A stretch of 64,000 nucleotides of DNA from Candidatus Poribacteria bacterium (GTDB lineage: Bacteria > Poribacteria > WGA-4E > B28-G17), in NCBI GenBank assembly GCA_021162805.1, contig JAGGXZ010000185.1, positions 3,064-67,063 on the forward strand, in the 5' to 3' direction. The notes beneath the pieces are model-generated. The model saw only the letters and a list, made by a program, of their open reading frames with translations, did no database searches and was not told the DNA's origin. Made by a program: the position numbers and the translations under genes. Below, one piece after another: positions 1 through 64,000 of this stretch. How positions within the stretch are numbered: the stretch's first letter is position 1; each line of letters starts with the position of its first letter.

Positions 1-2
1 AG

Positions 3-941
3 ATGGTGAGGTACCTGGCATCGCTCAGGCCCTCATATGCCCTGGTGGGGGCAGGGCTGGCCTTTCTGATGTGGTGTTCGTCGGCGATGAAATTTCATCT
101 TCTGCTCAAAGGCGTTGGGGAAAGGGTGAGTTTCTGGAGATCCTTCCAAGCTTTCATGGCTAATCTGTTTATGGGAGCTATAACCCCATCCCAAACTGGA
201 GGGGGGCTCGCTCAGATATATCTTTTGACCAGAGCGGGCGTTCCGGCGGGGAAAGCCTTTATAGCTTGTACTACGGGGGCGGGTTTCACGATATTGGCTC
301 TTTTCAGCTCGGCGGTCATCATACTTATATTAAACCACGGATTTATCTTTCAACTTGGATATCTCCTGAGGGCCTCCCTCATATTCGCCACCTTGCTCTT
401 CGTTTTCTTCCTGTCTCTCTTCGCTTTGGCGATAGTGCGGATGAGATTCTTCAAGAGGCTGGTCGGATGTGCCTTCCTGGCGGTCGGTAAGGCGTTCAGG
501 TTGAAACACAAGATAACCTATACGAAGAAGATGTTGAGAACGCTGGAGCTGTTTTCGGAGAGCATAAAGATCTATTCCACCACACACGCCCACTTGACCC
601 TCCTGGCCGCCCTATTCAGCTATATATCCCTGGGAATTTACTGTCTGATGGCCAGTGTGATCCTATCGGGACTCGGTCTCAACCACTCGATCCTAAACGT
701 CGTGCTGATCCAGATGCTTCTCAGCTTTATAGCCTATTTCAGTCCTAGCCCCGGAGCGAGCGGGGTGGCCGAAGGGGGCAGTTATCTGCTGATGTCGAGC
801 ATCATCCCGAACTCGGCCATGAGGGGGGCGTATACGCTTTTGTGGCGTTTCTTCACGAATTACATGGGAGTTACCGTAGGCGGATTGCTTTTCATGTATG
901 CCCTCAACTCCGGCAAGAAACGCTTTCAAAAGCCGAGGTAA
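3..941 (+). CDS. Polytopic membrane protein, lysylphosphatidylglycerol-synthase-TM-like/flippase-like (UPF0104-type); 5' end truncated by window
   Basis: ORF runs from the window edge; many hydrophobic segments; composition typical of the LPG-synthase TM region family. Confidence 0.4.
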   Translation: MVRYLASLRPSYALVGAGLAFLMWCSSAMKFHLLLKGVGERVSFWRSFQAFMANLFMGAITPSQTGGGLAQIYLLTRAGVPAGKAFIACTTGAGFTILALFSSAVIILILNHGFIFQLGYLLRASLIFATLLFVFFLSLFALAIVRMRFFKRLVGCAFLAVGKAFRLKHKITYTKKMLRTLELFSESIKIYSTTHAHLTLLAALFSYISLGIYCLMASVILSGLGLNHSILNVVLIQMLLSFIAYFSPSPGASGVAEGGSYLLMSSIIPNSAMRGAYTLLWRFFTNYMGVTVGGLLFMYALNSGKKRFQKPR

Positions 942-1639
942 AACGGATCTCTGGTGTATTCCGCCAGATCCTCCATCTGTTTTTGCGTGCCGATGACGAT
1001 CAACACGTCGCCCAACTTGAATTTTCTGTTGGGAGCAGGGTTATATATGAACTGTTTCGTCTCCCCATCTCGTATGGCTACGATCGTCATGCCGACTTTT
1101 ACGGGGATGTTCACCTCCGATAGGGCCTTGCCGATAAGCGGTGAACCCCGATGGATGGTGGTCTCCGAGAACCTTGTCACGGTTTGGAGCCTGAGCATCT
1201 CATCGAGGAAGCTTATAACGCCTGGCATGAACAGAAAGGAGACCACGCGGCTGACGCCTATCTCCTCCGGAATTATCACCGCATCGGCGCCTGCCCTGAT
1301 AAGCTTGGGTTTGCTGGTCTCCTCAACCGCCTTGGAGACGACCATAAGATCGGGGTTGAGGCTCTTCGCCGTGATGACCAGAAAGAGATTGTCCCTATCG
1401 GCGGAGAGGGCAGCGCATAGCCCTCTGGCGTTTCCGATCTCCGCCTCATGTAGGACATCTTCGTCCGTGGCATCTCCTTCGATGTAGCGAAACTCGCGCG
1501 TCTCAAGGAGCTGTTTCAACCTCTCCCCGTTATATTCTATCACGATGAACTCCATCCCCATCTGGATAAGCTCGTCTATCACGTAGATCCCCGTATCCCC
1601 TGCTCCGCAGACGATGAAGTGGTTTTTCATGAGAACCAC
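926..1639 (-). CDS. TrkA/RCK-domain K+ transport regulatory protein
   Basis: N-terminal Rossmann motif IVCGAGDTG, TrkA-N then TrkA-C-like C-terminus; paralogous to the C-terminal half of the next gene. Confidence 0.6.
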   Translation of the reverse strand: MVLMKNHFIVCGAGDTGIYVIDELIQMGMEFIVIEYNGERLKQLLETREFRYIEGDATDEDVLHEAEIGNARGLCAALSADRDNLFLVITAKSLNPDLMVVSKAVEETSKPKLIRAGADAVIIPEEIGVSRVVSFLFMPGVISFLDEMLRLQTVTRFSETTIHRGSPLIGKALSEVNIPVKVGMTIVAIRDGETKQFIYNPAPNRKFKLGDVLIVIGTQKQMEDLAEYTRDPFYLGF

Positions 1640-2655
1640 CTCGAGACAAGCTCCGTATCGCCTATGATCTTCCCCAATTTCGATATCTGACCCTTTGATC
1701 CTATAACCACAAGCCCATCGCCAGGGAGAAGCGTGAAATCGGGTGATGGATTATATATAATCTCTTTGCCCCTCCTGATGGCGAAGACGGTAAGTCCCGT
1801 CTCGGATCTGATCCGCGTTTCCCTCAGCGATTTTCCAATCATGGGGGATCCATCGGGCAGCTTCGCCTCCACCATCTTATAAACGGGATCCGCCCTTATC
1901 CCATCCAGGAATTCCACAACGTTAGGTCTGATCAGGATCGAGGCTATCTTGAGCCCTCCCAGGTAATCAGGGATGATCACGTAATCGGCTCCTGATTTAC
2001 GTATCTTGGCGATGGATTTCGACTCCACAGCCTTCGAGACGATGGTGAGTTTCGGATTGAGCGTTCTGGCCGAAAGGGTCACGAAAAGGTTATCTCTGTC
2101 ATCGGAAAGGATGGATATAAGCGCTTTGGCTCTTCCGATCCCCGCCATATGCAACACCTCATCGTCTGAAGCGTTTCCCGCTATGTAAAGGAAAGACCTC
2201 ACCCTCAAAAGCCCTTTGATTCTTTCTTCGTTTTTGTCTATCACGACGAATGGGACTTTCCTAGAAGAGAGGGAATCGATCACGTGCACTCCCGTGCCGC
2301 CGGCCCCGCAAACTATATAATGGTCCTTGAGCTTTGAGATCTCCCTCACCATTCTACGCCGTCTCAGCACATCGCTGAGATGTCCCTCAACCACGAATCC
2401 GACCAGCGAGCTGGCACCAAATGCGAAGATACCTATTCCGGTTATTATCAGGGTAATGGTGAAGATCTTAGCAGACGTCGATTCTGAGAAGATTCCATAA
2501 TCGGAATATCCGACGGTGGTCAGCGTGATAGCGGTCATATAAAGGGATTTGAGCCAAGACCAATCCGGCATGATCAGCTTATATCCCACCGATCCTATGA
2601 AGAACTCGAGCAGGATCATCAGCCCGGTTATCACCAGATTTCTGTAGGACTGCAT
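1627..2655 (-). CDS. Potassium channel protein with C-terminal RCK/TrkA domain
   Basis: Two TM helices flanking a pore signature TTVGYSDY (K+ selectivity-filter-like), followed by a second IVCGAGGTG Rossmann/RCK domain. Confidence 0.6.
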   Translation of the reverse strand: MQSYRNLVITGLMILLEFFIGSVGYKLIMPDWSWLKSLYMTAITLTTVGYSDYGIFSESTSAKIFTITLIITGIGIFAFGASSLVGFVVEGHLSDVLRRRRMVREISKLKDHYIVCGAGGTGVHVIDSLSSRKVPFVVIDKNEERIKGLLRVRSFLYIAGNASDDEVLHMAGIGRAKALISILSDDRDNLFVTLSARTLNPKLTIVSKAVESKSIAKIRKSGADYVIIPDYLGGLKIASILIRPNVVEFLDGIRADPVYKMVEAKLPDGSPMIGKSLRETRIRSETGLTVFAIRRGKEIIYNPSPDFTLLPGDGLVVIGSKGQISKLGKIIGDTELVSRWFS

Positions 2656-2659
2656 ATGC

Positions 2660-4006
2660 CTATTCCCTCTTTTTGATCCCGTATCTCTTCATCTTTCTCC
2701 AGAGGGTCGGTCTGCTGATGCCCAGGATATTCGCGGCCTCGCCTATACGCCATCCCGTTTCCTCCAAAACTCTGATGATAACGGCTCTCTCGGCAGCCTC
2801 AAGGGGGTTCTCCCCTGGCTGCAGGTTGAAAAAGGGGGCTATTCCGGGGAACGAATCGCCTTTTCTGATCTCCAAGGGAAGGTGCTCCGGCATTATGAGA
2901 TCCCCGCGGCAGTGGACGAAGGCATGTTCGATGGCGTTCTCAAGCTCCCTCACGTTACCAGGCCAGTTATAGCGCAGGATCAGATCCATCGCCTGTTGTG
3001 ATATCCCCTCGATCTGTTTGCCGAACTCTCCATTAAACCTGTCGATGAAGAACCTCACCAGCAGCGGTATATCCTCGCGTCTTTCTCTAAGAGGGGGCAC
3101 TTCGATGGAGATCACGTTCAGCCGATAGAAGAGATCCTCCCTGAACCTACCCGCTTTCACCTCCTCGCGCAGATCTTTATTCGTCGCGGCGATGATGCGC
3201 ACATCTACCTTTATGGTCTTTGTTCCTCCGATCCTCTCGAACTCCTTATCCTCTATGGCGCGCAGAAGCTTTGCCTGGACGTGGGTGGGTATCTCGGTTA
3301 TCTCGTCGAGAAATATCGTGCCTCCATCTGCCAGCTCAAACCTGCCGGGTTTATCCGCCACCGCCCCCGTGAATGCCCCTTTAACATGTCCGAAGAGCTC
3401 GCTCTCCAGCAACGGCTCCGGCAAAGCTGCGCAGTTGACGGTCACAAACGGACCATCTGCCCGATGGCTGTTGAGATGGATCGCCCGGGCGATCACACCC
3501 TTCCCCGTTCCGGTCTCGCCCTGGATCAGAACTGTCACATCGTTTTCGGCGAGCATCTCTATCTGTTCGAATATCTCCTGCATCCTACGGGATTTGCCTA
3601 TGAGCTGGCCGAACTGATACCTCTCCTGAAGCTCCATCTCCAGCCATTTGAGCTGCGATATATCCCTGAACGTCTCCACCGCCCCCATAATACCTCCATC
3701 GTCGTCTATGAGTATTGAGGCGCTCACGCTGACCGGTATCTGGATCCCATCCTTTCGGGTGATAATCACCTCATAGTTGGTCACCGGCTCTCCCGTTTCA
3801 AGCGCCCGACGTATCGCACAGTCATAATCGCATACGTTGGTTCTGAACACCTCCCTGCACACCCTGCCTATGGCCTCCTCGGCTGAAAATCCGGTTATCC
3901 TTTCGGCGGCCTTATTGAAAAGCTCTATCCGCCAATCGGTGTTTATGGTGAAAACGCCATCGGCTATATTGTCGAGTATCAGCTCGAACTTTCTCCTGTC
4001 ATCCAT
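2660..4006 (-). CDS. Sigma-54-dependent transcriptional activator (PAS sensor + AAA+ sigma-54 interaction domain + Fis-type HTH)
   Basis: Walker [22 protein letters not shown] motif, C-terminal HTH ([15 protein letters not shown]), N-terminal PAS-like region. Confidence 0.8.
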
Positions 4007-4037
4007 CGGCTTTTTCTCCCCAAGGGGGAAATTAGGC

Positions 4038-4066
4038 TTGAATTCCCCTTATATCTATGATATCAT
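4038..4066 (+). promoter_or_regulatory. Putative sigma-70-type promoter (TTGAAT-17 bp-TATCAT) upstream of the secreted protein gene
   Basis: Hexamers and 17-bp spacing read directly from sequence, about 140 bp upstream of the 4207 start. Confidence 0.3.
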
Positions 4067-4103
4067 CAATTTTAAGCCCGATGCAACTGTCAAAACTGTG
4101 ATA

Positions 4104-4178
4104 TGGTCATTTGTGGTCATTGGGTCATTTGGCTTCGCCGTCATTTCGAATGACTACAAATGACTATAAATGACAACA
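4104..4178. promoter_or_regulatory. Array of about 7 GTCATTT/AAATGAC heptamer half-sites (three direct, one palindromic GTCATTTCGAATGAC, three inverted)
   Basis: tggtcatttg tggtcatt gggtcattt ... gtcatttcgaatgac tacaaatgac tataaatgac; lies between divergent sigma-54 activator and secreted-protein gene. Confidence 0.4.
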
Positions 4179-4206
4179 AATAACCATCCGCCGAAGGAGG
4201 AGGAAA

Positions 4207-4821
4207 ATGAACAAGGTAGTGGTATTCACGGCGATGTTGTTTCTCGCCGTTCTTTCGGCCATGGCAGCTCAGGGACCGGAGTGGACATTTGACGGGCCTG
4301 ATGCCGCCCAGGAGCTGAAGAACTGGGTGGACCTCAATCAGCTTGAGCCTTTGAAGATCGAAACGGTGAAGGATCAGGACGGCCTGGATCGCAAGGTGCT
4401 CATAACCAAATCGCTTGGGGGAGACCCCTATATGTTCCCAGGCGGCGGATGGAACCAGGCCGACTACGATTCCTTTAGCGGCAAAGAGCATCCCGTGCTT
4501 TACCTCGGCGTGAGGGTCAATACGCCCAATAGGTGGCAGATCTATTGGGTGTCAAAGGAGGACGGAAACTGGAGCGAGGCGCAACATCAGGATTTCGACG
4601 TCAACGCCGTGGATGAGTTCCAGGACATCGAGGTCGAGATAACGGCGGGCGATTGGCAGAAGAAGACCATACTCAGATTCAGGATAGATCCTGGAACCTC
4701 CGCTGGAGTGGAGGCTGAGATAGACTATATCTCCTTTAACGGTCCCATATCGACGGGGAAACCCGGCGCCGTTGATCCTAAAGATAAACTGGCAACCACA
4801 TGGGCCAGGATTAAAAGATGA
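4207..4821 (+). CDS. Secreted jelly-roll-like protein with C-terminal KDKLATTWARIKR motif
   Basis: N-terminal signal peptide MNKVVVFTAMLFLAVLSAMAA; RBS aggagga upstream; C-terminal motif shared with two other secreted proteins in the window. Confidence 0.6.
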   Translation: MNKVVVFTAMLFLAVLSAMAAQGPEWTFDGPDAAQELKNWVDLNQLEPLKIETVKDQDGLDRKVLITKSLGGDPYMFPGGGWNQADYDSFSGKEHPVLYLGVRVNTPNRWQIYWVSKEDGNWSEAQHQDFDVNAVDEFQDIEVEITAGDWQKKTILRFRIDPGTSAGVEAEIDYISFNGPISTGKPGAVDPKDKLATTWARIKR

Positions 4822-4908
4822 CGGGGGAACAAGGTGAGATCTCACCTTGTCCCGTTGGAACGCAATGACCCGATGAACGCAATAACGTATTCCCGGAAGG
4901 TGCTGGAC

Positions 4909-5373
4909 ATGCCTAAAGCCTTGATCGTATACTACTCCAGAACCGGTCATACGAAAAAGATGGCGGAGATGATAGCAGAGGGCCTGCGCGATGAGGGAAT
5001 CGAGGTGGCCTGTAAAAGCGTTGAGGAGGCGTCGGTGGATGAGATCAAGGATTACGATGGTTTGATCGTCGGATCGCCCACCTACTACGGCACGATGGCG
5101 GCTGAGATCAAGAAGTTCCTGGACGAGTCGGTTAAGTTCCACGGCAGATTAGACGGCATGGTCGGCGGAGCCTTCGCCACGGCAGCGGTAACGGGACATG
5201 AGACAACCGTCATCAGCATCCTCGAGGCTCTTTTGATACACGGCATGATCATACAGGGCGATCCCAGCGGCCACCACTATGGACCCACTGCCGTCGGGAA
5301 GGTGGAGGGATCGGAGAAAGAGTGTAGGCGATTCGCCAGAAGGTTCGCCGAACTACTCAGGAGGCTCTCCTGA
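4909..5373 (+). CDS. Flavodoxin-like / NADPH-dependent FMN reductase family protein (WrbA-like)
   Basis: MPKALIVYYSRTGHTKKMAEMIAEG flavodoxin-fold N-terminus; internal ATG chosen over upstream ORF start. Confidence 0.6.
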   Translation: MPKALIVYYSRTGHTKKMAEMIAEGLRDEGIEVACKSVEEASVDEIKDYDGLIVGSPTYYGTMAAEIKKFLDESVKFHGRLDGMVGGAFATAAVTGHETTVISILEALLIHGMIIQGDPSGHHYGPTAVGKVEGSEKECRRFARRFAELLRRLS

Positions 5374-5393
5374 TCTGAGAGCGGGGGTGCGCC

Positions 5394-6758
5394 GTGATCA
5401 ACATAAGCGGGGTCATCTCCCCGCTCTCAGTCAAGGCCGATCTGCTGCCCGCCCGAAGCGAATGCGGAATAGGGGCTCTCATGCCATGGGCCGGCAGGCT
5501 CTGGATGATTACGTACGTCTCACACAAATCAAGCAGCGGTTCCGGAACGGGACTTTATGAGATAGACGAGAGCTTCACCCTGAGAAAGCGACCTGAAAGC
5601 GTGGTCGGCACCTACGCCAACCGCATGATCCATCCCCAATCCAGCCAACTTATAATCGGACCACACATCATAGATGTCGACGGCAACGTCCGAACGATCG
5701 AAGATATCAAGGAACACCGCCTCACGGCGACCATGGAGCATCTGGAAGATCCGGAGAACAAAGTCTACTTCCTGACGATGGAAGGGCTGATGTTGGAGGT
5801 CGATCTAAACACGCTGCGGGCGAGGGAGCTCTTCGATCTGACGAAGGAACTTGAGATACCCGAAAATGCTAAGCCCCATTTTAAGGGAGGATACACGGGG
5901 AGCGGCAGGGTGGTCGTGGCCAATAACACATACGATGAGCCGGACTTCCTGGGCGAACGTGAGGCGGGACGTCTGGCGGAATGGGATGGTAAGGTGTGGA
6001 GGATCATCGAGAGAAAACCCTTCAACGAGGTAACGGGTCGGCGGAATATGGGTCAGGTGATCTTCGCCACGGGATGGGACAAAGCGTCGGCTATCCTGAA
6101 GGTCTTCGCAAAAGGGAGGTGGCAAACCTATCGTCTGCCGAAGGCCAGCCATTGTTTCGACCATTACTGGCAGACCGAGTGGCCGCGGATTCGGGAGGTC
6201 GAAAGCGAGAGATATCTGATGGATTGTCACGGCATGTTCTACGAGCTCTCCCCCGTGGCGTATGACGGTAAGATATGGGGGATTAGACCCATTTCGACCC
6301 ATCTGCGTATCATCCCGGATTTCTGCTCGTGGAGGGGATTCCTTGTGTTGGGCGGAAACCAGGTAACCCCCATCGGAGACGCCAATCTCCTGGCGGGCGA
6401 GCCTCAGGCCAATCTCTGGTTCGGTAAGACCGACGATCTGTGGCAGTTCGGAAAACCTAAAGGCTGGGGAGGGGTGTGGTGGCAGGATCAAGTATCAGCT
6501 TGGGAACCGTCCGATCCATATCTGATGATGGGATTCGAGGGAAAGGTGTTACATCTGTGGCACGATAACGATCGTCCCGTGGAGTTCACCGTGGAGGTTG
6601 ATCCGCTGGGGAATCAGAGCTGGAAGGTTTACGATGTGTTCCGCGTTCCGCCCGGTGGATACCTACACCATGAGCTTCCGATGGGTTTCAGCGCCCATTG
6701 GGTGAGAGTCAGAACGGATACCACCTGTAAAGCCACGGCTTATTTCATTTACACGTAA
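5394..6758 (+). CDS. Hypothetical protein (454 aa), no recognised family by eye
   Basis: Long uninterrupted ORF with GTG start; Trp-rich; codon usage consistent with neighbours. Confidence 0.45.
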   Translation: MINISGVISPLSVKADLLPARSECGIGALMPWAGRLWMITYVSHKSSSGSGTGLYEIDESFTLRKRPESVVGTYANRMIHPQSSQLIIGPHIIDVDGNVRTIEDIKEHRLTATMEHLEDPENKVYFLTMEGLMLEVDLNTLRARELFDLTKELEIPENAKPHFKGGYTGSGRVVVANNTYDEPDFLGEREAGRLAEWDGKVWRIIERKPFNEVTGRRNMGQVIFATGWDKASAILKVFAKGRWQTYRLPKASHCFDHYWQTEWPRIREVESERYLMDCHGMFYELSPVAYDGKIWGIRPISTHLRIIPDFCSWRGFLVLGGNQVTPIGDANLLAGEPQANLWFGKTDDLWQFGKPKGWGGVWWQDQVSAWEPSDPYLMMGFEGKVLHLWHDNDRPVEFTVEVDPLGNQSWKVYDVFRVPPGGYLHHELPMGFSAHWVRVRTDTTCKATAYFIYT

Positions 6759-6786
6759 TTCCCTGTCTTAGAATGGGGTTTACACA

Positions 6787-7911
6787 TTGAATGAGGACCA
6801 TCTCAACAGATTAAGAAGCATGGCCGAGAAATACGGCGACTTATTGGCAAAGCAAAAGGGTGTATTGGGCGTTGTTATCTCAGGGAGTTTAGCGAGGGGA
6901 GACGTTTGGGAAGGAAGTGATGTGGATCTACATGTTTTATGGAGATCTAAGGGATGTTTCTCCTCCGTGGGTGGGTTTTTGGAAGGCGTGTTGATCAATG
7001 TGCATGATGTATGGGTGGATATGATGGAAGCTATCGTAGAAGATATAGATTGCTTCTGTAGGAGCGATCTACCAGATCAGCTTTATGGATGCAGGATCCT
7101 CTATGACCCTTATGGCTTGTGGAATCGATATAAGGCCTTCATTGATTCCAAGCGATTTGACCCGAAAATCATAGCATGTAAGGTGAGCTGTTACGTCGAG
7201 AAAGCAATGAAATTACTTGCTAAGGCTGAGGAATCTTTCAGATTAAAAGATTGGGCGTCCTCTGTATTCTATGCGCAGAGGGCAGCGATCGAAACTGCTT
7301 TCGGTATCACCGTCAAATGTGGAGATTTGATACGGAGTGCTAATCGGTTCCCCGAAAACTTAAAGGCTCTTACGGAGCGAAATGGATTAGAAGAGCTATA
7401 TAAGCTATTCCGGTCGGTTCACGGATTGACAGGACGGATTGAGGAGGTAGAAAAAGTCATAACTGCCTGTGAAATAGCCCCTAAGAAATTCATCGAGGAA
7501 CTCGATAGGATAGGTATCTCAATGGGAACTGCGAGATGTATTTTGGGAGACAAACCTATCGATGAAGCGCTGAGATATAAGGAGATCTCCGAGTTGCTTA
7601 TCAAAAGAAACCTGCGTTCCTGGGTTGCTGTCAAATACGGTTATTATAATGGACAGATCATATGGATGAGAACCAACAGATGGATGGTAATACCATTATG
7701 GGCTTCACGACTCAGGATGATATGCGGGGCTGATCGAATAAACCTGGATTCATCAACCATTGCAGAGGATATGCGCCGATTTCCCAGGGCTTCGGATGTT
7801 TTTTATAACCTCTTCCTCGATTTTCTCTGCCTATCGAACCCAGAATCTAAGCTTGCCTGGGAGCGAATTCACGCTGTATCTGAAATGATCTCATCGCTTA
7901 GTCATTCGTAA
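6787..7911 (+). CDS. Nucleotidyltransferase-fold protein (pol-beta superfamily NTase domain plus about 250 aa helical C-terminal region)
   Basis: GS-X9-DVD signature GSLARGDVWEGSDVDLHVLW; region visibly more AT-rich than flanks. Confidence 0.55.
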   Translation: MNEDHLNRLRSMAEKYGDLLAKQKGVLGVVISGSLARGDVWEGSDVDLHVLWRSKGCFSSVGGFLEGVLINVHDVWVDMMEAIVEDIDCFCRSDLPDQLYGCRILYDPYGLWNRYKAFIDSKRFDPKIIACKVSCYVEKAMKLLAKAEESFRLKDWASSVFYAQRAAIETAFGITVKCGDLIRSANRFPENLKALTERNGLEELYKLFRSVHGLTGRIEEVEKVITACEIAPKKFIEELDRIGISMGTARCILGDKPIDEALRYKEISELLIKRNLRSWVAVKYGYYNGQIIWMRTNRWMVIPLWASRLRMICGADRINLDSSTIAEDMRRFPRASDVFYNLFLDFLCLSNPESKLAWERIHAVSEMISSLSHS

Positions 7912-7935
7912 TTACATTAAGCAGAGAGGTAAACC

Positions 7936-9405
7936 ATGTCTCAACCAAATGTTCTTCTCATATTCACCGATCAACAACGGGCCGATACCATTCAAGCGGC
8001 TGGAAATCCGATCATAAAGACGCCCCACCTGGATCGTCTGGTCGCCGAAGGGGTGCTTTTCAAAAGCGCCTACACCCCATCGCCCGTATGTGTGTCGGCC
8101 CGATGTTCGCTTATTTACGGCCTCTATCCCCATAACACGGGGTGTTTCGACAACGGTTATCCGATGCCCGATGATAGACCCAGCCTGATGGAGTTGCTCT
8201 CCAGGGCGGGCTATCGGACGCACGGCATCGGCAAGATGCACTTCACACCCGATTCCCACGCCTTACGCGGGTTTCAAACGCGCGAGCATCAGGAGGAGAT
8301 GCGTGCTCGGGTTGAGGATGACGATTACCTGAAGTTCCTCCACGCGAACGGCTTCGATCACGTATACGATCCCTTCGGCCAGAGGGGTGAGATGTACTAC
8401 ATCCCTCAGCCGGCACAGATGCCGGCAAGGCTTCACGGCACCAATTGGGTCGGCGATAGAGCCGTGGAGTTCATCCGCAATGCGGATAGATCCCGACCCT
8501 TCTTCCTCTGGGCGAGCTTCATTCACCCCCATCCACCCTTCTCGCCTCCGACTCCCTGGAACAAGCTGTATCGGGCAGCGCTGATGCCGCTGCCAAAGCG
8601 TCCCGACGGCTTTGAGACGCTTCACACCTACATGAATAGATACCAAAATCGGTACAAATACCGCGATAACGGGATAGATAACAACCTCCTCAGGGTGATG
8701 AAGGCCTACTACTACGCCTGTATCTCCTTCATCGATTTCCAGATAGGAAGGATACTTGAGGCTTTGGAGGAGACAGACCGGCTTGAGAACACCATGATCA
8801 TCTTCACATCGGATCACGGCGAGTTTCTGGGCGATTACAACTGCTTCGGCAAGCGGAGCATGCTAGACGCGGCGGCAAGGGTGCCGATGATCGTTCGATA
8901 TCCGGAGCGGTTCGCCCGAGGATACATCTGCGAAACGCCGACAAGCTTGGTTGATATCATGCCGACCATACTGGCCGCAGCGGGAATAGATCCTAAGGAT
9001 CATAACCTCGACGGGGTGGATCTGGCCGAGGCCGTAGGATACGATGACAGGACGATCTACAGCCAGTACCAGCGGGGCCCCCTAGGCGTCTACATGATCC
9101 TGAACCGACGATGGAAGTACTTCTACTCCGCTCCCGATCGAAGGGAGTTCCTCTTCGATAGAATACACGACCCGGAGGAGACCAGGAACAGGGCGGGGCT
9201 CAGCCTATGTAGGCGGGAGCAGGAGGAGATGAGAGGGGAATTGATCGGATTTTATAAGGAGCAGGGTTATACCGAACCCATAGAGGGCGATCGGTGGAAG
9301 CTGTTCCCACAGCCATCCATACCGGTAAACCCGGACGCCGGGCTTCTAATTCAAGACCCCGGATGGTCGCTGCGATATCAGAGGATACCGGGGTATACGG
9401 ACTAA
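7936..9405 (+). CDS. Sulfatase-family protein (non-canonical active-site motif C-V-S-A-R)
   Basis: LLIFTDQQRADT N-terminus, sulfatase fold hallmarks; motif PVCVSARCSLIYGLYPHNTG aligns to the C-x-P-x-R FGly site but lacks Pro. Confidence 0.7.
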   Translation: MSQPNVLLIFTDQQRADTIQAAGNPIIKTPHLDRLVAEGVLFKSAYTPSPVCVSARCSLIYGLYPHNTGCFDNGYPMPDDRPSLMELLSRAGYRTHGIGKMHFTPDSHALRGFQTREHQEEMRARVEDDDYLKFLHANGFDHVYDPFGQRGEMYYIPQPAQMPARLHGTNWVGDRAVEFIRNADRSRPFFLWASFIHPHPPFSPPTPWNKLYRAALMPLPKRPDGFETLHTYMNRYQNRYKYRDNGIDNNLLRVMKAYYYACISFIDFQIGRILEALEETDRLENTMIIFTSDHGEFLGDYNCFGKRSMLDAAARVPMIVRYPERFARGYICETPTSLVDIMPTILAAAGIDPKDHNLDGVDLAEAVGYDDRTIYSQYQRGPLGVYMILNRRWKYFYSAPDRREFLFDRIHDPEETRNRAGLSLCRREQEEMRGELIGFYKEQGYTEPIEGDRWKLFPQPSIPVNPDAGLLIQDPGWSLRYQRIPGYTD

Positions 9406-9456
9406 CCGTCGACGAATGGAGGGTAAATACCGTACAGTATATCGGGTTAGCCGGAG

Positions 9457-10518
9457 ATGAGGATACTTGAGAGATACATCCTAAGAGAATACCTCCGATA
9501 TTTCCTCATGAGCTTTGCCTTCTTCGTCGCCCTTGTGATCATCGTCCGACTGGGCGATAAGGAGATCGGCGAGTTGCTTTCAGGTGACAAGCCTGTGTGG
9601 GATGTGGTGAGAATGATCATCTATCGGGCCCCGGAGAGGGTGATGCAGGTTTTCCCCGCTGCCGGGCTGCTGGCGATATTCTTCACCTTCGGGAGGTTCA
9701 TCCAGACGAACGAACTTACGGCGATGAAGGCGACGGGTATGAGCTTTTATCGGATGATCCTGCCCCCACTTATAGCAACCCTAGGGATATGCATCTTGGC
9801 CGGATTCTTCAACGATCAGATCGCCTCACGCGCCAACAGAAGGGTCAGGGAGATAGAGGGGAGAAAAGCCTTCACGCGGGAGAGAAACGTCATCTTCAGG
9901 GCCAGCGAGGATAAGGTGTGTTATATTCAGAACCTCGATGTGGAACACCACGGTATGAAAAACATCTCGATCTACTCCTTCAACGGAGACCAGCTCATAA
10001 ACTCGATTTTCGCCCGAGCGGGAAAATGGGAGGGGGAGAGATGGACGCTTCTCGATGGATTGGAGAGAAGCTTCTCAAACGGCAGGGAGATCGAATCGAG
10101 AAAATTCGATCAGATGGATACGATCATCCGCGAAGACCCGTCGATCTTCGCCGCCTCGGGGATGAAGCCCAAGGAGCTGACGTATAGCGAGCTGGCGAGA
10201 TTAACCAGATATAAGCTGAGGGCCGGTCAGCCGGTGAGGATGGAGAGGGTTGAGCTGAATCACAAGATAGCCTATCCCTTTGCCACGTTTGTCGTCGTTT
10301 TGATCGGAGCGCCCCTGGCCATCTGGTTCGGCTCGGCGGGATTCGCGGCGGGGTTCCTGATAACGATGTTCGTCAACTTCATGTACTGGGGAATAGGTAT
10401 CGCTATGTTTGAGGCGATGGGACAGAACGGCGCCCTCCCACCTGCCCTCTCCTGTTGGGCTGCCAACCTCATATTTGCCGCTATAGGTTTGGCGTTATTG
10501 ATTAAGGTCAGGAAATGA
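9457..10518 (+). CDS. LptF/LptG-family permease (YjgP/YjgQ)
   Basis: MRILERYILREYLRYFLMSFAFFVALVII N-terminus and 6-TM architecture typical of LptF/G. Confidence 0.7.
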   Translation: MRILERYILREYLRYFLMSFAFFVALVIIVRLGDKEIGELLSGDKPVWDVVRMIIYRAPERVMQVFPAAGLLAIFFTFGRFIQTNELTAMKATGMSFYRMILPPLIATLGICILAGFFNDQIASRANRRVREIEGRKAFTRERNVIFRASEDKVCYIQNLDVEHHGMKNISIYSFNGDQLINSIFARAGKWEGERWTLLDGLERSFSNGREIESRKFDQMDTIIREDPSIFAASGMKPKELTYSELARLTRYKLRAGQPVRMERVELNHKIAYPFATFVVVLIGAPLAIWFGSAGFAAGFLITMFVNFMYWGIGIAMFEAMGQNGALPPALSCWAANLIFAAIGLALLIKVRK

Positions 10519-10533
10519 AACCGTTGTGGGGAG

Positions 10534-11289
10534 GTGAAGATGATAACCAAGGCGGTCCTGACCGTCTCTGAATCAAAGAGGCTCATCGCCAAAGGCGTCG
10601 CTGCTCTGCCTTCGGTAAAAAGGGCGATGCGTAAAGGGATAATCGCCATCGGAAGGGGAACGACAAACGGATACGTGGTCGAGGAGATCCTGGGAACGAA
10701 GATCGAAAAACATCGCATGATAGCTGGCACAACCACCCCGGCCAAGGGCGAAAAACCGGCAGTGCTCTCCGAGCCGAAGATATCGGGATACGTCATCAAG
10801 GACGGGAAACCCGTCGAAGAGCTCGATCCGGCGACGGCCGTTAAAGAGCTGATGGGTCCGGGAGATGTCTTTATCAAAGGCGCAAATGCCCTAGACTATA
10901 AAAACAAGGTCGCCGGGATATTGATCCTTCATCCCACAGGCGGAACCATCGGGAACGCCATCGGCCATATCATCGCTCGGAGGATCGAACTGGTCATCCC
11001 TGTAGGGCTCGAGAAGCTGGTTTACGAGGATATACACAGGCTCAGCAGGATGGCCTCCAACCCTCAGACCGTGGGAAAGGTTCCAGCCCTTTTCCCTGTG
11101 AGCGGCACGATCGTCACCGAGATAGAGGCGCTTGAGATCTTGTGCGGTGTAAAGGCGACCCTTTACGCCGCGGGCGGAATAGCAGGAGCTGAAGGAGGAG
11201 TTTGGTTGCTGCTGGAGGGGACGGAGGAGGAGCTCGATAACGCCATGAAGCTGATCGAATCCGCTCAGGGCGAACCGCCCTTTGTATGA
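10534..11289 (+). CDS. Hypothetical protein (251 aa)
   Basis: ORF with GTG/ATG start after RBS ggaggtga; no family assignable by eye. Confidence 0.4.
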   Translation: MKMITKAVLTVSESKRLIAKGVAALPSVKRAMRKGIIAIGRGTTNGYVVEEILGTKIEKHRMIAGTTTPAKGEKPAVLSEPKISGYVIKDGKPVEELDPATAVKELMGPGDVFIKGANALDYKNKVAGILILHPTGGTIGNAIGHIIARRIELVIPVGLEKLVYEDIHRLSRMASNPQTVGKVPALFPVSGTIVTEIEALEILCGVKATLYAAGGIAGAEGGVWLLLEGTEEELDNAMKLIESAQGEPPFV

Positions 11290-11320
11290 AAGGCTACCCG
11301 CCTGTCCCGTCGATAAGAGG

Positions 11321-11351
11321 CGTAGCGCAGGCGTAAAGCCTGCGGCTACGG
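11321..11351. repeat. REP-like palindrome CGTAGCGCAGGCGTAAAGCCTGCGGCTACGG between convergent genes
   Basis: 12-bp stem hairpin; 18-mer TAAAGCCTGCGGCTACGG recurs at 61460..61484. Confidence 0.3.
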
Positions 11352-11362
11352 AAACATAGATC

Positions 11363-12157
11363 TTACTCGCCTGTGAACGCCCTGTAGAGCGCCACATACA
11401 TGGCCAATACCTTCTCAGGATCGGGACCGGTGTAGGCGGATTCGTTGGAGATGTATCCGTCAAAACCTATATCCTTGAGCTTGCGGAACATCCGTCTGTA
11501 AAACTCAAACGTCGATGAGTCTTCAACTCGATGGGTGTGAACCATCTTTATGTGGGGCGCTATCCGATCGTGGAACTCATCCACCGTCTCCAGCGTTACA
11601 TTCGGCCAGACGCAGTTGAAAACCACCCCCACGTTCGGCCTGTTCGCTATCGAGATCGCCTCCAAGGCCGGGTCGGGATCGGTGAAGCTGCCATGCATCT
11701 CTATGGAGACGGTTATCCCGTAATTTTGGGCATACTCCCCCAGTTCACCCAGACACCTGCCGACGTTTTCGACCACCTCGTCCCGGTTTTCCGGCGTGAA
11801 CCTGTCGCCGAGGACCCTGACATGCCCGCAGTTGAAGAAGTAAGCCATATCGATGACCCTTTTAACCTTCTCAACGCTCGCCCGTCTCTCCTCCTGGGAC
11901 GGATGATGGAACACCTGACAGCTTGTCAGCGATGCGAACTCCAGCCCTGCTTCCTCCATTTTCCTCTTAACCTCATCCCACCTCTCACGGGGCGTATCCC
12001 ACTCCAGTCCGTGTTTCTGATTGAAGTCCATGAGGAACTCTATCCCGTGATAACCGGTCTTTTTGGTGATCTCTATCAGGTAATCCAGATCCCAGTCCTG
12101 ACCGGTCCTATAGGTGTTAAGCGACCATTTCATCCTGACACCTCGCTTTGACTTCAA
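11363..12157 (-). CDS. Sugar phosphate isomerase/epimerase (xylose-isomerase-like TIM barrel)
   Basis: Length and composition with conserved acidic/His residues of the AP-endonuclease-2/xylose-isomerase-like TIM family. Confidence 0.65.
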   Translation of the reverse strand: MKSKRGVRMKWSLNTYRTGQDWDLDYLIEITKKTGYHGIEFLMDFNQKHGLEWDTPRERWDEVKRKMEEAGLEFASLTSCQVFHHPSQEERRASVEKVKRVIDMAYFFNCGHVRVLGDRFTPENRDEVVENVGRCLGELGEYAQNYGITVSIEMHGSFTDPDPALEAISIANRPNVGVVFNCVWPNVTLETVDEFHDRIAPHIKMVHTHRVEDSSTFEFYRRMFRKLKDIGFDGYISNESAYTGPDPEKVLAMYVALYRAFTGE

Positions 12158-12158
12158 A

Positions 12159-12175
12159 GGGGACCGGTGGTCCCC
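12159..12175 (-). terminator. Hairpin GGGGACC-GGT-GGTCCCC downstream of ThuA-like gene
   Basis: 7-bp perfect stem, weak T-tract (TTTGAA) on minus strand. Confidence 0.25.
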
Positions 12176-12190
12176 ATTTATGTTATGATT

Positions 12191-12928
12191 TTATCCCTTG
12201 GGTTCAATCGGTTCAAGCGGTTTGACGTTTCCGAAGGTGATCTTTTCAATGCCTGAGGGGGCGGCCCAACGGACGGCGTTGGCGATGACCTTCAGCACAT
12301 CCGGATGATGGTATATCGGATAGGTCTCATGTTCGGGACGGAAATAGAAGATCTTGCCCTTGCCCCTGTAGAAACAGCAGCCGCTACGGAACACCTCGCC
12401 TCCCTCGAACCAGCTTATGAAGACGAGCTCATCCGGCTGGGGTATATCAAACCGCTCGCCGTACATCTCGGCATGCTCGATCTCGATGTATTCGCCCAAC
12501 CCCTCGGCTATCGGATGGCCCGGCTCAACCACCCAGAGCCTCTCCTTTTCGCCGATCTCACGCCATTTGAGGTTGCACGTCGTTCCCATCAGCCTCCGGA
12601 AGATCTTGGAGAAATGGGCCGAATGCAGGACGATCAGCCCCATTCCGTTCAGCACACTCCCATGGACCTTATCCACCACCTCGTCACGAACCTCATGATG
12701 GGCCATATGTCCCCACCAGATGAGCACGTCGGTGTTTGCAAGCACCTCATCGGTTAGCCCGTGCTCCGGTTCATCCAGGGTCGCCGTTCTGACCTCGAAA
12801 CCGGGCTGAGAGCGGAGATAGGAGGCGATCGCCTCGTGCATGCCGTTAGGGTATATCTTCGCTATCCTCTCGTTTCTCCTCTCATGACGGAATTCGTTCC
12901 ACACCGTCACGCGGATCGCTTTTGCCAT
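12191..12928 (-). CDS. ThuA-family (trehalose-utilisation-like, class-I glutamine-amidotransferase-like) protein
   Basis: [16 protein letters not shown] ... ThuA-like; start chosen at ATG preceded by GGAGGAG RBS. Confidence 0.6.
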
Positions 12929-13183
12929 ATCAACTCCTCCGATCAAGAGCTTGGCTTATTATAACTCACCATCACCTTGCTGTAAAGTAATCGCGAGTTG
13001 AAATAGGGGTTTTCAGCGTTTTTCGCCGGCGCTGTAGTAGCGGTCCCCCGTGCCTGCCGGATTCGGAGGCACGCCCAGGGGAACGTCCTTACCACGCCTG
13101 ATTATGCCAAATCATTGAAAAGCCCTAGAGTTGAAGCGGGATTTATGTATGATGGTATTAAACCTGTATAGTGTTTCGAAAGC

Positions 13184-13212
13184 TTGACATATGGGAGATA
13201 TAGTGGTATATT
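13184..13212 (+). promoter_or_regulatory. Strong sigma-70-type promoter TTGACA-17-TATATT
   Basis: Consensus -35, 17 bp spacer, near-consensus -10, about 25 bp upstream of SD gaggtg and ATG at 13235. Confidence 0.5.
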
Positions 13213-13234
13213 ATTTGCAAACGGATATGAGGTG

Positions 13235-13969
13235 ATGGTGTTGAAAAAGTCAGCCGTAACCTCAACTTTCATACTGGTCTCGCTCCTGATTCTATTTCCG
13301 GTGTTGGGTTTTGCTCGTAGCTCTCCCTCCTCCGACGAGAAGGCGGGTAATCCGTTCATCTATCGGGCGAGAATGGTGGATATCGCCCCCGTGGTGGACG
13401 GCGTGCTCGACGATCCCGCATGGAAAGAAGCCGAAGAGGGAGAACTCGACTGGAACGCTACCGAGAGCAAACCCTGGAGAGAAAACGGGGATTTCAGAGG
13501 GAAATTCAAGGTCGTGTGGAAAGGAGGCACGTTGTATATAGCGCTAACTTTTGAGGATGATAGGGTTGAGATCGCAAGCGTTGATCTTTCCAAAAGGGAT
13601 AGCGTCGAGATCTATATAGATATGGATCGTTATGCCCGGAAAAGCCACGTTAACCGGTATACCGTGCCGTTCGGTGAAAGCAAACCGTTCGATAATATAG
13701 ATAGATTATACTCGGTGTGGAGTAACGACGGGACGGCCTTTGAGGCGAGCTTCACGCTCGACCGACCACCAACCCTGGGTGCGGTTATCGGCTTTGATAT
13801 ATGCTATAACGATGTGGACGGGGACAACAGAAAGCAGATCCGATGGACGGATGATCGATTGAACTATTCTCAGAAGCCGATGTTGGGCGATTTGGTCTTC
13901 GAAGGAATGGGCAGTCGAATCAACAAAAAGATGTCCACTACCTGGGGAAGGATCAAGAGCCTTTATTAA
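13235..13969 (+). CDS. Secreted carbohydrate-binding (CBM9/DOMON-like) protein with C-terminal TTWGRIK motif
   Basis: Signal peptide MVLKKSAVTSTFILVSLLILFPVLGFA; DGVLDDPAWKEA motif typical of CBM9-like modules; C-terminus MSTTWGRIKSLY. Confidence 0.55.
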   Translation: MVLKKSAVTSTFILVSLLILFPVLGFARSSPSSDEKAGNPFIYRARMVDIAPVVDGVLDDPAWKEAEEGELDWNATESKPWRENGDFRGKFKVVWKGGTLYIALTFEDDRVEIASVDLSKRDSVEIYIDMDRYARKSHVNRYTVPFGESKPFDNIDRLYSVWSNDGTAFEASFTLDRPPTLGAVIGFDICYNDVDGDNRKQIRWTDDRLNYSQKPMLGDLVFEGMGSRINKKMSTTWGRIKSLY

Positions 13970-13977
13970 ACCGTAGA

Positions 13978-13999
13978 GGCGAGGCATCGCCTCGCCTTT
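13978..13999. terminator. Bidirectional rho-independent terminator GGCGAGGC-ATC-GCCTCGCC + TTT
   Basis: 8-bp perfect GC-rich stem, 3-nt loop, T-run; sits between convergent gene ends. Confidence 0.5.
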
Positions 14000-14822
14000 A
14001 TTCTCCTACCAGTTGTTCCAATACCTGAGCTACACCGTCATCGTCGTTTGACGGTGCTATCATAAAATCGCCTCTCTTTAACTCCCCGTGAGCGTTCCCC
14101 ATTACCACTCCTAATCCCGCGAATTCGAGCATCTCCAGATCGCTATAGTTATCGCCGAAGGCTATCACCTCCTCCCTCTTTATCCCGAACTTGCGGCAGA
14201 GAAACCTCAGGGGATAATCCTTGGCGACCTTACTCTCGGCGACCTCGACGAAAGCGAGTTGTCCCTCCTGTGGCACCTGCTTGAGCACCTTGGCCCTCCC
14301 CTCTAAACCCTCCCTCAGACGCTCGGTTACCTCATCCACTATGGATCTGTCCATCACCGACATCACCTCCAGAGCATCCCATCGGATCGCCTCCTCAAGC
14401 GATCGGACGATTCTGGCGTGCTCGCGGTTGTGCTCGATATATCCGACCAACCAATCAGCCTTCGGCTCCTCGACGAAGATCTCAGCGTAGTCCCCCGTCC
14501 CGCGATACACGATCGGTTCAACCCCGAACCGTTTGACGATCCTGACGGCATCCCTGGCCACGTCGGGTTTCAGGAATCGGCCTGTTATGAACTCCCCGTT
14601 TATCCTCTTGAGGAGCACCCCGTTATGCGCCGCTATCATGAGATCAACGCCGAGCTGCTCGACTATCGGTTTGGCCGAGCAGAACCTCCTGCCCGTGACG
14701 ATCACGATCATCGCCCCTTTCTCGGTTGCCTTCCGGATCGCCCTCTTCGTCCTCTCGCTGATCTGCGCCTTCGAATTCACCAGCGTCCCGTCCACATCGA
14801 TGGCTATAAGTTTATATTTCAC
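13998..14822 (-). CDS. Cof-type HAD-IIB family hydrolase (sugar phosphatase-like)
   Basis: MKYKLIAIDVDGTL motif I, Cof-like length and C-terminal GDNYSD motif. Confidence 0.75.
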   Translation of the reverse strand: MKYKLIAIDVDGTLVNSKAQISERTKRAIRKATEKGAMIVIVTGRRFCSAKPIVEQLGVDLMIAAHNGVLLKRINGEFITGRFLKPDVARDAVRIVKRFGVEPIVYRGTGDYAEIFVEEPKADWLVGYIEHNREHARIVRSLEEAIRWDALEVMSVMDRSIVDEVTERLREGLEGRAKVLKQVPQEGQLAFVEVAESKVAKDYPLRFLCRKFGIKREEVIAFGDNYSDLEMLEFAGLGVVMGNAHGELKRGDFMIAPSNDDDGVAQVLEQLVGE

Positions 14823-16360
14823 CCGTGCAACCTCGCTACTATCTCGCTTACCCTGTCGAACTGCTCCTTAAGGGCGGGATAGAGCGCCCTATAGACCTGA
14901 TAGTATCGGTCGTATATGCCGACATTCTCAGGTATAGGCTGAGTGCGTGAGGTGACCCTTATGAGCTTGTCCGTCGCCTCCTCTATCGAGGAGTAAACCC
15001 CAGCTCCCACACCGGCTAAGATAGCCGCTCCGAAGGCAGGTCCTTCGGCTATGTTGATGGTGACCAGCTCCGTATTGTAGACATCGGCCTGGATCTGTCT
15101 CCATAGCTCGCTCCTCGCCCCGCCGCCCGTGGCGTAAACCTGCTCTATGGGCAAGCCGATCTCGCGGAATATCTCGAAGGAGTCCCGCATGCCGTATGTC
15201 ACCCCTTCGAGCACAGCGCGGATCATATGAGGCTTTCCGTGGCGCAGGGTGATGCCGAAGAAAACCCCTTTGGCGTTGGCGTCGCCGTGAGGTGTCCGCT
15301 CGCCCGTCAGATATGGCAGGAAGATGAGCCCTTCGCTTCCCACAGGCGCCTCGGCGGCCTTACGGGTCAAAATCTCGTAGGGATCAACCCCCTCACTCTG
15401 AGCTTCCTCTTTCTCCGAATCCCCAAGCGCATCGCGGAACCACCTGAACGCTCCGCCGGCCGATAGCATCACGCCCATGATATACCACTTGTTCGGAACG
15501 GAATGACAGAAGGTGTGGGTCCTCAGCTTGGGATCATATCTCACCTCGTCCATATGTGCCAGGACAACCCCTGATGTTCCGAGGCTGGCCGAGACCCTCC
15601 CCGATTTGACGATTCCGTTTCCCACGGCGCTACAGGTGTTGTCAGCTCCGCCGCCTACCACCGGCGTTCCCGCCTTCAACCCTGTCATCTCCGCCACCTC
15701 GGAGCTGATCCTGCCGCAGATATCTATCGATTCATAACAGGGCGGCATCATCTCAAACGGTATATCCAACCTTTCGAGTATCTCCCTCGACCAGCGGCGA
15801 TTTGGGACGTCGAAGAGTAAAGTGCCGGCCGCGTCCGAGACCTCGGTCGCTATCTCACCCGTCAGCCTGAACCTGACGTAATCCTTGGGCAACATCATCT
15901 TGTAAGCTTTTTCGAAGATCTGAGGCTCATTCTGACGAACCCATATGACCTTGGGAGCGGTGAACCCCTCGAGCGGCTGGTTACAGGTGATCCTGACCAG
16001 ATCCTCCATACCCACCTTTTCCCTGATATACCCACACTGCTCCGTCGTCCGGACATCGCACCAGAGTATCGCCGGCCGCAGGACGTTATGATCTTTATCC
16101 ACCAGAACTAACCCGTGCATCTGACCTGATAGGCCCAGTCCCTTGACATCTTCGGGATCGACCCCGGATCGATCCATCACCTCACGTATCGATTCGACCG
16201 TCGCCTTCCACCAATCTTCGGGGTCCTGTTCGGCCCATTTCGGGTAAGGGGTATGAAGCGGATACTCCTTGAAGGAGGAAGCCTTCAGATCGCCGTTCTC
16301 ATCGATGAGTATCGTCTTGGCGCCCGTCGTCCCCACGTCTATACCTATGAGATACCCCAT
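14819..16360 (-). CDS. FGGY-family carbohydrate kinase, most like xylulokinase
   Basis: MGYLIGIDVGTTGAKTIL N-terminus, 513 aa, FGGY signatures. Confidence 0.7.
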   Translation of the reverse strand: MGYLIGIDVGTTGAKTILIDENGDLKASSFKEYPLHTPYPKWAEQDPEDWWKATVESIREVMDRSGVDPEDVKGLGLSGQMHGLVLVDKDHNVLRPAILWCDVRTTEQCGYIREKVGMEDLVRITCNQPLEGFTAPKVIWVRQNEPQIFEKAYKMMLPKDYVRFRLTGEIATEVSDAAGTLLFDVPNRRWSREILERLDIPFEMMPPCYESIDICGRISSEVAEMTGLKAGTPVVGGGADNTCSAVGNGIVKSGRVSASLGTSGVVLAHMDEVRYDPKLRTHTFCHSVPNKWYIMGVMLSAGGAFRWFRDALGDSEKEEAQSEGVDPYEILTRKAAEAPVGSEGLIFLPYLTGERTPHGDANAKGVFFGITLRHGKPHMIRAVLEGVTYGMRDSFEIFREIGLPIEQVYATGGGARSELWRQIQADVYNTELVTINIAEGPAFGAAILAGVGAGVYSSIEEATDKLIRVTSRTQPIPENVGIYDRYYQVYRALYPALKEQFDRVSEIVARLHG

Positions 16361-16429
16361 ATCTCCCTCCTATGCCGTTTCTCAGCGGTATCGAATTATA
16401 ACGTCAGCGTGTTTTAAGTGTCAATTCCT

Positions 16430-17590
16430 TCATCTATATCTCTCTATGGTCTCGAGCATCGCCTCTATGTTTTGTGGAGGCGTTCCCGGCATGATATAAT
16501 TCGAGACTCCGACTATCACCCTCCCATATCTTTGGGCGACATCAATGCAGGATAGAACCTCCTCGATGACCTGTTCTTTCGTTCCCCTATGCAGGGTGTG
16601 AGAGCTGATGTTGCCGATTAACGTGAGATCGGGGAACTCCTCCCTGAGCTTTTTCAGATCCATCCCCGCCCTACGATCTATCTCGTAATATCCGTCCACC
16701 CCCGACTCTCCGAACAGATCGTGGGCGACAGGCCATAGGTTCCCATCGCTCGCGAAAAGGTAGTACATTCCGAGCCTATGACACTCCTCAGTTATCCTCC
16801 TGAGGGCGGGCAGCATGATGTCATGAAAGACCTTCGGGGAGTAGAGGGGACCTTCGTTTGAAGCGAAATCCCCCCCGCCGAAGATCAATTTGACTCCCGA
16901 TGCGGCCAGCCGCGGCAACTGTCTCACCGCCCTTTCCGCCTGGACCTCGACGTACCGTTTGACCAGATCCGGCCTCAGAGCCACCGCCTCAAGCCAGATC
17001 TGATCATGCGGGATGCTTGCGCCTACGCCCCAGTTCCTGATGGCGTAATCTCCGTATCTGGCAAGCGTGGCCTGGATGGCGGGATCGGGACCTTCGGGCG
17101 GATGATATTCCTCTAACTCCCTCTCCTTCGAGGAGACGAACGCCTCCAGATCTCCCTCCGACATTCCCCTGACGGGGGATTCAACGATAGATTCCTTATA
17201 TCCCTCGATCCTGTGGAAGAGCTCGGTCTTCGGATCGAACTCCAATACATACCAGCTCCCCTCGAGATCTCCGAAGAGAAAGGTGTGCTCGTCGATCCTC
17301 CTGGTTGGCTTGATCCTCCATCTCCAGTATTGAAGCCGTATCATGTCGTGACCACACGCCAGTGCCACCTCCACGGCGTCCCTTTCGGATCTCTCCAGAA
17401 ACTCCCTATGGGCCTCGGGACCCTCCCACAGGGCCTTCATCTCGCGCCATTGCTGTATCTGTCCCCCCACGTAGGCCTCCCTGCCGAGGATCACCGAGGC
17501 AGCATATCCGGAAAATCCGATGTGATGGACGGGGACCCTGTCGGTGGATCTACCCTCAAAGGTGGCCAGTATCCTCTCCCTTGGCTTCAT
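16430..17590 (-). CDS. Uroporphyrinogen-decarboxylase (URO-D)-family protein
   Basis: TIM-barrel URO-D/MtaA-like composition; start set at ATG overlapping upstream sulfatase stop (ATGA). Confidence 0.45.
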   Translation of the reverse strand: MKPRERILATFEGRSTDRVPVHHIGFSGYAASVILGREAYVGGQIQQWREMKALWEGPEAHREFLERSERDAVEVALACGHDMIRLQYWRWRIKPTRRIDEHTFLFGDLEGSWYVLEFDPKTELFHRIEGYKESIVESPVRGMSEGDLEAFVSSKERELEEYHPPEGPDPAIQATLARYGDYAIRNWGVGASIPHDQIWLEAVALRPDLVKRYVEVQAERAVRQLPRLAASGVKLIFGGGDFASNEGPLYSPKVFHDIMLPALRRITEECHRLGMYYLFASDGNLWPVAHDLFGESGVDGYYEIDRRAGMDLKKLREEFPDLTLIGNISSHTLHRGTKEQVIEEVLSCIDVAQRYGRVIVGVSNYIMPGTPPQNIEAMLETIERYR

Positions 17591-18999
17591 CGCATCTCTC
17601 CCACCGAGGCGTCGAACACCTTCCAGAAGCTCTGTCCCTGTTCCCGCGTATCCCCGTAATCCTCCAGCCATCCCCTTCTCAGTTCCCTTCGGAGGCGTAC
17701 GAGGGTCTCAGCGTATCGGGGATCATCAGCCAAGTTCGTTGTCTCGCGCGGGTCGTTCGCGAGATCGAAGAGCTGAGTTTTGACGTGCACGCCACCAACG
17801 ACATATTCGATCAGCTTATACCGCCGATCTCGGACGCCGCGGTGTAGCCCCTCATAGGCGAAGTGCAGGTATTGGCGGATCGGCTCGGAGGGATTTTTAA
17901 GGGCCGGTACGAGGCTTTTACCCTCGACGGTGTCGGGTATCTCGATCCCCAGAAGATCGCATAGGGTCGGGAAGATATCCAGCAGATAGGCGAAAGCCTC
18001 CCGTCTCTCATTCTGGGGTATGCCCGGCCCGGTGAAGATCAAGGGGACGTGAACGCTGTGGTCGTAGACGCTTTGTTTGCCCATCAGCCCGTGTTGTCCG
18101 ACGGCCAATCCGTTATCGCCGGAGAAGAGGATTATGGTGTTCTCCAGCAGACCTAATTCTTCAAGTTTATCGATCACGCGTCCGATGGCGTCATCCAGGT
18201 GGCTGATCATGGCGTAGTATTCGGCGATATGACGGCGGATCTCCCTCTCGGTTCTTGGGAATCCGGCGAGCAGCTCATCACGCCCCCTCAGCCAGCCGTT
18301 ATCGAAAGGATGTTCGGGCATGAAGTTTTCGGGAAGCTTTATCGCTTCGGGATCATACATCCTCAAAAATCTTTCGGGCATGCTGCGCGGGTCATGTGGT
18401 GCCATGAACGAGAGGTAAGCGAAGAAGGGCCTATCGCCCTCATACCTCTCCAGAAAGTCGATGGTCGCATCGGCAAACAGATCGGAGGAGTGTTTGCCCG
18501 CTTTGATGTGATCGCAGAGCCACCACGTGACCTTGTTGCTCCTTGCGGGGTTTTCGATCTTCGGCTTAGGCTTATATTCGCCCGTCGGGTCGTAATCACA
18601 GGCGGGCACGTTCCAGTGATCGGACATCCCGCCGAAGAAGATCTCAGCACCGGCGTTGAAGCTCCGGGCATATGATCGCGTGCCGTTATGCCATTTGCCG
18701 GTGCCGAACGAGATATAACCTTCTCTCTGCAGGAGCTCGCCCAGAAGGATATGCTCTTCGGGGATGTTCTGTCCCTGCCGTTCGATGTGATAAAGCGTGC
18801 GGCCTGTGTGCAACATGGCGCGGCTGGGCATGCATACCGCACCGCAGGAGCCGCCCATGATATAGGCGTTGGTGAAGACCGTGCCCCGTTCAACCAGCCG
18901 ATCGAGGTTGGGTGTGAGGATCTCAGGGTTGTTGAGGGCATGGATCGTATCGAAGCGCTGATCATCGGCGAAGAAGAAAACGATATTAGGCCTGTCCAT
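17587..18999 (-). CDS. Arylsulfatase-family protein with canonical C-M-P-S-R formylglycine motif
   Basis: IVFFFADDQRFD, GGSCGAVCMPSRAMLHTGR; RBS GGGAGG before chosen ATG. Confidence 0.8.
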   Translation of the reverse strand: MDRPNIVFFFADDQRFDTIHALNNPEILTPNLDRLVERGTVFTNAYIMGGSCGAVCMPSRAMLHTGRTLYHIERQGQNIPEEHILLGELLQREGYISFGTGKWHNGTRSYARSFNAGAEIFFGGMSDHWNVPACDYDPTGEYKPKPKIENPARSNKVTWWLCDHIKAGKHSSDLFADATIDFLERYEGDRPFFAYLSFMAPHDPRSMPERFLRMYDPEAIKLPENFMPEHPFDNGWLRGRDELLAGFPRTEREIRRHIAEYYAMISHLDDAIGRVIDKLEELGLLENTIILFSGDNGLAVGQHGLMGKQSVYDHSVHVPLIFTGPGIPQNERREAFAYLLDIFPTLCDLLGIEIPDTVEGKSLVPALKNPSEPIRQYLHFAYEGLHRGVRDRRYKLIEYVVGGVHVKTQLFDLANDPRETTNLADDPRYAETLVRLRRELRRGWLEDYGDTREQGQSFWKVFDASVGEMR

Positions 19000-20368
19000 G
19001 AGAGACCTCCCTGTAACACCTTCGCAGCGCCTCAAGCGCCCCTTCGATCATCACTCGATCCGACTCCGGAGCGATGAAGATCCCGTATCGGCTCGCCCGG
19101 GCCATCTCCACTTCATATCCACCCAACGGCACCTGATCGGCGGTCGGGACGTAACCTATGGCACCGTTGGCGTGGCTGACCGGTATGGTCACTTTGAAGG
19201 GCGATTCCTCGGCGACTTTCAGGCCGATGTTGACGAATATCTCGCCTGGAAGGCCGACGATGGCGTAATCGCCTATGGCTATCGCCTGTGTCTCGACGGG
19301 GATGGTGAAATCGGCCTTCCCCGCCTCAAGATCCCTGACCAGTTTCTCCGTCCCCCTCAGCATCCTTGCTGTAAACCAGCTAAGGGCATCTTTCTCGTCC
19401 ACCGGTTTGCCTCCAGCAGCCTTACGCGCCCTTGCTATCTCCTCCTCGGCTCTGGCTCTTATCCGTTTCAGCTTCTCCCTTGCCTCCTCAAGCGATGGTT
19501 TCTCACCCAGATCGAGGGCGAACTCATAGCGAGCGACCGCTATACGCAGATCCTCCTCCATCTCATCGATACCCATCGCTGCCTGAAGGACGGCACAGCC
19601 CAGGCGGATGCCATGTCTCTCACAGAGCTCGAAATTTCCCCGTGGATGTGGGTTTACGTCCGCGCTACATGCGGCCACGAACAGGGCGAGTGCGTTTGAA
19701 AGGTTGGATTCTATGAACCGTTTGGCGACACCGGGGTAGTCGGCCGTATAGTATAGGTTATCGCCGCCGAGCGTCGTGCCGTGGGCGGCGTAGCTGAAGA
19801 GAAGCGCCATCGTCTTCCCGCTTTCGATCTCATCGAAACGGATGACGTCAGTGTAGGGAGCTATCGGACCGGAGGGGTTAACGCCGAGCACGGTTCTACC
19901 ATCGGGCCTCCGTTCACGTCTGTTAAGCGCTATGAGACAGTCCTGCCTGCCATATCCCACCCTTACGGGTTTCGCCCTGAGTTTCGCCTCCGACAGAGCG
20001 CCCGCCATCTTATGGATCAGCACGGTAGAATATGCTCGTTTCAGTTCATCCTCATCCTCCCTCCTCCTGAGCGACGTTTGGGGGCCGCCGTGCGTGTGAG
20101 AGCATGCGACGAGGATATTTCCCGCCGGCACGCCACAGATGGATTCGCAGGCCTCCCTTATCAGAGCCGTCCCCTGGACGTCGATGCCTATCAGATCGGC
20201 GGTTATCAATCCCGCCTCCGTCTCACCGTCGCTCAGGTAGAGCGCCACGGCGTTAAGCTCATCATGCACCCCTATGGCGGGGGTCTTCCGGGCGGCATAG
20301 CCCGACATCAACATGCCGACGGGCGGAGTTATATTCGCCCGCGCGGCACCGACGATCAGCTCAGACAT
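18986..20368 (-). CDS. Neutral/alkaline ceramidase-like protein
   Basis: N-terminus ANITPPVGMLMSGYAARKTPAIGVHDELNAVALYL matches neutral ceramidase N-terminal domain. Confidence 0.5.
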   Translation of the reverse strand: MSELIVGAARANITPPVGMLMSGYAARKTPAIGVHDELNAVALYLSDGETEAGLITADLIGIDVQGTALIREACESICGVPAGNILVACSHTHGGPQTSLRRREDEDELKRAYSTVLIHKMAGALSEAKLRAKPVRVGYGRQDCLIALNRRERRPDGRTVLGVNPSGPIAPYTDVIRFDEIESGKTMALLFSYAAHGTTLGGDNLYYTADYPGVAKRFIESNLSNALALFVAACSADVNPHPRGNFELCERHGIRLGCAVLQAAMGIDEMEEDLRIAVARYEFALDLGEKPSLEEAREKLKRIRARAEEEIARARKAAGGKPVDEKDALSWFTARMLRGTEKLVRDLEAGKADFTIPVETQAIAIGDYAIVGLPGEIFVNIGLKVAEESPFKVTIPVSHANGAIGYVPTADQVPLGGYEVEMARASRYGIFIAPESDRVMIEGALEALRRCYREVSHGQA

Positions 20369-21728
20369 CCCTTACCTCCTCTATCACCTTTCTCTCCCAA
20401 ACCCCTCTAACGAACAGCAGAAGCGATGCCACCGCTGTGATGAGATTGCTCCAAACCATGGCCATCCACACCCCCGTCACGCCCCACCCCAGGATTCTGC
20501 CGGCCAGATATGCCGATGGAAGCAGGAGCACCCAGAGGTTAAACAGCGACAGACCCATGGAGTAGATCGTATGACCGGAGCCCTGAAACGCCGAGGAAGT
20601 CAACCTAGATACGGCGAATAGGGGTATGGAGAAGGCGATGATGGAGAAAAACCTCGCTCCTAACCTCACCACATCGGGATCGTCGATGAATACCCTGACC
20701 AGATACTGGCGGAGAAGGAGACATAAAATACCTCCAGCCACCATCATCATAAATCCCAGACCGGTGGCCGTCCAGACGGATCTTCTAGCCCTCTTTATCT
20801 GATCCGCCCCGAGGTTCTGTCCTACCATCGTGGCAGTGGCCGCGGCGAGGCCGAAGACGGGCATTCGGAGGATCGAGGTCACCCTGATCCCAACGCCATG
20901 CGCGCTTATCGCCGCCGTGCCGAAAGAGGCTATCACCTTCATCAACATGGTGAAAGCTAAGGCGCTTCCGGAGCTGCCCATCGATGAGGGAATTCCGATC
21001 TTCACGATCTTTTTAACCATGTCCATCCTTAATCTCAGGTGATGGGCGCTCACCTTCACCCCAACTTTCCCGCTGAAAAGAAGGTAGATGGCGGCTATTG
21101 TGGCGACCCCGCGTGAAAAGGCCGTCGCTATTGCCGCCCCGCTCACCTCCATCCTCGGAAAGAACCCCACACCGAATATAAGCAGGGGGTCCAGGATGAT
21201 GTTCAGGATCACGGAGATGGCGCCGAGCTTCATAGGTGTCACCGTATCGCCAACCCCTCTGAGTAAACCGCTGAAGACGAAGAAGCCGAACATGAAAGGG
21301 ACGGAGGCGAACACTATCCTGGAATATGAAACCGCTTTGTCGAAGAGCATCGGCTCAACACCCATCCATCTCATCAAATACGGTATGAGGAGGAATCCTG
21401 CTGTGGCCAGCGAACAGGAGATGATAAGGAGGAAGGCCAGCACCTGACCGGCCGCCCTGTTTGCCCCCTCCCGGTTTCCGGCCCCCGTATGTTGAGCTAC
21501 CAAAGCGGTACCGGCAACACCTATACCGTCACTTAAGGATAACATGAGCCATATGATCGGCCAGCTTATGGTGGGAGCGGCCAGCGCTTCCTTGCTTAGC
21601 TTGCCGAGCCAGAAGGTATCGGCGAGGTTGTAGGCCGTCTGCATCAAGTTTCCTAACACGATGGGCCACATCAACACAAACAGCACTCTGATTATCGATC
21701 CCTTCAGTATCTCCGTTCTCCTATCCAT
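20361..21728 (-). CDS. MATE-family efflux transporter
   Basis: 12-TM protein, MWPIVLGNLMQTAYNLADTFWLGKL motif; start at ATG with GGAGGGGG RBS. Confidence 0.75.
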   Translation of the reverse strand: MDRRTEILKGSIIRVLFVLMWPIVLGNLMQTAYNLADTFWLGKLSKEALAAPTISWPIIWLMLSLSDGIGVAGTALVAQHTGAGNREGANRAAGQVLAFLLIISCSLATAGFLLIPYLMRWMGVEPMLFDKAVSYSRIVFASVPFMFGFFVFSGLLRGVGDTVTPMKLGAISVILNIILDPLLIFGVGFFPRMEVSGAAIATAFSRGVATIAAIYLLFSGKVGVKVSAHHLRLRMDMVKKIVKIGIPSSMGSSGSALAFTMLMKVIASFGTAAISAHGVGIRVTSILRMPVFGLAAATATMVGQNLGADQIKRARRSVWTATGLGFMMMVAGGILCLLLRQYLVRVFIDDPDVVRLGARFFSIIAFSIPLFAVSRLTSSAFQGSGHTIYSMGLSLFNLWVLLLPSAYLAGRILGWGVTGVWMAMVWSNLITAVASLLLFVRGVWERKVIEEVRDV

Positions 21729-21850
21729 GCGGTGTACCCCCTCCGAGTTCACCTCGATTTTATCAGCTTTCCCGGATGCTGTCAAGAAGGGATTCTCTCT
21801 TGACAATATCTGGGCTGCTATGGTATCGTTAAACCGAGGTTGAGCTACCC

Positions 21851-22210
21851 ATGAGATCGATCGCTTTCTATATCCTCATGCTCTCCTCGATCCTCATGCT
21901 AACCGGATGTGGAACTAGGAAGGACTTGATCGAGGAGTATAACGACTTTGCTATTTGCGCTGCGAAGGCAGGGCTGTGGAAGGAAGCGGCCTTCAGATGG
22001 GAGAAGATCGTCCAGATGAATCCCAAAGATGCCAGAGCCCACAACAACCTTGCCGTTGCCTATGAAGCTATGGGGAAATACGATGAAGCCGAAAGGGAAT
22101 ACCGAAAAGCCCTGCAGCTCGATCCCAGAAACAAGGCTATTCAACGGAATTATATCAGATTCAAACAAATCCAGCAGAGACGTAAGGGGAGAGATGAAGG
22201 GGAAGGTTAG
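21851..22210 (+). CDS. TPR-repeat lipoprotein
   Basis: Lipobox LTGC after signal peptide; AHNNLAVAYEAMGKYDEAEREYRKALQLDP TPR units. Confidence 0.55.
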   Translation: MRSIAFYILMLSSILMLTGCGTRKDLIEEYNDFAICAAKAGLWKEAAFRWEKIVQMNPKDARAHNNLAVAYEAMGKYDEAEREYRKALQLDPRNKAIQRNYIRFKQIQQRRKGRDEGEG

Positions 22211-22889
22211 TCTCGCCGTCATACTCATCCTGATCTTAGGCTGTGGAGGCCCTGAGAAGATATGGATCAAGGTGAATACCCCCTCAAAGATCGATATAAG
22301 CCGTTACCATTCCATAGCCGTCCTGCCCCTTCTGCCCCTGAAGAAGGATGATAGAAACGGGGATCAGGGCGAATCGATCTCGTATTTCATCAGGAGGGAG
22401 ATCGCCAAGGTGAAAGGGATTAACCTGATCGATGCCCAGACCACAAGGCGGATATTGGAAGGGGAGAAGATATCAATCCAAACGCTCGAAAGCCCAGAAC
22501 AGATGGTGGATATATGTGGGGAATTGGGGGTGGACGCCGTCATAGCGGGGACATATAAGCTGTATCATGTCAGCGAACCGAGGAGATATTACGTTGAGAG
22601 GTATTCGCCTCAACTGAGGCAGTATGTGACCCAGGCGGTCACATATTATGAGAAGACCTATTATCTCAAGCTCCATCTGATGTTGATCGACTCCAAGACA
22701 GGCAAGCCGATTCTCGATGAGGAGTATGAGCCATCCTACTCTGAGGCACATAACATCGGATCGCTGATCGTCTCGGAAGTTGCTCAGGATAATCCCGCCC
22801 TGGAGAGGCTCACCCTGGATGCGATATCGCAGTTTCTCAAGAAGATAGCGCCACACTATGAGAGAGAGGAGAGGTATCTGCTGAGATGA
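22194..22889 (+). CDS. Hypothetical lipoprotein
   Basis: MKGKVSLAVILILILGCGG lipobox; internal ATG of longer ORF; stop overlaps next start (ATGA). Confidence 0.45.
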   Translation: MKGKVSLAVILILILGCGGPEKIWIKVNTPSKIDISRYHSIAVLPLLPLKKDDRNGDQGESISYFIRREIAKVKGINLIDAQTTRRILEGEKISIQTLESPEQMVDICGELGVDAVIAGTYKLYHVSEPRRYYVERYSPQLRQYVTQAVTYYEKTYYLKLHLMLIDSKTGKPILDEEYEPSYSEAHNIGSLIVSEVAQDNPALERLTLDAISQFLKKIAPHYEREERYLLR

Positions 22890-25765
22890 AACCGAGATAC
22901 ACCATAGGTATACCATTCGTTATCCTGATGATCCTGGTCGGCTTCACGCCTCTATGGGCCACTCCGCCTCTGTTACAGAATCACCTCTCCTGGGCCACAT
23001 CATCATACTCCCAGTTCTTCGGCAAGAACAAGGTGACTGAGAAGAGGTTCAAATGGATGCTCCACAAGACGGATCATTTTGACATATACTATTACCCTAC
23101 AGAGGCTGCCTTGGTGCCGGAGGTTGGGAGGATAATAGAGGAGGCGTATCAGCGGCTGAGCGATGCGCTTGATCACGAGATAGAGGGCCGCACGCCCATA
23201 ATCCTATACAAGTCCCACAATGACTTTCGACAGACGAACGTCACGCTTGCGGATCTGACGGAGGGGGTTGGTGGATTTGCGGAGATATTCAAGCACAGGG
23301 TCGTCATACCGTTTACCGGCTCGCGCAGGGAGCTGAGAGAGGTTCTATTTCACGAGCTGACGCACATATTCCAATATGACATCATCTATCACAAGCCTCT
23401 AGCGCATATCTACACCGGTGAGTTTCTCTACAGTCCGCCGCTATGGTTCATCGAGGGGATGGCAGAGTATTTCGCACAGGATATGGACTCCGTTGGGGAG
23501 ATGGTTTTAAGGAACGCCGTTGTGACGAACGAGCTCGTGCCGTTGACGAAGCTGCAGGATTTTTCAGCCTTGGGCTCACAGGTCTATCTGGGATACAAGG
23601 AGGGGCAATCTGCGCTGATGTTTCTCGCCCGGAAATACGGGGAGGATAAGATCGGCTCCATCCTTCAGGAGCTGAGACATAGCCGGACGAAGAACCTGGA
23701 TGAGGCGATGAAGAACGTGTTGGGCATATCAGAGGAGGAGTTTGATAAGGGATGGCGAAGGGAGTTGAGGAAACGATATTATCCCCTGGTGGGTGAGAGG
23801 GATATGCCGGATGTGTTTTCAAAGCAGCTGACACATTCCGATGAGGGGGGCTATCTCAAATTCGCATGGTCGCCGAGCGGGGATCTTCTGGCGTGTATCA
23901 CGACAGAAGGGGGTCATTATGATATCAGCCTCATCACCTCCACAGACGGCAGAGAGGTGATGAGACCGATCACACATCTCTACAGGAGTCAATACGAGGA
24001 GATACAGATCAGAGGCAACGGGATAGCATGGTCACCGGATGGGGATAAGCTGGCCTTTTTCGCTCGGAAGGAGGGAGGGGAGGTTCTCTTCATCTACAAC
24101 CTGATAACGAAGGATTTGAGGAAGATCTCGATGCCCTTCGATTCTTGTTGGTCGCCGGAGTGGTCTCCGGAGGGAGGGAGGATCGCTTTTGTGGGGTTGA
24201 AGGATGGGCAATCGGATATCTATCTTCTCTCGCTCAGGCGGCTTCAGGTTGGGAAGGTTAGCATCAGCAGGGTTACGCGGGATATATACGACGAGGGAGG
24301 GATCACATGGAATCCGAGAGATGAGAAGCTGGCCTATTCATCGGAGAGGGGAGGATGGCGACGGATAGTGGTGCGGGATCTGATAAGCGGCGAGGAGAGG
24401 GTATTGACGGGATGGGGATTCAACAGTATCTCTCCGAGGTGGACTCCCGACGGTAAGGGTCTTCTCTTCGTTTCAGACATGACGGGTTTCAATGACATCT
24501 ATCGTATGGAGGTCGGCAAGGGGGAGGTGGTCAGATTGGTCGGGGCTATAACGGGTTGTTTTTCCCCTGCCCTATCACCGGATGGGAAGGCTCTTGCTTA
24601 CGTGGGGTATCACGACGGCAGGCAGGATATATACAGGGTGGAAGTATCCTCGTTAACACCCGAGACGGTGAGCTTTCCGGTTGCCAAATCGGGAGGGGAG
24701 GAGAGAGAGGGGAGAGGTGAAGAGGGGATAGTCGGCAGGAGGCGGTATAGGCCGAAGCTGATGTTGGATGCGATATTCACCGACTTCACGATGTATTCGG
24801 ATGGGATATTGAGGAACACGACGCAGCTTGTAGCGAGCGATATGATGGGGAATCATCGTGTGATGCTGACGTTGATGGGACAGAGCGGGTATTTCGCTCC
24901 GGATTTCGTCGCCTACTACTATTACCTCGGGTTGAGACCGGATTTCGGGGTGGGACTGTATAATTACCACACGGTACATCTGGTGAGGGGAATATGGGGA
25001 GATGAATGGTATCTTGAACGCAATACAGGAGCAGCGGCTCTGATGAGCTATCCGTTTGACAGGTACAGGCGGTTGGAGGTTCAACTGGAGATGATCTCCA
25101 TGCCGTTCAGGTATGATTTCTGGACATCAAAGCCGCTTGATAGAGGTAATATCACCTATCTGAGTGCGTATCTGATAGGGGACACGGTGAGTTGGAGCGA
25201 GATGGGGCCGAGGGGTGGGAGCAGGTATGCGATAGGGATTGAGAGGACATTGGGGTGTCTAGGGAGTGATTTAGAAATGACCAATTACAGCTTTGATATC
25301 AGGCGCTATCAAGGTGTGGGGAGAGGTGTATTGGCGTTTCGAGGTATGGGAGCAGCTAGCGAGGGTAGGGATAATATGATATACTATCTCGGAGGTATAG
25401 ATACGCTGAGAGGTTATGGATATGAGGATTTGAGAGGATCGCGGATGATGTTGATGAATGTGGAGTTGAGGGTGCCGCTGATAGAGGAGATCCGGTTTGG
25501 GTGGCCTGTGAGTTGGAGTATAGGTGGTATAAAGGGGATAGGTTTCATGGATATGGGAGCGGCATGGTACAGGGGAGAGAGGCCGAGATTGTGGAAGATA
25601 GAGGGGAGGAAGTTGGAGCTGGTCGATTTGGCCTCGTCTGTGGGATTAGGATTGAGGATGAATTTGGGGATATTTGCATTGAATATGGATTTGGCCTGGA
25701 GGACGAATTTGGTTCATATCGGGCCCGGTCCGATCTTCCACTTCGGCCTGGGAGGAGAATTCTGA
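22886..25765 (+). CDS. Large secreted/outer-membrane tripartite protein: gluzincin-like HExxH...E domain + TolB-like PD40 beta-propeller + Omp85/surface-antigen-like C-terminal barrel
   Basis: Signal peptide; FHELTHIF...IEGMAEYF; repeated WSPDG/WSPEG/WTPDG/LSPDG PD40 motifs; C-terminal GGIDTLRGYGYEDLRGSRMMLMNVELRVPL barrel region. Confidence 0.6.
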   Translation: MKPRYTIGIPFVILMILVGFTPLWATPPLLQNHLSWATSSYSQFFGKNKVTEKRFKWMLHKTDHFDIYYYPTEAALVPEVGRIIEEAYQRLSDALDHEIEGRTPIILYKSHNDFRQTNVTLADLTEGVGGFAEIFKHRVVIPFTGSRRELREVLFHELTHIFQYDIIYHKPLAHIYTGEFLYSPPLWFIEGMAEYFAQDMDSVGEMVLRNAVVTNELVPLTKLQDFSALGSQVYLGYKEGQSALMFLARKYGEDKIGSILQELRHSRTKNLDEAMKNVLGISEEEFDKGWRRELRKRYYPLVGERDMPDVFSKQLTHSDEGGYLKFAWSPSGDLLACITTEGGHYDISLITSTDGREVMRPITHLYRSQYEEIQIRGNGIAWSPDGDKLAFFARKEGGEVLFIYNLITKDLRKISMPFDSCWSPEWSPEGGRIAFVGLKDGQSDIYLLSLRRLQVGKVSISRVTRDIYDEGGITWNPRDEKLAYSSERGGWRRIVVRDLISGEERVLTGWGFNSISPRWTPDGKGLLFVSDMTGFNDIYRMEVGKGEVVRLVGAITGCFSPALSPDGKALAYVGYHDGRQDIYRVEVSSLTPETVSFPVAKSGGEEREGRGEEGIVGRRRYRPKLMLDAIFTDFTMYSDGILRNTTQLVASDMMGNHRVMLTLMGQSGYFAPDFVAYYYYLGLRPDFGVGLYNYHTVHLVRGIWGDEWYLERNTGAAALMSYPFDRYRRLEVQLEMISMPFRYDFWTSKPLDRGNITYLSAYLIGDTVSWSEMGPRGGSRYAIGIERTLGCLGSDLEMTNYSFDIRRYQGVGRGVLAFRGMGAASEGRDNMIYYLGGIDTLRGYGYEDLRGSRMMLMNVELRVPLIEEIRFGWPVSWSIGGIKGIGFMDMGAAWYRGERPRLWKIEGRKLELVDLASSVGLGLRMNLGIFALNMDLAWRTNLVHIGPGPIFHFGLGGEF

Positions 25766-25785
25766 TCGCTCATATTTTTCGGTGA

Positions 25786-25819
25786 GTGTAGCAGAGAGCT
25801 GAATGGATAACCGCTACAC
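25786..25819. repeat. Miniature copy of intergenic repeat (GTGTAGCAGAGAGCTGAATGGATAACCGCTACAC)
   Basis: Carries both termini (GTGTAGC...GCTACAC) of the larger repeats at 40642 and 56185. Confidence 0.4.
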
Positions 25820-25844
25820 TGAGAATTTGAGTGAACCCAATTCC

Positions 25845-28814
25845 ATGGAGGAGATAAGGATGAAGGGACCTTTGAGGAAGCTTGTCGCTATCATTCTTAT
25901 ACTGATAGCGGTTTGGATACTGGGTAGGTTGATCGTATCGGTCTATCCGGAGTATCTGTGGTTCAAACATCTAAACTATGCCTCCGTCTTCACGAAGATA
26001 TTCTGGACGAAGGTGGCGATGGGGGTTACGGCGACGGTGTTGCTCTTGGGGTTAACCCTGGGCAACCTCTATCTGATATGGCGTTTCTCCAGCGCTTTGA
26101 GCCCGGCGATAATCGACGCGATGCCGTTGGGGAGGCCCGATTTCGACTTACGTAAGTACATCTTCGTCGCTTTAGGTATACTTTCGATCTTCTTCAGTCT
26201 GATCCTCGGGTATTCGACAGCGTCACATTGGGAGGTGGTTCTGAGATACTTCAATTCCGATGGGATAAAGTTCAATCTGATCGATCCGATATTTCACAAG
26301 GACGCCGGGTTTTACATCTTCAAGATGCCTTTCCTGCGATATATATATGGGTGGATCTTCGGGATCTTTCTCCTCATAACCATAGCCACAGTTGCCGTCT
26401 ATTTCTTCCACGGTCAGATCCTGGATAGGCGTAACCGGTTCGCCCCGCCTTTCAGGGTCAAAGCTCACGTCTTCACTCTGATGGCCATAACCCTTTTCAG
26501 CAGAGCATGGGGTTACAGGTTTTTGATGTATGACCTGCTCTATTCGACCAGGGGCAGGGTTTTCGGAGCGGGATATGCGGACGTGTATGCCAGAAAACCG
26601 GTGCTTTGGATATTGATGTTCCTGTGCATAGCGGCCGGATTCGTTTTTCTCATCAGCATTTTCATGCGCCGAACGAGATACGCCGTGGGATCGCTGGTGT
26701 TGATATTCATCGTCGCCTTCCTAGGCGGTATATGGCCTGCGACGGTGCAGAAGTTCAAAGTGAAACCCAATGAGCTCAATCTCGAAAGGCCGTTTATAGG
26801 ATATAACATCAAATTCACCCGATACGCATACAACCTGGATAGGATCGAGGAGAAGGAGTACCCGGTCATCGGCCGGCTCACCTACGATGTGGTCACGAGC
26901 GATAAGGCGTTTATGGAGAACGTGAGGTTGTGGGATTGGCGGCCGCTGAAGCAGATATTCAAACAGCTTCAGGTTCTCAGACCTCAATACGATTTTTCGG
27001 ATGTGGATATCGATAGATACAGGATAAACGGAAGGCTGAGACAGGTAATGCTCGCCGCCAGGGAGCTGAATTACAATCAGCTCAGGGCTGAGGCTAAGAC
27101 CTGGGTTAACCAGACCTTCACCTTCACCCACGGTTACGGCATCTGTGTCGTGCCCGTCAGCGAGATCCTAAACGGTCGTCCCCGCTTCTACGTCAAGGAC
27201 ATACCGCTGAACTATGCCCCTGAATGGCCGGAGAGGATAAAGGAGAACCCCGGTCCCAGAATATATTACGGCGAGATGACGAATCACTATGTGATCGTCA
27301 ATCCTCAAAGCGCCGAGCCGCGGGAATTCGATTATCCGATGGAGGAATCAGAAAGCTACGTCAAAAATAGCTATCAGGGCAAAGGCGGGGTTCCCTTCTC
27401 CTCCCTAATCCGTAAGCTGATATTCGCCTGGAAGTTCAAAAGCATCAACATGCTCCTTTCAGGCGAGATAAGCCGGAACAGCCGGATACTGTTCCACAGA
27501 AACATCCAGGATAGGATCTCTACGATCGCCCCGTTCTTGAGGTTCGATCAGGATCCCTACATCGTTATGGCAAACGGAAGGCTCTATTGGATAATAGACG
27601 CCTACACGGTCACGCATCGTTTCCCTTACTCTGAGCCGATGGAGGATGTGTTCAAGGAGATGGTCAGGTCGAAGTTCGGCCGCAAGACAGCGAGGAGAGT
27701 GCTGAGGACAAGAGGAGAACCATGGGGCAATTACATCCGTAATTCCGTCAAGATCGTGGTGGACGCCTATGACGGAAACGTCGATTTCTACGTGGTGGAT
27801 GAGGCGAACGATCCGATGATCCAGTGCTACATGAAGATGTTTCCCGATATGTTCAAGCCGTTTGAAAGCATGCCGCAGGAGCTCAAGGCTCACGCGAGGT
27901 ATCCGATGGCGTTATTTTTGATCCAGGCCCTCAAATACAGATCCTATCATATGACCACGCCCGACGTCTTCTATGCTCGTGAGGACCTGTGGGAGATAGG
28001 ATATGAGATATACGACAATACGGCCATCCAAGGCGAGCAACAACCCCAAGTATCGCCGCTTTCAAGACTTACCGGAGTAAGACCACAACAGACGGGTAAA
28101 AGCAACATCCAGCCGGTGGAGCCGTACTACCTCATAGTCACCCTGCCCGATGAGAAGAAAAGCGAATTCCTGATCATGATCCCCTATACGCCGGCCGGCA
28201 AAGCCAATTTGACCGCCTGGCTGGCCGCCAGATGCGACATACCGGACTACGGAAGGCTACTGGTCTATAAATTCCCAAAGGGTCAGCTCGTCAACGGCCC
28301 GATGCAGGTCGAAAGCTTTATAAGTCAGAATCCAGAGATCTCCAAGGACCTATCATTGTGGGATATGCGGGGGTCGAGGGTGTTGCGTGGAAACCTGCTG
28401 ATCATCCCTATGAGCGGCTCAGTCCTCTACGTCGAGCCGATATATATCCAGGCGGAACAATCGGAGAACGCCATACCTGAGCTCAGCCGCGTGGTCGTGG
28501 GGTATAAGCAGAGCGAGAAGATGAGCGTAGTGATGGGGATGACGCTAGAGGACGCTCTGAGAAGGATGTTCATAGGAGGAGCGATCTCAGCGGCTCCCTC
28601 CCCGGCCGGGGTGACAAAGGTCAACGCCAAACCGAAGCGGCGTCCTGCCGTCCAATCCGCAACTGCCGATCAGTTGATAAAGCTCGCAAAACAGCATTAT
28701 GATATGGCCCAACGGGCGATCAAACGAGGAGATTGGGCCGAATACGGAGATCAGATCAAAAAGCTCGGCGAGGTGCTATCACAGCTTGAGTTGATCTCAG
28801 GAGGTGGAAGATGA
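25845..28814 (+). CDS. UPF0182-family large membrane protein
   Basis: N-terminal multi-TM region with PEYLWFKHLNY motif, about 1000 aa; start set after the repeat element rather than at MDNRYT. Confidence 0.6.
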   Translation: MEEIRMKGPLRKLVAIILILIAVWILGRLIVSVYPEYLWFKHLNYASVFTKIFWTKVAMGVTATVLLLGLTLGNLYLIWRFSSALSPAIIDAMPLGRPDFDLRKYIFVALGILSIFFSLILGYSTASHWEVVLRYFNSDGIKFNLIDPIFHKDAGFYIFKMPFLRYIYGWIFGIFLLITIATVAVYFFHGQILDRRNRFAPPFRVKAHVFTLMAITLFSRAWGYRFLMYDLLYSTRGRVFGAGYADVYARKPVLWILMFLCIAAGFVFLISIFMRRTRYAVGSLVLIFIVAFLGGIWPATVQKFKVKPNELNLERPFIGYNIKFTRYAYNLDRIEEKEYPVIGRLTYDVVTSDKAFMENVRLWDWRPLKQIFKQLQVLRPQYDFSDVDIDRYRINGRLRQVMLAARELNYNQLRAEAKTWVNQTFTFTHGYGICVVPVSEILNGRPRFYVKDIPLNYAPEWPERIKENPGPRIYYGEMTNHYVIVNPQSAEPREFDYPMEESESYVKNSYQGKGGVPFSSLIRKLIFAWKFKSINMLLSGEISRNSRILFHRNIQDRISTIAPFLRFDQDPYIVMANGRLYWIIDAYTVTHRFPYSEPMEDVFKEMVRSKFGRKTARRVLRTRGEPWGNYIRNSVKIVVDAYDGNVDFYVVDEANDPMIQCYMKMFPDMFKPFESMPQELKAHARYPMALFLIQALKYRSYHMTTPDVFYAREDLWEIGYEIYDNTAIQGEQQPQVSPLSRLTGVRPQQTGKSNIQPVEPYYLIVTLPDEKKSEFLIMIPYTPAGKANLTAWLAARCDIPDYGRLLVYKFPKGQLVNGPMQVESFISQNPEISKDLSLWDMRGSRVLRGNLLIIPMSGSVLYVEPIYIQAEQSENAIPELSRVVVGYKQSEKMSVVMGMTLEDALRRMFIGGAISAAPSPAGVTKVNAKPKRRPAVQSATADQLIKLAKQHYDMAQRAIKRGDWAEYGDQIKKLGEVLSQLELISGGGR

Positions 28815-29368
28815 GTATAAATAGGGATGAAGCGATGAAGCTGCTCAGGGAGTATACCAAAAACGAGAACCTAATCAAACATGCCCTAGCCGTCGAGGCT
28901 GCCATGAGGGCTTACGCCAGGAGATTCGGCGAGGACGAGGAGAGGTGGGGGATAGCGGGATTACTGCATGATTTCGATTACGAGAGGTATCCAACCCCGG
29001 GCGAACATGCCATCAAAGGTGCCGAGATCCTCGCCGAGAGGGGATATCCCGAGGACATCGTAAACGCCGTGAGATCCCACGCCAATTATGAGGAGTATCC
29101 GCCTCAGACCTTAATGGAGAGAACCCTTTTCGCCGTAGACGAGCTGACCGGTTTCATAGTTGCTGTGGCCCTCGTCAGACCTTCCAAGAAAATAGCGGAT
29201 GTCAAGGTCAGCTCGGTCAGGAAGAAGATGAAGGATAAGGCTTTCGCCAGAAAGGTGAAGAGGGAGGATATAATCAAGGGGGCGGAGATGCTCGGCGTGC
29301 CGCTGGAGGAGCACATAGGGACGGTGCTTGAGGCGATGAAGGGGATAGCCGATCAGCTAGGGCTGTGA
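28811..29368 (+). CDS. HD-domain phosphohydrolase
   Basis: HALAVEAAMRAYA ... GLLHDFDY HD motif; ATGA overlap with upstream stop. Confidence 0.75.
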   Translation: MSINRDEAMKLLREYTKNENLIKHALAVEAAMRAYARRFGEDEERWGIAGLLHDFDYERYPTPGEHAIKGAEILAERGYPEDIVNAVRSHANYEEYPPQTLMERTLFAVDELTGFIVAVALVRPSKKIADVKVSSVRKKMKDKAFARKVKREDIIKGAEMLGVPLEEHIGTVLEAMKGIADQLGL

Positions 29369-29374
29369 ATCTCC

Positions 29375-29403
29375 TTGCCAATCAGGGAGGTATTTGTTAT
29401 ATT
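29375..29403 (+). promoter_or_regulatory. Putative sigma-70-type promoter TTGCCA-17-TATATT for the rpsB operon
   Basis: Read directly; about 145 bp upstream of rpsB ATG; leader also contains GGATAACCGCTA 12-mer. Confidence 0.35.
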
Positions 29404-29547
29404 TTCTTAAGCCCCCCGATCACATAAACCATCAAACACACCCCTATCTGCGCGGCGGTGCCCTTTGGGGGCGAGGGTTTTGTGCAGGCGGAGAGGGGTG
29501 GAAGGATAACCGCTAGTAAGGAGGTTTTGAAATTGTTTAACGTCACG

Positions 29548-30459
29548 ATGAAGCAGCTTCTGGAAGCAGGAATGCACTTCGGGCATCAGACCAGGCGTTG
29601 GAATCCGAAGATGGCCCGATACATCTTCACGGAGCGGAACGGCATCTACATCATCGATCTGCAAAAAACCCTCCGGATGATGAAGATCGCCTATGACTTC
29701 CTCCAAGAGCTGGCCGCCCAGGGCGGTAAGGTTCTCTTCGTCGGCACCAAGAAACAGGCCCAGGATTCGGTTAAGGAACAGGCCGAAAGGTGCGGGATGT
29801 ACTACGTCAATCAGAGATGGCTCGGAGGGATGTTGACCAACTTTCAAACCATTCGCAGAAGCATCGATAGATTGCTGGAGCTGGAACGAATGGAAGAGGA
29901 AGGGACCTTCGAGAAGCTCCCTAAGAAAGAGGTGGTTAAACTCCAGCGCGAGAAGGAGAAACTAGAGAGAAATCTGGGTGGCATCAAAACCATGGAAAAG
30001 CTTCCCGATGCCGTGCTGATCGTCGATACCCGAAGCGAGAGGATAGCCGTTGCCGAGGCCAACAAACTCGGCATTCCGATCGTCGCCGTGGTCGATACGA
30101 ACTGTGACCCGGATCTGATCGACTATCCTATACCCGGCAACGACGATGCGATACGATCGATCAGGCTTTTCTGTACGCTCATGGCCGATGCCATCCTGGA
30201 AGGCAAGGGTGAGCTGATGGAAGGGGAACTGGTGGAGGAAGGTGCTGAGACACCTGCTGAGGTCAAAGCTGAAACCGAAACGCCTGAACCTGAAGAAGAA
30301 ATGACAGGCGGGGAGGAAGCTGAGGAGGAGAAAACTGAAACTGAGGAGGTAGCCGAAGAATCGGTCGAGGAAGATCAAGGAGAGGACGTTCAGGAAGATG
30401 TTCAAGAGGAAGTCCAAGAAGAGGTCCAAGATCAAAACGACCAGGAGGAGGTAGCATAG
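29548..30459 (+). CDS. rpsB: 30S ribosomal protein S2 with about 85 aa acidic low-complexity C-terminal extension
   Basis: [22 protein letters not shown] canonical S2 N-terminus; SD aaggagg; tail [16 protein letters not shown]. Confidence 0.9.
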
Positions 30460-31068
30460 ATGCAGGTCACCGCCGAAATGGTCAAATCCCTCAGGGAGAA
30501 AACTGGCGCTGGAATAATGGACTGCAAAAAGGCGCTCCAGGAGACAAACGGCGATATGGAAGCCGCCGTAGAATGGCTCAGACGCAAGGGGATAAGCACG
30601 TATGATAAGAGAAAACACAGAGCGGCTTCGGAAGGCGTCATAGCCTCCTATATTCACGCCGGTAGTAAGATCGGGGTGCTCCTGGAGCTTAACTGCGAGA
30701 CGGACTTCGTCGCCAGGACCGATATCTTCCAGCAACTGGCCAAGGACGTGGCGATGCAGATCGCCGCAACTGATCCCAAATACATCAGTAAGGAGGACGT
30801 TCCTCCCGAGGTGGTCGAGAGGGAAAAGGAGATCCTCCGTGAGCAGGCCCTCAACGAAGGCAGACCTGAGAGGGTGATCGATAGAATCGTTGAGGGAAGG
30901 CTCGAGAAGTTCTTCACCGAGGCCTGCCTGCTGGAGCAACCCTTCATCAAGGATGACAGCAAAACGGTTGGAGAACTGGTCAAAGAGGTCTCCGCCAAAG
31001 TAGGCGAAAACATCGTCGTCAGAAGATTCACCAGATATGTCCTCGGCCGATCGGATGACTCAGATTAA
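30460..31068 (+). CDS. tsf: Elongation factor Ts (short form)
   Basis: VKSLREKTGAGIMDCKKALQE UBA-like N-terminus; immediately follows rpsB stop. Confidence 0.85.
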   Translation: MQVTAEMVKSLREKTGAGIMDCKKALQETNGDMEAAVEWLRRKGISTYDKRKHRAASEGVIASYIHAGSKIGVLLELNCETDFVARTDIFQQLAKDVAMQIAATDPKYISKEDVPPEVVEREKEILREQALNEGRPERVIDRIVEGRLEKFFTEACLLEQPFIKDDSKTVGELVKEVSAKVGENIVVRRFTRYVLGRSDDSD

Positions 31069-31780
31069 ACCCGTCTACAAGAGGGTGATATTGGAGCTGA
31101 GCGGTGAGATGTTTCGGGGGGAGCCTCCCGGGGGAGAACCGATAGATTTCTCCTTCCTGGGGGGGCTCTCCCGAAAGCTGATTCAGATCCGGAATATGGG
31201 CGTTCAGCTCGGAGTGGTCGTCGGCGGCGGGAACATCTGGCGCGGAGCGGAGCACGGAGAGCTGGATCGGGTCACATCCGATCAGATCGGGATGCTCGCC
31301 ACCGTCATCAACGCTCTTACCCTTGGCGGGATGCTCAGGAAGTTGGGTTGTAGCGCTTTTGTCTTCAGCGCCATCAGCATAAACAGGGTGGCCGAGAGCC
31401 CCTCGCATCTGGAGCTGATGAAAAGGATGGAACGAGGTGAGATCGTCATCTTCGCCGGCGGCACCGGAAACCCCTTTTTCACCACGGACACTGGCGCTGT
31501 TCTCAGGGCGTTGGAGGTGAAAGCTGACGCCGTGCTTAAAGGCACAAAGGTCGATGGCTTATATTCAGACGATCCTTTCGAAAACCCAAATGCCGTCAGA
31601 TACTCTGAACTGACCTGCGATGATGCGCTGAATTTGAAAGCCGGCGTCATGGATCTGACAGCGTTCGCTCTCTGCAGGGGCAAGGAGCTTGAAATAGTGA
31701 TCTTCAAGCTTCTTCCTCTCGATAACATGATCGAAGTCATCCTTGGACATCCCATAGGAACCAGAATAAGGGGGAAATAA
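31055..31780 (+). CDS. pyrH: UMP kinase
   Basis: [12 protein letters not shown] ... [11 protein letters not shown] motifs. Confidence 0.85.
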
Positions 31781-31781
31781 A

Positions 31782-32354
31782 ATGGCTGACGAGAGAAGTT
31801 TGAAGGCTCTGCTTAAAGATACTGAAGCGAGGATGAAGAAGGCAGTTGAGGCAACCTCCAAGGAGTTCGCCACCATAAGGGCCGGAAGGGCCTCGCCGAC
31901 CATGCTCGAGGGGATTCAGGTCGATTACTACGGAAGCAGATTACCCGTCAATCAACTTGCAACCATCTCCATCCCCGAGCCGCGCGTGATATTGATCCAA
32001 CCCTGGGATAAAAACGCCATTAAAGATATCGAGAAGGCGATATCTCAATCCGATCTCGGATTTAACGTGCTGAGCGATAAGAACGTCATAAGGTTGGTTC
32101 TCCCTGAGGTCACCGAGGAGAGAAGAAAGGAGCTGGTCAAGGTCGTTCGCAGGATCGCCGAGGAGGGCAGAGTGGCCGTTCGTAACATCAGGCGGGACGC
32201 TATAGAGAAGCTGAGGAAGATGGAAAAAGACGGTGAGATCTCCGAGGACGATAGCAGAAGATATCAAAACGAGGTGCAGAAACTCACCGATAAATACGTC
32301 GATCAGATCAACGAACACTTGGAGAACAAGGAGAAGGAGTTACTTGAAGTCTGA
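31782..32354 (+). CDS. frr: Ribosome recycling factor
   Basis: Canonical RRF sequence ([14 protein letters not shown]...). Confidence 0.9.
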
Positions 32355-33105
32355 AAGGGATCTGAGCGAACTTTCGGTCGAGGAGCTGAAAGCTCTTCTC
32401 GACCCCGACAACCTTCCCAGGCATATCGCCATCATAATGGACGGCAACGGCAGGTGGGCTCAGAAACGCCACCTGCCGAGAACTGAAGGACATAAGGCCG
32501 CTGTTCAGTCCGTCAGGGATGTTGTCGAGATATGCGGTGAGATCGGAATAGAGGCGCTCACGCTCTATTCCTTCTCGACCGAAAACTGGAAACGCCCCAG
32601 ATCTGAGATCAGGGTGTTGATGGCCATTCTTAGAGAGCAGCTCAGGAGGGAGAGGAGGGAACTCGACCGCAATAACGTTCAGGTCAGAGCTATAGGCGAT
32701 ATAGAGAATCTGCCCCCCGATGTGCTGGACGAGCTTGAAAAGACGATCGAACAAACCAAGGATAACACGGGGTTGAAGCTGGTCCTGGCCCTCAATTACG
32801 GCGGGAGAAAGGAGATCACGCGCGCCGCCAGGATGATAGCCGATAAGGTCAAATCGGGCCGGCTGAGCCCCGATGAGATCGATGAGGATCTCATCTCAGA
32901 TCATCTCTACACCTCCGACCTTCCGGATCCCGATCTGCTCATAAGGACGAGCGGTGAGATGCGGGTGAGCAATTTTCTGCTCTGGCAGATCGCATATACG
33001 GAGCTCTACATAACGCCGGTGTTGTGGCCCGATTTCCGGAAGCGGCATCTGCTTGAGGCGGTAATAGATTATCAGAGACGTGAAAGGAGATTCGGTGGTA
33101 TCTGA
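32342..33105 (+). CDS. uppS: Undecaprenyl-diphosphate synthase (isoprenyl transferase); start codon uncertain (TTG overlapping frr stop proposed)
   Basis: [13 protein letters not shown], ...[11 protein letters not shown] motifs. Confidence 0.75.
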
Positions 33106-33893
33106 TGCTTAGAAGAATCCTGAGTGCTTTCCTGTTCGTTCCGATCATCCTCGCTTTATCCCTTCATCCGATTTCGTTTACGGCCCTTTCGTGTGTCATA
33201 ACCGTTATGATCTATCTGGAGTTTGTAAGGATAGGTCGAAACCTGGGGGTATGGTTTCCAGAACCCATTGGTGTGTTGACCGTGGGGATAATGCCGATAC
33301 TGGCCTATCTCAGTCTGAACCCTATGCCCTTCCTGATCGGGGCGATCCTGTTGATCTCTCTTTTCAATGTGGTCCATCGAAAGGGTGAAGGAGCTCTGCT
33401 TTCGCTTTCCTCTGCCGTTTTCGGCCTCATATACATCGGCTGGATGTATGGGTTTCACCTGGTGGAGCTCAGGATGATGGATGAAGGGCTGAAACTCATA
33501 TTGTTGCTTTTGGCCGTGATATGGCTGGGGGACACGGGAGCGTATTTCACTGGCAGGGCGATCGGCAGACATAAGCTCATCCCTGCCGTTAGCCCTGGCA
33601 AGACGATCGAGGGATCGATAGGCGGTCTGATATGGGGGATGGGAGGGGCAGTGGCGGTTAAATACATCTTCAACTTAGACCTGCTGTCGCTTCCCCATCT
33701 TATCTCTCTCAGCTTGGTGATGGGGATAACAGGGCAGATAGGGGATCTGACGGAATCCATCATAAAGAGAAACGCGGGGATAAAGGATTCGGGAAACCTC
33801 ATTCCGGGACACGGCGGCATGTTCGATCGATGCGACAGCATGATCCCGGCCGTTCCCGTTATGATTATCTACCTGAGGATGTTTCAAGCATGA
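33105..33893 (+). CDS. cdsA: Phosphatidate cytidylyltransferase
   Basis: LGDTGAYFTGRAIGRHKL...PGKTIEGSIGG motif; ATGA overlap with uppS stop. Confidence 0.8.
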   Translation: MLRRILSAFLFVPIILALSLHPISFTALSCVITVMIYLEFVRIGRNLGVWFPEPIGVLTVGIMPILAYLSLNPMPFLIGAILLISLFNVVHRKGEGALLSLSSAVFGLIYIGWMYGFHLVELRMMDEGLKLILLLLAVIWLGDTGAYFTGRAIGRHKLIPAVSPGKTIEGSIGGLIWGMGGAVAVKYIFNLDLLSLPHLISLSLVMGITGQIGDLTESIIKRNAGIKDSGNLIPGHGGMFDRCDSMIPAVPVMIIYLRMFQA

Positions 33894-34741
33894 GCGTTAT
33901 GATGAAAACCTTTCATAAGATCTATATCGGCAACTCCCGAAAAATGACGGAAGTTCCTGATCAATTCGTTCACTGTGTGGTAACCAGTCCACCCTACGTA
34001 ACTACCAAGATGGAAAAGGGGCAGGAGTTCGATTATAACTCATATCGGGATATGATCCGCGATGTCTTTCAGGAGGTATGGCGAGTTCTGATACCAGATG
34101 GGCGATTTTGTCTCAATGTAGCCGACATCCGGACGAAATATTTCTATAAGGAAAATAATCTCTATCGAGCGCCTATATCCAGTGACCTCCTGATGCTCTG
34201 TCACGAGATCGGATTTCGGCTGCTCGATGTCTTCATCTGGGATAAGGGATTTAACCGGAACTTCGGCGGACCGCTTTTAGGTTCTTATCTCTATCCGGCT
34301 ACAATCTATAATAACGTCTACTTTGAATATATCTTCATCTTGAAAAAGCCCGGCAAACGTCAGGTTGATCCGGCAATTAAAGAGGCCAGCAGGATTGACA
34401 AGCACACCTGGAAGGAGTATGTTCAGCGCATCTGGCGCGTGGAAACGGAGACGGAATGGTTTGAAGGTCACGAGGCGGTTTTCCCTGAGGAGATACCCAG
34501 AAGGCTAATTCGCATGTATTCCTTCGTGGGCGATACGATCCTTGACCCTTTCCTGGGATCGGGGACGACGACGCTAGCTGCTATGAACTTAGGTCGTAAC
34601 AGCATAGGTTATGAAATCAACGAAAAGCTGATACCGGTGATCAAAAGAAGATTAGGAATAGATCAACCCCTTTTGATAACCGGAGGAGCTGAGATCGAGA
34701 TTACATTTGCGAGATATCGAGACCGCGAGGTTATGGAGTGA
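33890..34741 (+). CDS. DNA methyltransferase, N4-cytosine/N6-adenine (beta-class, PF01555-like)
   Basis: VVTSPPY motif IV near N-terminus, FxGxG-like motif near C-terminus (DPFLGSGTT); start overlaps cdsA stop (ATGA). Confidence 0.7.
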   Translation: MSVMMKTFHKIYIGNSRKMTEVPDQFVHCVVTSPPYVTTKMEKGQEFDYNSYRDMIRDVFQEVWRVLIPDGRFCLNVADIRTKYFYKENNLYRAPISSDLLMLCHEIGFRLLDVFIWDKGFNRNFGGPLLGSYLYPATIYNNVYFEYIFILKKPGKRQVDPAIKEASRIDKHTWKEYVQRIWRVETETEWFEGHEAVFPEEIPRRLIRMYSFVGDTILDPFLGSGTTTLAAMNLGRNSIGYEINEKLIPVIKRRLGIDQPLLITGGAEIEITFARYRDREVME

Positions 34742-34745
34742 TTCC

Positions 34746-35594
34746 ATGTCAGATCGAATAACGTTGGAAGAATTGCTTGAGCAGATCGAGCGAATCCCCG
34801 CAGAGTGGTTAAACGACATAGGACGCAAGGTTATCGATGCCATTCCTAAAATAATCGGACGAATAAACCGTTCTCCGTTGGACCAATCGACTATTACGAC
34901 GCTATTAGAGGAAGAGACTTACGCATTGGATGTCTTTCGACTATTCTTGGATCTCTCTCAGGACGCCATCGCTAATGAGATTAACGCCAGGGGGATCAGA
35001 GGAGACTTCGCCTCAATCCGAAGCAAATGTAGCCGTCATGCTGACGAGATCGCAGAAGCACTCGTAGCCTTGGGATTGATAGACACGATAGAAGCCCATC
35101 GAGCTCGCGATTGGAAACTGCAAGATATTTTACTGGAACGCTATAAACACATGCGCGGCCATGCTATTCGTGGCCAACGGCGAGGCGCTGCCATTGAAGA
35201 TGCTGTAGAGGATATTCTTAAGGGTCTCCAACATGAGATCGGTATATCTTATGACTCCAAAGCGAATTTCATCAGTAGATTCGGCGAAGAGGCTAAAGCT
35301 GATTTTATGATTCCCTCTCGTTTTGAACCTCAAATCATAATTGAAGTAAAAGGGTATGAAGCAACGGGTAGCAAGCTTACCGACGTGCTTGGGGATATCC
35401 TCAAGATATTGAAGGCTAAAGATCCGGAAACGCATTTCTTCCTCGTGACTGACGGAATCGGGTGGTATCGACAATTAAGCGACCTGCGTCACATCGTAGC
35501 GTATCATCATAGTGGAGAAATTGAGATGATCTACACGAGAAAAACGCTTTTAAATTTGAAAGATAGAATCAGACAGATTATCAAAGGGGAATGA
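34746..35594 (+). CDS. Putative type II restriction endonuclease (PD-(D/E)XK nuclease) partner of the methyltransferase
   Basis: C-terminal ADFMIPSRFEPQIIIEVKG fits D-Xn-E-V-K; positioned directly after MTase, stop overlaps dxr ATG. Confidence 0.4.
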   Translation: MSDRITLEELLEQIERIPAEWLNDIGRKVIDAIPKIIGRINRSPLDQSTITTLLEEETYALDVFRLFLDLSQDAIANEINARGIRGDFASIRSKCSRHADEIAEALVALGLIDTIEAHRARDWKLQDILLERYKHMRGHAIRGQRRGAAIEDAVEDILKGLQHEIGISYDSKANFISRFGEEAKADFMIPSRFEPQIIIEVKGYEATGSKLTDVLGDILKILKAKDPETHFFLVTDGIGWYRQLSDLRHIVAYHHSGEIEMIYTRKTLLNLKDRIRQIIKGE

Positions 35595-36745
35595 AGGGAA
35601 TCGCCATTTTAGGTTCAACGGGATCAATTGGGAGAAACGCCCTTCAGGTGATCGAGTCGCTTCCGGACGAGTTAAAAGCGGTTGGGCTTGCCGCCAGACG
35701 CAGTGTGGAGACGATAACCGAACAGGCTCTGAGGTTCCAGGTCAAGGCGATCGCTCTTTCAGATGAAGCGGCGGCTCAAAGGGCGTCTCAGATGCTGGAG
35801 GGGACAGGCATTAAAGTATTCAGCGGACAAGAAGGCGTTTTAAGGATAGCGGTGATGGATGAGGCCGATATGGTGGTCTCATCCATGGTCGGCATCTCAG
35901 GTTTATTGCCGACGCTTGAGGCCATCCGCAACGGTAAGGACGTCGCCTTCGCCAATAAGGAGGTATTGGTGGCTGGAGGTGAGATCGTCATGAGGGAAAT
36001 CGAGAGATACGGCGTTAACTTTCTTCCCGTCGATAGCGAGATAAGCGCCATATTCCAATGCCTACAGGGTAGATCGAGGGATGAGGTCAAAAGGTTGATC
36101 CTCACCGCATCAGGAGGTCCGTTCAAAGGGTTTTCACCACGCGAGCTTGAAGGTGTAACCGTCTCACAGGCTCTCAGACATCCAAACTGGAGGATGGGAT
36201 CTAAGGTCACGATAGATTCAGCCACGCTGATGAACAAGGGATTTGAGGTGATCGAATCGATGTGGCTGTTCGGGATGGAGCTTGAGAGGATAGATGTGGT
36301 CGTGCATCCCCAAAGCATCGTCCACTCGATGGTCGAACTCGTGGACGGCTCCATCATAGCCCAGCTGGGCGTACCCGACATGCGAACTCCGATCCAATAT
36401 GCCCTCACCTATCCCAGAAGAACGCCTGCCCCTGACAGATATCTGAACCTGGTGGAGGTGGGAACTTTGACGTTTGAGCCCGTGGATATGAAGGCATTCC
36501 CGTGTCTGGGATATGCATACGAGGCGGCGAGGATAGGCGGCAGCATGCCGGCCGTCATGAGCGCTGCCGATGAGGTGGCGGTCGCCGCCTTCATAGACGG
36601 AAGGATCAAATTCACCGATATACCGAAGCTCATAAAGAGGGTCATGGATGCCCATGAACCTGTTTTCTCCCCGTCGCTCGATGACCTCCTGGAGGCGGAT
36701 AGATGGGGGAGGGAGACGGCGGAGAAGATAATCGAGGAGGGATGA
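35591..36745 (+). CDS. dxr: 1-deoxy-D-xylulose-5-phosphate reductoisomerase
   Basis: MKGIAILGSTGSIGRNALQVI canonical N-terminus. Confidence 0.9.
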   Translation: MKGIAILGSTGSIGRNALQVIESLPDELKAVGLAARRSVETITEQALRFQVKAIALSDEAAAQRASQMLEGTGIKVFSGQEGVLRIAVMDEADMVVSSMVGISGLLPTLEAIRNGKDVAFANKEVLVAGGEIVMREIERYGVNFLPVDSEISAIFQCLQGRSRDEVKRLILTASGGPFKGFSPRELEGVTVSQALRHPNWRMGSKVTIDSATLMNKGFEVIESMWLFGMELERIDVVVHPQSIVHSMVELVDGSIIAQLGVPDMRTPIQYALTYPRRTPAPDRYLNLVEVGTLTFEPVDMKAFPCLGYAYEAARIGGSMPAVMSAADEVAVAAFIDGRIKFTDIPKLIKRVMDAHEPVFSPSLDDLLEADRWGRETAEKIIEEG

Positions 36746-36751
36746 GAGAGG

Positions 36752-38077
36752 ATGGTATGGCTTTCTAACCTTTACGTATTCGTCGTGGCCGTTATATCGC
36801 TCGGGTTCATAATCTTCATCCATGAGCTCGGCCACTTTATAGCCGCCAAGCGATCGGGCGTTAAGGTCGAGAGGTTCTCGCTCGGATTCGGCCCGAGGCT
36901 GTTTGGATTGGTAAGGGATGGGACAGACTATTGCATCTCGCTTCTGCCTTTCGGCGGATACGTCAAGATGAAGGGCGAAGGGCCGGGCAAGGACATGAAG
37001 GTGAACGAGGATCCGGATTCCTTCGCGGCAGCCTCCATCGGTAAACGCATGTTCATAGCCATCTCCGGACCGGCCATGAACGTGCTGCTCGGGATATTGG
37101 CCTTTTCGCTCGTCTATATGATCGGCATGCCTCAGACGAACCAGAGCACGCAGATAGGATACGTCCTACCTGATTCCCCGGCCGAAAAAGCAGGGCTTAG
37201 ACCCGGGGATGTGATACTCGCCATAAATGGCGAGAAAACCTCAAGCTGGGATGAAGTCAGGGAGAATATCCTCGTCCATCCAGGGGAGGAGATAACTTTA
37301 AAGGTGCGCCGTGGGGAAAAAGTGCTCACCCTCAGGGCTGTCCCAGAGGAGTTTAAGCAGGAGAAGATGGGCAAGGTGGGTAAATTGGGGATCGTCCAGG
37401 TGATAGATCCGGTCGTCCGAAAGGTTCAGCCTGGAAGCCCCGCCTCCGAGCTCGGCATCCGGCCCGGAGACAGGATCATCTCCGTCAACGGAAGGCCTAT
37501 CACACATTTCATGGAGATCATCACTGAGGCCGAGAGAAACCCAAGTGAACCGATCAGGCTCGGGGTTGAGCGAGATGGAAGGAGGTTCACCGTAAGCCTG
37601 AAGCTGGAATTCGACGAGAACGGAGAGGTAAAGGATCTGGGAGGGATGTTCTTCGGAAGCGAGATCAAGCTGATCAGATATGATCCCATACGTGCGATCG
37701 GCGCGGGGATCAAACAGAGCGTCCTGACGGTGGATAAAACACTTGTCGTGCTGAAAAAACTTATACTACATGAGATCTCACCCAGATATGTAAGCGGTCC
37801 GCTTGGGATCATCGAGATAACCGCCAGCGTTTTCAGAGTTGGGTTTTCAGGATTCCTCTTCGTATTGGGATTCATAAGCATCAACATCGCCATCATTAAC
37901 CTCCTCCCTATCCCCATAGCCGACGGCGGACAGATCCTCTTCTTCGCCGTTGAGAAGGTGAGAGGCAAACCGCTCAGCCCCAAGAAGCAGCTCATCATAC
38001 AGCAGGCCAGCATATTGTTCCTTATAATCCTGTTCATCCTCGTCACGTGGAACGACATCCTCAGGATGATAAGCTGA
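36752..38077 (+). CDS. rseP: RIP metalloprotease RseP (site-2 protease) with PDZ domains
   Basis: HELGHFIAAK zinc motif, two PDZ-like segments, C-terminal LDG motif region. Confidence 0.85.
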   Translation: MVWLSNLYVFVVAVISLGFIIFIHELGHFIAAKRSGVKVERFSLGFGPRLFGLVRDGTDYCISLLPFGGYVKMKGEGPGKDMKVNEDPDSFAAASIGKRMFIAISGPAMNVLLGILAFSLVYMIGMPQTNQSTQIGYVLPDSPAEKAGLRPGDVILAINGEKTSSWDEVRENILVHPGEEITLKVRRGEKVLTLRAVPEEFKQEKMGKVGKLGIVQVIDPVVRKVQPGSPASELGIRPGDRIISVNGRPITHFMEIITEAERNPSEPIRLGVERDGRRFTVSLKLEFDENGEVKDLGGMFFGSEIKLIRYDPIRAIGAGIKQSVLTVDKTLVVLKKLILHEISPRYVSGPLGIIEITASVFRVGFSGFLFVLGFISINIAIINLLPIPIADGGQILFFAVEKVRGKPLSPKKQLIIQQASILFLIILFILVTWNDILRMIS

Positions 38078-38255
38078 GCCCATCCCTGTTGTTTGAAAGG
38101 CCTTCCGCTCCCCGCGGAGAAACTGACCGATTTTCAGGAGAGGGAGACCCCTGAAGGGCGGTTCTTGAAAGGCGATGAGTCGCTCCCCATAAGCAATTGA
38201 ATCCAGAGATCAGGTGTGTTAAACTTTAATCGAATTCACCGGAAGGAGGAACAGG

Positions 38256-39023
38256 ATGAAGCTCGGTATCGTCACGTATAACATAGCCAAAGATTGGGAT
38301 CTGGAGACGATCCTGAAGGTCTGTCAGACCGTTGGGTTGGAAGGGGTAGAGTTGAGGACTACCCACGCTCATGGCGTCGAGGTGACGTTGTCCTCCGAGG
38401 AACGACGGAAGGTCAGGAAGATGTTCGAGGATTCGCCAGTGGAGCTGGCCGGGTTGGGAAGCGCTTTCGAATATCATTCGCCCGATCCGGATGAGTTGAA
38501 ACGGAACATCGAGGGGACAAAGGAATATGTCAAGCTCGCCGCCGATGTCGGGGCGCCGGGCGTGAAGGTCAGACCGAACAATCTGCCCGATGGCGTGCCG
38601 ATCGAGAAAACTCTGGAACAGATCGGCCTTGCTCTGAGGGAAGTGGGGGAATTCGCCGCCGATTACGGCGTTCAGATAAGACTCGAGGTTCACGGAAGAG
38701 GTACCTCCCATATCCCCTATATAAGAAGGATACTCGACGTGGCGGATCACGATAACGTGCTTGTATGCTGGAACTCAAACAGAACCGATATCGCCGAGGA
38801 TGGAACTATAAAGCCGAACTTCGATCTGGTAAAGGGTAGGATCGGTCTGGTGCATATAAACGAGCTTTACTCCGATTATCCGTGGAAGGAACTGTTCAAG
38901 CTGCTCAAGGAATCAGGGTATCAGGGATTTACCCTGGCGGAGATACCGGGATGTCCGGATGTGGATAGCGCTATCAGGCTGTTGAGGTATTACAAAGCTC
39001 TGTGGCAGGAACTTCAGGAATAG
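38256..39023 (+). CDS. Sugar phosphate isomerase/epimerase (xylose-isomerase-like TIM barrel)
   Basis: MKLGIVTYNIAKDWDLETILKVCQTVGLEGVEL; RBS ggaaggagg. Confidence 0.6.
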   Translation: MKLGIVTYNIAKDWDLETILKVCQTVGLEGVELRTTHAHGVEVTLSSEERRKVRKMFEDSPVELAGLGSAFEYHSPDPDELKRNIEGTKEYVKLAADVGAPGVKVRPNNLPDGVPIEKTLEQIGLALREVGEFAADYGVQIRLEVHGRGTSHIPYIRRILDVADHDNVLVCWNSNRTDIAEDGTIKPNFDLVKGRIGLVHINELYSDYPWKELFKLLKESGYQGFTLAEIPGCPDVDSAIRLLRYYKALWQELQE

Positions 39024-39101
39024 GAGATAGAGAGGAGCCAGGAGCTAGCTGTAACTCCGAATTTCTTTTGTTCCTGGTTCCTCTCCCCTCGTTACCATCG
39101 A

Positions 39102-40526
<1,425 letters not shown>

Positions 40527-40641
40527 TTCAACCTACCTCCTCGCTTAAATCTCCGATATCAACATCAATTTCTATTTACGAACTTCACGTTCGACCGGTT
40601 GACCATACCTTTAGAATACGCTCATATTATCGCTAAGTTAA

Positions 40642-40870
40642 GTGTAGCAGAGATCTGAGAGGTCAGAAGTGCTTATTTCTCAGGGCAAAAAGGAACAAGG
40701 AACTAGGAGCGAGGAACGAGGATTTTCATCTCCTCGTTCCTAGTTCCTTTCTCCTCGTTCCTCCTCATGGATAACCGCTACACCCAGGGAAATAAGAGCG
40801 AATTGCTTAACTCTCACTTACGCCCTACGCAGTACGTCTCTTTCCTCTCCTTGTCACCCTGTCTCCCCTA
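40642..40870. repeat. Modular intergenic repeat copy A (GTGTAGCAGAGATCTGAGAGGTCAGAA ... imperfect hairpin GGAACTAGGAGCGAGGAACGAGGA/TCCTCGTTCCTAGTTCC ... CTCCTCGTTCCTCCTCATGGATAACCGCTACAC ... CT-rich tail GTCTCTTTCCTCTCCTTGTCACCCTGTCTCCCC)
   Basis: Blocks of 25-35 nt identical to copy at 56185..56377; lies between hsp20 3' end and htrA 5' end. Confidence 0.45.
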
Positions 40871-41210
40871 CTTCTTCAATCGGTATCTCCCTCGGTTTAG
40901 CCTGCTCTTTCTTGGGCAGGGTCAGCTCCAGCACGCCGTCGACCAACTTAGCTTTTATACTGCTTGTATCTATCTCATCTGAAAGGGTGAAGGCCCTGTG
41001 GTAATCCCCCTCTCTTGGGCACTCATTTAGAAGGAACTTCCCCTCTTCGCTCTCTTTGAGATGTCCGATTATCTCCAGATCGTTGCCTTCGACTCTTATC
41101 TCCACATCCTCCTTTTTAACGCCGGGCATTTCGGCCCAAAGCAGTATCTTATCATCGGTCTCGCAGATATCGACCGGCGCATAAAGCCTTTTTTCGGTCA
41201 TCTTACTCAC
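40854..41210 (-). CDS. Hsp20/alpha-crystallin family small heat-shock protein
   Basis: alpha-crystallin domain AEMPGVKKEDVEIRVEGNDLEI. Confidence 0.8.
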   Translation of the reverse strand: MSKMTEKRLYAPVDICETDDKILLWAEMPGVKKEDVEIRVEGNDLEIIGHLKESEEGKFLLNECPREGDYHRAFTLSDEIDTSSIKAKLVDGVLELTLPKKEQAKPREIPIEEVGETG

Positions 41211-41219
41211 CCCCTTTCC

Positions 41220-41642
41220 TCATTCGGTCTCGACGGTGATCTGCCTTGGTTTAGCCGATTCAGCCTTTGGAAGGATCACGGTGAGTATCCCATCTTGGTA
41301 TTTCGCCTTTACCCCTTCGGCGCTCACCTCAGCCGGAAGCTCCACCACCTTGTGAAATCTGCCGAAATTCCTCTCTCGCCTGTAGAAGTTTCCGTCTTTG
41401 ATCTCAGGTTCTTTCTTCTCGCCCTGAATCGTCAGGGTATCGCCCATAACGCTGAGGCTGATATCCTCCCTTCTAACGCCCGGCATCCAAGCTTTAACCA
41501 CATAGGTTTCGCCGGTATCGCACACGTTCACCGGGGGATATGTCACCTCGTTTCTTCCGGCGAAATTCTCAAAAAGCCTGTTTACAGCCCTTTGAAGCGC
41601 CTCTATCTCGGCAAACGGATCCCACCAGGTTGAAAATCTCAT
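41220..41642 (-). CDS. Hsp20/alpha-crystallin family small heat-shock protein
   Basis: AWMPGVRREDISLSVMGDTLTIQGEKK; RBS AAGGAGGG. Confidence 0.8.
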   Translation of the reverse strand: MRFSTWWDPFAEIEALQRAVNRLFENFAGRNEVTYPPVNVCDTGETYVVKAWMPGVRREDISLSVMGDTLTIQGEKKEPEIKDGNFYRRERNFGRFHKVVELPAEVSAEGVKAKYQDGILTVILPKAESAKPRQITVETE

Positions 41643-41687
41643 CCCTCATCCCTCCTTTCACAGGGTTTACTGCTGCGTCCGATATTC

Positions 41688-41703
41688 GCATTAAGCTTAA
41701 TGC
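41688..41703. promoter_or_regulatory. Perfect 16-bp palindrome GCATTAAGCTTAATGC about 45 bp upstream of hsp20 operon start
   Basis: Read directly; candidate operator. Confidence 0.35.
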
Positions 41704-41790
41704 AAACCGTATGCCATCTGTTTCGGATCGGATCACACACCGCCTGGCATCCCTTCTCCGGTTTTTTACGGACGCGAGCCGTTCGGTCAT

Positions 41791-41808
41791 AATGGCACGT
41801 CTGCCATT
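41791..41808. promoter_or_regulatory. Inverted repeat AATGGCA-N4-TGCCATT about 150 bp upstream of hsp20 operon
   Basis: 7-4-7 inverted repeat read directly. Confidence 0.25.
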
Positions 41809-42130
41809 TTGACATCATCTGCCCCATACGGCCTGTGCGAACCTCTCCAGATCGGAGTAGTTATGCCTCCAGTATCCGGCCAGGATCTGTTTGTGCCCTC
41901 GTCGGGCGAACCAAGGGGGGTTCTTCTCGCGCACCTTGAAATACCAGTTAACTTACGTAGGTCAACTCCTCCCCATGAGCGTGGGCCGATCCGTAGAGAA
42001 TCAGGAGGAGGAAAGCAGCCGATCTTCTCATTGTCTAACCTCCGATGGAGATCGTTTGACATTCGCCTCAATGATATCATAAAGCAGCGGGGTGTTGCCA
42101 TATCTTCTTAAACAGCACAGAAATTTCGGT

Positions 42131-42159
42131 TTGTCAGAGAGGCGGTGAGGTGTTATAAT
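42131..42159 (+). promoter_or_regulatory. Strong sigma-70-type promoter TTGTCA-17-TATAAT
   Basis: Near-consensus hexamers, 17 bp spacer, about 35 bp upstream of RBS aggaggg and ATG 42193. Confidence 0.5.
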
Positions 42160-42192
42160 ATTCCGTAAAGAAATCTTTAGGAGGGAGATATT

Positions 42193-42936
42193 ATGAGATG
42201 GACGGCATATTTGCTCTTGGCGTTGGGGGCCGCCCTTCCCCTATACGGCCAAAACAATGAGGTTATATTCTATGAAGGGTTCGATGATATCCCCGCCGGC
42301 AAGATCCCGGAGGGATGGCTGTCGGTTGGCAAATTGGAGGTAGCATCCTTCCCGTCCTCCACCGATAAAAGCCTCCATATAATCGATCAGGGATCGGGGT
42401 CGGGGGCCAAGTTGAACTTCGATGCCCAGAAAAAAGGGGTGTTCTCAGTCGAGTATAGTTTTCTGAGGAAGAAAGGAAGTTCAGGCGGCGATGTCGAGAT
42501 ACTCTACATCATAGGGTCACACGGCGATCAGCCGTTTAACGGTGTCTGCGTCGCCATGCATCCGGGCGGCGGTTTTACATATAACGACGGAGGTGCATGG
42601 AAGGAGGGAGAACAGATAAAGGATGAGGAATGGCACACGTTCAAATATGTGATCAATATGGATAAGAACAAATGGGATTTGATATATGACGATAAGGAGG
42701 TGGCAACGGGTGTAAAGTTCAGAGGTAACATCGGGGATCAGCTTGACACCATAATCGTCTCGAACTATGTAGATGGAGGGACGAACTTCGAAATCTATTT
42801 CAACGACATAATCATATATTCAGGCACCAAGCGTCCCATTGCCGTTGAGGCGAAGGACAAACTCGCGACGACCTGGGGGCTGATAAAAAACCCGGCCACC
42901 ACCGCATCGGCCCAACATGGGTTCAGGGATTTTTGA
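42193..42936 (+). CDS. Secreted LamG/jelly-roll-like protein with C-terminal KDKLATTWGLIK motif
   Basis: Signal peptide MRWTAYLLLALGAALPLYG; shared C-terminal motif. Confidence 0.6.
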   Translation: MRWTAYLLLALGAALPLYGQNNEVIFYEGFDDIPAGKIPEGWLSVGKLEVASFPSSTDKSLHIIDQGSGSGAKLNFDAQKKGVFSVEYSFLRKKGSSGGDVEILYIIGSHGDQPFNGVCVAMHPGGGFTYNDGGAWKEGEQIKDEEWHTFKYVINMDKNKWDLIYDDKEVATGVKFRGNIGDQLDTIIVSNYVDGGTNFEIYFNDIIIYSGTKRPIAVEAKDKLATTWGLIKNPATTASAQHGFRDF

Positions 42937-43075
42937 GCTTATCAGTGTTCTATTCGTCTGCCGTCCACTGTCCGCGATCCGCAGTAAAATAACGGTGGAT
43001 CGCGGACAGCCGACTGCGGATGTTAATCCTCAGCTCCTCATCATACTCGGTGAGACCTAATCTTGGAGGCTGAAA

Positions 43076-44182
43076 TTGCCGGTTAGCGTCCGTTTGATTA
43101 ACGTCAGCAAGTATTTCGATCGAAATAGGGTTCTGGAGAGAATAAACCTTTCGATCAACGCCGGTGAACTCTTTTTCCTTCTCGGCCCCTCGGGATGTGG
43201 CAAGACTACCTGTCTGAGGACAATTGCGGGGTTTTATCGGCCAGATGAGGGGGAGATATATTTCGACGACAGATTGATGAACGACGTTCCACCTCATAAG
43301 CGCAATACAGGTATGGTGTTTCAGAACTACGCCCTCTGGCCGCACATGACGGTGTATCAGAACGTCGAATATGGGCTTTCCGTGAGGAAGATCCCCAAGG
43401 AGCAACGCAGAAAGATGGTCTTCGAGGCGCTTCAGATCGTGCATATGACCGAATATGCCGACAGGAACGCCAACCAGCTCTCCGGAGGACAGCAGCAGAG
43501 GATAGCGCTTGCCAGGGCTTTGGTTATAAGGCCGGATGTGCTCCTCCTTGATGAACCCCTTAGCAATCTGGATGCCAAGCTCAGGCTCGAGATGCGAGGC
43601 GAGATCAAAAGGATACATTCCGAATCGAACGTCACCACCATCTACGTGACTCATGACCAGAAAGAGGCGCTCTCGATGGCTGAAAGGCTGGCCGTAATGC
43701 GTGACGGAAGGATCATCCAGGTTGGCACTCCCCGTGAGGTCTACACAAGGCCGATAAACAGGTTCGTCGCTGATTTCATTGGCGAGATAAACTTCATCGT
43801 CGGCGAGCTGATCGACAAAGATCGAACCGGGAACGCCGTCGCTGAAACCCCAATAGGCAAACTTCAAACCTCCGATCTCTATCTGAAAATAAATCCCGGC
43901 GAAAAGGTGCTTTGCTCGATCAGACCTGAATCCATCACCCTCTTCGATCTGGATTCCGTCCGGGATAAAAGAGCGACCAACCTGTTTCCCGTTAAAGTCC
44001 TATCCCTGACATATTTGGGCGAGGTCGAAGAATACGAGGTTCTGGCAGCGGGTAAACAAAAAATGAAAGTCATCGTCCACAATCCCGGAGGCGTCGGGAG
44101 GAAACCAGGCGATGAGCTCATGGCCGAGGTTTCTCCCGTCGATATCGTCTTCCTCCCCATGGAGATTGATGACAACAAATGA
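43076..44182 (+). CDS. ABC transporter ATP-binding protein (PotA/MalK-like with C-terminal TOBE-like domain)
   Basis: Walker A GPSGCGKTT, signature LSGGQQQRIALARAL, Walker B LLLDEP; TTG start. Confidence 0.8.
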   Translation: MPVSVRLINVSKYFDRNRVLERINLSINAGELFFLLGPSGCGKTTCLRTIAGFYRPDEGEIYFDDRLMNDVPPHKRNTGMVFQNYALWPHMTVYQNVEYGLSVRKIPKEQRRKMVFEALQIVHMTEYADRNANQLSGGQQQRIALARALVIRPDVLLLDEPLSNLDAKLRLEMRGEIKRIHSESNVTTIYVTHDQKEALSMAERLAVMRDGRIIQVGTPREVYTRPINRFVADFIGEINFIVGELIDKDRTGNAVAETPIGKLQTSDLYLKINPGEKVLCSIRPESITLFDLDSVRDKRATNLFPVKVLSLTYLGEVEEYEVLAAGKQKMKVIVHNPGGVGRKPGDELMAEVSPVDIVFLPMEIDDNK

Positions 44183-44223
44183 CTTGTAATGGGGGCGTTC
44201 TAAGTAATCCACGGAGGTAAAGC

Positions 44224-45531
44224 ATGAGAAGGTTGACCGTGCCTTTCTTGGTGTTGACTCTATCGTTCGGCGCCGTCTCATGGAGCGATCTCTTCTCATA
44301 TGTGAATACGGATGACGGGGCCTATAAGTGGGAGATCGAGTCACAGTCCGATCTCGGTTTAGGCGTTAAGTTGTACGATCTGAAACTCACCTCTCAGATC
44401 TGGCAGGGAATCACCTGGCGGCATTCCCTGAGGGTGGTTGTCCCTCCGAATGCCCAAAAGTCAACGCTTGCCTTGCTCTTTATAACAGGCAGCGGCAAGG
44501 GAGATGAGGAGCTTGGGTATGGGAAGATGATCGCCATGGCCATCAAAGCTCCTGTCGCTGTGCTTCACGATGTCCCATATCAACCGTTATTCGGCGGATT
44601 GAAAGAGGATGAGCTGATCTCCTATACGTTCGCGAAGTTCCTGGAGACTCAGGATGAAACCTGGCCGCTGCTTCTGCCGATGGCTAAAAGCGCCGTTAAG
44701 GCCATGGATGCCGTCCAGGAGCTGGCCGAAAAGGAACTCGGGATGAAGGTGACGGGATTCGTTGTGACGGGGGCCTCGAAAAGGGGATGGACGACGTGGC
44801 TGAGCGCTGCTGTGGATAAACGCGTCAAGGCCATCGCACCTATGGTTTACGATAACCTCAACCTTGAGGCGCAGATGGAACATCAGATTGAGGCCTGGGG
44901 TGACTTCAGCGAGCAGATAGACGACTATACCCGAAGGGAACTCCCACAGATGTTGGTCGGGGGGAAGATGGGCGGTCTCGCCGATAAACTCCAGGATCTG
45001 GTCGATCCCTACCGTCACCGGGGGAGAATTACCGTTCCCAAGCTCATAATCATCGGCACCAATGATAGATACTGGCCGCTCGATGCCTTAAATATATATT
45101 GGAAAGATCTGATTGGGGAGAAATATATCCTATATGACCCCAACTCCGGTCACGGCCTTGAGGATAGAAACAGGGTTTTAAGCGATATAATCTGCTTTTT
45201 CCTCAAGACAGCCGGAGAATTGAGATTTCCTGATTTGAAATGGGAGTTCGATGACACGAAAGATAAGGTTATCCTCCACGTGGTTTCACATGGGGAGAAA
45301 CCCACTCTCGTTCAGGCATGGGTCGCCAAATCCCCGACGAGAGATTTCAGGGATGCCAAGTGGGAAAGTATCCCGATGTCAAAGGGCGGGAATAAAACGT
45401 ATAGGTTTGAGCTCGAAAGGCCGCAGGATGGATACGCCGCTATGTTCGGTGAGGCGATCTATCGCACGGGTGACGGCAAGCAGTTTTTCCTTTCAACCCA
45501 GGTGGCTATTTTTAAAAAGGCGGGGAAATAA
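44224..45531 (+). CDS. Secreted alpha/beta-hydrolase-like protein, possibly PhoPQ-activated pathogenicity-related (PqaA-type) family
   Basis: Signal peptide; VTGASKRGWTTWL resembles nucleophile-elbow region of that family; assignment tentative. Confidence 0.35.
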   Translation: MRRLTVPFLVLTLSFGAVSWSDLFSYVNTDDGAYKWEIESQSDLGLGVKLYDLKLTSQIWQGITWRHSLRVVVPPNAQKSTLALLFITGSGKGDEELGYGKMIAMAIKAPVAVLHDVPYQPLFGGLKEDELISYTFAKFLETQDETWPLLLPMAKSAVKAMDAVQELAEKELGMKVTGFVVTGASKRGWTTWLSAAVDKRVKAIAPMVYDNLNLEAQMEHQIEAWGDFSEQIDDYTRRELPQMLVGGKMGGLADKLQDLVDPYRHRGRITVPKLIIIGTNDRYWPLDALNIYWKDLIGEKYILYDPNSGHGLEDRNRVLSDIICFFLKTAGELRFPDLKWEFDDTKDKVILHVVSHGEKPTLVQAWVAKSPTRDFRDAKWESIPMSKGGNKTYRFELERPQDGYAAMFGEAIYRTGDGKQFFLSTQVAIFKKAGK

Positions 45532-45542
45532 GACGGGGTGAA

Positions 45543-46001
45543 ATGCTGCCTGAACCCCCAGCCATACCGGCTTTCATCTACGGTTCCTATTTGACTCTAG
45601 CGCTTCTTCACCTCCTTGAGGCGAAGTTCCTGAGGATACCACCGCAACTCATGCGGGATGATTTCATCGGGACGCCCTGGATCAATCTGATCGGCGTCCC
45701 GATTGCTCTTTACTATGTGATCGCTATCCGCCTTGGGATCATACACTTCGGATGGCATCATATGATAGAGGGGCTCATCCTCTGGCTTATTCCCCTGACA
45801 TCGATCAGGATATGGGGAGCGGCATACGTTTTGGATGAGCTGATCTACTACAACGAGATTCGAATTCTGCCCTGGCACCCTGTAACAGGGGGATTCGATG
45901 ATATGACATCGAGAAATTCAAAGTTGAGCTGGCTCCTTCTAGGAGGGATGGCTTTTATAGAGGTGATGGTGAGGAAGTATCTATGGAGGCCGAACGCATA
46001 G
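45543..46001 (+). CDS. Hypothetical integral membrane protein
   Basis: Four predicted hydrophobic helices; no family recognised. Confidence 0.4.
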   Translation: MLPEPPAIPAFIYGSYLTLALLHLLEAKFLRIPPQLMRDDFIGTPWINLIGVPIALYYVIAIRLGIIHFGWHHMIEGLILWLIPLTSIRIWGAAYVLDELIYYNEIRILPWHPVTGGFDDMTSRNSKLSWLLLGGMAFIEVMVRKYLWRPNA

Positions 46002-46606
46002 GTAGGATCCTCTTCAGGGTAAGAGGCTACACTCCAATTCCGTTTATAGCTCTGGCGGTTTTCCTCTCCAAAGCAGGGTTCGCTTCCATAGCGATAGGCC
46101 TGATGTTTGTAATGGCGGGGGAATCCATGCGGATATGGTCTGTTGGATACGCCGGGGCGAGGACGAGAGCCAGATCACTTGGAGCTGCAAGGGATTTGGT
46201 TACGGCCGGGCCATATGCCTACACGCGCAACCCGATTTACATCGGAAACATCCTCATCGCCTTCGGTTTCTCCGTCATGTCGAATCTCAGGCTGCTCATG
46301 CTTCTCTCGGCGATCTGGTTCCCACTGCAGTATTGGCTGATCGTCCGCGCTGAGGAAGAATATCTGCTGAAGGAGTTCGGATGGAGGTATGAGAGATACC
46401 TGCAGAACGTGCCGAGGTTTCTCTTCAGGGCGACGCCCTACCTTCATAGGTCGAACCACGATTTCTCCTTGCGCAGGGCGGTCAAAAGCGAGAGACAAAC
46501 ACTCATCGGGATAACCCTCTTGGCCGTTTTGATCTTTCTATCGGCGAGATACCCCCTCTATGAGCTCATCACGGGGAAAATGCCGCTCAATAGATATAAG
46601 GGATGA
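45983..46606 (+). CDS. Isoprenylcysteine carboxyl methyltransferase (ICMT)/phospholipid methyltransferase family membrane protein
   Basis: GPYAYTRNPIYIGNILIAFG and ...EEEYLLKEFG motifs. Confidence 0.6.
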   Translation: MEAERIGRILFRVRGYTPIPFIALAVFLSKAGFASIAIGLMFVMAGESMRIWSVGYAGARTRARSLGAARDLVTAGPYAYTRNPIYIGNILIAFGFSVMSNLRLLMLLSAIWFPLQYWLIVRAEEEYLLKEFGWRYERYLQNVPRFLFRATPYLHRSNHDFSLRRAVKSERQTLIGITLLAVLIFLSARYPLYELITGKMPLNRYKG

Positions 46607-46615
46607 ACATCTTAT

Positions 46616-47365
46616 TCATCCCTTGATCAGCAACTTCGTTCCCGAGATGAGGACGAGGATCAATATGATATAGGAGAACGTCCTCTTTGAGATTCTCCTG
46701 TTGAGGAATATACCCGATAGGACCCCCATTCCCAGGAGGGGTAGGAAGAGCAGATCGTCGCGAAGGATCTGGCCGTTAAGTATATCCAGTTTGAAATACA
46801 CCGGAACCTTTGTGGCGTTTATGATGAAGAAGACCGCCGTGGTTGTCCCCACATATGCTCTATTCGACAATCTCTGCGGCAGCAGATACATCGAGACCAC
46901 CACTCCGCCGATATGGGCGAGAGTTGAGGTTATACCTGCTCCCACTCCGGCCGCAAGCCCTTTCAGGTATCTGTGCCTGATTTCCCTCCCGCCCTCCTTA
47001 TCTCCTTCTCTGGATCTGAGATTACGCCGGAATTGAGCGAGGACGAAAAGCAGGGCGATAACCCCGATTATCCTTTTAAGCCACATCTCCGGCATGTCCT
47101 TCAGCACGGTGCCGCCGAGCATTATCCCTACGATCGCCCCCGGGATCAGGGCGATCACGTTCGGCGTATCCCACCTCCTCCAGTAATAGAGCATCGATAG
47201 GATATCGGTCATAACCAACAACGGCAGCATCAACCCGATCGCCTCTCTTGCGGTCATAACCATCGCCAGGAGTGGGGTGGCTACGATTCCCGTGCCTCCT
47301 CCGAATCCGGCTTTTGAGATGCCTATGAAGATTGTTGCTATCACTGTAACGATCGTCTTAAGCAT
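46616..47365 (-). CDS. TauE/SafE-family sulfite/anion exporter
   Basis: GISKAGFGGGTGIVATPLL and second GxGxG repeat half. Confidence 0.7.
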   Translation of the reverse strand: MLKTIVTVIATIFIGISKAGFGGGTGIVATPLLAMVMTAREAIGLMLPLLVMTDILSMLYYWRRWDTPNVIALIPGAIVGIMLGGTVLKDMPEMWLKRIIGVIALLFVLAQFRRNLRSREGDKEGGREIRHRYLKGLAAGVGAGITSTLAHIGGVVVSMYLLPQRLSNRAYVGTTTAVFFIINATKVPVYFKLDILNGQILRDDLLFLPLLGMGVLSGIFLNRRISKRTFSYIILILVLISGTKLLIKG

Positions 47366-49336
47366 CTATTTTATTTGTCCTTTTATCATCACCCTACATC
47401 TCGGGAGGGAATTTAGAAAGGTTTTGCCGTAGCTTTTAGTCAGCACTCTAGGATCCAGGATCACCACGATGCCCCTGTCCGTCTTGGTCCTGATCAGCCT
47501 GCCGAATCCCTGTTTTAGCCTCAGCACCGCTTCGGGAAGGGAGTAATCATAGAAGGGATTTCCGCCTCGTTTCTCGATCTGCTCTAGTCTCGCCTGAATA
47601 ATGGGATGATCCGGCACCGAGAAGGGAAGCTTGACGATGATCACATTTGAGAGCGCCTCCCCCCGTACATCGACTCCCTCCCAGAAGCTGGCTGTTCCGA
47701 AGATGACGGAATCCGTATCCTCCCGGAATAACTTCAACATCTCCGACCGCGGCAGACCATCACCCTGTTTGAAGGCGGATATCCCCATCTTCTCCAAAAG
47801 AGGGTCGAGCCTTTCGAAAACCGCTTTCATCATGCTATAGCTGGTGAAGAGCACGAAGGCTTTGCCATGTGTGATCTGCAGGTATTCGGCTATCCATGCG
47901 GTGGCAGCGTCGAGGAAGGATTCATCTCTGGGATCGGGCATATCGGGATGGAGGTAGAGGGTAACCTGTTTTTGATAATCAAACGGCGATCCGATAAGCA
48001 GCTCCCTCGCATCTTCCAAACCAACTCGTCCTTTGAAGAAATCGAAGCTGCCGTTGACGGCGAGGGTCGCGCTGGTAGCCACGATCGTCCGCATGTTCGA
48101 AAAGAAATCCTCCCTCAGCTCATCGGCTACGGTTATCGGAGCGGCGTTCAGGGAAAGGTTGGCGAATCTTCTCCCGGTCCTCTCAACCCAGTAGACATAA
48201 CCCTCGGTGCCCAGCGAGAGAATATCATCTAGGTCGTCCCTCAGTTTGTGGCATCTTCGTATAAAGGCCGTGATCTCCATCTCTTCGCTTTCGTCCTTAG
48301 CTCTTTTCCTTAAATCCCTGAGCAGCTCTTCGAGTTTTAGGATAGGCTCCTCCAGGAGATTCGGCAGAAACCCCTCCCTCTCTATGGCCATGGTTTCGTT
48401 TTCATCGAGCCACTTTGAGAGGAGATCGAAGAAGATCTCGGCGCTTCGTCTGGCCTCCTCCACAAGAGGAATATGCTCAACCGCTCCCATTCTCACCAGC
48501 ACGCCGCCGGGATGGCCGCTCCGCCTAGGCGGACGGTAGAGGCCGTCCAGCAGGCGTTTCACCCTCCAGTTTGTCACCTCTCTTCCGATATGGGCCGTAG
48601 CGATCGACTCCAGGTTATGTGCCTCGTCGATTATCAGATGCTGATAATCCGGAAGCACAGTGATGCCGATGTTCATCTTGCGCAGCACATAATCGCTGAG
48701 GAGTAAATGATGATTGACCACAATGATATCGGCTCCTAAAACCTTTCCTCTAGCCCTGTAATAGAAACATCGTCCGAAAAACTCACATTTGGACGAGAGG
48801 CAGTTGTCGCTTTCAGAACAGATCATCGACCAGATGGATTCAGGCGGATTAGGAAGCAGATCGGCGAGGCTACCGTCGGATGTGATCTTAGACCACTCCA
48901 GAATTCTGTCAAATTCCTCCACCTCATCTCGCGTCTCAAAAAGTCCTCTCTCGCTGGTGGCGACCATGTTCAGTCGCCTCAGACATACATAATTCCCCCT
49001 GCCCTTGACGAGCACGGCGGTAAAATCCAAGGGAAGGGCCTCCCTGAGGAAGGGTATATCCTTGTCGATGAGCTGTTCCTGAAGGCTTATCGTGTTGGTA
49101 GAGACAACTACAGGCTCTTTCGCCTCGGTGGCGAAGAGTATGGCGGGAATGAGATAGGCGAAACTCTTGCCCACACCTGTGCCCGCCTCCACAACCAGAT
49201 GCCCGCCCTGACAAAACGCCTCAGCGACCGCCTCGGCCATCTCGATCTGCTGCGGTCGATCCTCATACCCGGGCAGCTTCCGGGAGATCACCCCACCGGG
49301 GGCGAGGATCGAGATCGTCTCATCCCTGAGATCCAC
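47366..49336 (-). CDS. DinG/Rad3-like ATP-dependent DNA helicase
   Basis: VEAGTGVGKSFAYLIPA Walker A, DEAHNL, Cys cluster region, C-terminal helicase motifs. Confidence 0.75.
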   Translation of the reverse strand: MDLRDETISILAPGGVISRKLPGYEDRPQQIEMAEAVAEAFCQGGHLVVEAGTGVGKSFAYLIPAILFATEAKEPVVVSTNTISLQEQLIDKDIPFLREALPLDFTAVLVKGRGNYVCLRRLNMVATSERGLFETRDEVEEFDRILEWSKITSDGSLADLLPNPPESIWSMICSESDNCLSSKCEFFGRCFYYRARGKVLGADIIVVNHHLLLSDYVLRKMNIGITVLPDYQHLIIDEAHNLESIATAHIGREVTNWRVKRLLDGLYRPPRRSGHPGGVLVRMGAVEHIPLVEEARRSAEIFFDLLSKWLDENETMAIEREGFLPNLLEEPILKLEELLRDLRKRAKDESEEMEITAFIRRCHKLRDDLDDILSLGTEGYVYWVERTGRRFANLSLNAAPITVADELREDFFSNMRTIVATSATLAVNGSFDFFKGRVGLEDARELLIGSPFDYQKQVTLYLHPDMPDPRDESFLDAATAWIAEYLQITHGKAFVLFTSYSMMKAVFERLDPLLEKMGISAFKQGDGLPRSEMLKLFREDTDSVIFGTASFWEGVDVRGEALSNVIIVKLPFSVPDHPIIQARLEQIEKRGGNPFYDYSLPEAVLRLKQGFGRLIRTKTDRGIVVILDPRVLTKSYGKTFLNSLPRCRVMIKGQIK

Positions 49337-51284
49337 CGGTTCCTCCTAGTTTCAAGGCGTTCTCCACCATCGCTATGAGTTGATTGAGCCCGAACGGTTT
49401 AAGCAGGAACCCGGCCGCACCATACTCCATAATCCTCTCATCGCTCGATTCGGAGGAGGTGCCTATGATCTTCGCCTTCGGACTTCTGTTTCTGAAGATC
49501 TCGAAGGTCACCATGCTGCGTTCCATCCCTGAGATCGTCAGATCAAGTATGATAAGTTTCATCCTATCACCGAGCTCATCGATCATTCTTATTGCTTCGT
49601 GGAAATTTCCGACCTCGACGGTGGAGTATCCATATTCGCTCAACATGTGTTTCAGCATTTCCCTGACGAGCGGGGCCTCTTCCACGATGAGGATCACATC
49701 CTCTTCCTTCCGCTTGATCGGCTCAACTCCTTCGACTATTGGCAGATATATGCTGAAAGTTGAACCTGATTCAGGACCGTTTTCCACCCGCACGTAACCG
49801 TCATGTTCGTTGGCGATCCCATAGACCATTGCCAACCCCAGCCCTGCTCCCTCGCTCGGATCCTTAGTGGTATAGAAAGGATCGAAAAGTCTATCGAGCC
49901 TGTCATGTGGTATCCCACTGCCCGTGTCACTGACTGATATAACGGCGTAATCGCCCTGCCTTTTCAGCAAGACGTCGATCTTACCGCCATTCGGCATCGC
50001 CTCAACTGAGTTTTCGATCAGGCATTGGATGGCTGTGCCGAACGCTCCGGGAGCTACTCTGACCGTGAGCGGATCGGCTGAGGGGATGAAGTTCAACTGG
50101 ACGTTTTCCGGAGTGAGATCACCTCTTAGGGAAACGATCTTCTCCTCCACAAACCGATTGAGCTCGGTCACCCTTTTCTCCTCCCCGATTCTTTGAGCGA
50201 ACATGAGCAATCGGTTGACCAGTCTCGCCCCCCTTTCAGATAGGGTTTCGATGACGGCGGCGCGGCGATGAATCGGATCGTGAGGCTCGACGTTGAGCTT
50301 TATAAGCGTCGCGTTGCCCATTATGCCCGTCAACAAGTTGTTGAAATTATGGGCGATGCCGCCTGAGAGCACGGCGAGCCCTTCCAGTTTGGAGGCCCTC
50401 TCAAGCTCCTGTCGAAGTTCCAGGTCCCTGGTCGCATCGCGGATAACGGCCACAACCGCATTCCTGCCGCCGTAAGGAACGATGGAGTATATCCCCTCGA
50501 CGTAGATCTCCTTGCCGTCCTTTCTTATCCCCCAAAAACCATATGTCTCCGGCGCGTTCTCACCCTTAAGCCTCTTGCTATAGCTCTTAAGCATCCTCCT
50601 TCTATCCCGATGTGAGATGAGCTCATAGAAGGGTTTGGAGTATAACTCCTCCTTAGTATAACCCGATAGCTCCACCATGGTGTCGTTGGCGAATTTGATC
50701 ATATTGTCCTGAATTATAACCATCCCCGCGCCGATATGTTCCACCAGGGTTCTGTATCTTTCGCCTATCTCCTTCACCCTCTGATGCGCGAGAGCATTGA
50801 GGACGAGGTTGCCAGCGAGGTTGACGGTGGTCCTCAGAAGAAGGAGGTCATCCTGATCGATTCCCCTATCGCCTTTAAAATAGGCGATCCCCGCGCCGAC
50901 TCCGGACCCGTCCCGTATCACGGGAAGACCCAAAACCGTAACGGTCGACATCCCGCCGATAAGCTCCCTCATCCCTTCGGATAGATCATCCGCGCTCTCG
51001 ACCCTTACGATCGTCACCTCTTGACCTCGTATAATCCGCTCGATCTCCGGGATCGCCCCGATATCATCCTCGGAGATCACTTTGAGATGAGGGATCCTCT
51101 TATCGTTCCAGAAGTTCATCTCATCTTCCGCGCCTGCAACGACAAGAAGCTCCAATCCATCCGCACCGAAGAAGGACTTGACGTTATCGGTGAGCCTTTT
51201 CAGGATGCCTGACGGGTCCAAAATCGAAGATATAGCTTGAATGGTTTGAATCAAAAACTCATATCTTGTTTGACTTTTCATCAT
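49320..51284 (-). CDS. Hybrid sensor histidine kinase (GAF + PAS + HisKA/HATPase + C-terminal receiver)
   Basis: H-box HNFNNLLTGI, G-box, receiver ILIVEEAPLVREML...DLTISGM. Confidence 0.75.
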   Translation of the reverse strand: MMKSQTRYEFLIQTIQAISSILDPSGILKRLTDNVKSFFGADGLELLVVAGAEDEMNFWNDKRIPHLKVISEDDIGAIPEIERIIRGQEVTIVRVESADDLSEGMRELIGGMSTVTVLGLPVIRDGSGVGAGIAYFKGDRGIDQDDLLLLRTTVNLAGNLVLNALAHQRVKEIGERYRTLVEHIGAGMVIIQDNMIKFANDTMVELSGYTKEELYSKPFYELISHRDRRRMLKSYSKRLKGENAPETYGFWGIRKDGKEIYVEGIYSIVPYGGRNAVVAVIRDATRDLELRQELERASKLEGLAVLSGGIAHNFNNLLTGIMGNATLIKLNVEPHDPIHRRAAVIETLSERGARLVNRLLMFAQRIGEEKRVTELNRFVEEKIVSLRGDLTPENVQLNFIPSADPLTVRVAPGAFGTAIQCLIENSVEAMPNGGKIDVLLKRQGDYAVISVSDTGSGIPHDRLDRLFDPFYTTKDPSEGAGLGLAMVYGIANEHDGYVRVENGPESGSTFSIYLPIVEGVEPIKRKEEDVILIVEEAPLVREMLKHMLSEYGYSTVEVGNFHEAIRMIDELGDRMKLIILDLTISGMERSMVTFEIFRNRSPKAKIIGTSSESSDERIMEYGAAGFLLKPFGLNQLIAMVENALKLGGTGGSQG

Positions 51285-51294
51285 GAAAACCTCT

Positions 51295-53067
51295 TTACCC
51301 TGTTTTAACCTGTACGATCGCCTCCTTAAGCTGACCGTAGTATTTGTCGTTGAATATCACGTCTGCACAGCATATATATCTCTTGGACTGTGCGCGTTCG
51401 GGGGGATCTATCGAAAAGATGGCCCTCTCAATGGAGTTAGGCTGGATATCCAGCTTGGCTTTTTCAGGGGAGCTCCTCCACCCATCGGGCAAGGACATCC
51501 TGATCTCGCAGGATGCGGGATAGGGAAAGTGATTCCGAACGGCCACCTCGAGCTCCACCCTGCCGCCCGGGCTCACCTCCGACTGATATGGATAGATACA
51601 TACCCAATCGGGATCGACACCGAACTGGGGATTTTCATACGGCAGCAGTTCATGGAGAACATCCCTGAGTCTTCTGGCCCAATTAAGGTGTTTTCTCAGA
51701 TCCTCCTCGTTCACCTCAAACGGATCCCAGTGCGATGTGAGCATCAATTGGGGGTTGAGCTCCATCATCTTCTTTGCGCTTTTGAGGAAACCCCCATCCA
51801 GCCAAAGATGATTTCGACAGCACACCTGACCTCGCATTTCACAGCCCGGCTTAGGGGTGGGGATGTTATCCCCTTCAAAAAGGGCCCTGATACCGTCGAT
51901 CTCCCCGAAGAGGCCCATCGAATAATCGGTCTGTCCGGGCATATGAAAGGCAAGCAGTTTTAGCCCCTGCCAGTCTATCACCTCCTCATCCTTTATGATC
52001 CTGTCCACAGGTATGGGATCGGGCCAGAGACAGGGCAGATTATATCTTGAGGGATTGAGGAATATATCCACCATGCTTTCGTGAAGGTATAGCTCCGCCC
52101 CGAACTCCTCCCGCAGCCTGTTTATTCCCGCCACGTGATCGTCGTGAAAATGGCTGACGATGACGAAGTCTATCTTCCTCACCCCAAACCGCTCGCGAAG
52201 GATGGAGATCTTATCGAAGTTGAAGTAGCCGCAGTCCACCATGAAAGCTCTGCCGCCCTGGGGGGAGAGGACGAAGAAAGATGTGGAGTCGTTATCCACC
52301 AGGATATGAGGTGTAACCCTCTGGAGTCCTCTTCCCGATCTGGGCTGATTGATCGATCGCCAGTCCACAATCTCATCAAGCTTCTGGAGCCTCTCGAGCA
52401 GTATGCCGATCGCTTTAGCTGGGTTGTGAATCGGTCTGCCGTGTGACGGGAGGATCAGATCGATATCCTCTTCCATAAGCCTTCGGAAGGTCTGAATGGC
52501 GCTTTTCAGCCCGACGGTGTGGCAATATTCCCATTGGAGGTCATAGAAATTGAGGATCTCGCCGGGCGAGTGAATTATATCCCCACAGAACAAGACCCTT
52601 CTCCCACCTATCTCGGCCAGGAGGGATATCGATCCCTCTGTATGGGCCGGGGTGTGAATAACCCGAAGTTGAATCCCCTCCCAATCGAAGATGTCGCCGT
52701 CGCTCAATCCTACGTCTGTGGGGAGGTTTCTGGGCAGGGTCATGAAGGTCGATCGGAGATCATAGTTGATGTATATCTGCTTGTTCTGCCAGAACTCCTC
52801 CGCCTCATCGAAGAGATGTCTTTCATACTCCGGCACGGCGATCCTGCACCCCGCCTCTTCGATCGGCTCGTCCCCCTGGCATTGATCCCTATGGTGATGG
52901 GTGTGAACGATCCATTCCAAGCGCCTGACGCCGATCCGATCCAGATGACCTAATATCCTACCGCTGCCGAAATCCACCGCCAATCCGCTTTCCCCTGATC
53001 GGATCAGATAGACGTTACAGCAATCCTCAAACATAAATAAATTGGGCAGGACCTCGGACAGGCTCAT
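51295..53067 (-). CDS. Double MBL-fold metallo-hydrolase (two HxHxDH cores) with C-terminal beta-rich domain
   Basis: IVHTHHHRDQCQG and FVIVSHFHDDHVAGINRL motifs about 280 aa apart. Confidence 0.65.
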   Translation of the reverse strand: MSLSEVLPNLFMFEDCCNVYLIRSGESGLAVDFGSGRILGHLDRIGVRRLEWIVHTHHHRDQCQGDEPIEEAGCRIAVPEYERHLFDEAEEFWQNKQIYINYDLRSTFMTLPRNLPTDVGLSDGDIFDWEGIQLRVIHTPAHTEGSISLLAEIGGRRVLFCGDIIHSPGEILNFYDLQWEYCHTVGLKSAIQTFRRLMEEDIDLILPSHGRPIHNPAKAIGILLERLQKLDEIVDWRSINQPRSGRGLQRVTPHILVDNDSTSFFVLSPQGGRAFMVDCGYFNFDKISILRERFGVRKIDFVIVSHFHDDHVAGINRLREEFGAELYLHESMVDIFLNPSRYNLPCLWPDPIPVDRIIKDEEVIDWQGLKLLAFHMPGQTDYSMGLFGEIDGIRALFEGDNIPTPKPGCEMRGQVCCRNHLWLDGGFLKSAKKMMELNPQLMLTSHWDPFEVNEEDLRKHLNWARRLRDVLHELLPYENPQFGVDPDWVCIYPYQSEVSPGGRVELEVAVRNHFPYPASCEIRMSLPDGWRSSPEKAKLDIQPNSIERAIFSIDPPERAQSKRYICCADVIFNDKYYGQLKEAIVQVKTG

Positions 53068-53540
53068 CTTGCATCACCGTCCTCCACCCATCTTCTGGCG
53101 GACTCGGCCATCTCCTCAAAGGAGGAGTAGAGGCTGGATATCCCTGTCTGCCGCCTGATCTCCTCGACAATCGGCCTCGCTTTATCCCACAGATGATGTA
53201 CGGGAATCGACCCGAACATCAGATCCTCATGTATGAGCTTATTTTTAAGTAGAATCCCCGCCGCTTCCATGACGTTGAGCAGCTTGATCATTCTGAGCTT
53301 TGAGGTGTCGTTCCTCCAAAGCGAAGCCGCATCTCGTATAAAAAGCTCCATCATGGCTTTGACCACATCCCCCTTGGACAGAAGCTCCACCACTTTCAGA
53401 TACACTCCGGCATCATCATAGGTGGGTTTAAGCCTCTGTTTTGTCAGTTCCAACATCTCTGATACTCCGGACGCGGGAGAGCTGAAAAGATATCTCAGAA
53501 TCTTTGGGGGAAATTTACCACACCACAGGCCCTTTGTCAA
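53064..53540 (-). CDS. Hypothetical protein (158 aa)
   Basis: ORF overlapping neighbours by 4 nt at its 3' end, in operon context. Confidence 0.4.
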   Translation of the reverse strand: MTKGLWCGKFPPKILRYLFSSPASGVSEMLELTKQRLKPTYDDAGVYLKVVELLSKGDVVKAMMELFIRDAASLWRNDTSKLRMIKLLNVMEAAGILLKNKLIHEDLMFGSIPVHHLWDKARPIVEEIRRQTGISSLYSSFEEMAESARRWVEDGDAR

Positions 53541-53557
53541 GTCCGGCTGAAAGCCTA

Positions 53558-54400
53558 CTAAAGACTCCCCAAATCCAGCCTCAGACCGACATGAAGTGGG
53601 ATGAAGTCCTCACCGTACTCCCTCTCGAAAGCTCTCATCGCTTCCCACCCGGTGCAATGGCCCAAGACGACCTTCCGCACCCCTATCTCCCTGAAGCGCT
53701 TCACGGTCTTGGATATCCTCTCCTGGGAAGCTCCTATCAGATGAGTCCCACCGATGACGATCGAGGGTGTTTTCCCCGTTAGCTCGGCGGTATACTCCAG
53801 GGTATTGATTATCCCCGCGTGAGCACATCCCGATATGAGGGCGGATTCGGAACCGAGATCTACGATAAGCGACTGGTCATCCGTCAGATGATCCTCACTC
53901 ATCGTAAGATCCGGCACCCTGAGCTCGAAGAACTCCTTCGAGATAGGTTCAAAATCGCATCTGCGCGGAATTTCACCTGTGAGGCTGATCCCGTCGCCGA
54001 CTTCAACGGGTTCGGTGTTCATCATCAGGAAAGCTCTGCCGAACCTCAGGATTCCAGGATGATCGGTCATACCTATGTATCTGTACTCCATCGCCCTATT
54101 TCTGGCCAGCTTTTCACCTAAAGCGTTGGGATGCAGATATATCTGCAGGGGCTGACGGCGGGGTATGGAGATCAGATATCCCAGCCCACCGGTGTGGTCA
54201 TAATGGCCATGGCTTATCGCCACCTTGTTTATCCTTGAGAGATCTATACCGAGAAGAGGGGCGTTATACCGGAGCGCCATGCCCTGTCCCGTGTCGAAGA
54301 GCAGGGGTTCGTCCCCCTCAGGTTCGATCAGAACGGAAAAACCGTGCTCGGCTATCAATCGGCCCCAGGCCGTATTTTCGGATATCACCGTTACTTTCAT
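53558..54400 (-). CDS. MBL-fold metallo-hydrolase
   Basis: VAISHGHYDHTGGL motif. Confidence 0.7.
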   Translation of the reverse strand: MKVTVISENTAWGRLIAEHGFSVLIEPEGDEPLLFDTGQGMALRYNAPLLGIDLSRINKVAISHGHYDHTGGLGYLISIPRRQPLQIYLHPNALGEKLARNRAMEYRYIGMTDHPGILRFGRAFLMMNTEPVEVGDGISLTGEIPRRCDFEPISKEFFELRVPDLTMSEDHLTDDQSLIVDLGSESALISGCAHAGIINTLEYTAELTGKTPSIVIGGTHLIGASQERISKTVKRFREIGVRKVVLGHCTGWEAMRAFEREYGEDFIPLHVGLRLDLGSL

Positions 54401-54656
54401 ATCTACCTCCTCTATCTTCTTCCTTCCCTCTGACAGTTGCGGTTTCCCTTAGGATTATATCATATTGCTCGTATTATCTACATTATATCATTTGCGCAAC
54501 GGGTAAGTATCAGCAGCGCAACTCGCCTGTCAACCGAGCCCTCAGATACCTACGTTCAAGTTTGGCATTGAAGTTGCTTATATTATGAATCGCACAGGGA
54601 GCGCGAGGGCGGGCGATGAATCGCTGAAGATTCCGCCCGCCAATTAAATCCGGGAG

Positions 54657-56117
54657 GTGATGAGGATGAAAGCCCCAGCCCTGGGTTTGCTGATCCTATT
54701 GTTAGCCGTTTCGATCTCACAGGCGGACTGGTCGATCGGTTATGAATTCAGATATGACTATGACGATGTGTATTCGAACATGATCGGCCGCGAGCACCGG
54801 GACGGCGCGGAAGTAGATGACTGGATAGAACGCGGCAGTGCAACCATAACGGCAAGTCCCATCTTCCCCGATGGCGTCAGGCTTACGGGATGGTCGACCG
54901 ATTTCGAGACGGAAGGGGAAGGAGATTTCGACTTCAGCCTCGCAAGCGCAATCTACTACTTCCACATCCCGCGTGGAACCCAATATATAAAGATCAAGGT
55001 CTACTATCGAGGTGAAGGAGGAAGGGTTGAATTCGACGGCACAGATGAGATCGCCGGAAGAGTCTGGATCAGAAACTACGAGCGGGAGAGGCTCAGGCGA
55101 AAATATGAGGAGGATGACACGCTATATGGCGATACCTTTCTCCTGAGAGCCAACAGACGATCCGAAACGATAAGGATACCGGCAGCCGAACATGTGAACG
55201 ATGGCGTGATGGAGATGCATATAGTGGTGGATGATGGGATGATGCTGGACGTAGACTATATCGTCGTCGAATCCTATAGATGGCTGCCGGAGGTTAAGGT
55301 GATCAACAGATACTACAGGGTTTATGAGTGGAAACCGTGGTATTACTACACTTACATTTACTTCTACGATGGCCCTTGCTACTATCTGACCGACTACGGA
55401 TACTACATCAGATGGATATATCCGGCGTATGACAGGTTCTACCTCAGCATCAGATTCAGATATGGAGATTACCTGCGCAGATACTACGCTATGTATCCTA
55501 GATATTACTGGTATCGTAGATGGAGCGAGATATATTACGACGATCCAAAAGCGCGGGTCAGAATTCACGCCGGAGGGGTCAGGGCTAGGATCAGACCATG
55601 GACGCCGGAGGACGAGAGGATAAGAAAGGAGTACATAATCGTCAGAAGATCCCCCGATAGGGAGAGAAACAGGATAGCTGAGGTGCGAAACAGGATAAGG
55701 GAGACGATAACGCGCTATAGAATCCGTGAAGGACAAAGCTCAGCAAGTCGCACGCGGATAAGAACCACACATCCCACCGATTCACGGTATCGGACCAGGA
55801 CATCGATCAGGTGGTCCAGAACGACTCCCAGCACCACACATATAATCGTCCCCAGAACTGAAGTTAGAATAAGAAGCCGCTCTCAGGAGAGCAGATCCTC
55901 ACCTCCTTCATCCGCCCGTACTCGAAGCTCATCGATCCGATCCCGCATATCAACACGGAGAAGCGAACCGCCCAGAAACTCTCGATCTCAGGCAAGCAGC
56001 AGCCGTAACAGGGAGGAAGAGGAAAAGAAAAAAGATGAGGACGAGGATAAAGATAAGGATAAAAAGGATGAGGGAAGCTCAAGGCGGGATAGGATCAGAT
56101 CGAGAATAAGGAGGTGA
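54657..56117 (+). CDS. Secreted protein with globular N-terminal half and extreme low-complexity C-terminal half (Tyr/Arg/Trp-rich, then Arg/Ser/Thr-rich, then Lys/Asp/Glu-rich)
   Basis: Signal peptide MMRMKAPALGLLILLLAVSISQA; RBS gggaggtga; WKPWYYYTYIYFYDGPCYYLTDYGYYIRW..., ...RSRSQESRSSPPSSARTRSSSIRSRISTRRS..., EEEEKKKDEDEDKDKDKKDE. Confidence 0.45.
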   Translation: MMRMKAPALGLLILLLAVSISQADWSIGYEFRYDYDDVYSNMIGREHRDGAEVDDWIERGSATITASPIFPDGVRLTGWSTDFETEGEGDFDFSLASAIYYFHIPRGTQYIKIKVYYRGEGGRVEFDGTDEIAGRVWIRNYERERLRRKYEEDDTLYGDTFLLRANRRSETIRIPAAEHVNDGVMEMHIVVDDGMMLDVDYIVVESYRWLPEVKVINRYYRVYEWKPWYYYTYIYFYDGPCYYLTDYGYYIRWIYPAYDRFYLSIRFRYGDYLRRYYAMYPRYYWYRRWSEIYYDDPKARVRIHAGGVRARIRPWTPEDERIRKEYIIVRRSPDRERNRIAEVRNRIRETITRYRIREGQSSASRTRIRTTHPTDSRYRTRTSIRWSRTTPSTTHIIVPRTEVRIRSRSQESRSSPPSSARTRSSSIRSRISTRRSEPPRNSRSQASSSRNREEEEKKKDEDEDKDKDKKDEGSSRRDRIRSRIRR

Positions 56118-56184
56118 AATATGACAAGGGGACGGGGAGAGGGGGAGACCAGGGGAATTCTCCCTCGCTCATAATTATCGTTAA

Positions 56185-56377
56185 GTGTAGCAGAGATCTG
56201 AGAGGTCAGAAAACGTTACAACGTTAAACGTTGAACGTGCAACGGATTCCCCTTCTCCTCGTTCCTCCTCATAGATAACCGTATACGTCTCTTTCCTCTC
56301 CTTGTCCCCTTGTCTCCTTGTCACCCTGTCTCCCCTGTTTCCTGCCTCCTGTCTCCTATCGGTGATAACCGCTACAC
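56185..56377. repeat. Modular intergenic repeat copy B (shares GTGTAGCAGAGATCTGAGAGGTCAGAA, CTCCTCGTTCCTCCTCAT-GATAACCG, GTCTCTTTCCTCTCCTTGTC..TGTCTCC and terminal GATAACCGCTACAC with copy A; unique AACGTT x4 insert)
   Basis: Direct comparison with 40642..40870; between convergent gene ends. Confidence 0.45.
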
Positions 56378-56415
56378 TCAAAGGGAATTTGAACGCAATG
56401 ATAATATGGGCGATT

Positions 56416-58599
56416 TTATCTCTTCAACCTTTCCCTCGCCACCTTCGCGTATCTGCTTTTGGGATCAAGTTTGAGGATCTCACGCCACATCTGATCCGCC
56501 TTTTCCACTTCGCCCACCGCTTCATATGCCAGAGCTAAATTATATCTGGTCAGAACTGAGGTTGGATCCAGTTTCAGCGCCTTAAGATAATAGCCTATTG
56601 CCGTTTGAGGATTGCCCATCAGATAGAAGGAGTATCCGTAGTTCATCACTATAAGCGGGTCGTTCGGCGCTATTCGGTAAGCTCGTTCTAGAAACCTATG
56701 GGCCTTCGGGAGCCTCTTCTCATCGTTGGCCAGAACCAGGAAGGCATAATCCTTGATGGCGTCAAGGTTATCCGGATCGATCGCCAATGCCTTTTCATAA
56801 AGCGGTATAGCGGCCTCAATCTTGCCCATCTCGGAATATCTGCCTGCCAGATATAACATCGCCTCGACATCCCTCGGATCGAACTTCAACGCCTTTTCGA
56901 ATTCCTCCATGGCCTTTTTGACATCTCCCTCCCGGTCGTATACCTTTCCCAGAAGTCTGTGTGCTCCGGCGTGATTCGGGTCCAACTGGATGGCCTTTTG
57001 AAGATCGGAGATGATATCCTCCATGTCGAAGATCAGCGCCGATTGAGGGCCTACGCCGAAGTTCAACATGAACCTCGCTCGCCTGTAATACAGATCGGCG
57101 TTATCGGGATAGTAATCTATCATATCCGAGTAGATCCTAAAAGCCTTCATCTTATGCTGTCTTTCAAGCAGTTCGGCCAGCTTTAAGTTATACCTGAGAT
57201 TGGAGTTGTCGATTTTGGCGGCGTTAGAGAGATGTTTGAGTGCCCTCTCGACGTTCCTTTTATACCCTTTATCATCCCCGAGCTTGTGTGCCGTCTCAGC
57301 TCGTTTTTCGTAAATCAACCCCAGTTCATATTCAAGCCCGGCGTTTTGGGGATCGAGGTTCAGGAGTTTCTCCGCCGTCTCGACGAACTTCTCCTCGTTA
57401 CCCTCTTTGCGGTATGTCTTGAGGAGCTTTTGCAAGAGCTCCATTTGAACCCCGCCTAGCTCCTCAGCTCGTTTGTATTCCAGAACCGCCTTTTGAGGGT
57501 TTTCCTTCTCATAGATCCTTCCGAGCTCGATGTGCACCTCCTTGCGCAACGGGCTGATTCCGGGGATCTTACGTGATACCTCCTCCAGCTCCCTTCGAGC
57601 GGCGAGCACATCTCCCAGTTTAACTCTCAGCTTAGCGAGTATGAACCTTACTCCCTGATCATCAGGATTTTCCCTCAGGTATCGATCGAGCACGCGAGCT
57701 GCCCTCTCATAGTCCGCTCCTTTCAGCATCGATACGAACTCCCTGTTATTCGGATCGACCGCCAAGGCGCTTCTGATAGCGGCCACGGCGTATTTCTCCT
57801 TTCCCTTCTCCATGAAGATCGATGCCAGCTCATATCTGGCATCGGCATTTTTCGGATCATATCTCCTGCCCAGCTTATACATCTTGATCGCCTCGCCGGG
57901 CTTATCCTGCATGGCATAAATCTGCCCTAGCCTGTAATAGGCGTCGGCGAGCCTGTAATTCAGCTTGATTGATCTTTCAAGCTCTATCTGGGCGTTTTTC
58001 AGATCGGCCATGTTATAAAGAACGACTCCCCTCATGTAATGGGCGACCGGAGAATTAGGCCTTTTCCCCACAAGTTCATCGCAATACCGCAGTGCTGACT
58101 CGAAATCCCTTCTATCGATATATTTCCTTATGAGATCGAGATACACCTCTTCGATATCAGAAGGTATGATCTCCTGCCAGATCGAGATGGCCTTTTGATC
58201 ATCTCCTAGGGCGGAGTAAACCTCGCCGAGGGCGAGTTTAATCCAGGGGGATTCCAAGCCTTGATTCGCCTTTTCAAGGAAATCCCGCGCTTTGCCAAGC
58301 CTGGATTTGTCGCCGCTCACCAGATAGGTTAAGCCGAGCGAATAGGCTACGACGGGGATTTCGGGATGTCTCTCATATGCTTTTTCGTATACTGCAAGCG
58401 GAACTTCGATCATGCCGTTCCTCTTGTATTTTAAGATAAGCTCTCTATGTAGCTTGAAGTTCCTCGGATCCCTGTTGACGATCTTTCTGTATTTGGATAT
58501 CTCCCTTTCCATATCTCCTCCACCGATCGTGAAGGCAAGGGAGGTCACAAGTGTTAAAATCATGATCGCTGCGGCGATCGAGATGGACCTGCGCCCCAT
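56416..58599 (-). CDS. Large TPR-repeat protein with N-terminal signal/anchor
   Basis: More than 15 TPR units; start set at ATG preceded by GGAGGAG. Confidence 0.7.
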   Translation of the reverse strand: MGRRSISIAAAIMILTLVTSLAFTIGGGDMEREISKYRKIVNRDPRNFKLHRELILKYKRNGMIEVPLAVYEKAYERHPEIPVVAYSLGLTYLVSGDKSRLGKARDFLEKANQGLESPWIKLALGEVYSALGDDQKAISIWQEIIPSDIEEVYLDLIRKYIDRRDFESALRYCDELVGKRPNSPVAHYMRGVVLYNMADLKNAQIELERSIKLNYRLADAYYRLGQIYAMQDKPGEAIKMYKLGRRYDPKNADARYELASIFMEKGKEKYAVAAIRSALAVDPNNREFVSMLKGADYERAARVLDRYLRENPDDQGVRFILAKLRVKLGDVLAARRELEEVSRKIPGISPLRKEVHIELGRIYEKENPQKAVLEYKRAEELGGVQMELLQKLLKTYRKEGNEEKFVETAEKLLNLDPQNAGLEYELGLIYEKRAETAHKLGDDKGYKRNVERALKHLSNAAKIDNSNLRYNLKLAELLERQHKMKAFRIYSDMIDYYPDNADLYYRRARFMLNFGVGPQSALIFDMEDIISDLQKAIQLDPNHAGAHRLLGKVYDREGDVKKAMEEFEKALKFDPRDVEAMLYLAGRYSEMGKIEAAIPLYEKALAIDPDNLDAIKDYAFLVLANDEKRLPKAHRFLERAYRIAPNDPLIVMNYGYSFYLMGNPQTAIGYYLKALKLDPTSVLTRYNLALAYEAVGEVEKADQMWREILKLDPKSRYAKVARERLKR

Positions 58600-58732
58600 A
58601 CTATCTCCTCCAGATGGATTGAGTTCGAAGTGATAAACGTCCCTTACCCCTCTCCAGGTTACCGTAGAGGAGGTGTGCAAAGATTTGCATACTGCGTCGT
58701 TATTCTCTAGTGAGAACATCACGGAGCTTAAA

Positions 58733-59677
58733 ATGCTTGATGAGATATATCATAGCGGAGTTACATGTATAACTTTCAGTCCTGATGGCCGTTATCTTGC
58801 CTCAGGCGCCAGTGATGGGAGCGTGAGGCTGTGGCGTGTAAATCCGAGCTCTCATTTGGAATCGCTGGAGTGTGAGAGCAGGGTGAACGCCCTCAGCTTT
58901 CATCCGGATGGCAAGCATCTGGTTGCCGGGCTGAACAACGGTGAGGTGAAGATCTGGCATCTTAACCTTAGGTATCTCACACAGGTCAGTAGCACCTCTT
59001 TCGATTCCGGACTGGGAGGAATTGGCGCCGTTGCCTTCAGCCGGGATGGGGAACTGCTGGTCGCCGGAGGGGATAACGGCAGGGTGAAAGCATGGGCCTT
59101 CCCCCGATGTGCGCCGGTAAGCGATGTGAGACTGTCCAGCGGCATGGTCTTCTCGCTGGATTTCCACCCTTCAGATTTACTGGTGGCCATCGGGGTTATG
59201 AGGATAGCTATGAATATAGATCTCGCCTCGGCATGGTTGTGGGATTTGAGTTCAGAGAGGGCAAGGCCGATTCTAGGTCATATCTCCTCCGTTTTCACCG
59301 TCAGGTTCTCCCCGCGGGGTGAAATCCTGGCGACAGGCGGAGGAGATGGGGTTGTGAGCCTCTGGAAGGTGCCGAGGCTGAGCCAATACGCCTTCTGGCA
59401 GGAGAAAAGCGAAATAGGGGCGTTGGAGTTCCTTGATGATAGATCCCTGTTGTTTGGAACTTTGAGCGGATTGCTCAAGAACCTGAGGATAACGGATCAG
59501 ATTGAAGTCGAAACGATGGGTAGATATGAGAAGGGGATCATAGCGATAAGAAGAAACCCGAACGGAAAACAGCTCGCCATCGCCTCCGGAGAGGGGTGGA
59601 TCAGGATATGGGAAAGGGAAACCATAGAGATAAAAGCGGGATCTCCCGAAGCGGAAAGGGGGTATCGCGCCATCTAG
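58733..59677 (+). CDS. WD40-repeat protein
   Basis: GVTCITFSPDGRYLASGASDGSVRLWRV and further WD repeats. Confidence 0.7.
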   Translation: MLDEIYHSGVTCITFSPDGRYLASGASDGSVRLWRVNPSSHLESLECESRVNALSFHPDGKHLVAGLNNGEVKIWHLNLRYLTQVSSTSFDSGLGGIGAVAFSRDGELLVAGGDNGRVKAWAFPRCAPVSDVRLSSGMVFSLDFHPSDLLVAIGVMRIAMNIDLASAWLWDLSSERARPILGHISSVFTVRFSPRGEILATGGGDGVVSLWKVPRLSQYAFWQEKSEIGALEFLDDRSLLFGTLSGLLKNLRITDQIEVETMGRYEKGIIAIRRNPNGKQLAIASGEGWIRIWERETIEIKAGSPEAERGYRAI

Positions 59678-59701
59678 CTTTGGCCAATCGGCGTTCGGCC
59701 G

Positions 59702-60841
59702 TCATCTCGACGGTCGAACGCCGACCGGAGCCTCGGATCTGCCCTTCAACTCGCTCAACTTCAGATAAGCCTTCTCAGCTATATCTCTGCCAGGAGCGAA
59801 ATCGATACCCACGGCCTTTTGATATGAGCTCAGGGCGGATGATATTTGCCCTTTGCTCAGCTTTTCATCCCCATCTCTGAGATCTTTTAAAAGCTCCTCT
59901 ATCTCACCTAGATATTTAGCGAGACGGCGGTAGTTGTTCAACGATATGGCCTTTGCCCTCTCCTTCTCCGCCCTGTATTGTCTCATCGCCTCAGCGTAGG
60001 TTTTGAGGGCCTCAAAATGGCGTCCCGACTGCGACAGTGAATCGGCCTTCTCCAGGGTTGACAAGATCTTCTGGCTGGGGGGGGACTCCTTGAAGAGTCT
60101 CTTCAGGAGCTTCTTCGCCCTCTCGATCATCTGAGCGCTCTTCCGATCTATCGCTTCGCGCAGGTTATCCTGGAACATCCTCGTTAACCTCTCGTAATCT
60201 TTTACGGCCTGCGAGATCTGATTTAACTTCTCCCGGCATATCGCCCTGCTGAGGGTCACTTCCGCCAACACGAACTCGTACTCCGGCAATCCCCTGAACT
60301 TCCCGTATCTGCTCTCATCGTATTCGCGCACGGCCTTCTCCAAATCTCCCTTCTGTTCATAGCATTTTCCTACCGCCTGCTGAGCATATAATCCGAAAAG
60401 GGAATCGCTTTTTTCGGCCAGATCTTTGAACTCCTTGAGCGCCCGATCGTATTCGCCGAGTTGGAAACTGCTTTTAGCGACGTAGAAGGCGGCCTTATCG
60501 GCATACGAGGAACCTTTATATTTCCGGATGATCACCTTGAACTTCCTCCTCGCCTCCTTATATTTATCCGCTGCCTCCTTCATTTTATCCTGATCCGCCC
60601 AATCGTCCTCCGCTTCTTGGAAGAGCTTCATCGCCTCGCCGAACTGAATTGACGCTTTTGTCTCAGCCTTCTGTCTCATATAGGCATAGGTGCCGGCAGC
60701 TATGAGGACCACCAGCACCGCCGCCACGGCTATCAGTATAAGCTGGAGGTTACGCTTGAGGAAGGCGTAAACCTCCGCCATGGTTTCGATAAACTTATCC
60801 TCCTTGAGATCACGCCTATCGATTCTTTCGGCTCTGGCCAT
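59702..60841 (-). CDS. Membrane-anchored TPR-like protein
   Basis: N-terminal TM LQLILIAVAAVLVVLIAAGTY followed by TPR-like helical repeats. Confidence 0.55.
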   Translation of the reverse strand: MARAERIDRRDLKEDKFIETMAEVYAFLKRNLQLILIAVAAVLVVLIAAGTYAYMRQKAETKASIQFGEAMKLFQEAEDDWADQDKMKEAADKYKEARRKFKVIIRKYKGSSYADKAAFYVAKSSFQLGEYDRALKEFKDLAEKSDSLFGLYAQQAVGKCYEQKGDLEKAVREYDESRYGKFRGLPEYEFVLAEVTLSRAICREKLNQISQAVKDYERLTRMFQDNLREAIDRKSAQMIERAKKLLKRLFKESPPSQKILSTLEKADSLSQSGRHFEALKTYAEAMRQYRAEKERAKAISLNNYRRLAKYLGEIEELLKDLRDGDEKLSKGQISSALSSYQKAVGIDFAPGRDIAEKAYLKLSELKGRSEAPVGVRPSR

Positions 60842-60857
60842 ATCACTCCCCTTTCAT

Positions 60858-61082
60858 CTACCTGCATCCGGCGCAGCTAGTTCGGCTGCAGGAGCTGCAT
60901 GAAGATGCGTTATACTGACCGGTTTTGATCTTTCCCCCTGAGGAGAAACCGAAAAGGGAGAGTTTCCTTTCGACCTCACCGCTTTCACATTCAGGACATC
61001 GGACCGATTTCGAGTTAAGTGAGGAAAGAAGCTCCTCAAAATCAAGTCCACAGTTCTTACAATGGAACTCGTATATCGGCAT
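60858..61082 (-). CDS. FmdB-family zinc-ribbon protein
   Basis: MPIYEFHCKNCG...RCPECES CxxC-X-CxxC; Ser/Cys-rich tail. Confidence 0.6.
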   Translation of the reverse strand: MPIYEFHCKNCGLDFEELLSSLNSKSVRCPECESGEVERKLSLFGFSSGGKIKTGQYNASSCSSCSRTSCAGCR

Positions 61083-61097
61083 GGTATCACCCGTCCA

Positions 61098-61128
61098 ATA
61101 AAAATAAAGCCCCTTTTCAACTAGGGGC
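61098..61128 (-). terminator. Rho-independent terminator after tRNA-Gly (GCCCCT-loop-AGGGGC + TTTATTTTTATT on minus strand)
   Basis: 6-bp GC stem, 8-nt loop, long T-tract. Confidence 0.45.
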
Positions 61129-61133
61129 GATAA

Positions 61134-61206
61134 AAGCGGGCAACGGGATTCGAACCCGCGACCCTCAGCTTGGGAAGCTGACGCTCTACCACTGAGCTAT
61201 GCCCGC
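61134..61206 (-). tRNA. tRNA-Gly (anticodon CCC)
   Basis: Cloverleaf folds by hand: acceptor GCGGGCA/TGCCCGC, D-stem GCTC/GAGC, anticodon stem TCAGC/GCTGA with loop TTCCCAA, T-arm GCGGG-TTCGAAT-CCCGT; no encoded CCA. Confidence 0.8.
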
Positions 61207-61228
61207 GTGAAATTCAATTGACATAAAA

Positions 61229-61258
61229 ATTATACTAGACCCCCCAATAGGTGTCAAG
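61229..61258 (-). promoter_or_regulatory. Sigma-70-type promoter for tRNA-Gly (TTGACA-18-TATAAT on minus strand)
   Basis: Read from reverse complement; -10 ends about 22 nt before mature tRNA 5' end. Confidence 0.4.
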
Positions 61259-61373
61259 TGAACATCTGAGGGCAGGGCTTTTCAATGATTGTATGATTTA
61301 GTATACCATCACAGAAGCCACCAGAAAACGAGGTGATTCAGGTGACAAACCAAGACCTGCTTCATGGGGGATT

Positions 61374-61915
61374 GTGATTGGACGCAAGACTCCAGACACA
61401 AGATTCCAGAGAGGTGAGGAATCATTGAAGCAGCCGCACCCTTTAGGGTGCGTTAAATCGCAGGCTAAAGCCTGCGGCTACGGGGATTGCGCTAAAGCGT
61501 TGAAAACCCCTAGATGCGGGGCATGGAAGATGAAAAATCTGATCCAATCATGGCAAAACTACCTTCTCACACAGGGGGATTGGGAAGTCAGGAGGTATGG
61601 CGGATACACACCCCCGGCTGCCGATATAACAGCATTCTTCAGGCCAAAGCTGAAAGGGAAGATAGGCAAGTTCTTCCATCACATAGCAAACAAAGCCATG
61701 AGGGGGATAGGAATTGGCCTTATTGTGATGGTGGTAGAGGTTGAAGGGAGGAGGATACCTCTCATCAGAGAGATACTGCCTGCAGAAGGTGATATGAGCC
61801 AGGCTCAGCTGAAGGAGAAGCTTCTCACTTTGGTCTCATCCTCAGAACTTTGTTGTGTTTGGACACCTTGCTGTTACCTCCTTGAAGTTGCCACGCCGAG
61901 CATGTGCTGTGGTTG
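61374..61915 (+). CDS. Hypothetical ORF inside element, beginning within the left inverted repeat (possible remnant of a transposition protein)
   Basis: Only the non-overlapping 5' part of track ORF 61374..62063; no family recognised. Confidence 0.2.
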
Positions 61916-63244
61916 TTATTCGCCGGTGGATAATCGCCACAGCAGCAGGGAACAAGGGCCTGGGTCTTGCTGCAACTTCTCCGGGTTGTATACATCGGAC
62001 ATCACGTACATCACGCCGGGCACTGTTACCGAACCCTGGCACGGATTGGGTGTCATCACATAACTGCTTGCCTGGTAGCCAAGTTCCAGCGGGTCCATCC
62101 CTGCAACCGGTTCAGCAACCACTTTCTCGCCCCCCAGGATGTCCCCCTCCCAGGCCTGAAGCTTGCCCATTGAGGGATTGTTTATGAACACCGAGCGCGT
62201 GGGGGAGATGTACTGCCACTTGCCGGCGTTGCTGTACCCCCTGGCAGTCGGCACCTCGTTTACCAGCCTCAGCTTGCGGGTTGTAAGATCATATACCAGG
62301 AAATCATGGCGCCACGGGCCATCCTTGGGGGACATGTTGTGGTAGATGAGGAGGTGTTGCCAGTCCCCCGGCCGCACCGGGCGCATATCATATGACAGAT
62401 AACGCCCATCCACTGCATCAGCCGGTAGTTCCTCTTCATGCAATATATTGCCCTGCCAGTCCAAGTGTATCAGCCGGCTTGTCGCGTGTTCGTGCACATC
62501 CCACACGTTGCCTACCACCACTACCCCGGCCTCGGTCGCGGCAACCAGGGGATAGAAGAAGGCGAACGGCTCATGGTACTTGATCGGTTTGTCGAAGCGA
62601 AAGTCTAGCCCCTGCCGGTGTCCGTAGAAGATAAGCGGCGTATTGAACGGAACGCTGCCGTCTTCCGATATCGCCAGGATGACGAGAGCTGCCCGCTGTC
62701 CATCGGCTGTCACCGCTGCATTCATGCGCAGGTGAAACTGGTTGTACGGCGGCACTTGGGGGATTAACTCGGTCCGCTCGACCCACTCAGTCACGTCCTC
62801 GGGCCGGGCGCTGCGATAGTACCGCAGCGTCCCGTACCCATAGCGCGGATTGTCTGTGTGGTGGTTGATGCCCAAAATAACATGCAAGTACCCGTCGGGC
62901 GTGCGCATCAACAGCGGCTCGTTTCCCCCGTACGCCCCCGGTTCCTTAATGGAGAACGCATGTACTGCCGGTACACCGTCCGTACCCGGCAGGGGAAATT
63001 GTCCTACCAGTTGAGTAAGAAATCTCTTTTCGCCGTTATCGGCTGTTTCCCACTCGTTGAGGGTGGCAGCCCAGAAAACATGCCGCTGGCCTTGCAGTAC
63101 GTAGCTGAACGTATGCCCGCCCCACTGGGATGCCACGTTGGAGTGCAGTACAACTGGCCCTCCGACGCACCTTACCTGCGCGCTTACCCCTTCAAGCAAG
63201 GCGAATAAGAGGAACGCCATGAAAAGGCAGGTTTGAATTTTCAT
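61916..63244 (-). CDS. Secreted hypothetical protein (442 aa) carried as cargo inside the inverted-repeat-bounded element
   Basis: Signal peptide MKIQTCLFMAFLLFALLEGVSAQ; long clean ORF. Confidence 0.55.
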   Translation of the reverse strand: MKIQTCLFMAFLLFALLEGVSAQVRCVGGPVVLHSNVASQWGGHTFSYVLQGQRHVFWAATLNEWETADNGEKRFLTQLVGQFPLPGTDGVPAVHAFSIKEPGAYGGNEPLLMRTPDGYLHVILGINHHTDNPRYGYGTLRYYRSARPEDVTEWVERTELIPQVPPYNQFHLRMNAAVTADGQRAALVILAISEDGSVPFNTPLIFYGHRQGLDFRFDKPIKYHEPFAFFYPLVAATEAGVVVVGNVWDVHEHATSRLIHLDWQGNILHEEELPADAVDGRYLSYDMRPVRPGDWQHLLIYHNMSPKDGPWRHDFLVYDLTTRKLRLVNEVPTARGYSNAGKWQYISPTRSVFINNPSMGKLQAWEGDILGGEKVVAEPVAGMDPLELGYQASSYVMTPNPCQGSVTVPGVMYVMSDVYNPEKLQQDPGPCSLLLWRLSTGE

Positions 63245-63838
63245 ATCGATTCACCCCCTCTTTATGTGCTGTCAGATATTTTTTCATCGGCGCAATTATA
63301 CAACAAAAGTTGGTTCTTCGCCATAAATTGTGATAAAAGGTCAAGCTTGAAAAGCAACTGGGAACCGCCTATACTCTCTTTAGGTTGCAAAACCACGAGA
63401 GGAGGCGAGTTCCCAGATGCGAAACAATTGTATCACAATTTCGCTTGATTTGCGACAGGCCTATGGGTATCGTGACTTTGAGCATTTCCGACTCCGAATC
63501 CTGACCCTGGCAGCGTAAGCCATCTCAGTGCACACTTGAGACTCGGCCTAGGTCATATCTCCCCTATGATGCGGATCTTGGCCGGCATCAGACACAAGAC
63601 CCTAGACTCAAGATTCTCACAACCAACTTCTAACCTCTGGGTCTTGATTCGTCATACCAATCTGGAGTCTTGTGTTCAGAGTCTTGTATCTGATCGCAAT
63701 CCCCCATGAAGCGGGTCTTGGTTTGTCACCTGAATCACCTCGCTTCCTGATTGAAAAGCCCTACTACAAATCCTTGACGGTGTGAGGAAGGCTGTGTTAA
63801 GATTAGTGGCGGAAAAATTTCGTCTCGGCGGTGTCAAC

Positions 63839-64000
63839 ATGTCCGAACTCAGATGGCATCCGATTCTCGAGGAATGGGTGATCGTCTCAACTCATAGGCA
63901 GAAACGCACCTTTATGCCGCGTAGGGAGGAATGTCCCCTTTGCCCAGGAGGGGTGGAGATACCTGATGATTTCGACATCGTGGTCTTTGAAAACCGGTTT
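63839..64000 (+). CDS. galT: Galactose-1-phosphate uridylyltransferase (HIT-type), N-terminal fragment running off window
   Basis: MSELRWHPILEEWVIVSTHRQKRTF...CPLCPG...FDIVVFENRF matches GalT N-terminus. Confidence 0.55.
   Translation, partial: MSELRWHPILEEWVIVSTHRQKRTFMPRREECPLCPGGVEIPDDFDIVVFENRF

Follow-up and report, generated by a model that had tools for sequence, protein, structure and literature searches.

Does a 959-residue open reading frame in a poribacterial genome encode a protease of an unplaced architecture, or does it belong to a known family of outer-membrane proteins? The window is a stretch of 64,000 nucleotides from Candidatus Poribacteria bacterium (contig JAGGXZ010000185.1), in which the original prediction described a fusion of a gluzincin-type metalloprotease domain, a TolB-like propeller and an Omp85-like barrel. 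The target gene has the following parts.

22886..25765, forward strand: complete target gene, 959 codons plus stop with an ATG start, encoding peptidase, propeller and Omp85 barrel; full-length homologues exist
22886..22960, forward strand: signal-peptide-like N-terminus, aa 1-25, MKPRYTIGIPFVILMILVGFTPLWA, recognized in the sequence; helix 10-18 at low pLDDT in the AlphaFold2 (AF2) model
23018..23035, forward strand: family-invariant FGKNKV motif at or near the mature N-terminus
23018..23821, forward strand: gluzincin-type zinc metallopeptidase head, aa 45-312, with a Peptidase_MA_2 match and a confident AF2 head when the deeper alignment is used
23351..23365, forward strand: HELTH, the HExxH zinc-binding/catalytic motif, aa 156-160, on AF2 helix 147-168
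23453..23470, forward strand: EGMAEY, aa 190-195, with the candidate third zinc ligand E190, on AF2 helix 186-197
23822..24673, forward strand: six-bladed TolB/PD40-type beta-propeller, aa 313-596 (Pfam, PDB sequence match, AF2, Foldseek)
24674..24757, forward strand: charged linker with a low-confidence core, aa 597-624, ...KSGGEEREGRGEEGIVGRRRYRPK (AF2)
24758..25762, forward strand: 16-strand Omp85-type outer-membrane beta-barrel, aa 625-959 (Pfam, AF2, Foldseek, phmmer)
25406..25417, forward strand: LRGY, aa 841-844, the Omp85 loop-6 (V/I)RG(Y/F) motif, aligned to LRGY of 9ccg
25544..25558, forward strand: FMDMG, aa 887-891, the Omp85 strand-13 (F/G)xDxG motif, aligned to FADAG of 9ccg

The target is an actual three-part protein composed of a zinc protease head, a TolB-like propeller and an Omp85 outer-membrane barrel. 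Its reading frame translates without stops and the opposite strand is rich in them. The three domains first proposed for this frame were borne out by translation, Pfam, AF2 and Foldseek, and the suggested Pfam scan placed Peptidase_MA_2, PD40 and Omp85 all above their curated cut-offs. Every peptide quoted in the original prediction was recovered from the target protein: HELTH at aa 156-160, EGMAEY at 190-195, WSPDGDKLAFF at 382-392, WSPEGGRIAFVG at 426-437, WTPDGKGLLFVSD at 519-531, LSPDGKALAYVG at 563-574, and the barrel peptide beginning GGIDTLRGYGY at 836-865. The full-length AF2 model, for which the alignment input was 75 diverse sequences, reaches a pLDDT of 84 and a pTM of 0.81, and runs from a helical gluzincin head through a propeller of six blades and a short, disordered linker to a barrel of 16 strands. 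The first 25 residues carry no lipobox in their sequence, and the putative signal-peptide cleavage site was read directly from the letters rather than from a dedicated predictor. Within FGKNKV, residues F45, G46 and N48 are invariant in the family alignment, where the median position of the motif is 29 (n=75 members).

The head is, as far as its sequence tells, a gluzincin zinc peptidase closest to the catalytic domains of the M9 and M1 families. Peptidase_MA_2 (PF13485) matches aa 155-294 with 49.0 bits (cut-off 32.4), and the HExxH pattern occurs once in the protein, with 0.03 occurrences expected from its composition. The proposal that HELTH and the downstream EGMAEY form a zinc-ligand pattern gains further weight from the family alignment (75 sequences from several phyla, 29% mean column identity), in which H156, E157 and H160 as well as W187, E190 and G191 are invariant. 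The spacing from the second histidine (H160) to the glutamate (E190) is 30 residues in 70 of the 75 members. All 19 family members tested matched Peptidase_MA_2 and 10 of these matched Peptidase_M9, with a marginal match to Peptidase_M48 in a single member. A search with the family profile retrieved the Vibrio M9 collagenase 7esi (E=0.002) and aligned the EGMAEY region of the target to the W..EG.AEY segment of the collagenase. The target itself scores 17.3 to 21.4 bits against the M9 collagenase profile (PF01752), for which the gathering cut-off is 26, and is thus a clan relative and not a member. The family also conserves GGF(A/T)E about 25 residues ahead of HExxH. Given the invariant H156, E157, H160 and E190, the MA_2 matches and the collagenase alignment, the peptidase is probably catalytically competent.

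The propeller is matched by PD40 (PF07676) with 69.4 bits (cut-off 20.9) and resembles TolB structures in the PDB both by sequence (1.7e-17) and by fold (9e-11, Foldseek); relatives carry precomputed Tricorn_N and Tricorn_2nd matches. The initial count of at least five blades was too low, as AF2 folds this region into six blades of four strands each, mostly at high pLDDT (means of 68-96 over blocks of 10 residues), and the assignment to the TolB/PD40 type stands. No match to POTRA (PF07244) was found by Pfam in the target protein. Only a linker of 28 residues, disordered in the model at 602-616 (pLDDT <50), separates propeller from barrel, in agreement with the view that a TolB-type propeller occupies the place of POTRA domains.

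The C-terminal region is an Omp85-like barrel as proposed, although it spans about 335 residues (625-959) and not the 250 or so first suggested. Omp85 (PF01103) matches aa 773-959 at profile positions 130-325 (52.8 bits; cut-off 24), and structure prediction, named at the outset as the way to check for a 16-strand barrel, yielded 16 long strands between residues 626 and 955. Foldseek matched the barrel to TamA (4c00, 6.9e-9), P. aeruginosa TamA (8us2_B, TMt 0.51) and the BamA barrel (7nre_A, TMt 0.63), with E-values against BamA and TamA of 7e-9 to 4e-8, and phmmer matched it to BamA of F. nucleatum (9ccg). In the AF2 model, LRGY is part of the long loop that connects strands 11 and 12 of the barrel (827-852). 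In the 75-sequence alignment, R842 of this motif is invariant and G843 nearly so; F887 and D889 of FMDMG are likewise invariant, and G891 is nearly so. Of the 75 members, 73 end in F, Y or W. On the strength of sequence and model, an outer-membrane-anchored protease appears a fair description of the target. The further idea that the barrel inserts itself finds no support; a C-terminal aromatic beta-signal is common to ordinary BAM substrates.

The architecture does have a place among known families. Heinz and Lithgow (2014, Front Microbiol 5:370; PMC4104836) catalogued a 'WD40-like' subfamily, one of ten in the Omp85/TpsB superfamily, whose Pfam content is PF01103 plus PF07676 repeats (Table S2). 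Their Table S3 lists about 95 UniProt members with fold matches to BamA/TamA, TolB, aminopeptidases or collagenases. Phyre2 matched the barrels of these members to BamA (4k3b) and TamA (4c00), the propellers to TolB-like structures (2w8b, 2ivz) and the N-terminal regions to M1 aminopeptidases (1z5h, 4kxd, 3qnf) and collagenases (4ar1, 4ar9), and a 2024 paper restates the subfamily as having 'divergent WD40 and peptidase domains'. The target carries the defining Omp85 barrel with an N-terminal PD40/TolB-like propeller, and its gluzincin domain ahead of the propeller corresponds to the 'best aminopeptidase hit' column of Table S3. Judged by sequence and model together, it is a member of this subfamily and not a new architecture. 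The assignment is based on an architecture that is identical and on full-length homologues that form one continuous family across phyla; listed UniProt members (e.g. D0MEQ5, Q11Q40, C1A6X2) were compared through the published table and not by sequence.

That family is large. At least 150 full-length representatives at 50% identity were found at E<1e-98, nearly all of 880-1170 aa and most aligning end to end, and the best 120 clusters at 90% identity share the architecture of the target from end to end. A relative is present in 440 species genomes, complete chromosomes included. The named relatives belong to Poribacteria, TA06, Zixibacteria, Eisenbacteria and Nitrospirota, and NCBI calls them 'BamA/TamA family outer membrane protein', 'PD40 domain-containing protein' or 'peptidase MA family metallohydrolase'. 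Our literature search found no experimental study of any family member.

The genes around the target are as follows.

21851..22210, forward strand: 119-aa TPR lipoprotein with lipobox LTGC, first gene of the cluster; upstream of the target in 79 of 86 loci
22194..22889, forward strand: 231-aa lipoprotein with lipobox ILGC, overlapping the target start by 4 nt; adjoins the target in 77 of 86 loci
25803..28814, forward strand: UPF0182 membrane protein, 37 nt downstream of the target (PF03699, E=1e-269)
28811..29368, forward strand: HD-domain protein, overlapping the UPF0182 gene by 4 nt; its conservation is limited to the closest relatives

The TPR lipoprotein shows a weak match to BamD (8e-6) that is well below the cut-off. 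For the second lipoprotein, the listed 286-aa frame from 22029 most likely starts too early, and we prefer the 231-aa form; its family comprises 92 proteins, and those with names are all from Poribacteria. UPF0182, a family of large inner-membrane proteins, has its gene downstream of the target, in the same orientation, in 79 of 86 loci. The complete succession of TPR lipoprotein, lineage-specific lipoprotein, protease-Omp85 protein and UPF0182 is found in 76 of the 86 loci, in Poribacteria, and is absent from the other phyla sampled. The target is probably co-expressed with the two lipoproteins and UPF0182 in Poribacteria. In other phyla, homologues have housekeeping genes for neighbours (aroA, dxr-rseP, obg). 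Across the contexts examined, neither envelope-stress nor BAM genes recur next to the gene throughout the family. Within its own genome, the target is a conserved, apparently single-copy gene of housekeeping type. The same genome encodes many sulfatases.

We favour, at a probability of roughly 55%, the view that this 'WD40-like' Omp85 member is a periplasm-facing metallopeptidase tethered to the outer membrane that serves envelope protein quality control or turnover. In an Omp85 barrel, strand 1 has its N-terminus at the periplasmic face, so the head and propeller are most likely periplasmic. TolB propellers are periplasmic as well and, to our knowledge, so are the N-terminal domains of all structurally known Omp85 proteins. 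The protein would be exported via Sec and its barrel inserted by the BAM machinery of the cell, as other barrels are. The head and propeller most likely hang in the periplasm beneath the barrel, at the position taken by POTRA domains in BamA and TamA, and the high pTM of the predicted structure suggests that head and barrel keep a fixed arrangement. In tricorn and S9 peptidases, PD40 propellers dock or gate unfolded chains. By analogy, the propeller of the target might dock substrates or serve as a gate through which unfolded chains are admitted, and the zinc site would then cleave these chains. The housekeeping neighbours elsewhere and the poribacterial lipoprotein and membrane-protein neighbours, with their 4-nt overlaps, are consistent with a periplasmic housekeeping role.

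The same order of domains would also suit a Vd-like type V autotransporter, an unlikely reading whereby the barrel exports the peptidase and propeller to give a surface-displayed or released protease for nutrient acquisition, acting for example on host or environmental proteins or collagen-like matrix. PlpD shows that an N-terminal enzyme can be exported by an Omp85-type barrel, and its succession of N-terminal enzyme, linker and 16-strand Omp85 barrel is paralleled in the target (discussed in PMC4104836). In addition, the charged, low-confidence linker could cross the barrel lumen, the four cysteines of the target protein have no obvious pairing, the head is closest to M9 collagenases, and the abundance of sulfatases is consistent with matrix degradation. 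However, PlpD-type proteins keep the POTRA domain that the target lacks (PMC4104836 Table S2), and 550 residues of head and closed six-bladed propeller make an improbable passenger for the narrow lumen of an Omp85 barrel, which loop 6 occupies; the lid-lock motifs of this loop are conserved in the target. The pTM value points to a docked and not a free head, and the wide distribution in free-living phyla, next to housekeeping genes, accords better with a core role in the envelope than with nutrition in a particular niche.

A further reading is an assembly factor resembling BamA and BamB, in which the barrel is an insertase or translocase and the propeller, in line with the proposal of Heinz and Lithgow (PMC4104836), is a BamB/TolB-like scaffold for partners. 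The peptidase would then be secondary or regulatory, and such a protein might even substitute for BamA in some lineages. We consider this quite improbable for the target. In its favour, all Omp85 functional motifs are conserved, and the two lipoproteins encoded upstream in Poribacteria recall BAM accessory lipoproteins. The bamA gene usually follows pyrH-frr-uppS-cdsA-dxr-rseP, and in one distant locus (L086) the target homologue occupies this slot. Yet rseP adjacency is found in only one of seven non-poribacterial contexts, the lipoprotein partners are confined to Poribacteria, and the POTRA domain is absent. Across phyla, the peptidase keeps its catalytic residues without variation, and proteolysis is therefore under selection and not incidental. 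Moreover, BamA is ubiquitous in diderms (PMC4104836), from which it would follow that the genomes of the catalogued members also hold BamA-cluster entries.

An artefact, whether a chimeric assembly or a read-through that fuses peptidase, TolB and Omp85 genes which are in fact separate, has nothing in its favour except the unusual domain combination and is refuted by the repeated full length in the clusters and representatives described above from independent assemblies, the 440 species genomes, the invariant residues in each of the three domains and the single confident AF2 model of the whole chain.

The three-domain architecture is thus actual, ancient and very widespread, and its function has apparently never been examined by experiment. 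With invariant catalytic and barrel motifs and a confident full-length model, a clear experiment is feasible in culturable members. In this window the target is an ordinary finding within a known family, and the only new element is the lineage-specific cluster with two lipoproteins and UPF0182. It is conceivable, albeit at long odds, that the poribacterial protein forms the outer-membrane end of an envelope module made of the TPR lipoprotein, the 'TolB-like' lipoprotein, the protease-Omp85 protein and UPF0182. Should these four proteins make up a complex that spans the envelope, for proteolysis or for assembly, UPF0182 would gain a functional context for the first time, and an Omp85 paralogue would be seen to have a BAM-like set of lipoproteins of its own.

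Compared with the 'WD40-like' subfamily, the target has the same composition, likewise without POTRA, and no architectural difference. It comes from a phylum apparently missing from the 2014 set, and it differs from the subfamily in general by its lineage-specific cluster. PlpD similarly joins an enzyme domain to a following 16-strand Omp85-type barrel in a single polypeptide, but there the parts are a patatin lipase and POTRA (PMC4104836 Table S2) instead of a zinc peptidase and propeller, and Pfam finds in the target neither the PF01734 match nor the PF07244 match that would be expected of type Vd. BamA and TamA share with the target the 16-strand barrel, the loop-6 RGY, FxDxG and the C-terminal aromatic residue, whereas they have POTRA domains in place of the peptidase and propeller. 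The target is not BamA or TamA proper, lacking PF07244 and scoring 31 vs a cut-off of 297 for the NCBIfam BamA model and 40 vs 200 for Omp85_fam, with TamL far below its cut-off.

TolB has the six-bladed PD40 propeller in common with the target, which lacks the N-terminal alpha/beta domain of TolB. The TolB equivalog model (TIGR02800) gives 129.9 bits vs a cut-off of 343 and aligns the propeller part alone, and because the propeller of the target shares one chain with a membrane barrel and a peptidase, the target is not a TolB orthologue. M9 collagenases and M1 aminopeptidases share HExxH with a downstream glutamate on a second helix. The target has no collagenase activator or accessory domains, and the family carries GGF(A/T)E instead of a GxMEN exopeptidase motif. 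Finally, BepA is an M48 zinc metallopeptidase with a TPR domain that docks on BAM. It offers a functional analogy only, in that an HExxH periplasmic protease, interaction repeats and an Omp85 barrel are combined for the quality control of outer-membrane proteins. The target peptidase, in contrast, is MA_2/M9-like and not M48, its interaction module is a propeller where BepA has TPR, and it is joined covalently to its barrel, whereas BepA docks.

The target gene encodes a 959-aa protein whose reading frame (22886..25765, plus strand) begins at an ATG and ends at a stop codon. The frame is stop-free, the complementary strand is stop-rich, and every peptide quoted in the original prediction lies at its expected place. 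That prediction also described a protease domain, a PD40/TolB propeller, and an Omp85 domain, and a Pfam scan places all three above their curated cut-offs. Specifically, the protein matches Peptidase_MA_2 at residues 155-294 (49.0 bits versus a cut-off of 32.4), PD40 repeats (69.4 bits versus 20.9), and Omp85 at residues 773-959 (52.8 bits versus 24), with the last match spanning the final 60% of the model. There is one HExxH motif in the protein, compared to 0.03 expected from its composition. Matches to the NCBIfam models for TolB (in the propeller part), Omp85_fam, and the BamA C-terminus are all partial and sub-threshold, which means that the target is no orthologue of these named proteins.

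An initial AlphaFold2 run based on 37 close relatives modelled the peptidase head poorly (pLDDT 24-67). It was replaced by a second run that used a 75-sequence, multi-phylum alignment with 29% mean column identity, for which distant members were collected by an exhaustive representative search and a profile search. The resulting model of the target has a mean pLDDT of 84 and a pTM of 0.81, and it includes the following features.

Predicted structural features of the target protein (AlphaFold2; residue numbers of the target)
Residues 1-25: signal-peptide-like hydrophobic helix, also apparent from the sequence, without a lipobox
Head, mixed alpha/beta and then helical: HExxH on helix 147-168, E190 on helix 186-197
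Residues 323-595: propeller of six four-stranded blades
Residues 597-624: charged linker, with a low-confidence core at 602-616
Residues 626-955: barrel of sixteen long beta-strands, of which strands 11 and 12 are joined by a long loop (827-852)

A 16-strand C-terminal barrel had been anticipated from the sequence, and the model is in agreement with this expectation. Foldseek comparisons to PDB entries match the barrel to TamA (4c00 at E=6.9e-9; 8us2_B at TMt 0.51) and to the BamA barrel (7nre_A at TMt 0.63), and match the propeller to TolB (E about 1e-10). By sequence, the barrel also aligns with Fusobacterium BamA (9ccg) over LRGY, F.D.G.AW, and the terminal Phe. The proposal that a TolB propeller takes the place of POTRA domains holds as well, as the propeller is present in the model and the Pfam scan detects no POTRA domain in the target. 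The head alone, used as a query, gave no match in a sequence search of the PDB. A head profile built from 19 members matches the Vibrio M9 collagenase 7esi (E=0.002) over the W..EG.AEY segment, and Peptidase_MA_2 is matched by all 19 members and Peptidase_M9 by 10. Precomputed matches to Tricorn_N and Tricorn_2nd are present for relatives of the target.

In the 75-sequence alignment, residues H156, E157, H160, W187, E190, and G191 of the head and R842, G843, F887, D889, and G891 of the barrel are invariant or nearly so. The spacing between the second His and the Glu is 30 residues in 70 of the 75 members, and 73 members end in F, Y, or W. Given these invariant residues, the near-constant spacing, and the terminal aromatic residue, the zinc site and the functional motifs of Omp85 are each under purifying selection. 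Separately, an FG(K)N(K) motif (23018-23035) is invariant family-wide at the start of the mature protein, with a median position of 29; the target copy carries an extra stretch of about 19 residues ahead of it.

The best 120 clusters at 90% identity almost all share the same three Pfam domains and are about 930-1070 aa in length, with two truncated entries that lack the barrel. In a 50%-identity library, there are 1,469 representatives at E<=1e-30. The best 150 of these reach E<1e-98 without exception; almost all have a length of 880-1170 aa, and the majority align from one end to the other. Among species-representative genomes, 440 contain a relative, and the named genomes among the best 80 of these are all Candidatus Poribacteria. 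Further named relatives, from candidate division TA06, Zixibacteria, Eisenbacteria, and Nitrospirota, come from the profile search and bear the annotations 'BamA/TamA family outer membrane protein', 'PD40 domain-containing protein', or 'peptidase MA family metallohydrolase'.

In Poribacteria, the target resides in a conserved gene cluster.

Genes surrounding the target in the window (all on the plus strand)
21851..22210: TPR lipoprotein, 119 aa, lipobox LTGC, overlapped by the next gene
22194-22889 (likely start): lipoprotein, 231 aa, lipobox ILGC, its end overlapping the target by 4 nt
22886..25765: target
Starting 37 nt downstream of the target: UPF0182 protein (PF03699, E=1e-269)
Ending at 29368: HD-domain gene, overlapping UPF0182 by 4 nt

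The same-strand order of TPR lipoprotein, 231-aa lipoprotein, target, and UPF0182 is kept in 76 of 86 loci, and is maintained even where relatives are merely 43-50% identical. This cluster is seen in the window (21851-29368) and in the loci designated L001, L004-L080, and L085, of which L006 lies on a complete Poribacteria chromosome (OZ241983.1). The HD protein joins it in the closest relatives, and genes of the cluster are joined by 4-nt overlaps. A mechanically listed 286-aa ORF (22029-22889, plus strand) probably has its start too early, as an internal Met at 22194 yields MKGKVSLAVILILILGC, a lipoprotein signal, and homologues align from this position. The 231-aa family has 92 members without a Pfam domain, and the named ones are all Poribacteria. 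One of its clusters shows 100% identity to NCBI ENG04_00625 (Candidatus Poribacteria), and three members are annotated by JGI as 'TolB-like protein'. The lipoprotein encoded upstream of the target matches a protein from a Candidatus Poribacteria MAG with 100% identity, which places the window in this phylum. Sub-threshold DUF6340 matches occur in the 231-aa protein (model positions 80-203, E=0.025) and in the TPR protein (model positions 217-257, E=7e-5), and the two lipoproteins may be a split version of one DUF6340-like family. The first cluster gene is closely preceded by a promoter-like site (21800-21829; TTGACA, an 18-nt spacer, and TATCGT), and the HD gene is closely followed by a terminator-like hairpin (29369-29391). 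These elements would fit a five-gene operon, although such sites are no more frequent in this region than expected by chance.

The cluster order was not found in five loci of other phyla within the 86-locus comparison. At a TA06 locus, the upstream genes encode unrelated small membrane proteins, and at six further loci of other phyla the lipoproteins and UPF0182 were not found; the idea of a universal operon partner for the family was rejected on this basis. The partners are thus specific to the lineage, and no fixed operon partner is needed across the family. In the other contexts covered outside Poribacteria, relatives reside among housekeeping genes. In three loci (L083, L087, and L089) aroA precedes the relative, and in another (L086, 1-9060) a relative with 33% identity directly follows pyrH-frr-uppS-cdsA-dxr-rseP. 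The slot after rseP is the usual position of bamA in many Gram-negative genomes, and this adjacency is seen once in seven non-Poribacteria contexts. A scan of the ten largest other ORFs of the window found no BamA. The genera that presumably host the subfamily members catalogued in 2014 include none of the species lacking BamA in that paper, a point that carries little weight.

Several other genes of the window were noted. Two sulfatase genes and a neutral ceramidase-like gene are near the target (7936-9405, plus strand; 17587-19035 and 18986-20368, minus strand), in keeping with the polymer degradation reported for Poribacteria. A DegP/HtrA-type periplasmic serine protease with Trypsin_2 and two PDZ domains (39102-40526, minus strand) is an envelope quality-control protease encoded elsewhere in the window. 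A 768-aa protein (56416-58722, minus strand) has TPR repeats over almost its whole length, and two long ORFs (54657-56117, 486 aa, and 5394-6758, 454 aa, both plus strand) have no Pfam match at E<=1e-5.

The target combines a Sec-type N-terminus, an intact gluzincin site, a TolB-type propeller, and an Omp85 barrel that carries lid-lock motifs and a beta-signal, with no POTRA domain. We favour, with a probability of roughly 0.55, a periplasm-facing protease that is tethered to the outer membrane and acts on unfolded envelope proteins. Nearly all of the uncertainty in this reading lies in topology and substrate rather than in identity. The barrel would be inserted by BAM; the suggestion that the protein is self-inserting is without support. 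The head and propeller would then sit in the periplasm, because strand 1 of Omp85 barrels begins at the periplasmic face and TolB propellers are periplasmic. The pTM of the model also suggests a fixed dock for the head, and the gene behaves like a housekeeping gene, both of which favour this location over display of the head on the cell surface in the manner of PlpD, which we consider unlikely. By analogy to tricorn and S9 peptidases, the propeller would serve as a docking or gating element, and the function would be tethered proteolysis similar to that of BepA on BAM. The 2014 proposal of a role mainly in assembly or as a scaffold appears rather improbable, as purifying selection on the zinc site speaks against a peptidase domain that is decayed or purely structural. 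An artefactual fusion is hardly credible given a family whose members mostly align end to end.

The original prediction could not place this architecture, which was read correctly but had already been catalogued. Among the ten subfamilies that Heinz and Lithgow (2014, PMC4104836) distinguished within the Omp85/TpsB superfamily is a 'WD40-like' subfamily, whose Pfam profiles combine PF01103 with one to five PF07676 repeats (Table S2). About 95 UniProt members are given in their Table S3, each with a Phyre2 match to a barrel (BamA 4k3b or TamA 4c00) and to TolB (2w8b or 2ivz), along with a 'best aminopeptidase hit' to 1z5h, 4kxd, 3qnf, 4fgm, or the collagenases 4ar1 and 4ar9. The authors likened this architecture to a BamA-BamB fusion, without experiment, and a 2024 paper restates that one Omp85 subfamily has 'divergent WD40 and peptidase domains'. 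Literature searches (Omp85 with PD40/POTRA or WD40/peptidase; Peptidase_MA_2; Poribacteria BamA) found no experimental or functional study of the subfamily, and a Myxococcus outer-membrane proteome paper does not cover it. The function of the subfamily is worth following, as is the cluster of the target, two lipoproteins, and UPF0182 that is specific to Poribacteria. The target is a Poribacteria addition to the uncharacterised WD40-like Omp85 subfamily, with which it shares exactly the same architecture.

Follow-up and report, generated by a model that had tools for sequence, protein, structure and literature searches.

Two adjacent genes lying between cdsA and dxr in a 64-kb stretch of DNA from a Candidatus Poribacteria bacterium (the window) very likely represent a horizontally acquired and putatively functional Type II restriction-modification (R-M) system that reached this position by a single illegitimate insertion of ~1.7 kb. 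The first gene encodes a beta-class DNA methyltransferase (MTase) and the second a DpnII-family endonuclease (REase), and both sit inside a housekeeping gene cluster whose empty counterpart was found in close relatives as well as in a more distant Poribacteria genome. The source organism is known solely from metagenomes.

Gene order and junctions

The pair belongs to an operon-like run, rpsB-tsf-pyrH-frr-uppS-cdsA-[MTase-REase]-dxr-rseP, that spans positions 29533–38077 of the plus strand (ORF list and called genes), with all genes on the same strand and intergenic gaps of ≤6 nt throughout. Despite the insert, both neighbors are intact and full length with complete Pfam domains: cdsA (33105–33893, +) matches PF01148 (E 1.4e−59), while dxr (35591–36745, +) contains the three DXP reductoisomerase domains and is followed by rseP (36752–38077). 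The MTase ORF (33890–34741, +) has 283 aa and the REase ORF (34746–35594, +) 282 aa, one residue fewer than given in an earlier note on this DNA that had been made from the sequence alone. The same note had placed the two ORFs exactly between cdsA and dxr, with 4 nt separating the MTase stop from the nuclease start, and both statements agree with the coordinates, as the spacer read directly from the sequence (34742–34745, +) leads from the end of the MTase stop at 34741 to the REase ATG at 34746. A Shine-Dalgarno-like GGAG is located within the 3′ end of the MTase gene, 7 nt ahead of the REase ATG.

The earlier note had further described ATGA stop/start overlaps on both sides of the pair. At the right junction, ATGA at 35591–35594 combines the REase stop with the dxr ATG, as described. 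At the left junction, the ATGA at 33890–33893 (cdsA stop and MTase ATG) is present too, but homologous MTases start at the equivalent of M-M-K-T-F, i.e., at the ATG 33899 or 33902, a start that was also picked by one gene caller in locus L007. As the homologue alignment favors a start 9–12 nt downstream, a true overlap is in doubt here, and the junction may rather consist of the cdsA stop, 5–8 nt and the MTase start, which would give an MTase of 279–280 aa; the junction is tight in either case.

Empty alleles and insertion breakpoints

Scans of metagenomes and of genomes with Dxr gave 4 loci each. The adjacency of cdsA and dxr in relatives, which the earlier note had expected, was recovered in three of them (L012, L023, and L013), with the two genes in direct ATGA overlap. 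The flanks of L012 and L023 are 95.6–97.5% identical to the window at the nucleotide level, while L013 is a Poribacteria genome with 72% identity that is also devoid of the pair. The filled allele was found with identical junctions in a second lineage, with flanks 94.5% identical (L004–L007 and L022). L007 was considered as a second insertion context and rejected, since it represents this very locus and differs in the start that was called.

Junctions were aligned with L012 and L013, which placed the inserted DNA at 33884–35587 (+, ~1.7 kb) and located its breakpoints to within a few nucleotides. Left homology with the empty alleles ends in ...GAT(G/A)TT at ~33883 and right homology begins with GGAATGA at 35588; host bases were neither lost nor duplicated. 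The insert is thus composed of a leader of ~15 nt, the MTase gene, the 4-nt spacer, and the REase gene without its own stop codon. Since the insertion occurred 7 nt before the cdsA stop, the REase now terminates at what used to be the cdsA stop. GAA TGA, the two codons that formerly closed cdsA, now close the REase gene, and the dxr ATG has the same overlap with the REase stop that it has with the cdsA stop in the empty alleles. The tail of cdsA itself was rewritten by the insert over three or four codons, from IYLKILE* in the empty allele to IYLRMFQA*. No direct or inverted repeats bracket 33884–35587, where the ATGA tetranucleotide is the only sequence that recurs, which rules out a long target duplication (~100 bp) or a transposon-like insertion. 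The insert also carries no recognizable promoter, terminator, repeat, or mobility gene.

The methyltransferase

The beta-class N4/N6 MTase with an SPPY motif announced in the earlier note is well supported by profile matches (Pfam PF01555, E 3.2e−43; PADLOC MTase_II, E 2e−66) and by the arrangement of its motifs, in which the catalytic motif IV (TSPPY, at approximately residues 31–35) lies close to the N-terminus and the SAM-binding motif I (DPFLGSGTT, with FxGxG at approximately residues 220–226) close to the C-terminus, the order IV then I being the beta permutation. No NCBIfam model, equivalogs included, scored above its cut-off for this protein. Its best relative of solved structure is TTHA0409 of Thermus thermophilus HB8 (PDB 2zie, E 1e−40, residues 8–260; also 2zif and 2zig), a putative beta-class DNA methylase that shares TSPPY, FxGxG and the motif order; N4-cytosine MTases come next (8s9n, 8s9m, and 1boo) and outrank adenine MTases as structural relatives. 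N4CMT has SPPY at this motif while CcrM has DPPY (PMC10406627), and the MTase studied here is, judging from its motif and relatives, probably an N4-cytosine enzyme.

The restriction endonuclease

The REase matches PF04556 (DpnII; E 1.4e−13, 51.3 bits vs. a cut-off of 23, profile positions 50–260 of 278) and the PADLOC REase_II model, while NCBIfam gave no match. Among the matches listed, PF04556 was present in all 120 full or near-full-length homologues. A catalytic-type motif, K184-x-D186...E200-V-K202, corresponds to the PD-(D/E)XK-like pattern (D...E-V-K) noticed earlier at the C-terminus, and K-x-D...E-x-K is invariant across 35 homologues with 37–70% identity. As a sequence search against solved structures returned nothing useful (best E 0.4, an irrelevant protein), structure prediction and Foldseek were used instead. 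The AlphaFold (AF2) model (pLDDT 87.9) retrieved BstEII (E 1e−4), the Can2 nuclease, PspGI, and EcoT38I as its top hits, at modest TM-scores (0.28–0.45), and a PD-(D/E)XK nuclease fold is predicted for the protein. The second ORF therefore has nuclease homology by family profile, invariant motif and predicted fold alike; with PF01555 and PF04556, the Pfam searches that the earlier note had proposed support both halves of its R-M assignment.

Relation to known systems and the putative target site

DpnII, MboI, and LlaDCHI are Type II R-M systems that recognize GATC and have PF04556 endonucleases. The pair in the window resembles them in the Pfam family and PD-(D/E)XK-type motif of its REase and in the gene order, with the MTase gene(s) first and the REase within a few nucleotides. 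It differs in lacking a Dam-type (PF02086) MTase and in having a single MTase with the N4-cytosine-like SPPY instead of DPPY. A PF01555 MTase is found in the canonical three-gene DpnII systems as the second MTase (DpnA-like), but the enzyme described here comes nearest to TTHA0409 and has only a distant relationship with DpnA-type chains, while its partner REase is only 26–35% identical to plasmid-borne PF04556 members.

GATC, or a related site, is probably the target, since the distant relatives of the REase (26–44% identity) either pair with Dam-type adenine MTases or have the three-gene DpnII architecture. Canonical DpnII-family systems use m6A, and as SPPY suggests m4C, the specificity may differ from GATC. 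TTHA0409 is uninformative in this respect because the consulted literature gives no recognition site for it. Site avoidance was assessed across the 64-kb window from the Markov-corrected observed/expected ratio (O/E) of every palindromic 4-mer and 6-mer. GATC is very frequent (658 sites) and shows no avoidance (O/E 0.91), so the k-mer statistics lend the predicted target no support; low ratios were obtained for CAGCTG (0.19), GGATCC (0.5), and GTAC (0.5), but 64 kb is too little sequence for such statistics and the genome may contain several active R-M systems, and none of these sites was assigned as the target.

The cassette in other genomes

The MTase-then-REase pair recurs, with 3–24 nt between the genes, in seven other contexts, among them an archaeon (L017), a defense island that also contains a transposase and a Shedu-like gene (L025), and the further sites L008, L016, L026, and L027. 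The MTases of these cassettes are 73–81% identical to the one in the window. Its presence in unrelated bacterial and archaeal contexts shows that the cassette is mobile. The comparison also flags a widespread bacterial and archaeal clade in which DpnII-family endonucleases are combined with an SPPY beta-class MTase, and whose specificity and chemistry appear to be uncharacterized.

Expression and maintenance of the pair

Because the insert has almost no non-coding DNA and no recognizable promoter or terminator, the MTase and REase are most likely co-transcribed within the rpsB-rseP housekeeping transcript. A sigma-70-like match at 29375–29403 (+), in the 164-nt gap upstream of rpsB, is the sole promoter candidate preceding the cluster; it is a match to the consensus, from a scan that gave fewer sites than expected from shuffled sequence. 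Translation would proceed by termination-reinitiation from cdsA to the MTase, from the MTase to the REase, which has its own GGAG and the 4-nt gap, and from the REase to dxr through the original stop/start overlap of the host; from the sequence, we infer translational coupling via overlaps and co-transcription. The MTase would then protect the chromosome while the REase would cut unmodified incoming DNA.

Alternatively, the cassette could be expressed on its own, with an internal promoter for the REase, cryptic promoters in cdsA for the MTase, and overlaps that reflect incidental packing. In many Type II systems the R gene is driven from a promoter inside the M gene; a promoter-like TTGACA-17-TATGTT is indeed found within the MTase gene (34395–34423, +), where it could be an internal REase promoter or a chance match, and in other genomes, as in L016, the cassette is preceded by non-coding DNA of its own that contains a promoter-like sequence. 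We nevertheless consider self-expression unlikely. The promoter scan returned 3 sites vs. 7.6 expected in shuffled controls, fewer than by chance, so that the internal match is not significant, and non-coding DNA upstream of the MTase is absent. Moreover, dxr and rseP need to be transcribed through the insert, which makes read-through of both genes unavoidable unless a terminator intervenes, and none of note was found in or around the insert.

Embedding in the operon may strengthen the stabilization of the pair, as the earlier note had proposed. Placed between cdsA and dxr, the pair would be lost only by precise allelic replacement, and such a loss would be opposed by any post-segregational killing that the R-M system exerts, an effect known for several Type II systems (reviewed in PMC2993543).

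Composition and selection

The earlier note had described the insert as looking more AT-rich than the flanking genes, consistent with horizontal acquisition, and the GC and GC3 profiles identified both genes as outliers. Against a host GC content of 0.53 and GC3 of 0.65, the insert has a GC content of 0.46. The GC content is 0.464 in the MTase gene and 0.452 in the REase gene vs. 0.51–0.55 in eight flanking genes, and GC3 is 0.54 and 0.46, respectively, vs. 0.63–0.69. Among 50 non-overlapping long ORFs of the window, the MTase gene ranked third-lowest in GC3 (z = −2.4) and the REase gene lowest (z = −4.3).

Comparison of the two carrier lineages gave pN/pS values of 0.14 for the MTase and 0.08 for the REase, indicative of purifying selection on both. 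The pS of the REase gene (0.127) is similar to that of the flanking genes (0.13–0.23), so the insert has long been retained intact; the MTase gene has a pS of 0.033. This marked conservation of the MTase relative to the REase, together with the hazard that constitutive nuclease expression from a highly expressed operon could pose, might suggest a pair that no longer restricts, in which the REase is inactive or repurposed and the MTase, expressed with the housekeeping operon, serves an epigenetic or regulatory role by itself. Such a loss of restriction appears very unlikely given that every carrier contig encodes a full-length REase, which retains all invariant residues of its family (D186, E200, and K202 included) and has the low pN/pS of a protein still selected for function. 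The orphan MTase that the earlier note had named as a possible outcome is at odds with the same evidence, and an R-M pair with both components functional remains the preferred reading.

Insertion vs. deletion

The two carrier lineages do not form a group to the exclusion of the empty L012 by flank similarity: in the upstream flank the window is closest to L012, whereas in the downstream flank it is L004 that is closest to L012, and a tree with a single gain does not fit these relationships unless recombination is allowed. This would be compatible with an ancient presence of the MTase and REase in the operon and with a deletion origin of the empty alleles (L012, L023, and L013), but we regard such a history as extremely improbable. 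A deletion would have to recreate the exact ATGA overlap of cdsA and dxr that is seen in the 72%-identical outgroup, the GC and GC3 of the insert are strong outliers, and the cassette is also found in unrelated genomes and settings, archaea among them. For the mosaic flanks, a better explanation is that homologous recombination has moved alleles within a ~95%-ANI population. Empty sites and foreign composition thus argue together against the ancient residence, with native composition, that the earlier note had mentioned as a competing outcome.

Comparison with documented insertions into gene clusters

The insertion of R-M complexes into operon-like clusters has been documented by Kobayashi and co-workers (Furuta et al. 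2010, PMC2853133; Ishikawa et al. 2010, PMC2993543), which tempers the unusualness implied in the earlier note; since such insertions were described before, the present case overturns nothing. As in the published examples, a Type II R-M system without a linked mobility gene lies between cluster genes of the same strand, was detected against an empty site in a close relative, and was inserted at a stop/start boundary with the target genes left intact. Unlike them, it has neither a target duplication of ~100 bp nor flanking repeats, its insertion point falls within the two final codons of an essential gene whose stop/start overlap with the next gene was re-used, and the host cluster, rpsB-rseP, is a near-universal set of housekeeping genes. 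As both filled and empty alleles are available along with an outgroup, the locus offers a natural case, resolved to the base pair, of a defense or selfish pair entering an essential operon without breaking it. The case is relevant to debates on the movement of R-M systems that lack mobility genes, on their fixation, and on the tolerance of operon architecture for foreign genes.

A more far-reaching possibility, which we put forward as speculation and hold to be rather improbable, is 'operon-hitchhiking', where a promoter-less R-M system inserts itself, in frame, at the last codons of an essential gene and borrows its stop/start overlap, as opposed to being a chance survivor of insertion. If true, expression of the R-M system would be slaved to a growth-rate-regulated housekeeping transcript while the next essential gene is kept coupled, and, if also general, the stop/start overlaps of essential operons would be preferred and nearly irreversible landing sites for selfish defense genes. 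The filled allele would then spread between ~95%-ANI lineages by homologous recombination, as hinted by the mosaic flanks. A weak signal of recombination breakpoints was observed next to the insert: sites common to both filled alleles are ~2× denser in cdsA than in the region preceding it, and the two filled alleles also agree at the first two variable sites of dxr.

Gene layout of the rpsB–rseP cluster

On the + strand, between 29.5 and 38.1 kb of the window, rpsB, tsf, pyrH, frr, uppS, cdsA, two extra ORFs, dxr and rseP follow one another with intergenic gaps of ≤ 6 nt throughout. The coordinates confirm that the extra pair, a methyltransferase (MTase; ORF1, 33890–34741, +) and a restriction endonuclease (REase; ORF2, 34746–35594, +), lies between cdsA (33105–33893, +; complete, PF01148, E 1e−59) and dxr (35591–36745, +; complete, with three DXP-reductoisomerase domains), as an earlier note had placed it, and they agree with its 4-nt spacing between the MTase stop and the REase ATG, the latter being preceded by GGAG. 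That note also described ATGA overlaps at both ends: the one formed by the REase TGA and the dxr ATG stood, and the one between the cdsA TGA and an ATG at 33890 is possible, but MTase homologues begin at a position corresponding to ATG 33899 or 33902, as did one gene call in L007 (a locus of a second carrier lineage), so that the left junction may be either a 4-nt overlap or a 5–8 nt gap. The sole promoter-like match ahead of the cluster (29375–29403, +) falls in the 164-nt gap that precedes rpsB, and a terminator search inside the insert gave no convincing candidate. Within this gap-free housekeeping run the pair is complete and conserved, and carries neither a promoter nor a terminator of its own, nor any mobility gene. 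At the 3′ end of rpsB (~30200–30459), ribosomal protein S2 has a long C-terminal extension, acidic and repetitive, whose length varies between strains (15 nt of gaps relative to the carrier locus L004).

Insertion site and empty alleles

The source population is Candidatus Poribacteria, the name carried at NCBI by the REase cluster representative, and contigs identical to the window are present in several metagenomes. A Dxr-based scan of species-representative genomes, with a metagenome contig (L023) added, gave three informative loci. In 3/3 of them, namely an uncultured MAG (L012, flanking genes with 95.5–98.8% nucleotide identity to the window), a Guaymas Poribacteria MAG (L013, ~72% identity) and L023, which is similar to L012, cdsA and dxr are adjacent and ATGA-overlapping, which bears out the adjacency previously assumed. 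Between the window and L012, host homology extends on the left through ...CTGA(G/A)GAT(G/A)TT (~33883) and restarts on the right at GGAATGAAGGG (35588); since these pieces are contiguous in the empty allele (TT|GGAATGA), ~1,704 bp were inserted 7 nt ahead of the cdsA stop. The junction alignment with L012 shows neither loss nor duplication of host bases, and no direct or inverted repeats were found flanking the insert. As a consequence of this position, the CdsA tail changes from ...IYLKILE* (empty) to ...IYLRMFQA* (filled), with a new stop supplied by the insert, and the REase frame continues into the former cdsA codons GAA TGA. The REase stop is now the ancestral cdsA stop overlapping the dxr start, and the native dxr coupling geometry is kept.

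Insertions of restriction-modification units into operon-like clusters often extend across translation start/stop sites without disrupting the target genes (Furuta et al. 2010, PMC2853133). The insert belongs in that class; the long target duplication that marks the best-known subclass is absent. What is distinctive is the use of the near-universal rpsB–rseP cluster as a site and the in-frame re-use of a host stop/start overlap. It is a clean, instructive example and not a new phenomenon.

The two enzymes and their predicted target

ORF1 (283 aa) matched PF01555 (N6_N4_Mtase, E 3e−43) and the PADLOC Type II MTase models (E 2e−66), and has TSPPY on the N-terminal and DPFLGSGTT on the C-terminal side, the beta-class motif order, in line with the proposed beta-class N4/N6 enzyme with SPPY. 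Among solved structures TTHA0409 (2zie, E 1e−40), a putative methylase also with TSPPY, is closest, followed by the N4-cytosine methyltransferases rotifer N4CMT (8s9n, 8s9m) and M.PvuII (1boo), while adenine methyltransferase structures matched the C-terminal SAM-binding part only. Because SPPY in an N4-cytosine enzyme has been set against DPPY in the adenine enzyme CcrM (PMC10406627), N4-cytosine methylation is the better guess for its chemistry.

ORF2 (282 aa) scored 51 bits against PF04556 (DpnII restriction endonuclease; cut-off 23) and also matched a Type II REase model of PADLOC. K184, D186, F187, E200, K202, an EATGSK run and a TDG motif are invariant across 35 homologues (down to 37% identity), which indicates that the D...E-V-K pattern noticed earlier is a conserved PD-(D/E)XK-type motif. 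A sequence search found no solved structure for ORF2. When an AlphaFold2 model built on the 35-homologue alignment (mean pLDDT 87.9) was compared with the PDB using Foldseek, the best matches were the restriction endonuclease BstEII, the Can2 nuclease, PspGI and EcoT38I, all of them PD-(D/E)XK enzymes; the model supports the nuclease fold class, but the modest TM-scores (0.28–0.45) point to no specific relationship. DpnII-family REases partnered by one SPPY beta-class MTase form a clade that appears to be uncharacterised.

More distant REase relatives (26–44% identity) are partnered otherwise, with Dam-type adenine MTases in two loci (L019, L020) and on Rhizobium plasmids, or, in one case, in the canonical order of Dam + DpnA-like + REase genes (a Staphylococcus plasmid), and on these grounds GATC or a related site is the predicted target. 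The 64-kb window shows no GATC avoidance: its 658 sites are ~2.6× the 1/256 expectation and near the Markov expectation (O/E 0.91). Other palindromes are depleted (observed vs. expected: CAGCTG 4 vs. 20.8, GTAC 51 vs. 102, CGCG 129 vs. 229, GGATCC 16 vs. 32), which may reflect other restriction-modification (R-M) systems in the genome.

The cassette at other loci

REase homologues with 59–70% identity have the same SPPY MTase (73–81% identical) directly upstream every time, 3–24 nt apart, and the recurrence of this conserved pair in unrelated neighbourhoods indicates a mobile cassette. In L008 it has a PfkB kinase gene on one side and rmuC on the other; in L016 (4146–5885) it precedes rpsL-rpsG-fusA by 463 nt in the same orientation; in an archaeon (L017) it adjoins the PolD small subunit; in L025 it belongs to a defence/mobile island that also holds a Shedu-like gene, a transposase and an HTH gene; in L026 (3165–4837; REase 63% identical) it sits in a same-strand Hdr/ferredoxin cluster; and in L027 its neighbours are HicA-like genes. 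At most of these loci the cassette and its immediate surroundings differ in GC. The L016 cassette has a leader of its own with a TTGACG-17-TATAAT promoter-like sequence. In L025, an HTH_17/MerR-like gene (2672–3148) has an 8-nt overlap with the start of the MTase and may be a C-protein-like controller; it is missing from the operon-embedded copy. L026, with heterodisulfide-reductase-like/ferredoxin genes on one side, an FAD-binding oxidoreductase gene on the other and spacers of 24–103 nt, may be another operon-like cluster that the cassette entered independently.

Proposed mode of action

Both genes would be transcribed by read-through from the rpsB-proximal promoter; with dxr and rseP beyond the insert, such read-through has to occur. 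For translation, ribosomes finishing cdsA would reinitiate on the MTase, the REase would use its own GGAG or be coupled to the MTase, and dxr would start via the ancestral stop/start overlap. The pair would serve defence and addiction like any other Type II system. An imprecise deletion would harm cdsA or dxr, or the expression of either, and both genes are essential in model bacteria, so that the pair could be lost only by precise replacement with an empty allele, a step that post-segregational killing (a concept reviewed in PMC2993543) would oppose. The R-M pair reported in the earlier note is confirmed and its interpretation supported overall; stabilisation by operon embedding is something we plausibly infer.

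Composition and history of the insert

The earlier impression of an AT-rich, horizontally acquired insert agrees with the empty alleles and with the composition of both genes: GC is 0.464 (MTase) and 0.452 (REase) vs. 0.51–0.55 in eight neighbours, and GC3 0.54 and 0.46 vs. 0.63–0.69, ranking third-lowest (z = −2.4) and lowest (z = −4.3) among 50 long ORFs of the window. The second carrier lineage (L004–L007, L022) has the same junctions and 93–96% identical flanks. Between the two carriers, pS and pN/pS are 0.127 and 0.08 for the REase, 0.033 and 0.14 for the MTase, and 0.13–0.23 and 0.02–0.14 for flanking genes. Over roughly the whole divergence of the carrier lineages, purifying selection has therefore kept both genes intact. 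The MTase is much less diverged (pS) than the REase or the flanks, which could be a recent conversion or recombination tract over the MTase only, or chance.

Three ~95%-identical lineages show mosaic relationships (30460–38077 vs. L004 and L012): upstream of the insert the window is nearest to the empty L012, and downstream L004 is nearest to L012. This pattern is consistent with homologous recombination that exchanges filled and empty alleles among members of a ~95%-ANI population; beside the insert, the signal for breakpoints is weak. Elsewhere in the window, a 374-aa ORF (6787–7911, +) with an N-terminal nucleotidyltransferase domain (Polbeta/NTP_transf_2) is as aberrant in composition as the R-M insert (GC 0.445, GC3 0.468), likewise sits inside a same-strand gene run (5394–9405) and may be a second horizontally acquired gene.

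What the first reader, a model, noticed from the sequence alone, without database searches (positions are those of the whole stretch)
40642..40870. Modular intergenic repeat family (three copies) with GTGTAGC...GCTACAC termini, internal GGAAC-rich hairpin and CT-rich tail
Copies at 40642..40870 and 56185..56377 share several 25-35 nt identical blocks: GTGTAGCAGAGATCTGAGAGGTCAGAA, CTCCTCGTTCCTCCTCAT(G/A)GATAACCG, GTCTCTTTCCTCTCCTTGTC(A/C)CC(C/T)TGTCTCC and a terminal GATAACCGCTACAC. They differ by inserted modules: copy A has an imperfect 17-bp-stem hairpin rich in GGAAC, copy B has four tandem AACGTT units. A 34-bp miniature at 25786..25819 contains just the two ends. The ends are inverted complements (GTGTAGC / GCTACAC), as expected for a MITE-like element or a structured RNA. 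GGAAC and CGTCTC motifs also resemble ECF-sigma -35/-10 elements. Copy A lies directly upstream of htrA, a classic envelope-stress gene.
Basis: seen in the sequence. Interest (0 to 1): 0.55.

Follow-up and report, generated by a model that had tools for sequence, protein, structure and literature searches.

The report
Worn copies of a bacterial MITE
The three look-alike intergenic stretches are decayed copies of a small non-coding "jumping DNA" element (a MITE) that is scattered through this uncultured Poribacteria-labelled bacterium and its close relatives; this is an ordinary kind of genome parasite, not an envelope-stress promoter.

Summary
The repeats are real: three copies, all on the + strand, far above chance. 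GCTACACTCAAGGGAAATAAGAGCG). True extents are 40619-40800, 56166-56395 and 25767-25833.

The same element occurs at least 20 times in one related MAG (GCA_964535855.1) and on 95 metagenome contigs. Among 48 distinct insertion sites there, 24 carry a perfect 8-bp, AT-rich target-site duplication and 5 more match at 7 of 8 (control flanks: none). All 48 sites are intergenic. This is a MITE family with a modal length of 179 nt.

The "modules" are subfamilies that differ in a central hairpin built from 7-8-nt tandem units.
- Copy A is a full GGAACGA-type element.
- Copy B is a chimera of two subfamilies.
- Copy C is an internal-deletion miniature.
- The CT-rich "tail" next to A is a fragment of a fourth element and supplies the last six codons and the stop of hsp20.

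None of the window copies keeps a duplication, so they look like fossils. The ECF-promoter reading fails: no GGAAC-N14-19-CGTC occurs in any copy. A conserved GTCAACC-N15-TCGTA motif lies outside the element, next to htrA. No autonomous transposase was found. This is a new member of a known kind and of modest interest.

The parts
40619..40800 (+). Copy A: full-length (182 nt) MITE of the GGAACGA-hairpin (G2) subfamily, lying between hsp20 and htrA (both on the minus strand).
   Evidence: 169/177 identity to the 178-nt element on L029. nhmmer full-element profile E=3e-43. Folds to -74.6 kcal/mol, z=-6.2. No target-site duplication: flanks are TTAGAATA / AATTGCTT.
40619..40648 (+). Left terminal inverted repeat of copy A (CGCTCATATTATCGCTAAG-TTAAG-TGTAGC), with a 5-nt insertion relative to the 25-nt family consensus.
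   Evidence: The related MAG has the same ATCGCTAAG variant at the same junction.
40691..40762 (+). Central hairpin of copy A. The arms are 4-5 tandem 7-nt units (AAGGAAC / TCCTCGT).
   Evidence: Inverted repeat I2 with 32-nt arms, 81% complementary. TRF period 7. The minus-strand RNA fold is -47.9 kcal/mol and ends in a U-rich stretch.
40777..40800 (+). Right terminal inverted repeat of copy A (GCTACACCCAGGGAAATAAGAGCG).
40820..40874 (+). The 'CT-rich tail': an internal fragment of a ~261-nt family member, outside copy A. Its reverse complement encodes the last 6 codons and the stop of hsp20 (EVGETG*).
   Evidence: 55/56 identity to positions 137-163 and 180-208 of the 262-nt element on L049, with one 16-nt gap. 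Hsp20 ends IEEVGETG* here, but IEVEV* or IEVE* in three relatives.
56166..56395 (+). Copy B: a 230-nt chimera. The left 116 nt (56166-56281) come from the AACGTT-array subfamily. The right ~113 nt (56283-56395) come from the 261-nt subfamily. It lies between convergent genes.
   Evidence: 110/115 identity to the 139-nt element on L093. A continuous 97-nt block aligns to L049. Weak fold, z=-1.2. The element is present at the orthologous locus of the related MAG (L010, 88% nucleotide identity in the flank). No target-site duplication.
56121..56160 (+). GA-rich stretch just left of copy B (GACAAGGGGAC...), complementary to the CT-rich units inside B (GTCCCCTTGTC at 56304). It is possibly the orphan arm of an older hairpin cassette.
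   Evidence: Conserved in L010. The assignment is an inference.
25767..25833 (+). Copy C: a 67-nt miniature made of little more than the two terminal repeats. It fills almost the whole spacer upstream of the UPF0182 gene.
   Evidence: Similar minis of 56 and 96 nt exist in relatives. A 93%-identical relative (L127) and a 73% relative (L128) have unrelated spacers with no element.
40577..40603 (-). Context, not part of the element: a conserved promoter-like motif GTCAACC-N15-TCGTA. It starts 15 nt outside the left end of copy A and lies about 50 nt upstream of the htrA start.
   Evidence: GTCAACCGGT and TTCGTA are invariant in four lineages down to 64% HtrA identity, while the rest of the spacer is not. 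Unique in the window; 0.02 expected by chance. Its function is inferred.

Best explanation
These are copies of a non-autonomous DNA transposon, a MITE.

Anatomy of the element:
- It is about 180 nt long and non-coding.
- It is bounded by 25-nt imperfect terminal inverted repeats: CGCTCATATTATCGTTAAGTGTAGC on the left, and the reverse complement of CGCTCTTATTTCCCTTGAGTGTAGC on the right.
- It has a conserved ~45-nt left subterminal segment.
- It has a central hairpin whose arms are tandem 7-8-nt units.

Inferred mechanism: a transposase supplied in trans binds the terminal repeats. It integrates the element at AT-rich intergenic sites with an 8-bp staggered cut, which leaves 8-bp target-site duplications.

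Subfamilies keep the ends but carry different central hairpins. Copies then recombine, nest and delete. That history produces the 'modular' look.

The three copies in this window are old and probably immobile. None keeps a duplication. A has an indel in its left repeat, B is a chimera of two subfamilies, and C has lost its interior.

Their local effects are incidental. A fragment next to A rewrote the 3' end of hsp20. A itself sits 15 nt upstream of the likely htrA promoter and places a strong hairpin between hsp20 and htrA.
For: Shown:
1. The family is multi-copy and lineage-restricted. Of 23 genome-collection hits to a 17-nt 5' probe, 20 fall in one MAG with 90% HtrA identity to the window (GCA_964535855.1). 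The other 3 are lone hits in unrelated taxa. A further 95 metagenome contigs carry the terminal repeat.
2. Sixty-one elements have both ends, with a modal length of 179 nt. Another 32 are cut by contig ends, and one Logan contig from the window's own strain breaks inside copy A, as expected for a dispersed repeat.
3. Of 48 distinct sites, 24 have perfect 8/8 flanking duplications and 5 have 7/8. The adjacent control octamers give none at 7 or more. The duplicated octamers all differ and are 76% A+T.
4. All 48 sites are intergenic.
5. Presence varies between close relatives. Copy C is absent at 93% protein identity. The hsp20-htrA spacer has no such element at 77% and 64% HtrA identity, but has one at 90%.
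6. There is no coding capacity and no Rfam family.
7. The canonical copy folds as a long rod closed by the terminal repeats (-89.1 kcal/mol, z=-10.6).

Inferred: mobilisation by a DDE-type transposase, immobility of the window copies, and the effects on neighbouring genes.
Against: - No autonomous element with these ends was found in the window, the 20 MAG loci, the 95 metagenome contigs or the viral collection. The transposase family is therefore unknown.
- No clean filled/empty pair of the same site was recovered.
- The three window copies have no target-site duplication, so mobility is shown for the family, not for these copies.
- The wholesale replacement of the central hairpin between copies that share the same ends, even at an orthologous site (GGAACGA-type in the window, GGAGACA-type in the MAG), is not explained by simple transposition.
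Confidence: 0.9

Rival explanations
1. A family of structured small RNA genes or cis-regulatory RNA elements. Each copy would be transcribed, and the GTGTAGC/GCTACAC stem and inner hairpin would be the functional fold.
For: Copy A and the canonical element fold much better than shuffles (z=-6.2 and -10.6). A sigma-70-like TTGACC-18-CATATT match reads into copy A, with its -10 hexamer inside the terminal repeat.
Against: - 8-bp target-site duplications flank half of the sites, which RNA genes do not create.
- The central hairpin is replaced by unrelated sequences between copies rather than maintained by compensatory changes.
- Copy B does not fold better than shuffles (z=-1.2).
- There is no Rfam match above threshold.
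- The -35 of the promoter-like match lies in unique flank DNA, so it is not a family feature.
Confidence: 0.04
2. An ECF-sigma (envelope-stress) promoter or operator module that controls htrA, with GGAAC as -35 and CGTCTC as -10.
For: Copy A lies between two hsp20 genes and htrA, and an RseP-type site-2 protease gene is about 1 kb beyond htrA. GGAAC motifs are abundant in copy A.
Against: - No GGAAC-N14-19-CGTC occurs in any copy on either strand. The window's three matches lie elsewhere and are at chance level.
- GGAAC is the repeat unit of one hairpin subfamily found at many unrelated loci.
- The other two window copies flank unrelated genes.
- The MAG ortholog has a GGAGACA hairpin at the same place, and more distant relatives have no element.
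- The conserved AAC...CGT-type motif lies outside the element.
Confidence: 0.03
3. A REPIN/REP-like or other palindrome-associated element, moved by an HUH (RAYT or IS200/IS605-type) single-strand transposase rather than by a cut-and-paste DDE enzyme.
For: The inner terminal repeat contains GTAG/CTAC, and the whole element is a long hairpin. Stand-alone hairpin cassettes without terminal repeats also exist in these genomes, some with a GCGAAGC apex that I recall forms a very stable DNA mini-hairpin.
Against: From general knowledge, HUH-mediated insertion does not create target-site duplications. Here 24 of 48 sites have perfect 8-bp duplications of differing sequence. No RAYT gene was seen, although none was searched for systematically.
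Confidence: 0.03
4. The element is a MITE by origin, but copy A has been co-opted. Its hairpin would serve as the 3'-end or terminator structure of the hsp20 operon, insulating it from the htrA promoter. This is compatible with the best explanation and adds a function.
For: - On the minus (sense) strand the hairpin is -47.9 kcal/mol and runs into UUCCUUUUUG.
- The GC-rich inverted repeat that follows the hsp20 stop in the 77% and 64% relatives is missing in the window and in the MAG, where the element abuts or nearly abuts hsp20.
- From general knowledge, bacterial MITEs are known to carry promoters and terminators. MITEAba12 has outward-facing promoters (PMC6382973).
Against: The consensus scan calls no minus-strand terminator here. 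It also does not call the relatives' GC hairpins as terminators. No expression data are available. The MAG ortholog carries a different hairpin.
Confidence: 0.3

Closest known systems
Bacterial MITEs derived from insertion sequences, e.g. MITEAba12 of Acinetobacter (PMC6382973)
   Same: Both are short and non-coding, with terminal inverted repeats, AT-rich intergenic targets and fixed-length target-site duplications on only part of the copies. MITEAba12 has duplications on 40% of 90 copies; here 50% of 48 sites are perfect. Both vary in copy number between related genomes.
   Different: - MITEAba12 is 113 bp with 9-bp duplications, is highly uniform, and has an identified parent (ISAba12).
- This family is about 180 nt with 8-bp duplications and 25-nt repeats of unrelated sequence.
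- No parent was found here.
- The central hairpin here is unusually variable.
Correia elements (CREE) of Neisseria
   Same: From my own knowledge: about 100-155 bp, 26-bp terminal inverted repeats, hundreds of intergenic copies, internal-deletion size classes, and effects on neighbouring genes through promoters, terminators and RNA hairpins.
   Different: Correia elements duplicate a TA dinucleotide, not 8 bp. There is no sequence similarity. This point is recalled, not tested here.
BOX elements of Streptococcus pneumoniae and BIMEs of enterobacteria (mosaic intergenic repeats)
   Same: Modular build: conserved end modules with a variable middle, formation of long hairpins, and intergenic location (my own knowledge).
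   Different: As I recall, those elements have no terminal-repeat plus target-site-duplication signature. Here the modularity sits inside a bona fide transposon frame.
ISL3-family insertion sequences as a candidate parent
   Same: As I recall, ISL3 elements make 8-bp AT-rich duplications, and many have 15-39-bp repeats beginning GGCTCTT. The right end here reads CGCTCTTATTTCC, and the duplications are 8 bp and 76% A+T.
   Different: No ISL3 (or any other) transposase with these ends was found. Several other IS families also make 8-bp duplications. This is a lead from memory, not a test.

Membership tests
MITE (miniature inverted-repeat transposable element) | Short (<~600 bp) with no coding capacity | tested here: met
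   56-263 nt, mode 179 nt. Only short chance ORFs cross the copies.
MITE (miniature inverted-repeat transposable element) | Terminal inverted repeats | tested here: met
   25-nt ends CGCTCATATTATCGTTAAGTGTAGC and CGCTCTTATTTCCCTTGAGTGTAGC (about 20/25 identical) are conserved across copies, while the flanks differ.
MITE (miniature inverted-repeat transposable element) | Target-site duplications of fixed length | tested here: met
   For the family: 24 of 48 sites are perfect at 8 bp and 5 are 7/8; control octamers give 0 at 7 or more. Not met by the three window copies themselves.
MITE (miniature inverted-repeat transposable element) | Many dispersed copies in a genome | tested here: met
   At least 20 in one fragmented MAG, 95 metagenome contigs, and 3 copies plus 1 fragment in this 64-kb window.
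MITE (miniature inverted-repeat transposable element) | Insertion polymorphism between related genomes | tested here: met
   Copy C is absent from a 93%-identical relative. The hsp20-htrA element is absent at 77% and 64% HtrA identity and present at 90%. No exact filled/empty pair was recovered.
MITE (miniature inverted-repeat transposable element) | A related autonomous IS with matching ends that supplies the transposase | tested here: inconclusive
   None in the held sequence. The MAGs are fragmented, and collection scans were capped.
ISL3-derived MITE | 8-bp AT-rich duplications | tested here: met
   The feature is not specific to ISL3.
ISL3-derived MITE | An ISL3 (DDE_Tnp_ISL3) transposase gene bounded by the same terminal repeats | tested here: inconclusive
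   No transposase gene was seen next to any terminal repeat in about 0.5 Mb of related loci.
ECF-sigma promoter | GGAAC-like -35 and CGTC-like -10 at 16-17-nt spacing, oriented toward the regulated gene | tested here: not met
   No GGAAC-N14-19-CGTC in any copy. The conserved GTCAACC-N15-TCGTA lies outside the element.
Structured small RNA family | Fold maintained by compensatory changes, plus own promoter and terminator | tested here: not met
   The central hairpin is exchanged for unrelated sequences. No Rfam family matches. No shared promoter or terminator. Transcription itself is not testable here.
REPIN / RAYT-mobilised palindromic element | No target-site duplication; an associated RAYT gene | tested here: not met
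   8-bp duplications are present at half of the sites. No systematic RAYT search was made.

The most novel reading that the evidence does not exclude
The transposon frame may act as a carrier for a second layer of mobile or self-generating DNA. At least eight kinds of 'hairpin cassette' exist, each an array of 3-5 tandem 7-9-nt units followed by the inverted array. The units include GGAGACA, GGAACGA, TTCGAAAT, AACGTT, GTCATTT, GGTTAAG, GGGGACAA and GCGTAAT.

These cassettes are exchanged between copies that share identical ends. One of them (TTCGAAAT) appears with the same boundaries inside two different host hairpins. Some also occur alone next to genes, for example at window 4104-4181.

If the cassettes are an independent class of loop-targeting palindromic elements, or are arrays of protein-binding sites, that would be a new kind of nested mobile DNA.
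Probability: 0.12. Interest if true: 0.55.

Novelty: new member of a known kind. Interest (0 to 1): 0.25.

Why it matters
It mainly matters for annotation. These elements break assemblies, create spurious small ORFs, mimic promoters and RNA hairpins, and here rewrote the last codons of an hsp20 gene.

It documents active or recently active MITE proliferation in a Poribacteria-labelled lineage. No such element turned up in the searched literature.

It also flags a conserved ECF-like motif as the real candidate htrA promoter. The interchangeable tandem-unit hairpins are a small unexplained curiosity and worth a look in a closed genome.

Tried and rejected
- **Rfam.** Gathering threshold on the whole window and E-value mode on 40500-40900 gave only a tRNA and sub-threshold miRNA-hairpin noise.
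- **Search for an autonomous IS.** I checked loci where one end had no partner (L006, L022, L059 and 21 others). All are truncated or diverged copies next to ordinary genes. A viral-contig scan gave 0 hits. blastn against plasmids gave no match.
- **The 94-nt inverted repeat pair at 61322-61415 / 63656-63749.** I checked it as a possible IS. It encloses a secreted-protein gene, not a transposase.
- **Empty-site search.** Joined flanks searched against all held loci gave only self-hits.
- **Possible ECF sigma gene near 7570.** A shared ...KEISELL-coding repeat suggested one. The ORF is a 374-aa unrelated protein.
- **TIR-like 20/25 match at 21525-21549 (minus strand).** It lies in a stretch with no other element features and gives a weak profile hit only (E=0.005), so I treated it as chance.
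- **Literature.** No paper combines Poribacteria with MITE terms. Searches for ISL3 end sequences were unproductive.
- **Terminator scan.** It did not call the relatives' GC hairpins downstream of hsp20, so the idea that the MITE replaced a terminator stays weak.
- **A first fuzzy-regex scan** timed out and was replaced by local alignment.

Full report
**Observation.** The 5' block GTGTAGCAGAGATCTGA occurs at 25786, 40642 and 56185. The 3' block GATAACCGCTACAC occurs at 25806, 40770 and 56364. All are on the + strand, and no shuffle out of 100 reaches three matches for either block. The repeat finders confirm the hairpin in copy A (32-nt arms, 81% complementary), 7-nt tandem units in both of its arms, the AACGTT array in copy B, and the 94%-identical CT-rich block. 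The stated limits are off. In copy A the GATAACCGCTACAC block ends at 40783, and the CT-rich block lies 50 nt further on.

**True boundaries and family size.** The sequence upstream of GTGTAGC (CGCTCATATTATCG...) and downstream of GCTACAC (...GGGAAATAAGAGCG) is also shared between copies and is itself an inverted repeat. A genome-collection scan with a 17-nt 5' probe gave 23 hits. Twenty fall in a single MAG (CAZHVH01 = GCA_964535855.1), and three are lone hits in unrelated taxa. A metagenome scan with a degenerate 25-nt end pattern gave 95 contigs. In these sequences the similarity stops sharply at CGCTC... on the left and ...GAGCG on the right. Sixty-one elements have both ends (56-263 nt, mode 179). 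Thirty-two are cut by contig ends. A Logan contig of the window's own strain also ends inside copy A. A profile built from 32 full elements finds exactly three end-bearing copies in the window: 40619-40800, 56166-56395 and 25767-25831.

**Evidence for transposition.**
- Of 48 distinct insertion sites with both flanks, 24 have identical 8-bp sequences directly abutting the two ends, and 5 more match at 7 of 8. The next octamers outward give none at 7 or more.
- The duplicated octamers all differ and are 76% A+T.
- All 48 sites are intergenic, often within tens of nucleotides of gene ends.
- This is the signature of cut-and-paste or replicative insertion with an 8-bp staggered cut. The family is therefore a MITE.
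- No transposase gene with these ends was found in any held sequence, so the enzyme family is unknown.
- An ISL3-type parent is my best guess, from recalled features (8-bp AT-rich duplications, ends like GGCTCTT). It remains untested.

**Why the copies look modular.** Copies share the ends and a ~45-nt left subterminal segment, but they differ in the central hairpin.
- A GGAGACA-type hairpin occurs at 28 sites.
- A GGAACGA-type hairpin occurs at 8 sites.
- Rarer types are built from AACGTT, TTCGAAAT, GTCATTT, GGTTAAG, GGGGACAA or GCGTAAT units.
- There is also a 261-nt type, and there are minis of 56-96 nt.

The window copies map onto these types as follows.
- Copy A is a complete GGAACGA-type element (169/177 identity to L029), with a 5-nt insertion in its left repeat.
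- Copy B is a chimera. Its first 116 nt match the 139-nt AACGTT type (110/115). Its last ~113 nt match the right part of the 261-nt type.
- Copy C is an internal-deletion miniature.
- The 'tail' at 40820-40874 matches the interior of the 261-nt type (55/56, with one two-unit gap). It is a fragment of a further element, not part of copy A.
- None of the window copies retains a target-site duplication, so I regard them as fossils.

**Host and comparative context.** NCBI labels the window's HtrA 'Candidatus Poribacteria bacterium'. The same strain occurs in several metagenome assemblies with an identical hsp20-htrA spacer. The orthologous spacers compare as follows.
- Relatives at 64% and 77% HtrA identity have no such element. 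There hsp20 ends ...IEVE* and is followed by a GC-rich inverted repeat.
- The MAG at 90% identity has an element at the same left junction, with the same ATCGCTAAG variant of the repeat. It carries a GGAGACA hairpin, however, and has lost its right end, so it abuts the hsp20 stop (IEVEV*).
- In the window the hairpin is of the GGAACGA type, and hsp20 ends IEEVGETG*. The last six codons and the stop come from the element fragment.
- One resident insertion has therefore had its interior replaced, presumably by recombination with other copies.

Copy B is present at the orthologous MAG locus. Copy C is absent from relatives at 93% and 73% identity.

**Promoter question.** The ECF idea fails on spacing and strand: no GGAAC-N14-19-CGTC occurs in any copy. 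Aligning the four htrA upstream regions shows an invariant GTCAACCGGT-N11-TTCGTA. It is unique in the window, at 40577-40603 on the minus strand, and starts 15 nt outside the left end of copy A. Its AAC...CGT layout resembles ECF-type promoters as I recall them. This motif, not the MITE, is the candidate stress promoter (inference). A sigma-70-like match reading into copy A uses flank DNA for its -35 and is not a family feature.

**Structure and possible side effects.** Copy A and the canonical element fold as rods closed by the terminal repeats (-74.6 kcal/mol, z=-6.2; -89.1, z=-10.6). The chimeric copy B does not fold better than shuffles (z=-1.2). On the sense strand of hsp20 and htrA, the copy A hairpin (-47.9 kcal/mol) runs into a U-rich stretch. 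It could therefore end hsp20 transcripts. The consensus scans support neither this nor a terminator role for the relatives' GC hairpins. I give the co-option idea about 0.3.

**Comparison and novelty.** The family behaves like IS-derived bacterial MITEs such as MITEAba12 (113 bp, 9-bp duplications on 40% of copies, AT-rich targets; PMC6382973). From memory, it also behaves like the Correia elements. It shares no sequence with annotated plasmids or Rfam families. No paper in the library links Poribacteria and MITEs. It is a new member of a known kind.

**Unexplained feature.** The one unusual point is the set of interchangeable tandem-unit hairpins. The TTCGAAAT cassette has the same boundaries inside both GGAGACA and GGAACGA hosts. 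GTCATTT-type hairpins occur mostly without terminal repeats (6 of 10), including one at window 4104-4181. I cannot explain this, and I list it as the most novel reading that remains open.

Noticed in passing
window 4104-4181: A stand-alone hairpin made of three GGTCATTTG-like units, a GGCTTCGCC apex and three AAATGACTA-like units, about 27 nt upstream of a start codon. The same cassette occurs alone in relatives (L018, L095, L122, L125) and inside MITEs with the same ends (L076, L094, L101, L113). On the other strand the apex reads GCGAAGC, which I recall as a very stable DNA mini-hairpin.
   Followed up: partly
window 40577-40603 (minus strand): A conserved GTCAACC-N15-TCGTA motif upstream of htrA, invariant in four lineages down to 64% HtrA identity. 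It is the candidate ECF-type promoter. An RseP-like site-2 protease gene lies about 1 kb beyond htrA (36752-38077).
   Followed up: partly
window 40854-40874 (hsp20 3' end): The last six codons and the stop of the second hsp20 gene are encoded by a MITE fragment (IEEVGETG* versus IEVE* in relatives).
   Followed up: yes
window 39020-39101: A GGAGCCAGGA / TCCTGGTTCC hairpin between the convergent sugar-isomerase-like gene and htrA. It gives a weak profile hit to the MITE central hairpin but has no terminal repeats. It could be a cassette relic or a native terminator.
   Followed up: no
window 61322-61415 and 63656-63749: A 94-nt inverted repeat pair (85% complementary) brackets a 442-aa secreted-protein gene beside tRNA-Gly(CCC) at 61135-61206. 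There is no transposase. Its nature is unknown.
   Followed up: partly
window ~33890-35594 (L001 14933-16637): A DpnII-type restriction enzyme and an N6/N4 methyltransferase sit between dxr and cdsA, in a stretch of lower G+C (0.477). Another assembly with the identical HtrA (L003) has different genes after dxr and a split RseP, so this is strain-level variation.
   Followed up: no
L021 (MAG contig CAZHVH010000033): A full element is nested in the left repeat of a miniature copy, with a 12-bp rather than 8-bp flanking repeat. L054 joins the left flank of one insertion to the right flank of another, which indicates either recombination or an assembly chimera.
   Followed up: no
window 54657-56117: A 486-aa ORF upstream of copy B with a Tyr/Arg-rich middle and a long Arg/Ser/Glu/Lys low-complexity tail. 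It is 88% identical at the nucleotide level in the related MAG (L010).
   Followed up: no

Follow-up and report, generated by a model that had tools for sequence, protein, structure and literature searches.

The gene discussed here is carried by a 64,000-nucleotide stretch of a Candidatus Poribacteria contig (hereafter the window) and encodes a predicted secreted protein made of an acidic head, a block rich in aromatic residues, a basic linker, a long disordered tail, an acidic patch and a terminal basic cluster (Table 1; residues are numbered from the GTG codon of the maximal open reading frame). The identical 483-aa product is found on four contigs on record, the longest of 68,975 bp, and further contigs carry close variants belonging to the same 90% cluster. 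The succession of Tyr/Trp/Arg, Arg-Ser/Thr and Lys/Asp/Glu blocks picked out in a sequence-only reading is real: the frame encodes the quoted sequence and, among the 93 open reading frames of the window that reach 150 aa, its product is the top composition outlier on every measure. Tyr reaches 34% in its best 80-aa segment versus 15% in the next frame, and Arg, Ser and Thr together reach 64% in its best 100-aa segment versus 43%. Residues 215-300 also contain 14% Arg and 6% Trp, residues 346-455 are composed of 25% Arg, 23% Ser, 14% Thr and 9% Ile, and a Lys/Asp/Glu block at residues 456-475 precedes the last 11 residues, RRDRIRSRIRR. The protein forms a strong charge dipole, the head carrying -16 and the remainder of the protein +34. 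An Rfam scan of positions 54300-56500 returned nothing meaningful.

Table 1. Features of the gene and of its product, in window coordinates.
Feature	Position	Strand	Remarks
Maximal open reading frame	54657..56117	+	GTG start at 54657, 486 aa; matches the sequence quoted in the sequence-only reading
Most likely coding sequence	54666..56117	+	ATG at 54666, 483 aa plus stop; product is MCD6507911.1 (P0001), 100% identity
Shine-Dalgarno-like GGGAGG	54652..54657	+	8 nt upstream of ATG 54666; read from sequence
Sec-type signal peptide, aa 1-23	54657..54725	+	predicted SPase I cleavage after Ala23 (...SISQA/DW)
Acidic N-terminal domain, aa 24-214	54726..55298	+	net charge about -16; YDYD-type N-terminus, then beta-sandwich / jelly roll
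Antisense open reading frame, 204 aa	55122..55736	-	shadow of the sense frame, no gene
Invariant Tyr/Trp/Arg block, aa 215-300	55299..55556	+	31% Tyr; core PWxxYTYxYFYDGPxYYxTDxxYYxRWxYPxYD
Basic linker, aa 301-350	55557..55706	+	two AF2 helices at about aa 317-349; dN/dS 0.12-0.16
Arg/Ser/Thr(/Ile)-rich disordered tail, aa 351-452	55707..56012	+	net charge +21; alternating R-x-R pattern
Acidic / polyampholyte patch EEEEKKKDEDEDKDKDKKDE-GSS, aa 453-475	56013..56081	+	composition and homolog alignments
Terminal basic cluster RRDRIRSRIRR, aa 476-486, and stop codon	56082..56117	+	dN/dS 0.015 versus L003 (aa 456-486)

The protein is probably exported via the Sec pathway, as predicted from an N-terminal region that reads MRMKAPALGLLILLLAVSISQA followed by DW and has the features of a Sec signal cleaved by SPase I. 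This judgement applies rules on n-h-c organisation and on the residues at -3 and -1 to 117 homologs: 114 of them have Ala at -1, 111 have Ala, Val, Thr or Ser at -3, the hydrophobic core has a mean Kyte-Doolittle value of at least 2.28, and Lys or Arg residues precede it in 99%. The secreted nature assigned to the protein in the sequence-only reading agrees with this conservation. An N-in / C-out topology is predicted because an acidic stretch comes after the hydrophobic region. At the other extremity, sorting signals of the PEP-CTERM, LPXTG, MYXO-CTERM and GlyGly-CTERM types were considered and rejected, the last 34 residues (EEEEKKKDEDEDKDKDKKDEGSSRRDRIRSRIRR) comprising a basic cluster with neither a hydrophobic helix nor a signature motif.

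The mature N-terminal part had been described as a globular region of about 200 aa, in line with structure prediction. A first AF2 run on the full-length protein with 21 sequences gave a pLDDT of 42 and was uninformative; a second run, restricted to residues 22-350 and based on a 118-sequence alignment, resolved the head and the linker helices and left the Tyr block unresolved. In this model, pLDDT is about 90 over residues 40-209 approximately. The best Foldseek matches of the head in the PDB are carbohydrate-binding modules (CBM61, CBM27, CBM11, CBM16, CBM4 and CBM6/35) together with Eph ligand-binding domains; the CBM-type folds align over some 160-200 columns with E-values of 1.3e-5 to 1e-3 and target-normalised TM-scores of 0.38-0.59. 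We therefore describe the head as a predicted CBM-like jelly roll, a fold that had escaped the sequence-only reading. The predicted fold is shared with type-B CBMs of these families and with galactose-binding-domain-like proteins such as Eph, MAM and the receptor-binding domains at the tips of phage tail fibres. Unlike in CBMs, however, no catalytic domain is attached to the head, identity to the structural matches amounts to only 8-15%, and no CBM model of Pfam or NCBIfam matches the protein. The predicted likeness is that of a generic jelly roll, and such folds also serve protein-protein binding, as in Eph ligand-binding domains. The head evolves under strong constraint (dN/dS 0.04). Its residues invariant in 118 sequences, which comprise six Arg and three Trp, include R45, R48, W56, E58, R59, R75, W79, W137, R164, R168 and E170, and the conserved Trp and Arg sit on strands.

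Conservation along the protein is highest in the Tyr block. Its core is kept in alignments of 21, 118 and 16 sequences, with a dN/dS of 0.03 and with P227, W228, Y231, Y233, F236, Y237, G239, P240 and W253 invariant in the 118-sequence alignment; even distant members of the family retain P-Y-x-Y-T-Y-x-Y-Y-Y-x-G-P. AF2 does not model it as a monomer (pLDDT 40-50). Because the block is invariant in sequence and not merely biased in composition, it argues for a folded or assembly motif and not for a low-complexity adhesive of the mussel-glue kind. The linker that follows contains the invariant residues W315, R323 and Y326, and its two helices (model residues H296-310 and H316-328) are predicted with a pLDDT of about 80-90.

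In the tail, composition and charge are conserved across homologs and sequence is not. Predicted with a pLDDT below 50, it had been described as carrying R/S/T/I repeats; what is found is a compositional bias, as Tandem Repeats Finder returned no match in the tail DNA. Pairs of basic residues two positions apart (i,i+2) are over-represented, with a z-score of 4.8 over 22 diverse homologs and of 2.5 in the window protein. The tails of homologs measure 165-350 aa, contain 21-38% Arg plus Lys and 20-47% Ser plus Thr, and carry a net charge of +10 to +57; in the sponge-clade homologs P0024, P0030 and P0040, their length varies by tandem duplication of units of about 37 aa. A poly-Asp/Glu patch occupies the same relative position in essentially all homologs, and both this patch and a basic end were present in every inspected tail, distant members included. 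The terminal RRDRIRSRIRR is strictly kept within the clade of the window protein (P0001-P0005), and other clades end in ...RTKRRR or ...RSRRK.

Such a tail raises the question of whether the frame is over-extended by a frameshift, an assembly collapse or chance, the true protein ending near position 55300, or whether the antisense or no frame would be favoured in this region. The probability left to over-extension is practically nil. In the sense frame, dN/dS is 0.03-0.16 across all blocks; in the tail itself it amounts to 0.09 versus the homologous locus L003 and 0.16 versus L001, and every indel is a multiple of three. The tail, the acidic patch and the basic end are kept in all full-length homologs. 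Repeat collapse is rejected since the tail DNA lacks tandem repeats, and the recurrence of the same product on four contigs likewise speaks against an assembly artefact. No point was found in favour of an artefactual tail, and this explanation is refuted. The antisense frame, which forms clusters at 63 loci because the sense gene is conserved, was rejected as a gene because purifying selection acts on the sense frame, the one already preferred in the sequence-only reading.

Searches for relatives with similar tails identified at least 327 homologs of about 480-650 aa sharing 40-100% identity with the window protein, with E-values down to 0. The full architecture is common to them: signal peptide, head, PWxxYTYxYFYDGP block, basic helices, tail, acidic patch and basic C-terminus. 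This statement relies on the three alignments mentioned above and on the inspection of 120 tails, all of which keep the tail organisation. Relatives are carried by 150 species-representative genomes; within the best 80, every genome that has a name is poribacterial. Each of the 79 loci shown comes from a different genome, which fits a single copy per genome. In a profile search of 1.84 billion representatives, no more than 96 clusters at 50% identity matched the family, which bears out the rarity initially ascribed to the protein; distant members of the family bear Planctomycetota labels. The family is near-universal in the phylum Poribacteria. The gene is almost certainly real and translated, and its product belongs to a small family of uncharacterised proteins nearly confined to Candidatus Poribacteria. 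Pfam and NCBIfam scans of the window protein returned only a sub-threshold low-complexity match to PPP4R2 (E 1.3), no Pfam domain was detected at E-value limits from 1 to 10 in 21 family members, in the published ortholog discussed below or in four distant members, and a sequence-profile search of the PDB yielded only chance matches (E of at least 0.03) and no sequence relative. Two further candidates were discarded: YTV-type planctomycete wall proteins, for want of a Pfam match, and TonB/TolA-like spacers, in which the domain order differs and whose TonB_C domain is missing here.

The sequence-only reading had overlooked that this Poribacteria-wide family was already in print as a 'hypothetical protein / RhoGEF COG5422'. 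The ortholog is the hypothetical protein POR3G_00343 / POR4CII_00260 (IMG gene 2265142948) of the 'BMC-A region' (Kamke et al. 2014, PMC3909097; Jahn et al. 2016, PMC5087111). It corresponds to our locus L021 on contig 3.4 of the single amplified genome WGA-3G, whose open reading frame of 1596 bp has the length listed for gene 2265142948, and its product shares 47% identity with the window protein over residues 4-368 (E 2e-92). Both have a signal peptide, a head, a Tyr block and a Ser/Thr/Arg tail, and the ortholog displays a DDDDDD patch and a ...RTKRRR end; compared with it, the window protein has a shorter tail of about 170 aa, with more Arg and Ile and less Ser. In sponge metatranscriptomes, the SAG-3G ortholog reached about 883 FPKM, 1.13 times the housekeeping mean (PMC5087111 supplement). 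In the metaproteome supplement of PMC6081418 we found no mention of the protein. COG5422 was assigned by IMG to the SAG-3G and 4CII orthologs (PMC3909097, Table S2) and the 'RhoGEF' label was repeated later (PMC5087111). A RhoGEF-type signalling protein is nevertheless hardly conceivable: no Dbl-homology/RhoGEF domain (PF00621) was detected in the window protein, in 20 further members, in POR3G_00343 or in the four distant members, the PDB search found no sequence relative, and the COG match would be best explained by the low-complexity tail rich in Ser, Thr and Arg. The RhoGEF or signal transduction label of POR3G_00343 is not supported.

The gene is surrounded by the 'BMC-A' block in 65-77 of the 82 loci compared, most of them from Poribacteria. 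The block reads on one strand as BMC-H, PduL, an eut_hyp-like gene, the homolog gene, a DUF5683 membrane protein, a lipoprotein, a Wzz/GNVR/P-loop kinase, a 1114-aa lipoprotein and ExbB. The kinase is a Wzc-like polysaccharide co-polymerase / tyrosine autokinase, and the 1114-aa lipoprotein, which ends in ...MMGF and resembles an outer-membrane protein, lies beside ExbB/ExbD. A literature search on DUF5683 yielded nothing relevant. The window copy, unlike POR3G_00343, stands outside this synteny: tblastn of the seven BMC-A neighbours against the 64 kb returned no match, and in the clade of the window the gene stands alone. The block is also absent at L001 and L084, which belong to the same clade, at L085 and at the distant loci L082 and L083, and none of these five contexts has a neighbour in common with the window. 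The synteny is therefore a clade feature that does not define the family.

Several known proteins invite comparison. The RNA-binding, phase-separating, adhesive, nucleic-acid-binding or mineral-binding proteins evoked in the sequence-only reading resemble the window protein by analogy of composition, and no RRM or other Pfam domain was found in it or in the family members scanned. Eukaryotic SR and FUS-like proteins are similar in composition, the window protein being enriched in Tyr and Arg and its 127-aa tail containing 10 SR and 8 RS dipeptides. SR proteins, however, are nuclear and combine one or two RRMs with consecutive RS dipeptides, whereas these 18 dipeptides are scattered; the predicted Sec signal peptide, which would place the protein outside the cytoplasm, the invariance of the Tyr block and the lack of homology further separate it from SR and FUS-like proteins. 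The nearest bacterial analogue of an 'RS-like' domain is provided by the long, disordered, Ser-rich and Lys/Arg-rich low-complexity regions of Bacillus subtilis CotB (SKR-B region) and CotG, structural proteins of a protective outer layer served by the kinase CotH (PMC7821199), and regions of this kind go together with Tyr-rich components in other coat proteins. The Bacillus proteins are deposited from the mother cell and not exported by Sec, the Ser-rich regions of CotB and CotG are true tandem repeats known to be polyphosphorylated, and the window protein has neither such repeats nor sequence homology to them. Streptococcal PrsA, PBP1a and LytR also possess Ser/Thr-rich disordered regions outside the cytoplasmic membrane, often C-terminal and relevant to biofilms (PMC12041528). 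Those regions are short, O-glycosylated, not polycationic and borne by known enzymes or chaperones of Gram-positives, whereas the tails described here are long, contain 21-38% Arg/Lys and follow a unique head and Tyr block.

We tentatively propose a possible function in the envelope or matrix, in which the head would bind a glycan and the polycationic tail would attach to anionic polymers or membranes, a mechanism inferred from fold class, composition and clade-limited synteny. After Sec export and removal of the signal peptide, the head would bind a glycan, either the own exopolysaccharide, LPS or peptidoglycan of the cell or an environmental glycan, the invariant aromatic block would form a folded or oligomerising core, and the flexible R-x-R tail and the C-terminal Arg cluster would bind polyanions electrostatically and multivalently; candidate polyanions are acidic or sulfated polysaccharides, LPS or phospholipid head groups and possibly eDNA. 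With a glycan-binding head, a core and a polyanion-binding tail, the protein would therefore act as a non-covalent tether or cross-linker organising a layer of the envelope or matrix. Several observations weigh against such a tether. The genomic block is equally linked to the cytoplasmic BMC-H/PduL genes, the envelope/EPS link of the gene may be incidental because the synteny is absent in the window and at the five loci cited above, and Sec export of a tail with a net charge of +30 to +57 would be energetically unusual. The conserved adjacency to BMC-H, PduL and the eut_hyp-like gene in 65-75 of 82 loci, together with the SR/protamine-like tail, could even point to a basic cytoplasmic protein with a non-export N-terminal segment, whose tail would associate with nucleic acids (DNA or RNA), with polyphosphate or with the microcompartment of the upstream genes. 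This is very unlikely in view of the SPase-I motif and n-h-c organisation conserved in 117 homologs and of the predicted topology; moreover, the gene is separated from the BMC module by 233 bp versus 71 bp from the downstream envelope genes, and the protein lacks an encapsulation-peptide-like helix as well as any RRM or HU-type domain.

Other explanations accept export. The protein could be a structural component of the outer membrane or span the periplasm, hence an envelope tether and not a matrix cross-linker, with the aromatic block at or in the outer membrane or in an oligomeric beta structure, the tail serving as periplasmic spacer and the terminal Arg cluster docking on anionic phospholipid or peptidoglycan. 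The 'outer membrane-predicted' status of the ortholog (Jahn et al. 2016, PMC5087111), the alternating aromatics of the invariant Tyr block around a Gly-Pro turn, the Pro/Arg/Thr-rich tails of distant homologs, which resemble spacers of the periplasm or wall, the very strong constraint on the C-terminal basic cluster and the lipoproteins, outer-membrane-like protein and ExbBD encoded nearby in the main clade all fit this arrangement. We consider it somewhat unlikely, however, as neither a beta-barrel nor an amphipathic polar/apolar strand pattern is predicted, the YTYIYFY strand reads as aromatic or hydrophobic on both faces, the block has no confident AF2 structure, and the protein carries no lipobox and no C-terminal outer-membrane-protein signature. 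Alternatively, Tyr/Arg 'stickers' and the complementary charges of head and tail would drive coacervation, gelation or the formation of an adhesive coat, possibly modulated by Ser/Thr phosphorylation or O-glycosylation, making the protein an extracellular self-assembling or condensate scaffold, comparable in bacteria to FUS/SR-like or mussel-foot-like proteins and to the CotB/CotG/CotH spore-coat module. Such a scaffold would agree with the Tyr and Arg content of the block, with a tail of 25% Arg and 37% Ser/Thr, with the charge dipole, with tail lengths that vary by duplication and with transcription of the ortholog at the level of housekeeping genes; precedents exist in the polyphosphorylation of Ser-rich basic coat proteins by CotH (PMC7821199) and in the O-glycosylation of the streptococcal regions (PMC12041528). 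It is nonetheless unlikely, for its basis is purely compositional, the Tyr block differs from sticker-type low-complexity regions by its invariance, no partner of the kinase, glycosyltransferase or tyrosinase type was identified, and searches of Pfam, NCBIfam and PDB profiles disclosed no homology in sequence to these analogues. Quite unlikely as well is its widest version, a phylum-wide and highly expressed scaffold forming a polyelectrolyte coat or condensate with anionic glycans, which would be the secreted counterpart of eukaryotic RS/FUS-like or mussel adhesive proteins, possibly with modified Ser/Thr or Tyr. Finally, the protein might be a precursor in which the conserved head is a pro-domain and proteolysis releases the rapidly evolving Arg-rich C-terminal part as peptides with antimicrobial or host-interacting activity, according to a cathelicidin-like logic. 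The contrast between a conserved head and a tail variable in sequence yet always cationic would suit such a precursor, and the amphipathic beta pattern of the R-I-R-S-R-I-R-R type resembles that of membrane-active peptides. Selection on the tail is nevertheless purifying and not diversifying, the tail is very long, Ser/Thr-rich and poorly hydrophobic, and the alignments reveal no evident conserved processing site, which leaves the release of peptides with very little probability.

Poribacteria count among the most abundant sponge symbionts that have not been cultivated and, to our knowledge, almost nothing is known about their cell surface. Given the near-universal presence of the family in the phylum, transcription at a housekeeping level in the one ortholog with expression data, and probable export, this protein is a good candidate for a major component of the envelope or matrix, one that could in practice be targeted with antibodies and by FISH-IHC-CLEM. 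Models of the 'BMC-A' region should no longer carry the RhoGEF annotation, the one functional label so far in print, which is best regarded as an artefact. If the condensate scaffold were true, it could underlie the ring-shaped, membrane-associated signals and the envelope features reported for Poribacteria. More generally, the family is one of few clear examples in which a bacterial protein with a predicted extracytoplasmic location bears a long, polycationic, RS-like disordered region whose composition, charge pattern and terminal motifs are kept by purifying selection, and it bears on the study of bacterial disordered regions, envelope tethering and extracellular condensates.

The target gene, ORF 54657..56117 (+), translates from its GTG into 486 aa, exactly the sequence quoted in the sequence-only reading. 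Initiation at ATG 54666 gives a 483-aa product, annotated as MCD6507911.1 'hypothetical protein J7M22_14985 [Candidatus Poribacteria bacterium]'. Among the 93 window ORFs of at least 150 aa, it is the top composition outlier by every measure, its best 80-aa window holding 34% Tyr (next ORF 15%) and its best 100-aa window 64% R+S+T (next ORF 43%). Translation and ranking thus confirm the extraordinarily biased blocks claimed for this ORF. The gene is solitary and flanked on both sides by opposite-strand genes.

Features of the target gene, its product, its surroundings and related loci (window positions unless a locus or aa is named)
Feature	Location	Strand	Remarks
Shine-Dalgarno GGGAGG	54652-54657	+	8 nt before ATG 54666
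Tyr block	aa 215-300		31% Tyr, 14% Arg, 6% Trp
R/S/T/I-biased segment	aa 346-455		25% Arg, 23% Ser, 14% Thr, 9% Ile
Acidic patch	aa 453-472		EEEEKKKDEDEDKDKDKKDE
Terminal basic cluster	aa 476-486		RRDRIRSRIRR
Antisense ORF	55122..55736	-	204 aa; overlaps Tyr block and tail
Metallo-beta-lactamase-fold gene	53558-54400	-	upstream neighbour of target gene
TPR gene	56416-58722	-	768 aa; downstream neighbour of target gene
Convergent intergenic region	56118-56415		long imperfect hairpin
Hairpin arms	56122-56156; 56295-56335		GA-rich; CT-rich, made of ~8-nt CTTGTCNC units
Other copies of hairpin segments	40619-40668, 40746-40777, 40849-40863; 25753-25802		two intergenic sites
WD40 protein gene	58673-59677	+	beyond intervening TPR gene
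Kelch protein gene	L001 7597-8625		downstream of target-family gene
WD40-like protein gene	L083 9696-10595		downstream of target-family gene
BMC-A array, 1-3			BMC-H (109 aa); PduL (236 aa); 251-aa protein, weak TIGR02536 'eut_hyp' match
BMC-A array, 4-6			target-family gene; DUF5683 membrane protein, start 71 bp after it; 193-aa lipoprotein
BMC-A array, 7			Wzz/GNVR/P-loop tyrosine-autokinase-like polysaccharide co-polymerase, in 56 loci
BMC-A array, 8-9			1114-aa lipoprotein ending ...MMGF, no Pfam domain; CarboxypepD_reg-ExbB
1114-aa lipoprotein gene	L002 10025-13369	+	LYGC lipobox; orthologs in 71/82 loci

Purifying selection acts on the target protein, which is genuine and conserved. It combines the signature of a signal peptide with a CBM-like head fold, an aromatic block that is invariant and a polycationic, disordered tail that is conserved as well. 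Codon alignments with the closest loci, L003 (91% aa identity) and L001 (81%), gave dN/dS values, in that order, of 0.04 and 0.04 for the head (aa 24-214), 0.16 and 0.12 for the helical linker (aa 301-350), 0.09 and 0.16 for the R/S/T tail, and 0.015 and 0.26 for the acidic patch with the basic end; the Tyr block stands at 0.03 against these loci. All indels in the alignments are multiples of three, the tail DNA contains no tandem repeats, and the identical 483-aa protein is on record on four contigs, the longest of 68,975 bp. Further contigs, 41.8 and 42.5 kb long, carry near variants of the same 90% cluster. The dN/dS values, the in-frame indels, the absence of tandem repeats and the four contigs exclude both the assembly or repeat collapse for which a check had been advised and an over-extended ORF. 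The earlier preference for the sense frame is borne out along its whole length, tail included, by dN/dS and in-frame indels. The tail is under purifying selection and is as real and unusual as first described; its supposed R/S/T/I 'repeats' are a compositional bias instead. The antisense ORF was rejected as a gene and merely mirrors the sense gene, whose conservation alone accounts for the 'clustering' of similar antisense ORFs in 63 loci.

The n-h-c organisation of the signal peptide is conserved in 117 homologs. The residue at -1 of the predicted cleavage site is Ala in 114 of them and that at -3 is A, V, T or S in 111. Kyte-Doolittle means of the hydrophobic core are 2.3 or higher, K or R lies ahead of the core in 99%, and the first residue past the predicted cleavage is mostly Asp. 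Judged by rule rather than by a trained predictor, the family carries a classical Sec/SPase I signature, on which basis the target protein is probably secreted, as had been proposed. The sequence-only reading is supported in part; the functional analogies that it drew are hypothetical. Modelling with AlphaFold2 on a 118-sequence alignment yielded a beta sandwich for aa ~40-209 (pLDDT ~90). Foldseek matched this head in the PDB to CBM61, CBM27, CBM11, CBM16, CBM4, CBM6/35 and Eph-receptor ligand-binding domains (E 1e-5 to 1e-3, target-normalised TM 0.5-0.58), and these matches identify the predicted fold as a galactose-binding-like or CBM-type jelly roll; structure search of a viral library matched phage tail-fibre domains. 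The head is acidic (net -16), yet R45, R48, R59, R75, R164 and R168 are invariant in the 118 sequences, together with W56, W79 and W137.

The Tyr block is the best-conserved segment of the protein, with P227, W228, Y231, Y233, F236, Y237, G239, P240, W253, Y262 and Y276 invariant over the same 118 sequences, but its AlphaFold2 pLDDT is only 40-50, as would be expected if the motif needed an oligomer or a partner to fold. The linker comprises two helices (~aa 317-349, pLDDT ~85) with invariant W315, R323 and Y326. The tail is poorly conserved in sequence but strongly retains its composition, charge and end motifs. Tails of 120 homologs measure 165-350 aa, contain 21-38% R+K and 20-47% S+T, have a net charge of +10 to +57, and all bear a poly-Asp/Glu patch and, after it, a basic end (10-20 aa; e.g. 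...RTKRRR, ...RSRRK, ...RIRSRIRR). Basic residues in the tails of 22 diverse homologs are enriched at i,i+2 (z = +4.8) and depleted at spacings 3-5 (z = -4.7), and the commonest tripeptides of the target-protein tail are RIR, RTR and RSR. Some sponge-clade homologs (P0024, P0030, P0040, P0050, P0054) have tails extended by two to three tandem ~37-aa units (…TRNESNTTIQRQRSTQRSASDRSTRSYPSTQR…) and reach ~610-650 aa, against ~540 aa in near relatives. The part of the mature target protein beyond the head carries +34, making the whole a strong electrostatic dipole.

A word-indexed search retrieved at least 327 homologs (476-650 aa, 40-100% identity). Each is either unnamed or annotated as 'hypothetical protein [Candidatus Poribacteria bacterium]', and no Pfam domain occurs in any of them. 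Scanning one genome per GTDB species found a relative in 150 genomes, and the named records among the best 80 of these are all Poribacteria; no genome occurs twice among 79 target-family loci. The part of the protein that is not of low complexity (aa 22-350, 17 sequences) served as the profile for an exhaustive search of 1.84 billion representatives at 50% identity, in which only 96 clusters reached E<=1e-3. The farthest members, of 400-810 aa and some with Planctomycetota MAG labels, keep the signal peptide, the head, a P-Y-x-Y-T-Y-x-Y-Y-Y-x-G-P motif, a long Pro/Arg/Ser/Thr tail, the acidic patch and the Arg-rich C-terminus.

When the ORFs of 82 target-family loci were clustered, a fixed same-strand array was found around the family gene in 65-77 of them. 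The array corresponds to the published 'BMC group A / BMC-A region' (Kamke et al. 2014; Jahn et al. 2016). In SAG 3G the published order is BMC (00346), PduL (00345), hp (00344), COG5422 'RhoGEF' hp (00343), hp, hp, Wzz/GNVR (00340), hp, ExbB, ExbD, ExbD (PMC3909097, Table S2). The 'RhoGEF' entry is gene 2265142948 of 1596 bp (PMC3909097; PMC5087111), and the ORF at L021, on SAG-3G contig 3.4, is 1596 bp as well; since position and length agree, the entry is an ortholog of the target protein. Among the orthologs, only POR3G_00343 has expression data; its transcripts reached ~883 FPKM, 1.13 times the housekeeping-gene mean (Jahn et al. 2016 supplement, PMC5087111), and under the name 'RhoGEF (COG5422)' the ortholog entered a signalling and propanediol model (PMC3909097; PMC5087111). 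Neither DH/RhoGEF nor any other Pfam domain was detected in the target protein, 20 further members, POR3G_00343 or four distant members. The published label is a mis-annotation, best explained by the low-complexity tail. BMC-A synteny is clade-limited: a search of the 64 kb window found none of the array neighbours, and the synteny is likewise absent at same-clade L001 and L084, at L085 and at distant L082 and L083. Phylum-wide, the lone BMC-H, PduL and eut_hyp-like trio is tightly linked to envelope and EPS-export genes (L002/L013, L004-L081; e.g. L002 3883-13369). The 1114-aa lipoprotein of the array matches neither Pfam nor NCBIfam and has an Asp-rich, thrombospondin-type-3-like stretch that looks calcium-binding; with an end like that of an outer-membrane beta-barrel protein, it is predicted to be a large, uncharacterised Poribacteria envelope protein.

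In three contexts that share nothing else, a beta-propeller gene lies a short way downstream of the family gene, a recurrence that may be coincidental. Upstream of the target gene, 51295-54400 (-) encodes metallo-beta-lactamase-fold proteins of 590 aa (NPCBM_assoc domain) and 280 aa on either side of a DUF4760 protein, and a hybrid PAS histidine kinase/response regulator and a DinG-like helicase lie farther upstream; these genes are ordinary and are not linked to the family at other loci. The hairpin past the target gene has AACGTT palindromes in its loop, an RNA fold of -103 kcal/mol (z = -4.9) and no Rfam match; recurrence of its segments at two other intergenic sites makes it look like a dispersed MITE/REP-like element of the source genome. 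The stretch 22029-28814 (+) has strong G skew (GC skew 0.3-0.4 at 24-26 kb) and contains ORFs for a 286-aa lipoprotein-like protein and for proteins of 959 aa and 1003 aa, the last with several hydrophobic segments; going by their sequences, all three resemble ordinary proteins of the envelope or membrane.

We tentatively favour a role as a tether or cross-linker of the envelope or matrix, with a glycan-binding head, an aromatic core and a polyanion-binding tail. Once exported by Sec and freed of its signal peptide, the protein would bind glycan through the head; the aromatic block would make a folded or oligomeric core, and the R-x-R tail, flexible and ending in an Arg cluster, would bind anionic polymers or membrane surfaces multivalently. 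Through these activities the protein would tether or cross-link an envelope or matrix layer. In the main clade the gene sits with those for a Wzc-like co-polymerase, lipoproteins, an outer-membrane-like protein and ExbBD, in keeping with a function in the envelope or in exopolysaccharide. This evidence counts for less because linkage to cytoplasmic BMC-H/PduL is just as well conserved and because other clades have lost the synteny. A cytoplasmic protein associated with nucleic acids or with the BMC is improbable. A tether of the outer membrane, or one spanning the periplasm, is a less probable alternative to the favoured role. Rather unlikely is an extracellular scaffold that self-assembles or forms condensates, perhaps modified by analogy with the CotB/CotG/CotH module (PMC7821199) or with streptococcal Ser/Thr-rich disordered regions, which are glycosylated (PMC12041528). 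We give little credence to a cationic-peptide precursor. A RhoGEF can practically be dismissed, no family member tested having a DH domain, and an artefact is hardly conceivable given the tail dN/dS, the indels in multiples of three and the identical protein on four contigs.

Taken singly, the Sec signal peptide, CBM-type jelly roll and extracytoplasmic Ser/Thr-rich disordered region of the target protein resemble known elements; tests for membership among RhoGEFs, CBM sequence families, SR proteins and C-terminal sorting-signal proteins were all negative. An exported bacterial protein with an invariant 30%-Tyr block, an RS-like polycationic tail of 165-350 aa, an acidic patch and an Arg end has no described counterpart. 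The protein belongs to an existing uncharacterised family whose database entries read 'hypothetical protein' and whose single appearance in the literature carries a wrong label. This family is a testable, phylum-wide protein, and its mis-annotation as 'RhoGEF' in the literature is to be corrected.
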